Part shown: in pieces, positions 1-29,851 of the stretch
Layout: the number at the start of each line of letters is the position of its first letter
How positions within the stretch are numbered: the stretch's first letter is position 1
Virus record (IMG/VR): IMGVR_UViG_3300031647_000041
Span: 1-29,851 of that record
Length of the DNA: 29,851 bases
Direction: 5' to 3' (one strand)
Source of the DNA: a virus
Taxonomy: Duplodnaviria > Caudoviricetes
Made by a program: the position numbers and the translations under genes
The notes under the pieces: model-generated
The model's database searches: none
What the model was told of the DNA's origin: nothing
Seen by the model: the letters and a program-made list of their open reading frames with translations, nothing else

Positions 1-1
1 G

Positions 2-640
2 GGCGCGTTTGGTTGTGATAGTTATGATATATCAGGTACTGTAGATAAAAGAGGTTCTAATGGAGCTTTACACGGTTTAACTAAGTTTAGTATGGAGAAT
101 CACCCTACTAATCATTTCTTTTTAGAATACATAGCTAGACCTGCAACTGCAGAAATATTTTTTGAAGATGTTTTAATGGCTTGTATATTTTATGGCATGC
201 CTTTATTATGTGAAAATAACAAACCAAGACTTTTATATTATTTCAAAAGAAGAGGTTATAGAGGTTACTCTATGAATAGACCAGATAAAATATACAATAA
301 GTTGTCTGTAACAGAAAGAGAAATTGGTGGTATACCAAATTCTAGTGAAGACATAAAACAAGCTCATGCTGCTGCAATAGAATCTTATATACAAGATCAT
401 ATAGGTTTAAATTCTAATAATAAATATGGAGATTTATATTTCCAAAGAACATTAGAAGATTGGGCTAAATTTAATATAAATAATAGAACAACTCATGATG
501 CCTCTATTAGTTCAGGACTGGCTATTATGGCTTGTAATAAAAACAAATATAGACCTATACCACAAAAAGTTATAACTCAGTATGATTTAGGTATAAAAAG
601 ATTTGATAATAAAGGTGATATTTCAAAAATAATAAGATAA
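2..640 (+). CDS. terL: Terminase large subunit, C-terminal nuclease domain (5'-truncated by window)
   Basis: Frame is open from base 2 (GAFGCDSYDISGTVDKRGSNGALHG...) into the listed 92..640 ORF. Acidic RNase H-type motifs GCDSYD, LCENN and HDASISSGLA; directly upstream of the portal. Confidence 0.85.
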   Translation, partial: GAFGCDSYDISGTVDKRGSNGALHGLTKFSMENHPTNHFFLEYIARPATAEIFFEDVLMACIFYGMPLLCENNKPRLLYYFKRRGYRGYSMNRPDKIYNKLSVTEREIGGIPNSSEDIKQAHAAAIESYIQDHIGLNSNNKYGDLYFQRTLEDWAKFNINNRTTHDASISSGLAIMACNKNKYRPIPQKVITQYDLGIKRFDNKGDISKIIR

Positions 641-3049
641 ATGAAAATAAACTATAATGGTAATAGCACGTTTCCGGATCAGGTAGTACCTTTTGAGGAA
701 AAGATGTCTTTAAAATATGGAGCTCAGGTTGCCCAAGCTATACAGTCTGAATGGTTTTCACAAGGAAGAACTAATGGTAACAGATATTTAACTAGTTTTA
801 ATGATTTTCACAATAGAAGATTATATGCTAGAGGAGAACAATCTGTACAAAAATATAAAGACGAATTATCTATCAATGGTGACTTGTCTTATTTAAATTT
901 AGACTGGAAACCAGTACCAATATTGTCAAAATTTGTAGATATATTAGTTAATGGTATTTCAGCTAAAGATTATGATATTAAAGCTTATGCTCAAGACCCA
1001 GAGTCTATTAAAAAAAGAACTGATTACGCTGATGGTTTAGCTAAAGATATGTTTGCTAAACAAATACAAAATAAAGTTAAAGCAGCTACGGGTGTTGATA
1101 TATCTAATACTAATATTCCTGAAGCCGATCTTCCTACGTCAATAGAAGAAATGGAATTACATTTGCAATTGTCTTATAAACAATCTGTAGAAATAGCAGA
1201 GGAAGAGGCTATTAGCCAAGTACTAGCACAAAACAAGTTTGAGTTATTAAAACGTAGAATTAATTTAGATTTAGTAACGTTAGGAATAGCCGCAGCTAAA
1301 ACAAGTTTTAATCCTTCAAACGGTATTACTTTAGATTATGTAGACCCTGCACATTTAATTTATTCATATACAAGCGATCCTAATTTTGAAGACGTATATT
1401 ATGTAGGTGAAGTAAAAGCTTTAACTATTCCAGAAATTTCAAAACTATTTCCTCATATACCTCAAGATGAATTAGCTAATCTACAAAAATATAATAGTAA
1501 TAATAATTATATTTATGGTTACGGCGCATATGATGAAAACACGGTTCAAGTATTATTTTTTGAATACAAAACCTATATGGATCAAGTTTTTAAATTAAAA
1601 CAAACTGATTCAGGTTTAGAAAAAATATTAGAAAAACCAGACACATTTAATCCACCTAAAGCAGATTCGTTTGAAAGAATAAGTAGAAGCATAGAAGTTT
1701 TATTTGAAGGTGTTAAAGTTTTAGGAACTGACACAATGCTAAAATGGGAAATGGCAGAGAATATGACAAGACCTATGGCTGATACTACAAAAGTAGAAAT
1801 GAATTATGCTATATGTTCTCCAAGAATGTACAACGGTAGAATTGAGTCGCTGATAACAAAGACTATGGGATTTGCTGATATGATACAGCTAACTCATTTA
1901 AAACTGCAACAAGTATTATCTAGGATGGTTCCAGATGGGGTATTTTTAGATATGGATGGTTTAGCAGAGGTTGACCTTGGTAATGGTACCAATTACAATC
2001 CAGCAGAAGCTTTAAACATGTATTTTCAAACCGGTTCGGTTGTTGGTAGATCTTTAACTCAAGACGGGGAATTAAATAGAGGAAAGGTTCCTATACAAGA
2101 ATTATCATCATCAGCGGGCCAAGCTAAAATAGGTGCTTTAATAAACACATATAATTATTATTTACAAATGATAAGAGATGTGACTGGTCTTAATGAAGCT
2201 AGAGATGGTAGTTTACCAGACAAAGATACTTTAGTTGGATTACAGAAAATTGCAGCACAACAATCTAACATAGCTACTAAGCATATAAACAACGCTAGTT
2301 TATACCTAAGCTTAAGACTATGTGAAAATGTATCAAAAAAATTAGCTGATGTATTAGACAATCCTTTAACTAGGCAAGCATTAATGTCAAGCATTTCTGT
2401 TTATAATACGCAAACTTTAAATGAAATTAAAAATTTATCATTACATGACTTTGGTATATTTTTAGAACTAGAACCAGACGATGAAGCAAAAGCTCAGTTA
2501 GAGCAAAACATTCAAGTTGCTTTGCAAAGTGGTGGAATTGATTTAGAAGATGCTATAGATTTAAGACAAATAAAAAATCTTAAACTAGCTAATCAAATGC
2601 TTAAACAAAAGCGTAGGTTAAAACAAATAAGAGATCAAAAAGCTCAACAAGCAAATATACAAGCTCAAGCTCAGGCAAACGCTCAACTAGCTGAAAAAAC
2701 AGCTATGGCTGAGGTACAAAAGCAGCAAGTTTTAACAGAGCAAAAAGTTAACGTAGAGCAAGCTAAGTCGCAGTTTGAAATACAAAGAATGCAAACAGAA
2801 GCTTTAATTAAAAAAGAATTAATGGCTGAAGAATTTAATTACAATATACAACTTACAAAAGAGCAAAGACAAACTGAAAAAATAAAAGAACAACAAATAG
2901 AAGATAGAAAAGATAAAAGAGTTAAAATGGAAGGTACTCAACAAAGTGAGATGATACAACAACGTCAAACTGATGGACCGCCTAAAAACTTTGAATCAAG
3001 CAACGATAGCATAGGGTCTTTTGGATTAGAAGCTTTTAGCCCTAGATAA
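641..3049 (+). CDS. Portal protein
   Basis: 802 aa, abuts terL (TAA-ATG), long Q/E/K-rich coiled-coil C-terminus typical of podovirus portal barrels; lies before scaffold and capsid genes. Confidence 0.8.
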   Translation: MKINYNGNSTFPDQVVPFEEKMSLKYGAQVAQAIQSEWFSQGRTNGNRYLTSFNDFHNRRLYARGEQSVQKYKDELSINGDLSYLNLDWKPVPILSKFVDILVNGISAKDYDIKAYAQDPESIKKRTDYADGLAKDMFAKQIQNKVKAATGVDISNTNIPEADLPTSIEEMELHLQLSYKQSVEIAEEEAISQVLAQNKFELLKRRINLDLVTLGIAAAKTSFNPSNGITLDYVDPAHLIYSYTSDPNFEDVYYVGEVKALTIPEISKLFPHIPQDELANLQKYNSNNNYIYGYGAYDENTVQVLFFEYKTYMDQVFKLKQTDSGLEKILEKPDTFNPPKADSFERISRSIEVLFEGVKVLGTDTMLKWEMAENMTRPMADTTKVEMNYAICSPRMYNGRIESLITKTMGFADMIQLTHLKLQQVLSRMVPDGVFLDMDGLAEVDLGNGTNYNPAEALNMYFQTGSVVGRSLTQDGELNRGKVPIQELSSSAGQAKIGALINTYNYYLQMIRDVTGLNEARDGSLPDKDTLVGLQKIAAQQSNIATKHINNASLYLSLRLCENVSKKLADVLDNPLTRQALMSSISVYNTQTLNEIKNLSLHDFGIFLELEPDDEAKAQLEQNIQVALQSGGIDLEDAIDLRQIKNLKLANQMLKQKRRLKQIRDQKAQQANIQAQAQANAQLAEKTAMAEVQKQQVLTEQKVNVEQAKSQFEIQRMQTEALIKKELMAEEFNYNIQLTKEQRQTEKIKEQQIEDRKDKRVKMEGTQQSEMIQQRQTDGPPKNFESSNDSIGSFGLEAFSPR

Positions 3050-3073
3050 TCATTAATTTTATAATATTATATT

Positions 3074-4318
3074 ATGTCAGAAGAAACAAAAACAAATGAA
3101 CCTGTTAAACAGGAAGGTGACTTTAAATTAACACCAAAGAAAAAAATGCCTAAAAAATTAGGTAGTATTAACAACGATCCGATTAAAGTAGATTTAACAA
3201 AACCGGAGGCAACAGGTGAAATAGTACCTGATGTTATAAAGGTTACAATACCTAAAGAAGACGATGCCATTCCAAAGCAAGAAACAGGAAAATTACCTGA
3301 AGATCAACGAACCGGAGATATACAAAAGGTGGATGAACAAGTACGGCCCAGCGAAAATGTGGAAGTACAAGAATCCAAGCCAGAAGATTCTATCGTTGAA
3401 ATCGAAGAAATAACAGAAGAAGAAAAAACAGAGGTTAAAGAAATTAAACAAGAAATTGCAGAAGCTCAAAGAGACGAGCAAATCCTTGGTAAAGCTTTAC
3501 CTGAAAATATAGAAAAACTAGTAACCTTTATGGAGGATACTGGTGGAACAGTAGAAGATTACGTAAGATTAAATCATGACTATAATAAAACTGATGATGT
3601 TACCTTACTTAATGAATACTATAAACAAACAAAACCTCATTTAGATGGAGAAGAAATTGCTTTTTTATTAGAAGACAATTTTCATTTTGACGAAGAGGTT
3701 GATGAAGCTAGAGAAGTAAGAAAGAAAAAACTAGCTTTTAAAGAAGAAGTTGCAAAAGCCCGTAAAGAGTTGGATGTTCTTAAAGATAAATATTACCAGG
3801 AAATCAAGTTGAGACCTGGTGTATCTCAAGAACAAAAAAAGGCTACGGATTTTTTCAACCGATACAATGAGCAACAAGTGACGATGGAAACCAACCATCA
3901 GGATTTTAAAACAAAAACTAATCAATTGTTTAACGACGAATTTCAAGGGTTTGATTTCGACTTAGGGCAAAAAAAGTTTAGATATAAAGTTTCTAATCCT
4001 AAACAAATTGGTGAAACACAAGGTGATATTAGTAAATTTATAAGTAAATATACTAATGACAAAGGTGTTGTCACTGATACAAAAGGTTATCACAAATCGT
4101 TATATGCTGCTATGAATGCTGATAAAATTGCTAATCATTTTTATGAACAGGGTAAAGCTGATGGTGTAAAAACCATTGTCAACGGTTCTAGAAATATCAC
4201 AAATGAAAAGCCACGGCAGGTTGCCGACGGAAACGTTTTCGTAAACGGATTAAAAGTAAAATCAATTAGTGGATTGGATTCATCAAAATTAAAAATAAAA
4301 ACAAGAAAATTTAACTAA
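3074..4318 (+). CDS. Putative capsid scaffolding/assembly protein
   Basis: 414 aa, very acidic low-complexity N-half, helical C-half with basic tail (KLKIKTRKFN); between portal and capsid. Confidence 0.6.
   Translation: MSEETKTNEPVKQEGDFKLTPKKKMPKKLGSINNDPIKVDLTKPEATGEIVPDVIKVTIPKEDDAIPKQETGKLPEDQRTGDIQKVDEQVRPSENVEVQESKPEDSIVEIEEITEEEKTEVKEIKQEIAEAQRDEQILGKALPENIEKLVTFMEDTGGTVEDYVRLNHDYNKTDDVTLLNEYYKQTKPHLDGEEIAFLLEDNFHFDEEVDEAREVRKKKLAFKEEVAKARKELDVLKDKYYQEIKLRPGVSQEQKKATDFFNRYNEQQVTMETNHQDFKTKTNQLFNDEFQGFDFDLGQKKFRYKVSNPKQIGETQGDISKFISKYTNDKGVVTDTKGYHKSLYAAMNADKIANHFYEQGKADGVKTIVNGSRNITNEKPRQVADGNVFVNGLKVKSISGLDSSKLKIKTRKFN
3264..3413 (+). CDS. Nested 49-aa basic protein in the +1 frame of the scaffold gene (MPFQSKKQENYLKINEPEIYKRWMNKYG...)
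   Basis: Hand-translated, ATG 3264 to TAA 3411-3413. Resembles a recurrent small phage protein pattern MPFxSxKQxxYLxxNEPEIxKRW (recalled, not searched). Host-frame codons here are atypical (CGA, CGG, CCC, ACC). Confidence 0.65.
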   Translation: MPFQSKKQENYLKINEPEIYKRWMNKYGPAKMWKYKNPSQKILSLKSKK

Positions 4319-4338
4319 CTAATTAAAAATTAAAAATT

Positions 4339-5826
4339 ATGGCTTTAAGTCCACAGTTTGGGAGTATTATACCTTCACAAGCTCAATCAATTCTTGCTAG
4401 CAATTACCTTCAATTTGATGGTGCTGGTGCGAATTCAAATAACTTTGCTCAACAATTTCTACCGGAATTGTATGAACAAGAAGTAGAAAGATATGGTAAC
4501 AGAACGTTATCAGGATTTTTACGTATGGTAGGCGCTGAAATGCCTATGACTTCAGATCAGGTTATATGGTCTGAACAAAACAGATTACATATTGCATACA
4601 ACAACTGTACGTCTGCATCTGCTGCTGGAACAATTACTATTCCTGTAACCGCTGCAAATGCTGCTAACCCTATTGTAAATGTAATATCTCCAGGATCAAC
4701 TATCGTTGTAATGGATGACTTTGGAAACGAAGCAAAATGTTTTGTTAGAATATCTGACACAGCCTTAGCTGGTGGTGGTGGTAACCCAGGACAGTTAACT
4801 GTAGAGCCTTATGGTTTTGCTAACTTAGTTGCTGCTGGAATTGCTGATGGTGCTTCTAAGAAAATATTTGTTTATGGTTCTCAATTTCAAAAAGGAACAT
4901 CAACTGGTAATGCTCCTGTAGGTGCTAACACTTATGCGGCTGTTAATAATCCGCAAGTAACAGTTACTCCTTCTTTTACTCAATTCTCTAACTCTCCTAT
5001 TATCCTTAGAAGTACTTATACTATCAACGGTTCTGACACAGCTCAGATCGGTTGGGTAGAAGTTTCTACTGAAGATGGTACTGGAGGTTATTTATGGTAC
5101 TTAAAAGCTGAGTCTGAAACTAGACTTAGATTTGAAGATTACTTAGAGATGGCTATGGTAGAAGGTGAATTAACTGCTGGTGGACCTGCTGCATTAACTG
5201 GTCAATCACTAGGTATGCAAGGTTTGTTCGCTGCTATTCAAGCAAGAGGAAATGTGCAAGTAGGCTTTAGTGCTGCTGCTGGTTTAGATTCTTTTGATGC
5301 TATTCTAAAAAATCTTGATACTCAGGGAGCTATTGAAGAAAACATGCTTTTCTTAAATAGATCTTCGAATCTTGATTTTGATGACATGCTAGGATCTATA
5401 TCTGGAGGATTCTCTGGAGGAACTGCTTTCGGTTTATTTGAAAATTCAGAAGAAATGGCTTTAAATCTTGGTTTCTCAGGATTTAGAAGAGGTTCTTATG
5501 ACTTTTACAAAACAGACTGGAAATACTTAAATGATGCTTCTACAAGGGGTGCTCAAGTTGGACCTGCTTCAATTGAAGGAGTTTTAATACCAGCTGGTAC
5601 TACAACTGTATATGATCAGATTTTAGGTACTAATATCAGAAGACCATTTTTACACGTTCGTTATAGAGCTTCTCAGACTGACGACAGAAGAATGAAATCT
5701 TGGTTAACTGGTTCAGTAGGTGGTGCTTTCACTTCGTCTTTAGATGCGATGGAAGTTAACTTCTTATCTGAAAGATGTTTAGTAACTCAAGCTGCTAATA
5801 ACTTTGTATTATTCAAAGGATTATAA
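4339..5826 (+). CDS. Major capsid protein
   Basis: 495 aa, G/A-rich, strongly biased codon use (GCT, GGT, TCT, TTC, AAC), follows the scaffold gene and is followed by a terminator. Confidence 0.8.
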   Translation: MALSPQFGSIIPSQAQSILASNYLQFDGAGANSNNFAQQFLPELYEQEVERYGNRTLSGFLRMVGAEMPMTSDQVIWSEQNRLHIAYNNCTSASAAGTITIPVTAANAANPIVNVISPGSTIVVMDDFGNEAKCFVRISDTALAGGGGNPGQLTVEPYGFANLVAAGIADGASKKIFVYGSQFQKGTSTGNAPVGANTYAAVNNPQVTVTPSFTQFSNSPIILRSTYTINGSDTAQIGWVEVSTEDGTGGYLWYLKAESETRLRFEDYLEMAMVEGELTAGGPAALTGQSLGMQGLFAAIQARGNVQVGFSAAAGLDSFDAILKNLDTQGAIEENMLFLNRSSNLDFDDMLGSISGGFSGGTAFGLFENSEEMALNLGFSGFRRGSYDFYKTDWKYLNDASTRGAQVGPASIEGVLIPAGTTTVYDQILGTNIRRPFLHVRYRASQTDDRRMKSWLTGSVGGAFTSSLDAMEVNFLSERCLVTQAANNFVLFKGL

Positions 5827-5840
5827 GATAATCCAACTAT

Positions 5841-5880
5841 AATAATTATCCCCGTCAAACGGCGGGGGTATTTATTTTTT
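5841..5880 (+). terminator. Intrinsic terminator after the capsid gene
   Basis: Stem TATCCCCGTC (5847-5856) / GGCGGGGGTA (5861-5870) with G-U pairs, loop AAAC, then TTTATTTTTT. Confidence 0.85.
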
Positions 5881-5902
5881 AACTATTTAATTATATTATA
5901 TT

Positions 5903-6667
5903 ATGTCAAAACAAAAACTAACTCAACCAGATGGTTGGGAGATTAAAAACAGAAATTATTATTTAACGGGATATGCTTCTCCGTTAACTTTTACAATACC
6001 AAGCAAGCATACAAGAAAACATCCATTATTGTGGTTTGATAAAGATAGTGGGACTCAAAGAGAGTTAAGATACGCAACTAATCAAGCCTCTGTATTTGTA
6101 GATGAACAAAAAGGTGAAGCAACAATGGGTCACATAATGTTTAAAGACGGGGTTTTATCTGTAAAAAAAGAAGAACAAGCTTTACAAAAATTACTATCTA
6201 TTTATCATCCATTAAGAGTACATAGGTTTAAAGAATTAGAACCACAAAAAATAGCTGTTAGTGAACTAGATGAATTAGAATATGAAATTGATGCATTAAA
6301 TGCGGCTAAATCAATGGACATAGAACATGCTGAGGCTGTACTTAGAGTAGAAAATGGATCTAGCGTAAGTAAATTAAGTTCAAAAGAAATTAAAAGAGAT
6401 TTACTTTTGTTTGCTAAAGCTAATCCATCATTATTCATAGAATTAGCTAGTGATGAAAATGTAATACTAAGAAACTTTGGTATTAGAGCTAGCGAAGCAG
6501 CTATAATAAAACTATCAGATGACCAAAGATACTTTATGTGGGCTTCTAATGGTAAAAAATTAATGACAATACCATTTGATGAAAACCCTTATTCAGCATT
6601 TGCTGCTTTCTTGAAAACAGACGAAGGTGTAGAAATATACAAGTCTATCGAGAAAAAACTTAAATAA
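5903..6667 (+). CDS. Hypothetical protein of the head module
   Basis: 254-aa ORF with genome-typical codon use; no motif recognised. Confidence 0.6.
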   Translation: MSKQKLTQPDGWEIKNRNYYLTGYASPLTFTIPSKHTRKHPLLWFDKDSGTQRELRYATNQASVFVDEQKGEATMGHIMFKDGVLSVKKEEQALQKLLSIYHPLRVHRFKELEPQKIAVSELDELEYEIDALNAAKSMDIEHAEAVLRVENGSSVSKLSSKEIKRDLLLFAKANPSLFIELASDENVILRNFGIRASEAAIIKLSDDQRYFMWASNGKKLMTIPFDENPYSAFAAFLKTDEGVEIYKSIEKKLK

Positions 6668-6716
6668 CAGGTAATTATAATAACAGGTGATCACTTAGGT
6701 GGTTGCCTGATTATTA
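6663..6716 (+). promoter_or_regulatory. RNA hairpin with a tandemly duplicated 5' arm
   Basis: CAGGTGATCAC (6684-6694), loop TTAG, GTGGTTGCCTG (6699-6709): 11 bp including 3 G-U, no U-tract. 16-nt imperfect tandem repeat at 6663-6678 and 6679-6694. Confidence 0.65.
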
Positions 6717-6732
6717 AAATAATAAAATTAAC

Positions 6733-7530
6733 ATGGCAATAAACGTAAATCAGGTTTACAGTACTGTATTAACAATACTAAACAAAGAGCAAAGAGGGTA
6801 CATTACTCCTGACGAGTTTAATAAAATAAGCACCCAGTCACAATTAGATATTTTTGAACAATACTTTGAAGATCTTAACCAACAATTGCGTGTGCCACAA
6901 GCTGATGTAGATTACTCAGATAGAATAGAAAATATAGATGAACGAATAGCTATATTTAAAACTTTTGGTAATGCTGTATACGATAGCAATACTACTCCAA
7001 CAAATCCCTTTTGGAATTTACCAGTTATAGATAGCTATGGTAATACAATCATATACACAGGTGTTGAACCTGTTAACCCTCCTTTCCCTTCAACAACAGT
7101 TTCTTTTTATAGACTAGGAACAGTCACTTATAATTCTTCAAGTACTCCAACAGAAATACAAAGATTACAAAGAAGTGATTATTATCAAATACAAAGATCT
7201 CCACTAACTAAAGCTACAAAAAGCTTTCCTAATTATCTTTACGAAAACAACAAACTTTACATCAGTCCTAGTACAATTATAGGTGCTGGAGATATAACAG
7301 TAGATTTTCTAAGAAAACCTAGAAATATTGTATGGGGATACTCTATAGGTTCGGTGGGTCAATATATTTATGACCCTGCCACATCTCAAAACTTTGAATT
7401 ATCAGAGTCTGAACAAACATCTTTAATAATTAAAATTTTATTATACTCTGGTGTTATAATTAAAGATCCTCAATTAATACAAGTAGCCGCTTCGCAACAA
7501 CAAGCTACAGAGGTAAATCAAAAAAGTTAA
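6733..7530 (+). CDS. Putative head-tail adaptor / tail ring protein
   Basis: 265 aa; helical N-terminus (...ITPDEFNKIS...), beta-rich middle, DFLRKP motif and helical end; position between head and nozzle genes. Confidence 0.55.
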   Translation: MAINVNQVYSTVLTILNKEQRGYITPDEFNKISTQSQLDIFEQYFEDLNQQLRVPQADVDYSDRIENIDERIAIFKTFGNAVYDSNTTPTNPFWNLPVIDSYGNTIIYTGVEPVNPPFPSTTVSFYRLGTVTYNSSSTPTEIQRLQRSDYYQIQRSPLTKATKSFPNYLYENNKLYISPSTIIGAGDITVDFLRKPRNIVWGYSIGSVGQYIYDPATSQNFELSESEQTSLIIKILLYSGVIIKDPQLIQVAASQQQATEVNQKS

Positions 7531-7536
7531 TAAAAA

Positions 7537-8802
7537 ATGGCTATACAACCAACAAATGACGGATTAATAACCGAAACTGCAGAACAATATTTTCAAGGTT
7601 CTCAAGGTTTTAGAGGAAATGCAGCAAACGCTACGGGGCAATCTTTTATTACAAGCTTTGATACAGACCTTTATCTAGGTAGTGCAACTAGTTGGTTACC
7701 GGCTGATCCTAGTTATGCGTTAAATAATTTTAAAATATATACAAGTCCCACGGGAATACCAGGTACGTTTACAGAATGGATTACAGCTTTTACAATTACA
7801 AATGGTAAAACAGTAACGCTTACCGCTGCACCAGGTGCAAATCAATATATAATAGTACAATTAACTATACTAACTGGTGGTAAGTATGCATCTACAGAAG
7901 CTGAAAAAGCATATGGCCAAACGGTTGAAGACAACTATGGTAGCTATCAATACACTAAACTTAACGATGTAGTTAATAATTTTTTAGTTGCATATGTAGG
8001 TGCTGGCAAATTAATACCTAGCGTAAAAAGAACTGATATAATATTTCACGCTAAAAGAGCTTTACAAGAATTTAGCTATGATACTTTAAAAAGTATTAAA
8101 TCTGCTGAATTAACTATACCCGCAAGTTTAACTTTAGTTTTACCTCAGGATTATGTTAACTACGTTAAATGTTCTTGGGTTGATAGACTGGGTGTTTTAC
8201 ACCCTATATATCCTACAAACAACTTAACCACAAGTCCTTTCTATACGCAAGCTCAGGACTCGGCAGGTATACCAACTCAAGATAGTTTTGGGAATGACAT
8301 AGAAACAGAGTCAATTACTCAAGCAAGATGGCATACGGCTAACACTAATTTCATCAATGGATTTTTTAATTCAAATGATTTTACTAATGACATGTGGGCT
8401 TACAACTGGGATTTAATGGGTAATGGTGCTACTTTAGGTAGACAGTATGGTATGGATCCTCAATTTGCACAAGCTAATGGCTATTTTAATTTAAACGAAA
8501 GAGAAGGTAAAATTTCTTTTTCATCTGCATTAGTTAGTAAGCTTATAGTTTTTGAATATGTCTCTGATGGTTTAGCCTCAGACTTAGATACTAAAGTTCC
8601 TAAGCTAGCTGAAGAAGCTATGTATGCTTATATAATACATGCTGTTATTGGTTCTAGAATAAACCAGCCTGAATATGTGGTACAAAGATTACGTAGAGAA
8701 AAAAGCTCTAAATTAAGAAATGCTAAAATAAGATTATCCAACATTAAGCTTGATGAGATAGTTCAAGTTATGAGAGGTAAATCTAAATGGATAAAACATT
8801 AA
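7537..8802 (+). CDS. Putative tail ring/adaptor protein with N-terminal beta-rich extension
   Basis: 421 aa; LVLPQDYVNYVK (LPxDY pattern of tubular adaptor proteins), helical basic C-terminus; first ~120 aa T/G/A-rich. Confidence 0.55.
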   Translation: MAIQPTNDGLITETAEQYFQGSQGFRGNAANATGQSFITSFDTDLYLGSATSWLPADPSYALNNFKIYTSPTGIPGTFTEWITAFTITNGKTVTLTAAPGANQYIIVQLTILTGGKYASTEAEKAYGQTVEDNYGSYQYTKLNDVVNNFLVAYVGAGKLIPSVKRTDIIFHAKRALQEFSYDTLKSIKSAELTIPASLTLVLPQDYVNYVKCSWVDRLGVLHPIYPTNNLTTSPFYTQAQDSAGIPTQDSFGNDIETESITQARWHTANTNFINGFFNSNDFTNDMWAYNWDLMGNGATLGRQYGMDPQFAQANGYFNLNEREGKISFSSALVSKLIVFEYVSDGLASDLDTKVPKLAEEAMYAYIIHAVIGSRINQPEYVVQRLRREKSSKLRNAKIRLSNIKLDEIVQVMRGKSKWIKH

Positions 8803-8807
8803 ATTAA

Positions 8808-11800
8808 ATGGCTGAAGTTAAAAATGCTTTTATAAAGTCCAAGATGAATAAAGACCTGGATGACAGGTTGATACCATCTGGAGAGTATCGCGATGCACAG
8901 AATATTCAGATAAGTAGATCAGAAGGTTCAGATGTAGGAGCATTAGAGAACGTATTAGGTAATAAAGAAATATTATTTTCTTCTGCACAGTCAAGTTTTT
9001 CTACACTTGTAGGAGCACCTAATATAAAATGCATTGGTCAATTTGTAGACGAAAACAATACAACTATATATAGCTTTTGGACTGACAATTTTGACACCCA
9101 AGCTAGTAGTAGAATAATATATAATTCCGCGGCTAAAAACTATATACTTGCTTACAGCACAAACGGTAGTGATAACTACAAGGTATTAGTGGAAGGTGCT
9201 TTTTTAAATTTCTCTCAAACAAATCCTATAATAGGTGTTAACGTGATAGAAGGTCTTTTGTTTTGGACAGATGATAGAAATCAACCAAGAAAAATAAATG
9301 TTAACTTAGCTAATCCATCTTCAAACCCTTCAAACACTTATGCTGTACCAACTTATTATACAGTAGAAGATTCTATATCTGTATCTAAATACAACCCATA
9401 CGAACCAATACAAGTTTTAAATGTTAGTTCTTTAGCAGCAGCAGACGTTGCAACGGCCAATGTTAACGGTGCTGTTGATAATTCAAAAACTATTGTAATT
9501 GATGGTATCACTGGAACAATTGCTTTAGGGTTAGGTGTGTCAGGAACAGATGTAAAAAGTGGAACTATAGTAAATAAAATAAATAGTGCAACTAGTTTTA
9601 ACACTAACAAAGCTAATACTATTGCTAATGATACTATTTTAACACTAAGAGGTTTAGAAACTACAATGTATGATGTTAGCTCTGCTAAACTACCAGATGG
9701 AACTACAGATAATCCTTACGAACAAGCTGATTATGGTGGTGATCCACAGTTTTTAGAAGATAAATTTATAAGATTTAGTTATAGATTTAGATTTGATGAT
9801 GGTGAATATTCTATATTTGCACCATTTACACAGCCAATGTTTATTCCTAAACAAGATGGTTATTTTCAAGGCGACGATGAAAAGCTTGCTTATGAAAGTA
9901 CTATTGTAGAATTTATGGAAAACAAAGTAACTAAAATAGACTTGTTAATACCTCTTCCCTCTACAAGACTAGCTTTACAAACAATAAATACATCTGCATT
10001 TAAAATTCTTGAAATTGATATTCTATATAAAGAATCTGATGGGCAAGCTATAAGAGTTGTAGATACTGTTAAGGTAGAAAACCAAGCCCCTTGGAGCGAC
10101 AGCCCTGCTGATAATGTATTTATTTATTCTTACGAATCTACAAAACCTTATAAAACTTTACCTACAGCTGATTTAATTAGAGTATACGATAGAGTTCCTG
10201 TTAGAGCTAAAGCTCAAGAGCTTGTTAGCAATAGAATAGTTTATGGAAACTTTCAAGACAAGCATACGCCACCTGCGGCTTTAGATTATCAAGTAGGTGT
10301 TTCAGATAAGTCAGCAGATAATGTAGCCACCGGTAGTCAAACTAGAACTGAATATCCTAACCATACTGTAAAACAAAATCGTAATTATCAAGTTGGTATT
10401 GTTTTATCAGATAAATTTGGTAGACAATCATCCACTATCTTATCTAATAGTACAGCGCCTTTAGCTTTAAATCAATTTGGTGCTGACACTGTTTATAGTC
10501 CTTACAGGTGTGATCCTACAGTGGCGGGTTGTGGAGATTCAACTGCTCCAACTTGGCCAGGCGATTCTTTAAAAGTATTGTTTAATGAAACAATAAACAG
10601 TAACTCACCTGCTGTAGCTAATAGAAGTTTAGGTACACCAGGGCTTTATAATGGAGATACAGCAAACGCTGCTTACAATCCTTTAGGTTGGTTTTCCTAT
10701 AAAATAGTAGTTAAGCAACAAGAGCAAGAATATTACAACGTGTACTTACCGGGTATTATGAAAGGTAATCCTGACGGTACTGAGACCGGAGGTCAATTAT
10801 CTAATATAGTTTTAATAAATGATAATATAAATAAAGTTCCTAGAGATCTTACAGAGGTAGGTCCTCAGCAACAACAGTTTAGAAGTTCAGTTCAATTGTT
10901 TGGTAGAGTTCAAAACGATACTGTAGCTACATCGGTAACTGGAAATGAACAAGTTTTTCCAGGTAGATTATCCGACACAGTAAGTACAATATCTGTAGTA
11001 AGACAGTTGTTTGATGTTGCAATTCCAATTGTTCCTGCTGTACCTATATTTGGTTTTTATAATGCTAAATCAAATCCTTTGATTGGTCAAGTAATAACTA
11101 GCCAAGCTCTTGGTATGGTTAACACTATAGCGTCAGGTTCTTACCCTGTATTAGAAAACTTAGCGGTTGTTGAAACAGAACCCGATGTATCTAGATTAGA
11201 TATTTACTGGGAAACTTCTACAGCTGGATTAGTTAGTGAATTAAATACAGCGGTGGCAACTGATACAGGAGGAGCTCAAGCAACCTCAGGGTTTACACTT
11301 GCTTTAAATGAAGGTATGGTTACAGATACAGCAGTTGCCGGACCTTTTTTTGGTATAGATGTTATAGGAGCTAGGCTAAGTAATGCAAGAATAAAGACTG
11401 CTTATGCTGACAACGAATGGTCTGTAACAAATGGAGCTGGTACAGATGTAACCGCAAGCTTTGTTTTAATAGAGACAGGTGATGGAACTGCTGGCTCAAA
11501 ATTTGGATATACTTTAAAAACTGTTGGTACTTTTTATTATGGTCTTAATGCTGCAACTACAGGAAATTTTTCTTTTAGTTTTACTTATAGACTATGGAAC
11601 ACTGCATCAACTCCACCAGCTTACTTTGATAATGCTTTTACAATACCACCGGTAATGTCTGGTTTATTAGGAAACGAACCACCAACTATAACTGGAACGT
11701 GCCCTAGATCTATACAAGTAACCACTGATGATTTGCCTACAATAGCAACATTGGTTGGTAAAAACGGATCCGCAGACACATCTAGAGATACAGATGATTT

Positions 11801-12968
11801 AACCTGGACAATTACGTCTCAATCACAAAACGGTAGCGCTGTAAGCATTTTTACAATGACTACTACAAATAATCAAGGCGTTATAACTGCATCCACTGGA
11901 GCAGCGGCTTATATTGTTGTGGCTAGAGTAACTGACGCAGGTGGTAAAACAACCGACTGTACTTTAAACATAACAATAGGTCAACCAGAAGTTCCTAGTA
12001 GATTTAAAATACCTTTTATAGCACCATTATTTGATGGTGATGGAACTAGGTATTATTTTGCAAATAATTACACTAACTTAGATCAAATAACAAGTGCTAT
12101 TTCTCAGTCTTTTGCTTGGATAACACCAAGTATAAATCCTTTAGTAAGCCCTGCCACGTCTAATTCAACAGACTATTGCAGTGTGCCAGGTCCCGGTTCT
12201 CCTGGTAATGGAAATTATGTATTTTTAAGAGAAAAAATATCTGCTGGTTTAGGCGCAGGTGAGGGAGCTTTCTATGTGCAGTTTTTTGCTAACGCACCAG
12301 CAACAACACCATCAACTACATCACAAACCTTTAATCCTGTTTCAGCGGTGGTAGAGTATAGAGTAAATTCTTCAGCTAACTGGATTATTGCTCAGACGGT
12401 TGATAATAGTTTACTTCAAACAAGTAATAATATTTCTAATACTAAAGCACAATACAATGGTGCGGTTTCGGGTGTGCCAACAGGAGAAGGAGGACTTACT
12501 GGTATAGGTGGAAACAATAATGAAATGACTTTATCCGGCACAACAGGTGGAACATCTGGTGTTAAGAGAGTATTTGCTTTTGATATACCAGGTGAATATA
12601 GAATAACAATGGGTGCTTTAAACGGGCAGGTTTGTAACTACGCAGATTGTACGCTTACAAAAAACATGTCTGCATCTCAAGGTTTTACAACTGGTGATTA
12701 CAGTTATGCTGGTGGTGTAAGTACGCCGCAGCAATATCAATACAATGTAGGTGGAACTACATATTATGCTAAAGAACATATAACTAAATATGTAACTCAA
12801 TTTTATACAGACTTGGCTTTAACTACAAAAGCTACTATTACTGCAGGAAATTATAATTTCTTTAGACCTAATGTTAACTGGGAGTATACTAAAAATGGAT
12901 CATACACTGCAGACTTTAGTTCATCTGCAAAAAGAACTTCAGTGTCCGCTTTAGTTACATATCCATAG
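8808..12968 (+). CDS. Tail nozzle/stabilisation protein, N-terminal part, with a C-terminal beta-rich (Ig-like/adhesin-like) extension
   Basis: 1386 aa; KMNKDLDDRL..GEYRDAQNI start, LLFWTDDRNQPRKIN, IRFSYRFRFDDGEYS and RIVYGNF motifs recalled from crAss-like stabilisation proteins; last ~560 aa T/S/G-rich. Confidence 0.65.
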   Translation: MAEVKNAFIKSKMNKDLDDRLIPSGEYRDAQNIQISRSEGSDVGALENVLGNKEILFSSAQSSFSTLVGAPNIKCIGQFVDENNTTIYSFWTDNFDTQASSRIIYNSAAKNYILAYSTNGSDNYKVLVEGAFLNFSQTNPIIGVNVIEGLLFWTDDRNQPRKINVNLANPSSNPSNTYAVPTYYTVEDSISVSKYNPYEPIQVLNVSSLAAADVATANVNGAVDNSKTIVIDGITGTIALGLGVSGTDVKSGTIVNKINSATSFNTNKANTIANDTILTLRGLETTMYDVSSAKLPDGTTDNPYEQADYGGDPQFLEDKFIRFSYRFRFDDGEYSIFAPFTQPMFIPKQDGYFQGDDEKLAYESTIVEFMENKVTKIDLLIPLPSTRLALQTINTSAFKILEIDILYKESDGQAIRVVDTVKVENQAPWSDSPADNVFIYSYESTKPYKTLPTADLIRVYDRVPVRAKAQELVSNRIVYGNFQDKHTPPAALDYQVGVSDKSADNVATGSQTRTEYPNHTVKQNRNYQVGIVLSDKFGRQSSTILSNSTAPLALNQFGADTVYSPYRCDPTVAGCGDSTAPTWPGDSLKVLFNETINSNSPAVANRSLGTPGLYNGDTANAAYNPLGWFSYKIVVKQQEQEYYNVYLPGIMKGNPDGTETGGQLSNIVLINDNINKVPRDLTEVGPQQQQFRSSVQLFGRVQNDTVATSVTGNEQVFPGRLSDTVSTISVVRQLFDVAIPIVPAVPIFGFYNAKSNPLIGQVITSQALGMVNTIASGSYPVLENLAVVETEPDVSRLDIYWETSTAGLVSELNTAVATDTGGAQATSGFTLALNEGMVTDTAVAGPFFGIDVIGARLSNARIKTAYADNEWSVTNGAGTDVTASFVLIETGDGTAGSKFGYTLKTVGTFYYGLNAATTGNFSFSFTYRLWNTASTPPAYFDNAFTIPPVMSGLLGNEPPTITGTCPRSIQVTTDDLPTIATLVGKNGSADTSRDTDDLTWTITSQSQNGSAVSIFTMTTTNNQGVITASTGAAAYIVVARVTDAGGKTTDCTLNITIGQPEVPSRFKIPFIAPLFDGDGTRYYFANNYTNLDQITSAISQSFAWITPSINPLVSPATSNSTDYCSVPGPGSPGNGNYVFLREKISAGLGAGEGAFYVQFFANAPATTPSTTSQTFNPVSAVVEYRVNSSANWIIAQTVDNSLLQTSNNISNTKAQYNGAVSGVPTGEGGLTGIGGNNNEMTLSGTTGGTSGVKRVFAFDIPGEYRITMGALNGQVCNYADCTLTKNMSASQGFTTGDYSYAGGVSTPQQYQYNVGGTTYYAKEHITKYVTQFYTDLALTTKATITAGNYNFFRPNVNWEYTKNGSYTADFSSSAKRTSVSALVTYP

Positions 12969-12998
12969 TAATAAAATAAATAAATAAGTGATAATAAT

Positions 12999-14486
12999 AT
13001 GGGAGCTATTATAGAGGTAAAATACTTTAATTCTTTTCTTTTGAAAAAGACTTACAACAAAGCAGTTGGTATTGCAGCGCCTAAATGGAATGGATCATTT
13101 GGTGTTCCGTTAGGTGTAGCAGGTCATTACCCTGTTTTTACAGCAAGCGACACTGAAGCTACGGATAGTTGGGCTATAGAAGAATCTAGAATAAGAGGTG
13201 GATACAACAATACAAACATAGACTACGGAGTAAAAGCTTATTTAGTAGAAGATGAACCTAATTCTTCTATAAGATTTAATTCTATGATTTATTCTGGAAT
13301 TTTTAATTCAAGAACTGGTATAAACAATACTAATGAATTCTCTGTAGGTACAGATATAACTAAATCAACAGATCCTATCAATGGATCTATACAAAAACTA
13401 TATGCTGAAGATACGGCGTTACTTATATTTCAACAAGACAAAGTTAGTAGAGCTCCAATAGATAAAGATGTTATATACAATGCTGAAGGTGGTGGGAGTT
13501 TAACCGCATCTAATATGGTTATAGGTGATATAATACCTTATGCAGGTGAATATGGAATGAGTAATAATCCTGAAAGCTTTGCCGTATATGGGTACAGAAA
13601 ATACTTTACAGATAAAAATAGAAATGCTGTTTTAAGACTGTCTAGAGATGGTATAACAGAAATCTCTCAATATGGTATGATTGATTACTTTAGAGATCAA
13701 TTTGGTACCTTAAACACACCTACGTTTGGTAAAGGAAAAGCAATAGGAGCTTATGACATATACAACAAACAATATGTATTATCTTTACAACAAAGTCCTG
13801 TCGCTGACAATGGAGATATTAATCCAAGTCCGTTAACAGCTACAATAACTTTTGATGAAAGAGTTTTGGGTTGGACTAGTTTTTTCTCTTACACACCAGA
13901 TCAAACTCTTAGTTTACAAAACAATTACTACAGTTTTAAAACTCTTCCTGTTACTAATGCAGCAGGTGAAATTACAGGTTATACAAACGGTGGATTTTAT
14001 CAACACTACGATATTTCTCAAAATAGAAATACATTTTATTCTACAGCCTATGACTCGTCTATAAAGTTTGTATTTAATCCCGCGGTAAGTGCATCTAAAG
14101 TATTTAAAACAGTTAACTACGAAGGTGGAAATGGATGGGAGATAAGTAAATTTGAAGCTGCAAGATCTTTTGAACTAGTTGATTCATGTAAACCAGTGTT
14201 AAGCTATAATGACGGTGCTTATGATTCTGCTACACCACCTAAGACAGGTGCAGCGGCAACAACACAACCAATATTTTATGCAGGCTTTGTTAAAAAAGAA
14301 GGCAAATATTTTGCTAACTTAATTAACTCAAGTTCTGCAACGGCAGGTGAAATTATCTTTGGTGCATCAATGACTGGTGTTAAAGGTTATTTTGCAACTG
14401 TCACAATAGAATCAGACACAACATCTAGGATTAAACCTATGGAGTTGTTTGCTGTTTCATCTGACTACGTAGAGTCATCATATTAA
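12999..14486 (+). CDS. Tail nozzle/stabilisation protein, C-terminal part
   Basis: 495 aa; GSIQKL, YAGEYGMSNNPESFA, YFTDKNRNAVLRLSRDG, GWTSFFSY, KVFKTVNYEG and KKEGKYFA beta-propeller-type motifs. Confidence 0.65.
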   Translation: MGAIIEVKYFNSFLLKKTYNKAVGIAAPKWNGSFGVPLGVAGHYPVFTASDTEATDSWAIEESRIRGGYNNTNIDYGVKAYLVEDEPNSSIRFNSMIYSGIFNSRTGINNTNEFSVGTDITKSTDPINGSIQKLYAEDTALLIFQQDKVSRAPIDKDVIYNAEGGGSLTASNMVIGDIIPYAGEYGMSNNPESFAVYGYRKYFTDKNRNAVLRLSRDGITEISQYGMIDYFRDQFGTLNTPTFGKGKAIGAYDIYNKQYVLSLQQSPVADNGDINPSPLTATITFDERVLGWTSFFSYTPDQTLSLQNNYYSFKTLPVTNAAGEITGYTNGGFYQHYDISQNRNTFYSTAYDSSIKFVFNPAVSASKVFKTVNYEGGNGWEISKFEAARSFELVDSCKPVLSYNDGAYDSATPPKTGAAATTQPIFYAGFVKKEGKYFANLINSSSATAGEIIFGASMTGVKGYFATVTIESDTTSRIKPMELFAVSSDYVESSY

Positions 14487-14496
14487 ATCAAATCAA

Positions 14497-14898
14497 ATGA
14501 ATACAAGAACATTAATGGAGTCTGATTACAAGATCTTATCAGACTGGTGGATAGCGTGGAGCTGGCCTGTAATGGCAAAAGACATGCTGCCCGACAACGG
14601 AACAGGAGGTATAATGGTAGAACATGAAGGTGAAAATATAGTAGCCGGATTTTTATATTGGAGTAACTCAAAACTAGTATGGCTAGACTGGATTATATCA
14701 AATCCTAAAAGTGATAAAGATATAAGACAAGAGGCAATTAAAAAACTAATACTAACAGCAGAATCTATGACTAAAAAGGCTGGTAGTAAATACATGATGT
14801 CAATAAGTAGAAGCAATAGCTTATTAAAAATACACGAACAAATGGGTTGGACTATAGACAAAACTCCTTCTCATGAAATGATAAAAATTATAATTTAA
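14497..14898 (+). CDS. GNAT-fold acetyltransferase-like protein (positional analogue of T7 gp13)
   Basis: 133 aa; pattern R..D....W...GIMVE..IVAGFLY...WLDWIISNP...R..AIKKLI...AG.....GW fits GNAT topology; between nozzle and internal-protein genes. Confidence 0.6.
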   Translation: MNTRTLMESDYKILSDWWIAWSWPVMAKDMLPDNGTGGIMVEHEGENIVAGFLYWSNSKLVWLDWIISNPKSDKDIRQEAIKKLILTAESMTKKAGSKYMMSISRSNSLLKIHEQMGWTIDKTPSHEMIKIII

Positions 14899-14909
14899 AA
14901 TTAAAGCAT

Positions 14910-15686
14910 ATGGCAGTAATATCAGCAACCGCGTTAACAATTGGAGCAGTATCAGCTGGAGTAGGTGTAGCAGCTACAGTTGTAGGTGGTGCAATACAAT
15001 CTGGACAAGAGCATAAAGCAATGGTTAATGCAAGAAATGCAAAAGAAGTTGCAGCGGCTAAAGTTAAATCACTTCAAGACGGTAGACAAGATATAATAAA
15101 CCCTTATGCAGGTACTTCATCGCTTTCAGATATGGCTAGTGATTTAACCGGGATGATGAGTAATCCTTTTGAAAGCTTAGGTGTTGCTACACAAGCCGCT
15201 GAAATACAAGCGGAAGAAGCAGATATATCTTTAGCTAATACTTTGGACATGTTGAGATCAACTGGTGCAAGTGCTGGTGGTGCAACTGCTTTAGCTCAAG
15301 CCGCATTACAAAGTAAAAAAGGGGTTTCATCTAGTATAGAACAACAAGAAGCACAGAACGAAGTAAGAAGAGCTCAAGGTGAATCCTCATTAATGGAGGC
15401 TAAAGTAGGTGAGCAAAGAAGGTTACAAGGAATAGCTATATCAGAAGGACAAAGAGAACAAGCCGCTGATGCTCAAGGTAAATTATTTGAATTTAATGCT
15501 CAAGAAGATAGAGACAATTCAGATATTAGTTATAATATAGCTAAAGAAACTGGAGGTGCTCAAAGAGAAGCTGCAGCAAGATCACGTAGAGACAATGCTA
15601 CAGCCGGTATATTTACAGGTGTAGGTCAAGTTGCAAGTGGAATAGCTTCAACTGCACTTACAGCTGGATTATCGCCGGGAAAGTAG
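14910..15686 (+). CDS. Putative ejected internal virion protein (small, T7 gp14-like position)
   Basis: 258 aa; A/G-rich hydrophobic N- and C-termini flanking A/Q-rich helices. Confidence 0.6.
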   Translation: MAVISATALTIGAVSAGVGVAATVVGGAIQSGQEHKAMVNARNAKEVAAAKVKSLQDGRQDIINPYAGTSSLSDMASDLTGMMSNPFESLGVATQAAEIQAEEADISLANTLDMLRSTGASAGGATALAQAALQSKKGVSSSIEQQEAQNEVRRAQGESSLMEAKVGEQRRLQGIAISEGQREQAADAQGKLFEFNAQEDRDNSDISYNIAKETGGAQREAAARSRRDNATAGIFTGVGQVASGIASTALTAGLSPGK

Positions 15687-15775
15687 CAGGCAGTGGTGCC
15701 GTAAACACTCCAACACCAACTTATTCGAATTCTGAATTATCAGACATTTTTAAAGTAGTAAATCCAATAGGATAA
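15677..15775 (+). other. Candidate -1 ribosomal frameshift site G_GGA_AAG and 30-aa extension
   Basis: In-frame heptamer 15677-15683 immediately before TAG; hairpin GGCA-GTGG-TGCC at 15689-15700; -1 frame open to TAA 15773-15775. Confidence 0.6.
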
Positions 15776-15789
15776 TAAAAAATATAAAT

Positions 15790-17538
15790 ATGGGATACTC
15801 AATACCAGGAGCAGATTTTACAACACCTGCACAGTTACAAACAAACGTTGGAGCCGAAACAGGACGAACCGTAGGAGGAATGCTTGCTCAATTTGGTAAG
15901 CAATTACAGTTGGCTAATGTACAAGCTAAAAAAACAGAAGCTTTACAGGGTCAAATGGAAGATAGCATAATGGTAACCAATAGTAAAATTACTAATACAG
16001 CTCTTGCAGCAGGAAAAGAAAAGTTTGGTAATAATAATGTTTTGTATGATGAATGGAAGGAAGAGGTTCTCAAAAGAGGTGCTCAAGCTACTCAAGATCA
16101 AATAGATTTTCGTTTTGGTGGATTAACCGGTGAGGCAAAAGCAGCAAAGCTAGCAAGTGCTAATGGTTTTGACACTTGGCTGGATGAAAGTCAAAAAAAT
16201 ATGGGTAGACTTTTAACTGATGTCATGGGTAGAGCTGAAGCTGGCACAAGAATAATAGGTGATCCAACTAATAGTGAGCAACAATTGAATCAAATTATTT
16301 TAAGTGCTAATGGAGGGGAAAGTGCTGTGGCTAATTTTGGAGAAGGTGCAACAATGACTAGATCATTAAGTGGTGACAATAAAGAAATCGTTAATACTCT
16401 TGTTAGAATACCTGTTAATTCAGAAACCTTAACAACATTAAATAGTAAAAGTGGTGGAACAGCAATAAGTGTTTATGAAAAAGGCGTAGAAGAAGGTATA
16501 ATAAAGAAAAACGTAGGTGAAGATGGTATGTATTATTATGAATTTGAAAAACAAATAGATACAAGTTCTTATTCTAGACCAGGAGGAGCTGATTTTGTTA
16601 TAGAAAACGAAGTAGCAATAGATTCTGGTCAAACTTTTCAAGATTTAGGTTATTTAGATAAAAACATGATTTTAAAGCCATCCATGTATGCCACTGTAGG
16701 TGGAGGTGAACTTACAGAGGACGGTGCGGACGTAGATGCTCCTAAAGGTGAGCCTGCTTCATTTACTTCAAACTCTACTAAAGGTGCTGCACCAGGATAT
16801 ACAAAAACAACTACTTCAAAAATTATTGGCATTAATAAAATGTATAATAGTCCAGCTTTAGCAGTACAAGTAAATGCTGCAACTGACGGTATATTATTAA
16901 GTTCAAGAAAAACAGATGCTAAAATAGCTAGTTTTGCTGCCTATGGAGTTGTTAGTTTAGATGATTTTCCTGATATGAAAAAGGAGCATGGTTCTTTAAG
17001 AAATTTTTTACAATCAGGTGATAAAGATAAAGTAAAAGCTTTTACAAAAAGAACGATTCAAGAAACTATGTTTAAAGATTTATTTAATAAAACTGATAAC
17101 AGAGGTGATAGAGTTTATTCACAAACAGAATTGAAAGATCCAAAGCTTCTTAAATATTTAAATGATAATAATATTATGAATTCAGTTGGTCAACCCTATG
17201 CAATGGGTGAAACTGTTTATAGTAAAAATGAAGTAAAAGAAACAAAAATTCTTGACGAAAAAGGATTAAGTTTTAATCAAAATTTATACAAAAATCTTAA
17301 AGCTGGTGGAGACAATTTAGCAGCATTGTTCCAAACTCCAGTGCAAATGCCTGGAGCAGGTAATTCTCAAGTAATGTTTTTCCCAGCAAGTGGAGATGGA
17401 AAAGGTAATAATTCAGCTGGTGTTTACAGGATAGCAACACAAGGTATAGATAAAGGTCAAAAAGCAGATGGGGCTAGCAACTTAAGTCCAAATGAAGATT
17501 TTACAAATTTAACATTTCAGTTTAAAAATCAAAAATAA
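15790..17538 (+). CDS. Putative ejected internal virion protein (medium)
   Basis: 582 aa, helical N-terminus, between the small and giant internal-protein genes; no catalytic motif recognised. Confidence 0.5.
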   Translation: MGYSIPGADFTTPAQLQTNVGAETGRTVGGMLAQFGKQLQLANVQAKKTEALQGQMEDSIMVTNSKITNTALAAGKEKFGNNNVLYDEWKEEVLKRGAQATQDQIDFRFGGLTGEAKAAKLASANGFDTWLDESQKNMGRLLTDVMGRAEAGTRIIGDPTNSEQQLNQIILSANGGESAVANFGEGATMTRSLSGDNKEIVNTLVRIPVNSETLTTLNSKSGGTAISVYEKGVEEGIIKKNVGEDGMYYYEFEKQIDTSSYSRPGGADFVIENEVAIDSGQTFQDLGYLDKNMILKPSMYATVGGGELTEDGADVDAPKGEPASFTSNSTKGAAPGYTKTTTSKIIGINKMYNSPALAVQVNAATDGILLSSRKTDAKIASFAAYGVVSLDDFPDMKKEHGSLRNFLQSGDKDKVKAFTKRTIQETMFKDLFNKTDNRGDRVYSQTELKDPKLLKYLNDNNIMNSVGQPYAMGETVYSKNEVKETKILDEKGLSFNQNLYKNLKAGGDNLAALFQTPVQMPGAGNSQVMFFPASGDGKGNNSAGVYRIATQGIDKGQKADGASNLSPNEDFTNLTFQFKNQK

Positions 17539-17541
17539 AAT

Positions 17542-20500
17542 ATGGAAGTATATATACTCAATGGAGTAGAAATAACTCTAGAAGACTTACAGGGTTTAGT
17601 GGAAAAGTCGGGCTATAGTTTAGAAGATTTTAAAGCTATTAATGGTGTAACAGTAAAGAAAAAGGATGTTGCGGATCAGGGTGCGACTGTAACATCCAAA
17701 GATACCGAAGCATCTTGGGAATCACGATTGGAAAATACCAGATCGGATTGGGAAAAATATCGTAAAAGTCAACTTCTAAATAAAGAAGGTAAGTATGATC
17801 CTAATTTACAAACAGACCCTAACCACAGGATGCCTGATGGAAGTCAAAACTATATAAACAAACGAAACGAATTTACTATTAAAGAAAGAGAATTAAATGA
17901 TAAAATTGAGGGGTATTATTTAGACCCTAAAAATATGGATTTTAATAAGCCTAAAACAATTTTAAATCAAGGCGAGGATACTGTAAAAGAATATATAAGA
18001 GAAAAATTTCCATTTTATAATGTTGAGGATGGCACAGCAGGTAATTTACTTAAAATACAAACAGCAGAGGGTTTTAAAGAAATAGATTTAAACCCTTTGT
18101 TTAGTGATAATAAAAAAGAAGCTATAGAAACTATAAAATATTTAGAGCAAGCTGCTAAAGATATTGAAGATGATGTGGTTGTAGGTTTAGTCATGAATAA
18201 ATTAGCTGATAATATTAAAGACACTGGTGATGTTAGCTCTGTTAATACTTATTTAAAAGACAATACTCCTTATCAGATTGAAAAAACAATAGTACCTGGC
18301 AAAACCTCTACTGGATTACAAGGTGTTTCTACACCAGACACTACTATGTATAACATAGTAAAAGATGGTGAAATAATTAGTTCTTTACCTATAGATAAAG
18401 TTGATGATTTTTTAAGAGATAATATAACTCAAGAAGAATTCAACAGCATGAATACAACTTCTGTTAAAGCTTTAGAAACTGTAACTGGAATGAGAAGAGC
18501 TTATATTGAGCAACAGCAGGATATTGTAGAGGTAAAACCTGCTACTAAAATTAAATATTATAAAGATGATTTTGGAACAGATGTTTTAAAGGTTCTTGAT
18601 AGGTTAAATTTTACAGACGAAGAAAAACAAACTGTAGAAAAATATATAGCTAACACTCAAAGTCAGAAAGGTGAAATGCAGCTTGCTACCGCACCTGGTA
18701 TGGCCCGTAGACAAGGCGCATCACCATATCAAATAATACAAGAGCTTACAGCTTTAGATGGTTTACCAGACGATTTAAAAGAAAAATTAATAAACGCTGG
18801 ATTTATTGATGAAATGAAAACCGTTGTAGATGCAGGGATAAAAAACACTGCTTTTAAAGAAGTTAACAAAGGTATACCCACTATGCTAGAAGACATGTTA
18901 ACTCAATTTGATAAAGGTGAATTACTGGACTTAGCTAATTATTTTAATGAAAATATAGCTGGAGCTGAAAAAGATGAAGAAGGAAATATAATTAAAGGAG
19001 AGTTTGTTAAAAAAATTAATGTAGATAACTTAGATTTAGATGGTAGTATTAAAGATCAAATAAAAATAGGTGGTGATATTTCTGATACTAATAAATTTAT
19101 AATTAAAAGATCTTATCAGAAAAAAGAAAAAGAAGCTATAAAAGCTTATGAAGATTTTTATCCTGCTAAAATGGATTCACTAACAAAAGAAGTAATATCT
19201 TTAGGTGAGCAATTACCTGAAGATGCTTATATCTATACAGCTAACACGCCTAGTGGACCATTGTTAAGAATAAAAATTGACAGAAAAGTTTCAGCTTCTG
19301 AAAATGAAACTATAAAAAATATAAGTGGAAAACTTGCTGGCATACAAAGTACATATCACAACTTAGAGTTTGATAGAAAAAATTCTGCTGATAAAATAAT
19401 AAACAATCGCAACGCATTCTATGATCAATTACAAGATGCAGAAAAAAATGATGATATAATTGCCACTGCTAATAAAGAATTTGGATTAGGTAATTTATTA
19501 GTTAAAGATATTAACGATGCTTTCTCTAGTCTTGCATTGACAGTTCCCACATTATTTAATTCTGAATGGGCTATAGGTAAACAAAAGCAATTAAACGATA
19601 AGAACGATTATTATAAAACAATGACTGAGCCTGAATTTAGTGCTGAGTATATTCTTAGAACTTTAGGGCAACAGTCGGCAAACATTACATTAGCAGTAGC
19701 TACGGCGGGAGCTGGATCTGCTTTAGGATTAACAACAGCAACGGTAGCCAATACAATAGGTATAGGTTTTGGTGCTGTGTCAGGAACGCAAACTTTCAGA
19801 GATTTAAACATAGAAGTTGACACATACGAAGAAGCGGAGAGGCAAGAGAAAATATACAAGGCTGCTTATAAAAGAGGTGAAATTAGTGAGTATAATTATA
19901 CTATGGCCATGAGAGATATAAACACTACTCTGGCTATGGACAAGTTAACTCCTGACCAAATAATGAATGCATCTCTTTCCAACGCAATAATAGAAGGTAC
20001 ACTTACTAGATATTTAGGTACAGCTGCTAACTCTATAGCTTTAGTAAAAAACTTTAATAGCGTAAACGTAGGTGAAATTGCCAAACAATTAAACAAAAGC
20101 GGTTTTACCAAAGGAATAAATTTAATAGGTAGACCTTTAGTAGGTAGAACTGGTCTGGAGACTGTAGAGGAATTAGGTATTTTTGCTGGTCAAAACTTTA
20201 TAACTGATACGGCTATACTAGGTAGAGGTGCAGACAGAGAAACATTTTTAAAAGGTGCTAATGAAACTTTTTGGGCAACTGTAGTTACAGCTGGTATGTC
20301 TCAGTCAACAGGTATAACATACGGTGGAATGAATTCCTATGGTATTACAAAAAAGTATGAAAAGATTTTAAATGGAAGTAATTTTTTTTTAAATGATTTA
20401 TCTAGTTCTATACAATCTCTTTCAGATTCTAAATCAGATCAAGAAGTAAAAAAATTACTTTTATTTCAATATCAAGAAGAGTTAAAAGCTATGGGCTTGA

Positions 20501-23500
20501 CTATTGATGAAAACTCTATAGATCTTTTAAACATTAGTAATGAAAACACAGACGGATCATCTGATTTAAAAAACTTAATAGGTACTCAATTAATAAAACA
20601 AGATTATTTGAGGAGTTTAGGTATACAACCAGGTACTAATGCTCAACAAGATTCAGCTATAGAAGCTTTAAAAGATAATTCAAGCGAACAACAAAAAAAA
20701 GATATAGAAACAACCTTAAGTAGTTTAGATACTCAAATAAACAATATAAAAGAAAAAGCGTCTAAGGCTTCTAATTATGATGTTGCTAAAAAAGCTTTAG
20801 GAAGTATTTACACTTTTTATGACAATCAATTAAAAGGTGATACTGAATATGATGCAGCTTCTACAAAAAATAAACTTGTTAAAATAATTAACAATGTAAG
20901 AGAAGATACTCGTTTGCAAAATATTAAAAATGCCAAGTCAAATCCTTTTGTTGTTAAACAAGTGGAGTCTATGTACGCTGGTCCTGGTTTTGCAAGCAAT
21001 AAAACTAAAGATACAACTTACGAAAACCTAGGAGCAAACATGGCTTTGAATCAAGGTAGAGCTTATAGTACTAGTTTAAACGTAAACATACAAGCTAGTA
21101 CAATATTTGGTAAAGATTTAAAATCAGTTAATGTTGTAGGTTACGAAAATGATGAGCAAATTGGTAAAGAACTAGAAAAAGCAGGTTTAACACCTGAGGA
21201 AATCGTTACTGCTATTGATAAAATAAAAAATAATAAAGCTTTTGGTTTAGTTTTTGGAAAAACTATATTTACTCAAAGCCCTGATTTAGCTAATGAAAAT
21301 TTAGACAACGGAGAAATACAAGCAGGAACTGTTATACTACATGAGCTTACGCATATTACTAAAGATGCTGACATGAAATCTCCTGAATCAAAAAAGAAAT
21401 ATTTTGATAATCTATTTCTAGCTGCTTCAACAAGTAGCAATCAAGCATTAGTAAGTATACATCAACAAACTGTTGGATTATTAGGAAATAAAACAGAAGA
21501 AAACAAAGCTAAATGGGAGGATGAATATAGTAATATTTTACAAGAACAACTTTATTATTATGAAAAAGAAGTACAACTAGAAAAAGATGATAGTTTTATT
21601 ACAAAAATATTTGGTAGAGCAAATCCAGCTAATTTAAATACTCCTGAAAAAGCTTTAGATTATTTAGCGGCTAGTAATTCTGCTTTTAGAAAAGGTAAAA
21701 TATCTAACGCTACTCAAAAATCTGTCGAAAGTTTTGAAGGTAGTAACTTAAAAGGATCTGTAAAAAATATAAACAAATTAGTAATAGGTAAAACTTATGA
21801 TCAATTAAAAAATGATCCAGAATTTAGAAGGCAATACGATAATGTTGCGGTAAAAGCAATGAAGTTTGACCAGGAGTTAGGAAATGAAATAAACAGAAAA
21901 ACAGTTCTTGGAGAGGCTTACATACAACTTCCAAGTATTATAAAAAACTACAAACCAGTAAACGAAAAAGGCGAATCACAAACTTTTACTAACTATGTTT
22001 ATCAAACTTTAGATCCGCAAAAAAGAACAGCTGCATTTTATAGAAAAGAGCTTGGTGAAATACCAACTCAAAAAATTGGTAAGATGCAATTGATAGGCGA
22101 TGAAGACGCTGATGCTAATATCAAAAGAGAAGCTAGGGAAAAACTAGAGGGCAAAGGTAAATCATTAATAAAAACAAATGAACTGCGTGGTGTTAAAAAT
22201 AAACTAACAGAAGTAGACGAAGCTATAGGTGATATTGACCGAATAGAATTTGCTAATCTTTTAGATAGTAGATCTGGTGAATTAGATTTTGCAAAAATAA
22301 ATGAAGAATATGGTAGCGAAGTTGCAGGTGCACTTTATGGTTTAAACCCTAAGGATGCTATAAATTTAGCTAAAAAATTTAAAAAAGGTGCTGACTTAAC
22401 TTACGGACAAAACAAAAGAGAAAAAGGAAGTAAATTAATTTCAGAAGCAGAAAGAATACAAAGCGATTATACTAGTATTCAAGATGCAAAAGAAATGATT
22501 TCTTTGTTTCCTGAATATAACATAAGCACACCAACAGCTGTTACCTCTAAAACAGGTCAAGAAACAAAAACAAGTGAACTTGTACAGGGTAGATCATTAG
22601 GAACTGCACCAGCTGTATTAGATTTTTTCTATGAACCTTATACAGATCCTAAGTCTTTAAATAAAAAAACTAAAAAAGATGCTATAACAAATCCTTCAGG
22701 AAGATCTAAAGGTAAAACAAGTCAAGTAAATGTTGTAAGATTAAAACCAGAGTTTAATTATAAAGCTGGAAGTATTACTAATGCCGCTGTTGTTAGGGCA
22801 CAAAGAAAAATAGGTATTACAAAATCAGGTAAACTTAACGTACCGCCTAAAGGCAAAGCAAGAACAGACTTTGGTAGACTACTTATAGGTCTTGCGAACC
22901 TTAAAGGAGCTATAGTAGCAAACACAGCTGTTGATACAAAGGTGAAAAAAGGTATTAAAGATGGTACAATAAAAACCGCTAAGTCTGCATTGCAAATAGA
23001 AGCAGATTTAAAAGCTGGTAGAAGTAGAATACAATATAGCGAAAAGTTAAAACAAGGTAAACAAACTATAGATGCAGTATATGATTTTGCTAGAAATAAA
23101 GAAGCTGCAAAATTATTTGGCCCGGTGTTTTTAACTTTTTTTAACGCTAATGTTAATGCTGACGCTGGATTCAGGGGTGTAATTTATAATCCTATCTCAG
23201 GGATAGAAGAGTCAAGTAAAGGTGCTTTTAATACTGGTAGAAGTTTTATATCATCACTTAAAAAGCTTAGGTTTAAATATGGTAAAAGTAATCCAGAAAT
23301 AGTAGCTGCTACCGAAAGTTTAATAGCTGAAGGAAAACTAGGTGTACTAGAAGACGTTCTTAAAATAGCTCAAAAAACATTAAACGAGGTTGCTGTTGAT
23401 GCAAAACCTTCCGATAAGGATGTTGAAAACAATAACGCTATGAGAATGGCGATGGCTCCTCAAGATTATACTAAATATAAAAACTCTAATAAAAAGAATT

Positions 23501-26500
23501 TAAAAACTCTTAAAAAAGGAAAAAAATTAATATTGTCTAAGTTTAAAGAGTTGTATGATTCAAATAATAAGTTGCTTCCTCTTATACAATACGTAACTTA
23601 TGCGGTTAATTCTAATTCTCACCCATTTAGAAATTTAGCAATATTAGAAGGTGGGGTTGAATATGGCTATGAAGAACACATGCTGCAATATAAGCCTTTT
23701 GTAGATACTTTTATAGCCGCAATAAAATCAACTAAAACAGATTTTGATGGCTTTATTGAATGGGCTAATGATACTTATTTTCAAGAATCTATTACTAAAC
23801 AAAATTTAAAGGGAGAGGCTAATGGCATGGCGCAGTCTGTATTAGATCAAGCATCAAGAAATATAAATAGATTTACCAATGAAATAATAACACCTTGGCG
23901 TTCTCAATTTGAGATGCACCCTTTAATGAAAAAGCAAGTTAAAGAAGCATTGGAAGGTAAAAGAAAATGGGAGGATGTTATAAGTGTTGATATAAGAAAA
24001 TATAATGAATACAATTATAAATCTGATTATGGTTTAATAAATCCTAACGTTCAATCAAGGTTTGGTATTACAGATGCTCAAAAATATAATGTGGTTGTTC
24101 CGTCACAATTTAAATTTGATCCTACAATTATTGCCGTACAAAACAAAGCTATTTACGAGTACTTACTAGGTAATATTAGTAAGGCAGAAGCTATGGTAAA
24201 AGTACAGCTTGAAGTTAATAAAACTTTTAAACCTAATGCAACTGTAGTTATAGCTAAAAATAACAAAGCTGACAAAGCTATGGCTGACGCTAGAAATAGT
24301 ATTAAATATAATGAAAAAAGAAAAGGTATTAGTGTGTTTGATTTTGATGACACGCTTGCTCAGTCTAATAGTAACGTATTATATACAATGCCTGATGGAA
24401 CAACAGGTTCTCTTACGGCAGGTGAATTTGCTGTAAAAGCTTTAGATTTAACTAACTTAGGTGCTAAGTTTGATTTTAGTGAGTTTAACGAGGTTAAAGA
24501 AGGTAGAAAAGGTCCACTAGCAGATGTTGCTTTAAAAAGACAAGGTAAATTTGGTAGCAAAGATATATTTGTGTTAACAGCCAGACCTCAAGCCGCAGAC
24601 ATAAACATTAAAAAGTTTTTAGAAGAAATTGGTTTAAATATACCTTTAGAAAATATAACTGGTTTAGAAAACGGCACCGCTGAGGCTAAAGCCGAATGGA
24701 TGATAGGTAAATATGCTGATGGATATAACGATTTTTATTTTGCTGATGATGCTTTTAAAAACGTTGAAGCTGTTAGAAATGTATTTGATGTATTGGATGT
24801 CAAGTCTGACGTACAACAAGCAAGACTTAAGTTTAGTGAAAAACTAGATAAAGACTTTAACGACATGATTGAAAGAAACATGGGTGTTAAGTCAGAATAT
24901 ACTTACTCAGATATTTTAGCAAGGCGAAAAGGTAGAAATCAAAAACGATTTGCATTTTTTATACCTCCTTCAGCTGATGACTTTAGAGGCTTAACCATGT
25001 ACACATTTGCTGGCAAAGGTAAGCAAGGTGAATTAGATCAAGAGTTTTTTGACAAAGCTTTAATTAAGCCTTACATGAGTGGAATAAACGCTATGGAATT
25101 AGCAAAAAATAAGATTAAAAATGCTTATAAAATTTTAGAAAAAACTAGTCCTAAAGTTAGAAAAAAATTAAAGAAAAAAATTGGTGACACTAAGTATACT
25201 AACGACGAAGCTATAAGAATTTATCTATGGAATAAGGACGGGGCAATAATACCTGGACTATCTAAAACAGATCAAAATCAAGTAGTAAAATTAGTGGAAG
25301 CAGACGTAGATTTAATGGCTTTTGCTGAAGGTGTTAAACTAATTACAGAAAAAGATACTTATGTTCCACCTAATGAATACTGGGATGGTACTACTATTAT
25401 AGGTGACTTAAGTAGATTGTCTAAAGAAATTAATAGAGATGAGTACTTAAAAGAGTTTAAAGACAATGCTGATATATTATTCACTGATAAAAACATGAAT
25501 AAAATAGAGGCTGTGTATGGTTTTAGGGTAAGAGAAGCTTTAGAAAACTCTTTATATAGAATGAAGACTGGTAGCAATAAAGCCGCTGGATCAGGTAGAA
25601 TAGTAACAGCTTGGAACAACTGGGTTAATAACTCTGTTGGTGCTATCATGTTCTTTAACAGAAGATCTGCATTGCTACAAATGTTATCTGCTGGTAACTT
25701 TGTTAACTGGTCAGACAACAATCCTTTAAAAGCTGGTTTAGCATTTGCTAACGCGCCTCAATACTGGAAAGATGTTGTATACTTATTTAATTCACCTAAA
25801 CTAAAAGCTAGAAGACAAGGCTTAGAAGGTGACATACAAGAAAAAGAAATAGCTGAAGCTTCAAGAAGAGGCGGTATGGAAGGTGCATTATCTTATTTAT
25901 TAAAAATAGGTTTTACCCCTACACAAATTGCAGATAGTATAGCAATATCTACTGGTGGTGCTTCGTTTTACAGAAATAGAATTAATACTTATAAGAAAGA
26001 AGGTTATACAGTTGAAGATGCAGAGAAAAAAGCTTTTGATGATTTCTCAGCTATATCAGATGAAACACAGCAATCGGCTGACCCTATGTTAATATCCTCT
26101 CAGCAAGCAGGTGTGTTAGGTAGGTTAGTATTATCTTTCCAAAATACTCCGATGCAGTACACTAGGTTAATGAAAAAAGCTGGTCAAGATCTTATAAACA
26201 ATAGAGGTGATGCTAAAACAAATATATCTAAAATATTATACTACGGATTTATTCAGAATTTAATATTCTCTACATTACAAAATGCTATGTTTGCTTTAGT
26301 ACCTGGGTTTGAAGACGATGAAGAAGAACCTGATTTCAAAACAGACAAAGAAAGAGATGCTTGGTTAAAGAAACAAGGTGGTAAAGAAAGCGCTAAAATA
26401 ACTAGAGTTGCAAATAACATGCTAGATACTATTTTAAGAGGTTCTGGTTTGGCTGGAGCAGTTGTATCTACTATCAAGAATGTTATTATAGAATACACTG

Positions 26501-27108
26501 ATAGACAAGACATGGGTATATTAGCTAAATCCAGAGCTAACGCAGATCTATTAATAGCCTTAACTAGCATATCTCCACCTATTAGTTCTAAAATAAGAAA
26601 AGTAAACAAGGCTTTAGATTTAGAAGATTTTGAAAAAGATGTTATTGCTGAAAGAGGTTATAGCGTTACAATAGATGGTAAGTTTCAGTTGAGTCCTTCA
26701 TATAATGTAATTGGTAACGTTGCCTCTGCTACCTTAAATCTACCTTTAGATAGAGTTTTTGATGAAGTTAATTCTATTACAGAAGCTTTAGACGATAGAA
26801 ATAGTGCTTATCAAAGATTAGCTTTAGGTTTAGGTTGGAAAACGTGGGATGTTAATGCTAAGATAGAAGAGCATGATCTTATAAAGACTAACGCAAAAGC
26901 AAAAAGAAAAATTGAAGGTAAAGAAAAAAGTAAACAAACTAGAGAAAATAATAAAGAAATACTAAAAACTCACAAAAGATTAAGATCACAAGTTTTAAAT
27001 GCTTTACCTGGTGTTATGCGAGATAGTATAAGACGTAAAGAAAAAGAAGATAATAAGATAACAGCAATATATAAATTAAATCAATTAAAAGCAAAATACA
27101 TTGAATAA
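17542..27108 (+). CDS. Giant multidomain (polyvalent-type) virion protein with zincin HExxH and HAD-phosphatase domains
   Basis: 3188 aa; VILHELTH (HELTH at 21340-21354); HAD motifs DFDDT (24340-24354), LTAR (24574-24585), K, FADD (to 24750); G/A-rich hydrophobic segment ~19684-19785; helical, partly hydrophobic C-terminal domain. Confidence 0.75.
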   Translation: MEVYILNGVEITLEDLQGLVEKSGYSLEDFKAINGVTVKKKDVADQGATVTSKDTEASWESRLENTRSDWEKYRKSQLLNKEGKYDPNLQTDPNHRMPDGSQNYINKRNEFTIKERELNDKIEGYYLDPKNMDFNKPKTILNQGEDTVKEYIREKFPFYNVEDGTAGNLLKIQTAEGFKEIDLNPLFSDNKKEAIETIKYLEQAAKDIEDDVVVGLVMNKLADNIKDTGDVSSVNTYLKDNTPYQIEKTIVPGKTSTGLQGVSTPDTTMYNIVKDGEIISSLPIDKVDDFLRDNITQEEFNSMNTTSVKALETVTGMRRAYIEQQQDIVEVKPATKIKYYKDDFGTDVLKVLDRLNFTDEEKQTVEKYIANTQSQKGEMQLATAPGMARRQGASPYQIIQELTALDGLPDDLKEKLINAGFIDEMKTVVDAGIKNTAFKEVNKGIPTMLEDMLTQFDKGELLDLANYFNENIAGAEKDEEGNIIKGEFVKKINVDNLDLDGSIKDQIKIGGDISDTNKFIIKRSYQKKEKEAIKAYEDFYPAKMDSLTKEVISLGEQLPEDAYIYTANTPSGPLLRIKIDRKVSASENETIKNISGKLAGIQSTYHNLEFDRKNSADKIINNRNAFYDQLQDAEKNDDIIATANKEFGLGNLLVKDINDAFSSLALTVPTLFNSEWAIGKQKQLNDKNDYYKTMTEPEFSAEYILRTLGQQSANITLAVATAGAGSALGLTTATVANTIGIGFGAVSGTQTFRDLNIEVDTYEEAERQEKIYKAAYKRGEISEYNYTMAMRDINTTLAMDKLTPDQIMNASLSNAIIEGTLTRYLGTAANSIALVKNFNSVNVGEIAKQLNKSGFTKGINLIGRPLVGRTGLETVEELGIFAGQNFITDTAILGRGADRETFLKGANETFWATVVTAGMSQSTGITYGGMNSYGITKKYEKILNGSNFFLNDLSSSIQSLSDSKSDQEVKKLLLFQYQEELKAMGLTIDENSIDLLNISNENTDGSSDLKNLIGTQLIKQDYLRSLGIQPGTNAQQDSAIEALKDNSSEQQKKDIETTLSSLDTQINNIKEKASKASNYDVAKKALGSIYTFYDNQLKGDTEYDAASTKNKLVKIINNVREDTRLQNIKNAKSNPFVVKQVESMYAGPGFASNKTKDTTYENLGANMALNQGRAYSTSLNVNIQASTIFGKDLKSVNVVGYENDEQIGKELEKAGLTPEEIVTAIDKIKNNKAFGLVFGKTIFTQSPDLANENLDNGEIQAGTVILHELTHITKDADMKSPESKKKYFDNLFLAASTSSNQALVSIHQQTVGLLGNKTEENKAKWEDEYSNILQEQLYYYEKEVQLEKDDSFITKIFGRANPANLNTPEKALDYLAASNSAFRKGKISNATQKSVESFEGSNLKGSVKNINKLVIGKTYDQLKNDPEFRRQYDNVAVKAMKFDQELGNEINRKTVLGEAYIQLPSIIKNYKPVNEKGESQTFTNYVYQTLDPQKRTAAFYRKELGEIPTQKIGKMQLIGDEDADANIKREAREKLEGKGKSLIKTNELRGVKNKLTEVDEAIGDIDRIEFANLLDSRSGELDFAKINEEYGSEVAGALYGLNPKDAINLAKKFKKGADLTYGQNKREKGSKLISEAERIQSDYTSIQDAKEMISLFPEYNISTPTAVTSKTGQETKTSELVQGRSLGTAPAVLDFFYEPYTDPKSLNKKTKKDAITNPSGRSKGKTSQVNVVRLKPEFNYKAGSITNAAVVRAQRKIGITKSGKLNVPPKGKARTDFGRLLIGLANLKGAIVANTAVDTKVKKGIKDGTIKTAKSALQIEADLKAGRSRIQYSEKLKQGKQTIDAVYDFARNKEAAKLFGPVFLTFFNANVNADAGFRGVIYNPISGIEESSKGAFNTGRSFISSLKKLRFKYGKSNPEIVAATESLIAEGKLGVLEDVLKIAQKTLNEVAVDAKPSDKDVENNNAMRMAMAPQDYTKYKNSNKKNLKTLKKGKKLILSKFKELYDSNNKLLPLIQYVTYAVNSNSHPFRNLAILEGGVEYGYEEHMLQYKPFVDTFIAAIKSTKTDFDGFIEWANDTYFQESITKQNLKGEANGMAQSVLDQASRNINRFTNEIITPWRSQFEMHPLMKKQVKEALEGKRKWEDVISVDIRKYNEYNYKSDYGLINPNVQSRFGITDAQKYNVVVPSQFKFDPTIIAVQNKAIYEYLLGNISKAEAMVKVQLEVNKTFKPNATVVIAKNNKADKAMADARNSIKYNEKRKGISVFDFDDTLAQSNSNVLYTMPDGTTGSLTAGEFAVKALDLTNLGAKFDFSEFNEVKEGRKGPLADVALKRQGKFGSKDIFVLTARPQAADINIKKFLEEIGLNIPLENITGLENGTAEAKAEWMIGKYADGYNDFYFADDAFKNVEAVRNVFDVLDVKSDVQQARLKFSEKLDKDFNDMIERNMGVKSEYTYSDILARRKGRNQKRFAFFIPPSADDFRGLTMYTFAGKGKQGELDQEFFDKALIKPYMSGINAMELAKNKIKNAYKILEKTSPKVRKKLKKKIGDTKYTNDEAIRIYLWNKDGAIIPGLSKTDQNQVVKLVEADVDLMAFAEGVKLITEKDTYVPPNEYWDGTTIIGDLSRLSKEINRDEYLKEFKDNADILFTDKNMNKIEAVYGFRVREALENSLYRMKTGSNKAAGSGRIVTAWNNWVNNSVGAIMFFNRRSALLQMLSAGNFVNWSDNNPLKAGLAFANAPQYWKDVVYLFNSPKLKARRQGLEGDIQEKEIAEASRRGGMEGALSYLLKIGFTPTQIADSIAISTGGASFYRNRINTYKKEGYTVEDAEKKAFDDFSAISDETQQSADPMLISSQQAGVLGRLVLSFQNTPMQYTRLMKKAGQDLINNRGDAKTNISKILYYGFIQNLIFSTLQNAMFALVPGFEDDEEEPDFKTDKERDAWLKKQGGKESAKITRVANNMLDTILRGSGLAGAVVSTIKNVIIEYTDRQDMGILAKSRANADLLIALTSISPPISSKIRKVNKALDLEDFEKDVIAERGYSVTIDGKFQLSPSYNVIGNVASATLNLPLDRVFDEVNSITEALDDRNSAYQRLALGLGWKTWDVNAKIEEHDLIKTNAKAKRKIEGKEKSKQTRENNKEILKTHKRLRSQVLNALPGVMRDSIRRKEKEDNKITAIYKLNQLKAKYIE
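17653..17765 (+). other. Candidate -1 frameshift cassette (GTA_AAG, 5-nt spacer, H-type pseudoknot) with a 35-codon -1 frame
   Basis: Stem 1: 17664-17674 with 17687-17697 (11 bp). Stem 2: 17677-17684 with 17710-17717 (8 bp). The -1 frame ends at TAA 17763-17765. Confidence 0.7.
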
Positions 27109-27362
27109 TGGATAAAAAATCATTAAGCTGTAATTCACCTAGAAAAACACCAAGCCATAAAACTAAATCACATATAGTTAAAGCTTGTTCTGGAGGCAAA
27201 GAAAAAATCATAAGGTTTGGACAGCAAGGGGTTAGCACTGCAGGAAAGAAAACAGATGCTAAGTCTAAAGCTAGAAGAGCTAGTTTTAAAGCTAGACACG
27301 CTAAAAATATTAAGAAAGGTAAGATGTCAGCTGCTTATTGGGCTGATAAAGTTAAATGGTAA
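27108..27362 (+). CDS. Small basic phage protein (RFGQQG...RRASFKARH...SAAYWA..KW type)
   Basis: 84 aa, very K/R-rich, start overlaps the giant gene stop (TAATG); motif pattern recurrent in viral hypothetical proteins (recalled). Confidence 0.75.
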   Translation: MDKKSLSCNSPRKTPSHKTKSHIVKACSGGKEKIIRFGQQGVSTAGKKTDAKSKARRASFKARHAKNIKKGKMSAAYWADKVKW

Positions 27363-27365
27363 ATT

Positions 27366-27827
27366 ATGGAAAACATTAGTAATAATATTACATATGCCGA
27401 GGCGATACATTCTAGCACTGCTAAAAGAGAAAGAATAGATAACACACCTAATCCTACTCAAATAGAAGCTATGAAGTTATTAGCTTTAAAAGTGTTTCAA
27501 CCATTAAGAAAATGGGTTGAAGGACCAATCAAAGTTAATTCATTTTTTCGTAGTGCAGCTCTTAACAGCGAGATTGGTGGAGCTTCTTCTAGTCAACATT
27601 GTAAAGGTCAAGCTATGGATATTGATGATGTTTACGGGTGTAAGTCAAACGCTGAAATGTTTAACTGGATCAAAGAAAATTTATCTTTTGATCAAATGAT
27701 ATGGGAATTTGGCACAGATACACAACCTAATTGGCTTCATATAAGCTATGTATCAGAAGAAGACAATAGAAACAAATGTTTAAAAGCTTATAAAGAGCAT
27801 AACACAACTAAATACAAGGTAATATGA
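27366..27827 (+). CDS. Peptidase M15-family Zn peptidase, probable endolysin
   Basis: PIKVNSFFRS..LNSEIGG..SSQHCKGQAMDI...WLHISY = S-x-H-x6-D...H-x zinc-ligand pattern of M15 peptidases. Confidence 0.9.
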   Translation: MENISNNITYAEAIHSSTAKRERIDNTPNPTQIEAMKLLALKVFQPLRKWVEGPIKVNSFFRSAALNSEIGGASSSQHCKGQAMDIDDVYGCKSNAEMFNWIKENLSFDQMIWEFGTDTQPNWLHISYVSEEDNRNKCLKAYKEHNTTKYKVI

Positions 27828-27994
27828 ACGAGTTAATTGGATTTGCAAAGAAAAAGAAAAAGAAAAAAAAATCACCTAGTTGCTGGAAAGGTTATAAAGC
27901 CATGGGTTTAAAAAAATCTCCCAGTGGTAAAACTAAAAACGGTAAACCTGTGATGGTTAACAATTGTGTAAAAATTAAAAAGAAAAAAAAATAA
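27824..27994 (+). CDS. 56-aa Lys-rich protein with CWKGY...NC motif (not in ORF track)
   Basis: MNELIGFAKKKKKKKKSPSCWKGYKAMGLKKSPSGKTKNGKPVMVNNCVKIKKKKK; ATGA overlap with the peptidase stop; fills the gap. Confidence 0.8.
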   Translation: MNELIGFAKKKKKKKKSPSCWKGYKAMGLKKSPSGKTKNGKPVMVNNCVKIKKKKK

Positions 27995-27998
27995 TATT

Positions 27999-28112
27999 AT
28001 GGCTTTTAAAATACATAAAATGTACAGTAAAAAAGGGAAAGTTCTAACTGTTGAGACTGACAAAGAACATAAAGCTTTAAAGAAAAGAGGTTGGACACAT
28101 AAAAAAATTTAA
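27999..28112 (+). CDS. 37-aa basic His-containing protein (not in ORF track)
   Basis: MAFKIHKMYSKKGKVLTVETDKEHKALKKRGWTHKKI; ATTATG start context as for other genes; stops 1 nt before the next ATG. Confidence 0.75.
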   Translation: MAFKIHKMYSKKGKVLTVETDKEHKALKKRGWTHKKI

Positions 28113-28113
28113 A

Positions 28114-28653
28114 ATGGAAAATAGTGATAAAATTGTTCAAGAGTCTAATGCGGAAGCTGTATTAAAAAGTGAATTGAAAGGGGATGAAGCTATTAATGAT
28201 CCTATCAATCCAGATATAGCTTATTTAAAGAGTTTAAGATCAAAAACTCCAACAAATAATGGTGATATAACTAGGGATAAAGAAGATGGTCTTTTAACAA
28301 AATTAAAAACTGTTGTAAATAATCCATTTCAAGCTATTAAAACCTTTATAAATCCATCAGATGGTATTGAAAGCTTAACTGGCCTAAGAAAAACAAATGA
28401 TGCTGCGGACGCAGGGAATTCAGATGCTGTTAATCAGCTAGATCGAAGCAGCGCTTTAAACTCTGCTTCAGCTATGGCTGGTCCTTTAATGGCGGCACAA
28501 ACTGGTTTAGATCTTGTGAGTGGAGATCTTATGGGTGCAGTAACAAAAAAAGCAAGTAAATTAACAGGAGGTGTTGTAAGTCCAAAATTAGCTAAAAATA
28601 CTTATAATGCTTATAAAACAAATAAACACGTTATAAATAAACTATTCAGATGA
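28114..28653 (+). CDS. Hypothetical protein
   Basis: 179-aa ORF, ATGA-coupled to the next gene; A/G-rich C-terminal helices. Confidence 0.6.
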   Translation: MENSDKIVQESNAEAVLKSELKGDEAINDPINPDIAYLKSLRSKTPTNNGDITRDKEDGLLTKLKTVVNNPFQAIKTFINPSDGIESLTGLRKTNDAADAGNSDAVNQLDRSSALNSASAMAGPLMAAQTGLDLVSGDLMGAVTKKASKLTGGVVSPKLAKNTYNAYKTNKHVINKLFR

Positions 28654-29063
28654 AAAAACTACTAACACCCTTTGTTGTAATAATAATAATAATGCTATTG
28701 TTTATCTATAGTTGTGGAACATATGTTAAGCAACCTGTTGCTAGTCATGTAGTTGCGGTGACGATGGAAGGAGATACAATACTTGTTGCTATCGATAAGA
28801 TTAGACCAAATATGTATATGAATGTTTATCCTATTTATAGTAATTATAATCCTTACTATAATAACCAATATTATGGTTATAATAATTATAGGTTTAGGTA
28901 TCCTGATAACAGAGGGGTTTCTAATAATAAAAATTATAGAACTCCACCTCCAAAAGAAGTAGGAGGTACAACTTACAGTAATAATCATTCAAACAAAACT
29001 ATTTCAAGAATAGATTACGATAAAGCAGCTGACAGAGGTGCGGCTGGAAAACCACGAAAATAA
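28650..29063 (+). CDS. Putative lipoprotein (possible outer-membrane lysis/spanin component)
   Basis: MKK, hydrophobic stretch, then IYS-C22 lipobox-like site; Y/N-rich low-complexity middle, P/basic tail. Confidence 0.55.
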   Translation: MKKLLTPFVVIIIIMLLFIYSCGTYVKQPVASHVVAVTMEGDTILVAIDKIRPNMYMNVYPIYSNYNPYYNNQYYGYNNYRFRYPDNRGVSNNKNYRTPPPKEVGGTTYSNNHSNKTISRIDYDKAADRGAAGKPRK

Positions 29064-29068
29064 TAACA

Positions 29069-29359
29069 ATGCTAAATAAAAAAGTAGACATCGACATTGA
29101 TGGAGATAACAAACCAGACCTGCAAATCGACTTAAAAACAATTATAATGGCTTTAGGCGGTCTTATATCTCTAGTATTAACCTATACAACCTTAAAAGAA
29201 CAAATTGCAATTAATGCAGTGGAAATTGAGGTAGCTAAACAACTGCCTCCTATGCAGTCTCATGATCTTATAGATCAAAAGATTACATTTCTTGAAGAGC
29301 ATATTAAAGAACAGAATATTCGTTTAGATAAAATAGAAGATAAAGTGTATAGAAGATAA
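29069..29359 (+). CDS. Single-TM coiled-coil membrane protein (holin/inner-spanin-like)
   Basis: 96 aa; TM-like IIMALGGLISLVLTY followed by heptad-like helices; last gene of the operon, near the endolysin. Confidence 0.5.
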   Translation: MLNKKVDIDIDGDNKPDLQIDLKTIIMALGGLISLVLTYTTLKEQIAINAVEIEVAKQLPPMQSHDLIDQKITFLEEHIKEQNIRLDKIEDKVYRR

Positions 29360-29408
29360 CAAGGAACAATATAAACTGGGCGTACCATACCTAAAAGTTC
29401 CTGTCAAA

Positions 29409-29442
29409 GAAGAAAGGGAGATCGTAAGACCTCCCTTTTTTC
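29409..29442. terminator. Bidirectional intrinsic terminator
   Basis: AAGAAAGGGAGATC-GTAA-GACCTCCCTTTTTT between convergent genes; A-rich 5' flank and T-rich 3' flank; the A.C mismatch on + is a G-U pair on -. Confidence 0.85.
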
Positions 29443-29443
29443 G

Positions 29444-29851
29444 TTATCCATCGCATGCAAGACAATCTTCATCCATAGCGGAATCAGCTATGTCTCCACG
29501 TAACACTGACTCAGTCCGAGTATAGTATAAGGTTTTAATACCTTTTTTCCAAGCTTCAAAATGAACTTTATTAATCCACTTAGGTGTGACTACACTAGGA
29601 AAAGCTAAGTTTAAACTAACGCTTTGATCTATATATTGTTGTCGTATACCTGCTTGATTTATTAATTCTAATTGATTAATTTCTTTAAACGTTTTAAAAA
29701 CGTCATAAACTGGTATCTGATCGCATGGTCCAGTCATCATTCCTTTTAACTGTTTAAGTCCTTGAACAGAACCACCATCTTTTAAAATCTTAGCCCATAC
29801 TTCTTCAGTATTGATTTTGTGTTTGCGAAGGAGTTTAACCAAGGTGGGATT
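29444..29851 (-). CDS. nrdA: Ribonucleotide reductase large (alpha) subunit, C-terminal part (5'-truncated by window)
   Basis: RQQYIDQSVSLNL, AWKKGIKTLYYTR (tandem Tyr of class I RNR) and terminal CLACDG (CxxC); frame open to the window edge. Confidence 0.93.
   Translation of the reverse strand, partial: NPTLVKLLRKHKINTEEVWAKILKDGGSVQGLKQLKGMMTGPCDQIPVYDVFKTFKEINQLELINQAGIRQQYIDQSVSLNLAFPSVVTPKWINKVHFEAWKKGIKTLYYTRTESVLRGDIADSAMDEDCLACDG

Follow-up and report, generated by a model that had tools for sequence, protein, structure and literature searches.

A basic peptide gene almost certainly nested in the +1 frame of a putative scaffold gene of marine tailed phages

Introduction

In tailed phages, most known cases of nested genes come from lysis cassettes. 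The embedded spanins Rz/Rz1 of phage lambda resemble the locus described here in that a fully embedded, out-of-frame gene occurs in a tailed phage and has non-embedded versions elsewhere. In phiX174, gene D encodes the external scaffolding protein. The likeness to phiX174 is that of a small shifted-frame gene, E, lying inside a capsid-assembly gene; according to the accessible part of PMC8227390, D is the ancestral frame and E arose de novo. The same text gives the distribution (Keese–Gibbs) criterion, by which the widely spread frame of an overlapping pair is ancestral and the de novo frame is the narrower one.

Two further systems are relevant to small proteins of the phage head. The internal proteins of T4 (IPI–III) are small, basic and dispensable, are loaded by an N-terminal signal that heads very different proteins, and carry this signal as a cleaved propeptide of 10–19 residues, as described in the available portion of PMC9026906. 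In crAss001, the 91 kDa cargo protein C1 has a small domain through which it attaches to the portal (PMC10172136, in the section available).

Here we describe a predicted 49-residue basic peptide from the window, by which we mean the whole 29.9 kb virus record analysed (46% complete), and compare it with these systems. Our search of the open literature, with subscription papers and supplements outside its scope, found no description of a nested MPF peptide; a single motif match, in the accessible text of PMC12919940, was unrelated.

Results

Genomic setting of the host gene

The window carries terminase, portal, host and 495-aa protein genes, followed by crassvirus muzzle families. The host gene (3074..4318, + strand; 414 aa) lies downstream of the portal protein gene (phrog_6547; 641..3049, +) and upstream of a gene for a 495-aa virion structural protein (phrog_13704; 4339..5826, +), which by size and position is the putative major capsid protein; its predicted model has a pLDDT of 50 and did not confirm a capsid fold. 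The N-terminal part of the host protein (3074-3496, +) is variable and charged and carries the overlap, and the remainder (3497-4318, +) forms a conserved body. The preliminary description had called this gene a scaffold. Its place between the portal and putative major capsid genes agrees with that name, but no PHROG, Pfam or PDB match backs it, and we regard the gene as a likely scaffold by position only. An Elemovirus homologue is annotated ‘structural protein’.

Among cultured phages, the closest host-gene homologues are in Flavobacterium elemo phages and Maribacter phage Panino; these, and one uncultured podovirus record, share 31–33% identity with the window's gene in the C-terminal part, so that a flavobacterial host is likely. 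Elemo phages lie outside the coverage of the accessible part of PMC7077304. The window stretch occurs in 20 marine runs of 15 studies. Elsewhere in the window, two consecutive genes (8808-12968 and 12999-14486) both match the muzzle-like family phrog_14478 (N-terminal part and positions 919-1216), and the Pfam muzzle and muzzle C-terminal domains are likewise split over them. A 3188-aa protein (17542-27108) has a polynucleotide-kinase-like segment at residues 2256-2443 and contains no nested MPF copy, and the C-terminal part of a ribonucleotide reductase large subunit is encoded at 29444-29842 (−).

A +1 reading frame conserved in position, start and sequence

The ORF at 3264..3413 (+) runs from ATG to TAA in the +1 frame, lies wholly inside ORF 3074-4318 and covers host residues 64–114; its 49-aa translation is exactly the peptide quoted in the preliminary description. 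That description had also noted a basic peptide within an acidic region and rare host-frame codons, and both observations held. The peptide has 13 K+R and 3 D+E, and the host frame over the same bases has 6 K+R and 15 D+E. The code itself accounts for part of this contrast, since AAG/AAA in the +1 frame corresponds to GAA/AAA in the host frame, and the contrast is therefore weak evidence for a partnership between the two products. Codon use was compared in 36 dereplicated host genes, 28 of them with the nested ORF. In the overlap, GCC makes up 64% of host-frame alanine codons vs 11% outside, GTG stands at 32% vs 6%, and GC3 is 0.34 vs 0.21.

ORF length was set aside as evidence, since 38 of 801 other +1 runs in host genes are open for at least 37 codons and 28 other ATG-started +1 ORFs of at least 35 aa occur in the 36 host genes. 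Open +1 frames of this size are thus not unusual here, and it is comparison between relatives that carries the argument.

In the viral contigs scanned, at least 598 relatives of the host gene were found, and the analysis used the best 80 (48–88% identity). An ATG-Pro ORF of 37–52 codons stands at the same place in 68 of these 80, as the proposal of a conserved start and open frame had required; one more (L063) has the ORF with an indel behind it, and it is missing from 11. Once dereplicated at 80% identity, the set numbers 36 genes, the window included, and 28 of these have the ORF. At the nested start the host frame reads D/N-A-I/V in all 28 dereplicated copies, as had been predicted, and is written GAT or AAT, then GCC, in every one of them. 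ATG-Pro itself is found in 124/124 AT-rich nested copies. What exceeds chance is the conservation of position, start, sequence family and substitution pattern; length alone is at chance level.

Recognisable decayed remnants of the ORF are present in L008, L069 and L072, and no trace was seen at the site in L033, L038 and L042. In five others (L043, L047, L052, L053 and L057), an ATG and some 40 open +1 codons persist at this position, but what they encode does not resemble the family; these are either decayed copies or a replacement gene. In five records without the nested ORF, themselves only 11–62% complete, no copy was found elsewhere in the record. In a quick tree, losses and peptide subtypes are scattered, and L007, the sister of the window, has another subtype; this suggests that the nested peptide has been repeatedly lost and swapped between relatives.

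In 7 of the 80 scaffold homologues (L030-L032, L044, L062 at 3347-3466, L065 and L078), the nested ORF is succeeded by another one in +1, which encodes 39 aa with a KKKYxRK tail; the window lacks it. Two of four such ORFs tested gave weak DUF7230 matches under the cut-off.

Substitutions point to constraint on both frames

Substitutions were counted in 24 disjoint close pairs (host identity 70–97%), chosen with a peptide identity filter of at least 60% that somewhat favours the result. In the 28 core codons, changes at host codon positions 1/2/3 numbered 92/35/25, compared with 160/90/261 and 96/49/184 in the two flanks. The core differs from the flanks with p 1e-17, a value that, like all our p-values, is overstated because the sequences are related and not independent. 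The ratio of synonymous to non-synonymous changes in the pairs was 85:45 in the +1 frame vs 16:119 in the host frame. Within the window's clade (seven close relatives, no peptide-identity filter), 10 of 16 core variants were +1-synonymous, where 13% would be expected over all changes and 25% over transitions, and 14 of the 16 change the host protein. In the tail (3348..3413), 4 of 12 variants were synonymous in +1, which is no clear selection signal. These counts show purifying selection on the nested +1 frame.

The host frame, too, is kept open across the overlap. The codon for Phe3 before Lys is TTC in 103/103 AT-rich nested copies and TTT, which would create a host-frame stop in a nested copy, in 43 of 58 free or fused copies. 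Only 6 of 53 AT-rich free copies have an open frame in the register equivalent to that of the host, and of 22 fused copies 0 have one. In 40 of the 53 free copies the other shifted frame is open. The register in use is thus not the easier of the two, but reading in this register gives an acidic linker.

A candidate internal initiation region

Part of the preliminary argument was an A-rich tract before the ATG. In the window this tract is only moderately A-rich, with A at −3 and −6 but not at −12/−13. The segment 3243..3263 (+) is a likely internal initiation region of Bacteroidetes type, unstructured and without a Shine-Dalgarno sequence. In Flavobacterium, A at −3 is a positive determinant of initiation and low structure takes the place of a Shine-Dalgarno sequence, as reported in the accessible part of PMC6847099. 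Adenine occupies −3 at 27 of 28 nested starts vs 30 of 106 other +1 ATGs in the same linker, and at 67/67 scaffold and capsid starts; its share among 596 other +1 ATGs is 35%. Both −3 and −13 are A at 23 of the 28 nested starts vs 9 of the 106 other linker ATGs, and the folding energy is −1.1 around nested starts vs −4.6 around other +1 ATGs. No conserved slippery site was seen upstream of the nested ATG in the relatives, and the window has no long A run. From one RNA run, a single contig spans 3181-3336 (depth 3.7), though a contig is no demonstration of transcription.

Taken together, these comparisons indicate that the nested +1 gene is almost certainly real, and it is one that gene callers miss.

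Stand-alone, fused and nested members of one peptide family

The existence of free-standing homologues had been put forward in the preliminary description. A profile built from 31 nested peptides bears it out, recovering 1039 called proteins of 20–91 aa among 1916 candidates, and 4041 cluster representatives. Fifteen of the 31 nested peptides match phrog_1375 (best E 5e-6), a family with stand-alone members in cultured phages; the library entry gives neither a function nor a hint of nesting. The window's own subtype differs in that its 49-aa peptide had no direct match in PHROGs, Pfam or the word index, and its membership is by way of the profile, in which it is included. It has all invariant columns of the M-P-F-x-S-x-x-Q...P...W core, which spans codons 1–28 (3264..3347, +) with M1, P2, F3, S5, Q8, P17 and W23, and is followed by a variable Lys-rich tail and the stop (3348..3413, +).

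Among the best 150 of the 4041 representatives, the module begins at residue 1 in 137 and after a short extension in 11, with one variant start and one internal module. Their lengths run from 40 to 1163 aa, and 50 exceed 150 aa; only 4 of 85 long carriers of the module had a Pfam match, and the cargo is putative. Stand-alone copies are present in 023Pt_psg01, FlowerPower and, with a divergent start, Barnyard. Intact stand-alone members also lie unannotated in the GenBank records of S-CBS2, C75C1 and P-RSP2 (L167:6001, L169:6001, L170:6001). The family occurs across phages of Actinobacteria, cyanobacteria and Bacteroidetes-type hosts.

Copy sets were ranked by likeness to the query and are no census. 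The 80 loci closest to the window peptide hold 81 copies, 41 nested in scaffold homologues, 4 in giant ORFs, 14 free, 20 heading proteins of at least 100 aa and 2 in frame-broken scaffolds. A query with another subtype yielded 80 viral loci, where 46 copies were free, 8 fused and 26 nested, the last comprising 7 in scaffold-sized hosts, 17 in giant hosts and 2 likely mis-calls. The giant proteins are a second nesting host, with +1 copies in mid-gene of proteins of 1000–2800 aa, three of them with a DarB-like match; carriers are L088, L106, L110 and L112 together with the 17 loci of the second search. The family is thus large, widespread and hitherto nameless, and takes three forms: free, fused to long proteins and nested in two unrelated hosts.

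Two apparent forms were rejected. Nesting in a terminase gene (L186 and L188, of which L186 was inspected) was read as a start mis-call in GC-rich DNA. L063, on the same contig as L144, is not a true peptide–scaffold fusion: its scaffold gene starts further upstream, and the core is followed by an indel.

Genome contigs contributed 77 loci, and some copies there adjoin phage terminase, portal or capsid genes. About 21 of the 77 hits form an Acidobacteria subfamily with a longer loop (L283-L324). Its neighbours at the 16 loci scanned include non-phage genes (Ku, a sulfatase, glycoside hydrolases), and in L297, L303 and L313 the peptide lies upstream of a similar-sized gene, which is Ku in L297.

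By language-model features the nearest named cluster is DUF3008 (PF11450), at 0.85, with 158 of 256 features and 37% of members. The DUF3008 HMM gave no match over the cut-off for the window or 14 family peptides, and the link is a lead only.

Predicted structure and genomic neighbours

AlphaFold2 predicts, within 3264..3347 (+), a helix at residues 6–15, a turn at Pro17 and a helix at 17–27, with pLDDT 84–94 over residues 1–30 and an uncertain tail of low model confidence. In BFVD, every fold match was to an unnamed or uncharacterised protein and missed the E 0.001 level, and the PDB gave no named fold (best VIA, Z 3.3); these nulls do not show a new fold. PDB sequence matches to designed beta-propellers were discarded as summed repeats of 3–4 bits. 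A complex prediction of the portal (1–665) with the peptide (1–34) scored 0.00 and is uninformative either way. No transmembrane segment was found, the highest 19-residue hydropathy being −0.82 in the window peptide and 0.35 over 69 nested copies, and the nested copies carry a net charge of +8 to +18.

An SPAKM-like motif is present in 24 of 69 nested tails and is not common to other window proteins (2 chance matches in 18 proteins). In 10 of the 69 nested copies the peptide is of a subtype with two cysteines, one per predicted helix (L050, L054, L060, L075, L029 and L058 among them). The pair may form a disulfide, which would be consistent with the hairpin model.

The neighbours of the peptide were tallied at 44 hand-picked loci, with no null and with virion genes being the easiest to annotate. 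The peptide lies beside terminase, portal, protease, scaffold or capsid genes at 18 loci, tail genes at 9, another virion protein at 1, GroES at 1 and other genes at 4, and 11 loci gave no match, so that virion genes mark 28 of the 33 annotated loci. Fused forms follow portal or minor head genes.

T4-type prohead proteases cut at sites of the pattern [VIL]xE[SAG]. This pattern, chosen after looking, occurs just behind the module in 13 of 96 extended proteins vs 27 of 809 later windows, and is absent from the window peptide. A T4-type prohead protease (Peptidase_S77) was found in 1 of 5 records tested.

Discussion

The nested frame is probably the older

The preliminary description spoke of overprinting, which implies a peptide arising de novo on a scaffold gene. 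In that sense the term is not supported, because the peptide family is spread far wider than the overlap, the reverse of the narrower distribution expected of a de novo frame. Three cultured distant relatives of the host gene lack the overlap. Since the peptide occurs in unrelated phages and the overlap is absent from distant relatives, the nested frame is likely the older and the host linker secondary, so that, on sequence grounds, the ordinary genealogy of overprinting would be reversed. An upstream shift of the host start cannot explain the nesting, because the peptide also lies in mid-gene of unrelated giant proteins. The simplest reading is that an acidic linker under weak constraint took in an older peptide gene, which was then recoded so that the host frame stayed open.

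This sets the locus apart from phiX174, where the host frame is the ancestral one (PMC8227390, accessible part); phiX174 E is moreover a membrane lysis protein, whereas the window peptide is predicted to be soluble and basic. Unlike Rz/Rz1, the window peptide has no lipoprotein or membrane features and lies outside a lysis cassette, and its family nests in two unrelated hosts and is often lost. Nested phage genes as such are known; the likely reversed genealogy, the two unrelated hosts and the stand-alone and fused family are new.

What the peptide may do

From its neighbours and architecture we infer, with a confidence a little short of even, that the product is an accessory peptide of the head interior, docking through its N-terminal hairpin in the procapsid or on DNA. 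Translation would begin on the late head mRNA at its inner ATG, and the first 28 residues would fold into a small helical hairpin behind the N-terminal Pro. The docking site of the hairpin would be the core, the portal or the inner shell of the procapsid, or else the incoming DNA, and the Lys-rich tail would neutralise DNA or an acidic core protein. At the head of a longer protein, the module would serve as a loading tag, like the T4 capsid-targeting sequence; that it leads off very different proteins, standing at residue 1 in 137 of the best 150 representatives, agrees with such targeting. The resemblance to T4 is one of architecture, and encapsidation of the MPF peptide is putative. The T4 signal is a short cleaved propeptide (PMC9026906, available portion), whereas here the module is a 28-residue predicted hairpin that is often the whole protein. 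The muzzle families in the window suggest a head–tail architecture related to that of crAss001, but no sequence match to solved chains was found beyond repeat-summed chance matches, and C1 is far larger at 91 kDa.

Against an internal-head role stand the 11 of 80 relatives without the ORF and the Acidobacteria subfamily with its non-phage neighbours, the latter unexplained by a purely capsid-bound role. A universal target, such as nucleic acid or a host machine, also fits conservation across phages of unrelated hosts better than one capsid protein does. Chiefly because of the Acidobacteria subfamily and this conservation across unrelated capsids, the main rival is a cytoplasmic binder, a late non-structural effector acting on nucleic acid or ribosomes in the cell and borrowing the strong late head transcript. 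It would also accommodate the DUF3008 lead and the second nested basic ORF of seven relatives, which may be ArfA-like; the four second ORFs tested had no ArfA match, however, and neither the window nor the 14 family peptides matched DUF3008 in Pfam. Given also the predominance of virion genes among annotated neighbours and the fused forms that follow portal genes, we consider this effector unlikely. Distinctly less probable again is a helper in DNA packaging or portal assembly that would work while the head fills and would not stay in the particle: the modelled basic helical hairpin and the free copies directly beside terminase or portal genes in many unrelated phages would suit it, but it does not explain fusion to unrelated proteins of 100–1500 aa or nesting in giant virion-type genes, and the tail neighbours at 9 of 44 loci and the losses among relatives tell against it.

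The remaining alternatives carry very little weight. Ribosomal frameshifting into +1, giving a shortened scaffold isoform of 63 residues with a basic tail, would draw on the A-rich runs before the ATG in many relatives and on two joined sequences, P0200 (scaffold N-terminus joined to peptide) and L063 (peptide joined to scaffold body). These joins are single sequences best read as indels, and the invariant ATG-Pro, the module at residue 1 of most representatives and the want of a conserved slippery site or long A run make frameshifting highly improbable. Slightly fainter still are the chances of a nested lysis accessory like phiX174 E or Rz1, which the nested architecture and FlowerPower gp48, placed between a peptidase and a holin, might suggest: the copies are strongly basic without a transmembrane segment, the window peptide has no Cys and hence no lipobox, and the window endolysin lies 24 kb away. 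An untranslated relic or by-product of host-frame composition is just as improbable. Open +1 frames this long are common in host genes and three relatives hold decayed copies, but the +1-synonymous and host non-synonymous excess, seen also within the window's clade, the conserved start context and the homology to annotated stand-alone genes all oppose it.

Returning to the internal-head reading, it can be extended to a bolder one, possible though on the unlikely side. The 28-residue MPF hairpin would be a portable capsid-loading module common to tailed phages of unrelated hosts, serving as core peptide or cargo tag. Its gene would travel as a cassette already recoded for two frames and enter the acidic linkers of essential virion genes. 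Such capture, an overprinting in reverse, would have taken place in two or more unrelated host genes and would lie in thousands of records to which gene callers give a single protein.

The locus suggests that head and giant virion genes of common marine phages conceal an old, very common and unstudied gene, whose natural series of gain, swap and loss are available for study. It also exposes an annotation blind spot, in which a recurring D-A-I-Q motif in host proteins would be the shadow of another gene. If it is true that the module brings proteins into capsids, it would be a targeting tag independent of that of T4, testable in cultured FlowerPower or S-CBS2.

Follow-up and report, generated by a model that had tools for sequence, protein, structure and literature searches.

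The window analysed here is the whole 29,851-nt stretch of a linear virus record, from an uncultured marine phage, that is 46% complete. Profile searches against Pfam and PHROGs found that it encodes a terminase, a portal, virion proteins and crAss-type muzzle domains, and no transposase family was found among its 18 proteins. The relatives of the phage are of the podovirus type. Its portal is 41–49% identical to those of Elemovirus, the Maribacter phage Panino and MW202828, 34% identical to that of Callevirus and 26–28% identical to those of Pachyviridae; judged by these identities, its host would be a member of the Flavobacteriia. The muzzle-like protein is split over two genes (8808–12968 and 12999–14486), the first matching the start of phrog_14478 and the second its positions 919–1216 together with the muzzle C-terminal Pfam domain. 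The two genes share a frame, and the several stops that lie between them, after the TAG, rule out a readthrough joining them.

The virion block closes with its largest gene (17542–27108, plus strand), which encodes a giant protein of 3188 residues. Its place in the block, together with the annotation by mass spectrometry of the phi18:3 gene at the corresponding position as a virion protein, suggests an ejection or cargo role. The giant protein gave no tblastn match in cultured phages and no Pfam match, hence no metal-binding domain was found. A HAD/polynucleotide-kinase-like stretch was detected at residues 2256–2443 (window 24307–24870, plus strand; phrog_415, E 3e-7), in the part of the protein that is common to 80 homologues. 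The first 38 codons (17542–17655) form an acidic N-terminal module that the giant shares with the predicted short product described below. Neither this N-terminus nor the -1 tail matched anything in Pfam or PHROGs; the predicted fold of the module in a related in-frame database protein has the order strand-strand-helix-helix, with pLDDT about 80. The same type of module heads unrelated proteins of 235–500 residues in G+C-rich phages without the cassette (L211–L223), which makes it portable. One small ORF in Pachyviridae corresponds to the module; its structural annotation derives from its similarity to a phi8:3 protein.

Codons 38–41 of the giant gene are GTA AAG AAA AAG. They contain the heptamer A_GTA_AAG (17652–17658, plus strand), whose A_AAG tetramer (17655–17658) is in register with the 0 frame and which allows re-pairing of the A-site Lys-tRNA only; the same heptamer is found in L001–L003. 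A second possible heptamer, G_AAA_AAG (17658–17664), was rejected as the main slip site since it abuts stem 1 without a spacer and is absent from L002 and L003. A 5-nt spacer (17659–17663) separates A_AAG from the pseudoknot, within the 5–8 nt downstream of the slip motif at which the stimulators of IS3-type signals begin (PMC4066793). Stem 1 pairs 17664–17674 with 17687–17697 (11 bp, two of them G-U). Stem 2 is formed by the arms 17676–17684 and 17710–17718: 17677–17684 pairs with 17710–17717 over 8 bp, which grow to 9 bp with U17676-G17718. Stem 1 is worth -15.3 kcal/mol on the plus strand and -7.6 on the minus strand, and the stem 2 duplex -10.6 and -2.6 kcal/mol, respectively. When the window was scanned with approximate stacking energies, this pseudoknot scored best among 985 in-register sites and among all positions of the plus strand, and the fold of the cassette has z = -3.2. 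Rfam 15 holds no family matching 17300–18100, giving a single chance match (E 2.3).

After the slip, the -1 frame (17655–17765) encodes 36 residues with a net charge of +4 and ends at the stop 17763–17765. Upstream it carries TAA at 17631 and 17640 and is then open from 17643 to 17762, with no ATG, GTG or TTG ahead of a cluster of Cys codons (17667–17690) that overlaps the stems and whose motif is not conserved. The chance that a random -1 position stays open for at least 35 codons is 0.26%. A slip at codon 39 would thus give a predicted product of 74 residues as against the 3188 of the full giant. Near the end of this frame lies a 13-codon core (17712–17750) with the pattern hydrophobic-G-x3-G-K-aromatic-x2-G-hydrophobic, which is predicted to form a beta-hairpin and is the unit under selection. 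In the 0 frame, codons 39–68 are the least codon-adapted 30-codon window of the entire giant gene. The original prediction had described the slippery site and pseudoknot at these positions, pairing that works on one strand, unusual 0-frame codons near the slip site, and a -1 frame with stops just upstream and no start before the Cys cluster; all of this holds on the sequence.

Contigs from runs X9 and X7 cross the cassette and are identical to the window there, which argues that it is not an assembly error. Strain variants within the stems (17666 A>G, 17679 G>A, 17690 T>C and 17692 A>G) keep the pairing in four of four cases. Coverage by the RNA runs X19 and X20 (7% of words) does not span the cassette; it takes in just the final bases of the -1 frame or misses the cassette altogether. 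In strains close to the window (runs X10, X13, X14 and X16) we also saw a block replacement within 17175–17652. The replaced block comprises the end of a 582-aa gene and the N-terminal module of the giant, and the window sequence resumes at or before the slip site; these two parts may be exchanged together.

Of 105 relatives of the C-terminal part of the giant, 80 were retained; 73 of these have a complete 5' end (70 distinct). The cassette is present in 31 of the 73, as picked by eye and then checked with a profile. In each of the 31 a stop-free -1 frame of 33–67 codons runs from a slippery site near the gene start and ends in the same peptide motif, L039 being atypical. The remaining 42 do not carry it, and a search of their loci turned up no separate gene encoding the peptide; the cassette is thus dispensable. 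On a quick tree of the giant gene it occurs on all main branches, with 13 label changes compared with 24 in shuffles, a pattern that fits either an ancient feature with frequent losses or an exchange of 5' ends. In three cassette-less relatives (L044, L046 and L051, near 16160–16220) a 364-aa gene lies 3' of the giant; an in-frame stretch of it scores like the weakest hairpin motifs, possibly by chance.

Loci were also chosen by the downstream motif alone. Two DNA patterns covering only the peptide-coding motif returned 45 + 55 loci, and 88 unique ones were left after removal of 12 duplicates. With 2.25 candidate sites searched per locus and a pseudoknot called at a score of -20 or better, an in-register slip site followed by a pseudoknot lies upstream of the motif in 63 of the 88, as compared with 8 of 688 control sites (a null of 1.2% per site). 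Under a stricter, fixed geometry the full pseudoknot is found in 24 of the 88. Another 20 loci have an A-run of 9–13 and no pseudoknot at -20, four have a slip site with weaker structure and one has neither; in 124 kb downstream of the motif loci there is only one A-run of 9 or more. The tetramer A_AAG occurs at 39 of the 63 slip sites against a background of 6.9%, and the slip motifs are canonical (G_GGA_AAG 17, A_AAA_AAG 7, G_GAT_TTT 7). Spacers measure 5 nt in 12 loci, 6 nt in 39 and 7 nt in 12, the search having been restricted to 5–7 nt. A stop follows 2–7 codons after the core in 86 of the 88. An ATG precedes the motif in the -1 frame in only two; we therefore rejected independent initiation of the -1 ORF, and reading the tail would need a shift. 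The slip site is thus conserved, as the original prediction expected.

Covariation, which was likewise expected, supports both stems. In 24 hand-picked related sequences of the commonest geometry we counted 53 two-sided changes against 18 +/- 3 in shuffles, and the stems are 91% paired as compared with 27–48% in slid controls, a percentage that is partly circular. Stem 2 provides a cleaner test than this percentage: 21 different 5' arms occur among 50 loci, and the arm finds a perfect complement in its own downstream sequence in 29 of the 50 but in only 54 of 2222 cross pairs.

We compared the two reading frames over the core. Among 26 distinct cores selected by homology, residue identity is 45% in the -1 frame and 29% in the 0 frame, the silent fraction is 27% and 10%, respectively, and variation peaks at the third position of the -1 codon. 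Of the 35 changes in seven disjoint close pairs, 16 are silent in the -1 frame and 6 in the 0 frame, where 22% is expected for each. Just downstream of the core the bias flips, with 5 of 20 changes silent in -1 and 10 of 20 in 0. The window and L001 differ by four changes in the part that encodes the hairpin; all four are silent in -1 and none in 0. As a counter-case, phi38:1 and Calle_1 have different residues at two tail positions, through changes that are silent in the frame of the giant. The comparisons indicate that the frame under selection in the tail is -1 and not that of the giant; the expected conserved -1 peptide is thus borne out. In many loci the core partly coincides with an arm of stem 2, so that some of its conservation would be RNA-driven. 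This overlap, and the fact that the Cys codons do come from the stems, agree with a pseudoknot that serves as a ribosome pause or as a protein-binding RNA element, with no shift and with the -1 peptide as a by-product of nucleotide conservation. Such an element would leave unexplained why A_AAG is enriched in register, why no stop interrupts the -1 frame between slip site and motif, why changes are silent in -1 and why the A-run loci keep the peptide without a pseudoknot, and we regard it as very improbable.

The product itself would have a single conserved unit, a C-terminal, basic, aromatic and Gly-spaced predicted hairpin. AlphaFold2, run on an alignment of 84 rows, places strands at 21–26 and 29–34 around a Gly-Lys turn with modest confidence (pLDDT about 67), and from the alternating pattern the large hydrophobic residues would lie on one face. 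In all cases the tail forms the C-terminus, contains many aromatic residues and has a positive net charge (+2 to +10). The Cys cluster, which had been put forward as a feature of the product, did not hold up as a functional one: Cys number 0–5 among the 63 pseudoknot loci and 0 in all 20 A-run loci, the near-invariant columns of the 84-row alignment include none, and the stretch is predicted to be unstructured (pLDDT <50). The cluster looks like a dispensable by-product of the stems, as the original caveat had it. In A-run loci the motif can come straight after the lysine run.

Searches beyond the loci returned little that bears on this product. P0001 found no usable match in the ESM Atlas, and its model (mean pLDDT 57) matched nothing among PDB and BFVD folds at E <= 0.001. 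Among 1.84 billion representatives, 28 database proteins matched in frame, all of the same family and nearly all of them an N-terminal module joined to the tail. Since the clusters of these proteins have a single member in 12 of 12 checked, and the gene of P0012 shows the standard out-of-frame layout in five of five contigs, we gave them no weight; they were treated as indel artefacts or rare variants and not as natural stand-alone genes. A longer fused form of the tail was sought by a weak test and none was found. A motif scan of bacterial and archaeal genomes gave 0 matches, and tblastn of one tail against cultured phages gave chance matches only.

Cultured relatives carry the A-run version, which makes the frameshift idea testable in Elemovirus, phi38:1, Calle_1 and Gundel_1. 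These four have A10 and MW202828 has A11, each in frame with the giant, and an aromatic -1 peptide follows the run in all five; in four of them its likeness to the motif is only loose. In phi13:2, phi18:3, phi19:3, phi46:3 and Panino the run is A9: the N-terminal module ends as a small ORF, the giant body is in the -1 frame of the module and the peptide in the third frame. At these junctions (L189:23119–23400 in phi13:2, L191:22119, L192:6056, L193:5310 and L186:35241 in Panino) GenBank has a separate small ORF or none, with the start of the giant placed downstream. This suggests that the giant virion genes of cultured Pachyviridae and Panino are annotated without their N-terminal module. One added A turns an A9 junction into the layout of phi38:1 and Gundel_1; the A9 layout reflects either an under-called homopolymer or obligatory slippage. 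A scan for environmental copies of the phi13:2 junction gave just four contigs, equal in length to the four isolate genomes. One locus (L108:1482–1820, minus strand) has A10 where its close relatives have A9, so that its N-terminal module reads directly into the hairpin tail and the giant is left out of frame. Runs of 9–13 A also contain the ribosomal motifs A_AAA_AAA/G. In three loci of this class (L100, L112 and L121) the first part of the motif itself folds into a 7-bp hairpin that shows one compensatory change; as this hairpin lies 3–6 nt after A_AAA_AAA, some A-run loci may still shift ribosomally. In the A-run lineages the shift likely comes about by slippage of the polymerase, of the ribosome or of both.

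The signal, its conservation, the selection on the -1 tail and the replacement of the pseudoknot by A9–A13 in other lineages are all evident at the level of sequence comparison. The best overall explanation, to which we give a probability of roughly 0.8, is that frameshifting yields a 74-residue isoform composed of the N-terminal module of the giant and a basic, aromatic tail predicted to form a beta-hairpin. At codon 39, with the ribosome stalled by the pseudoknot, the Lys-tRNA likely moves its pairing from AAG to AAA; through A_AAG and the pseudoknot together a minority of ribosomes would enter the -1 frame. From the comparative evidence we consider it highly probable that the shift takes place and that its product is synthesised. 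A_AAG is the most efficient tetramer with the IS3 pseudoknot in E. coli, where such tetramers reach at most 5.6% (PMC4066793), so the product of the window may be scarce; relatives with G_GGA_AAG should shift more (PMC5009743).

The shared N-terminal module would send the isoform wherever the giant goes, likely the assembling particle, where a cationic hairpin with one hydrophobic face would bind membrane or add onto the beta-sheet of a partner. No more than one copy of the isoform would be present for each giant protein, a ratio that speaks against its filling many symmetric sites. A role as an accessory adaptor is what we tentatively propose, at somewhat less than even odds. Less likely, the shift occurs and the short product works in the infected cell as a membrane-binding peptide, an assembly chaperone of the giant or a counter-defence factor. 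Its patchy presence on the tree fits an accessory gene, its tail is invariably positive, and CopA(Z) and lambda gpG/gpGT are examples of non-structural shift products (PMC5009743); against this, the isoform retains the N-terminal module of a probable virion protein, and the Pachyviridae small ORF for that module carries a structural annotation.

The original prediction had also allowed that the cassette throttles synthesis of the giant. The A_AAG pseudoknot shift with a product sharing the first 39 residues is supported by comparison, the shift itself remaining probable on those grounds; a pure throttle is unlikely because the -1 tail is under selection at the protein level. A variant of the throttle has the shift set the dose of the giant while the aromatic tail acts as a degradation tag that disposes of the truncated by-product and so keeps it from competing for binding sites. 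Lon-type proteases recognise exposed aromatic clusters, and the tail is always C-terminal with many aromatic residues. The fixed Gly spacing and alternating hydrophobic residues indicate a fold, however, a nearby stop could throttle without a conserved 13-residue core, and shifting of a few percent throttles little, all of which make this variant improbable.

Returning to the 74-residue isoform, a wider reading, which we offer as speculation, is that a large group of marine Bacteroidota podophages make an unannotated, membrane-active beta-hairpin microprotein, loaded into the particle by the module of the giant and produced interchangeably via a ribosomal frameshift at a pseudoknot or via polymerase slippage on an A-run. 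If so, the giant of cultured Pachyviridae and Panino might also need slippage, and their A9 sites would give three products each. Should the main explanation be correct, an unannotated gene product exists across a widespread group of marine phages. The loci would also amount to a natural collection of bacterial frameshift pseudoknots, dozens of them distinct, in a class with few known members, and one product would be reached via two recoding routes, as in dnaX. In the literature searched we found no paper on this frameshift site, and supplementary lists of predicted RNAs or frameshifts could contain the element; a paper on crAss phages, in the part of its text available, mentions frameshifts only for the disrupted polymerase genes of another group (PMC7886860).

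Among known systems, copA of E. coli likewise has an early, pseudoknot-stimulated -1 shift in a long gene, which gives a product, CopA(Z), of roughly 70 residues sharing the N-terminal domain (PMC5009743, PMC6182138). Unlike copA, which encodes a copper ATPase, the cassette has a phage virion context, with no metal-binding domain and no Pfam match. CopA(Z) stops almost at once after its shift, whereas here 36 trans-frame residues follow, 13 of them apparently under selection. IS3-family elements use the same A_AAG tetramer, pseudoknot stimulator and 5–8 nt spacing (PMC4066793). Their shift fuses two ORFs into a transposase, while here it would truncate the giant and the window holds no insertion-sequence genes; the cassette acts like an IS3 signal but is not an insertion sequence.

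In dnaX, a ribosomal -1 shift underlies tau and gamma in E. coli, and in Thermus thermophilus the polymerase slips on a 9-base run (PMC5009743). The likeness lies in a short isoform that some lineages obtain through a heptamer and structure and others through a homopolymer run; dnaX gamma is a plain truncation, whereas here the new frame would add a conserved tail and A-run slippage is the probable route. Lambda gpG/gpGT and T7 gene 10A/10B, as here, give two products with a common N-terminal part from a phage morphogenesis gene (PMC5009743), but those shifts fall near the gene end and lengthen the protein, while here the site falls within the first 2% of the gene and the protein would be 43-fold shorter. 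Moreover, lambda G/GT is a tail chaperone of a long-tailed phage, and the site described here is codon 39 of 3188 in a short-tailed phage with crAss-type muzzle genes. What appears to be new is the RNA element and the peptide family, the recoding principle being already known. Altogether, the cassette combines the layout of CopA(Z), the signal of IS3 and the two routes of dnaX, and is a member of none of these families.
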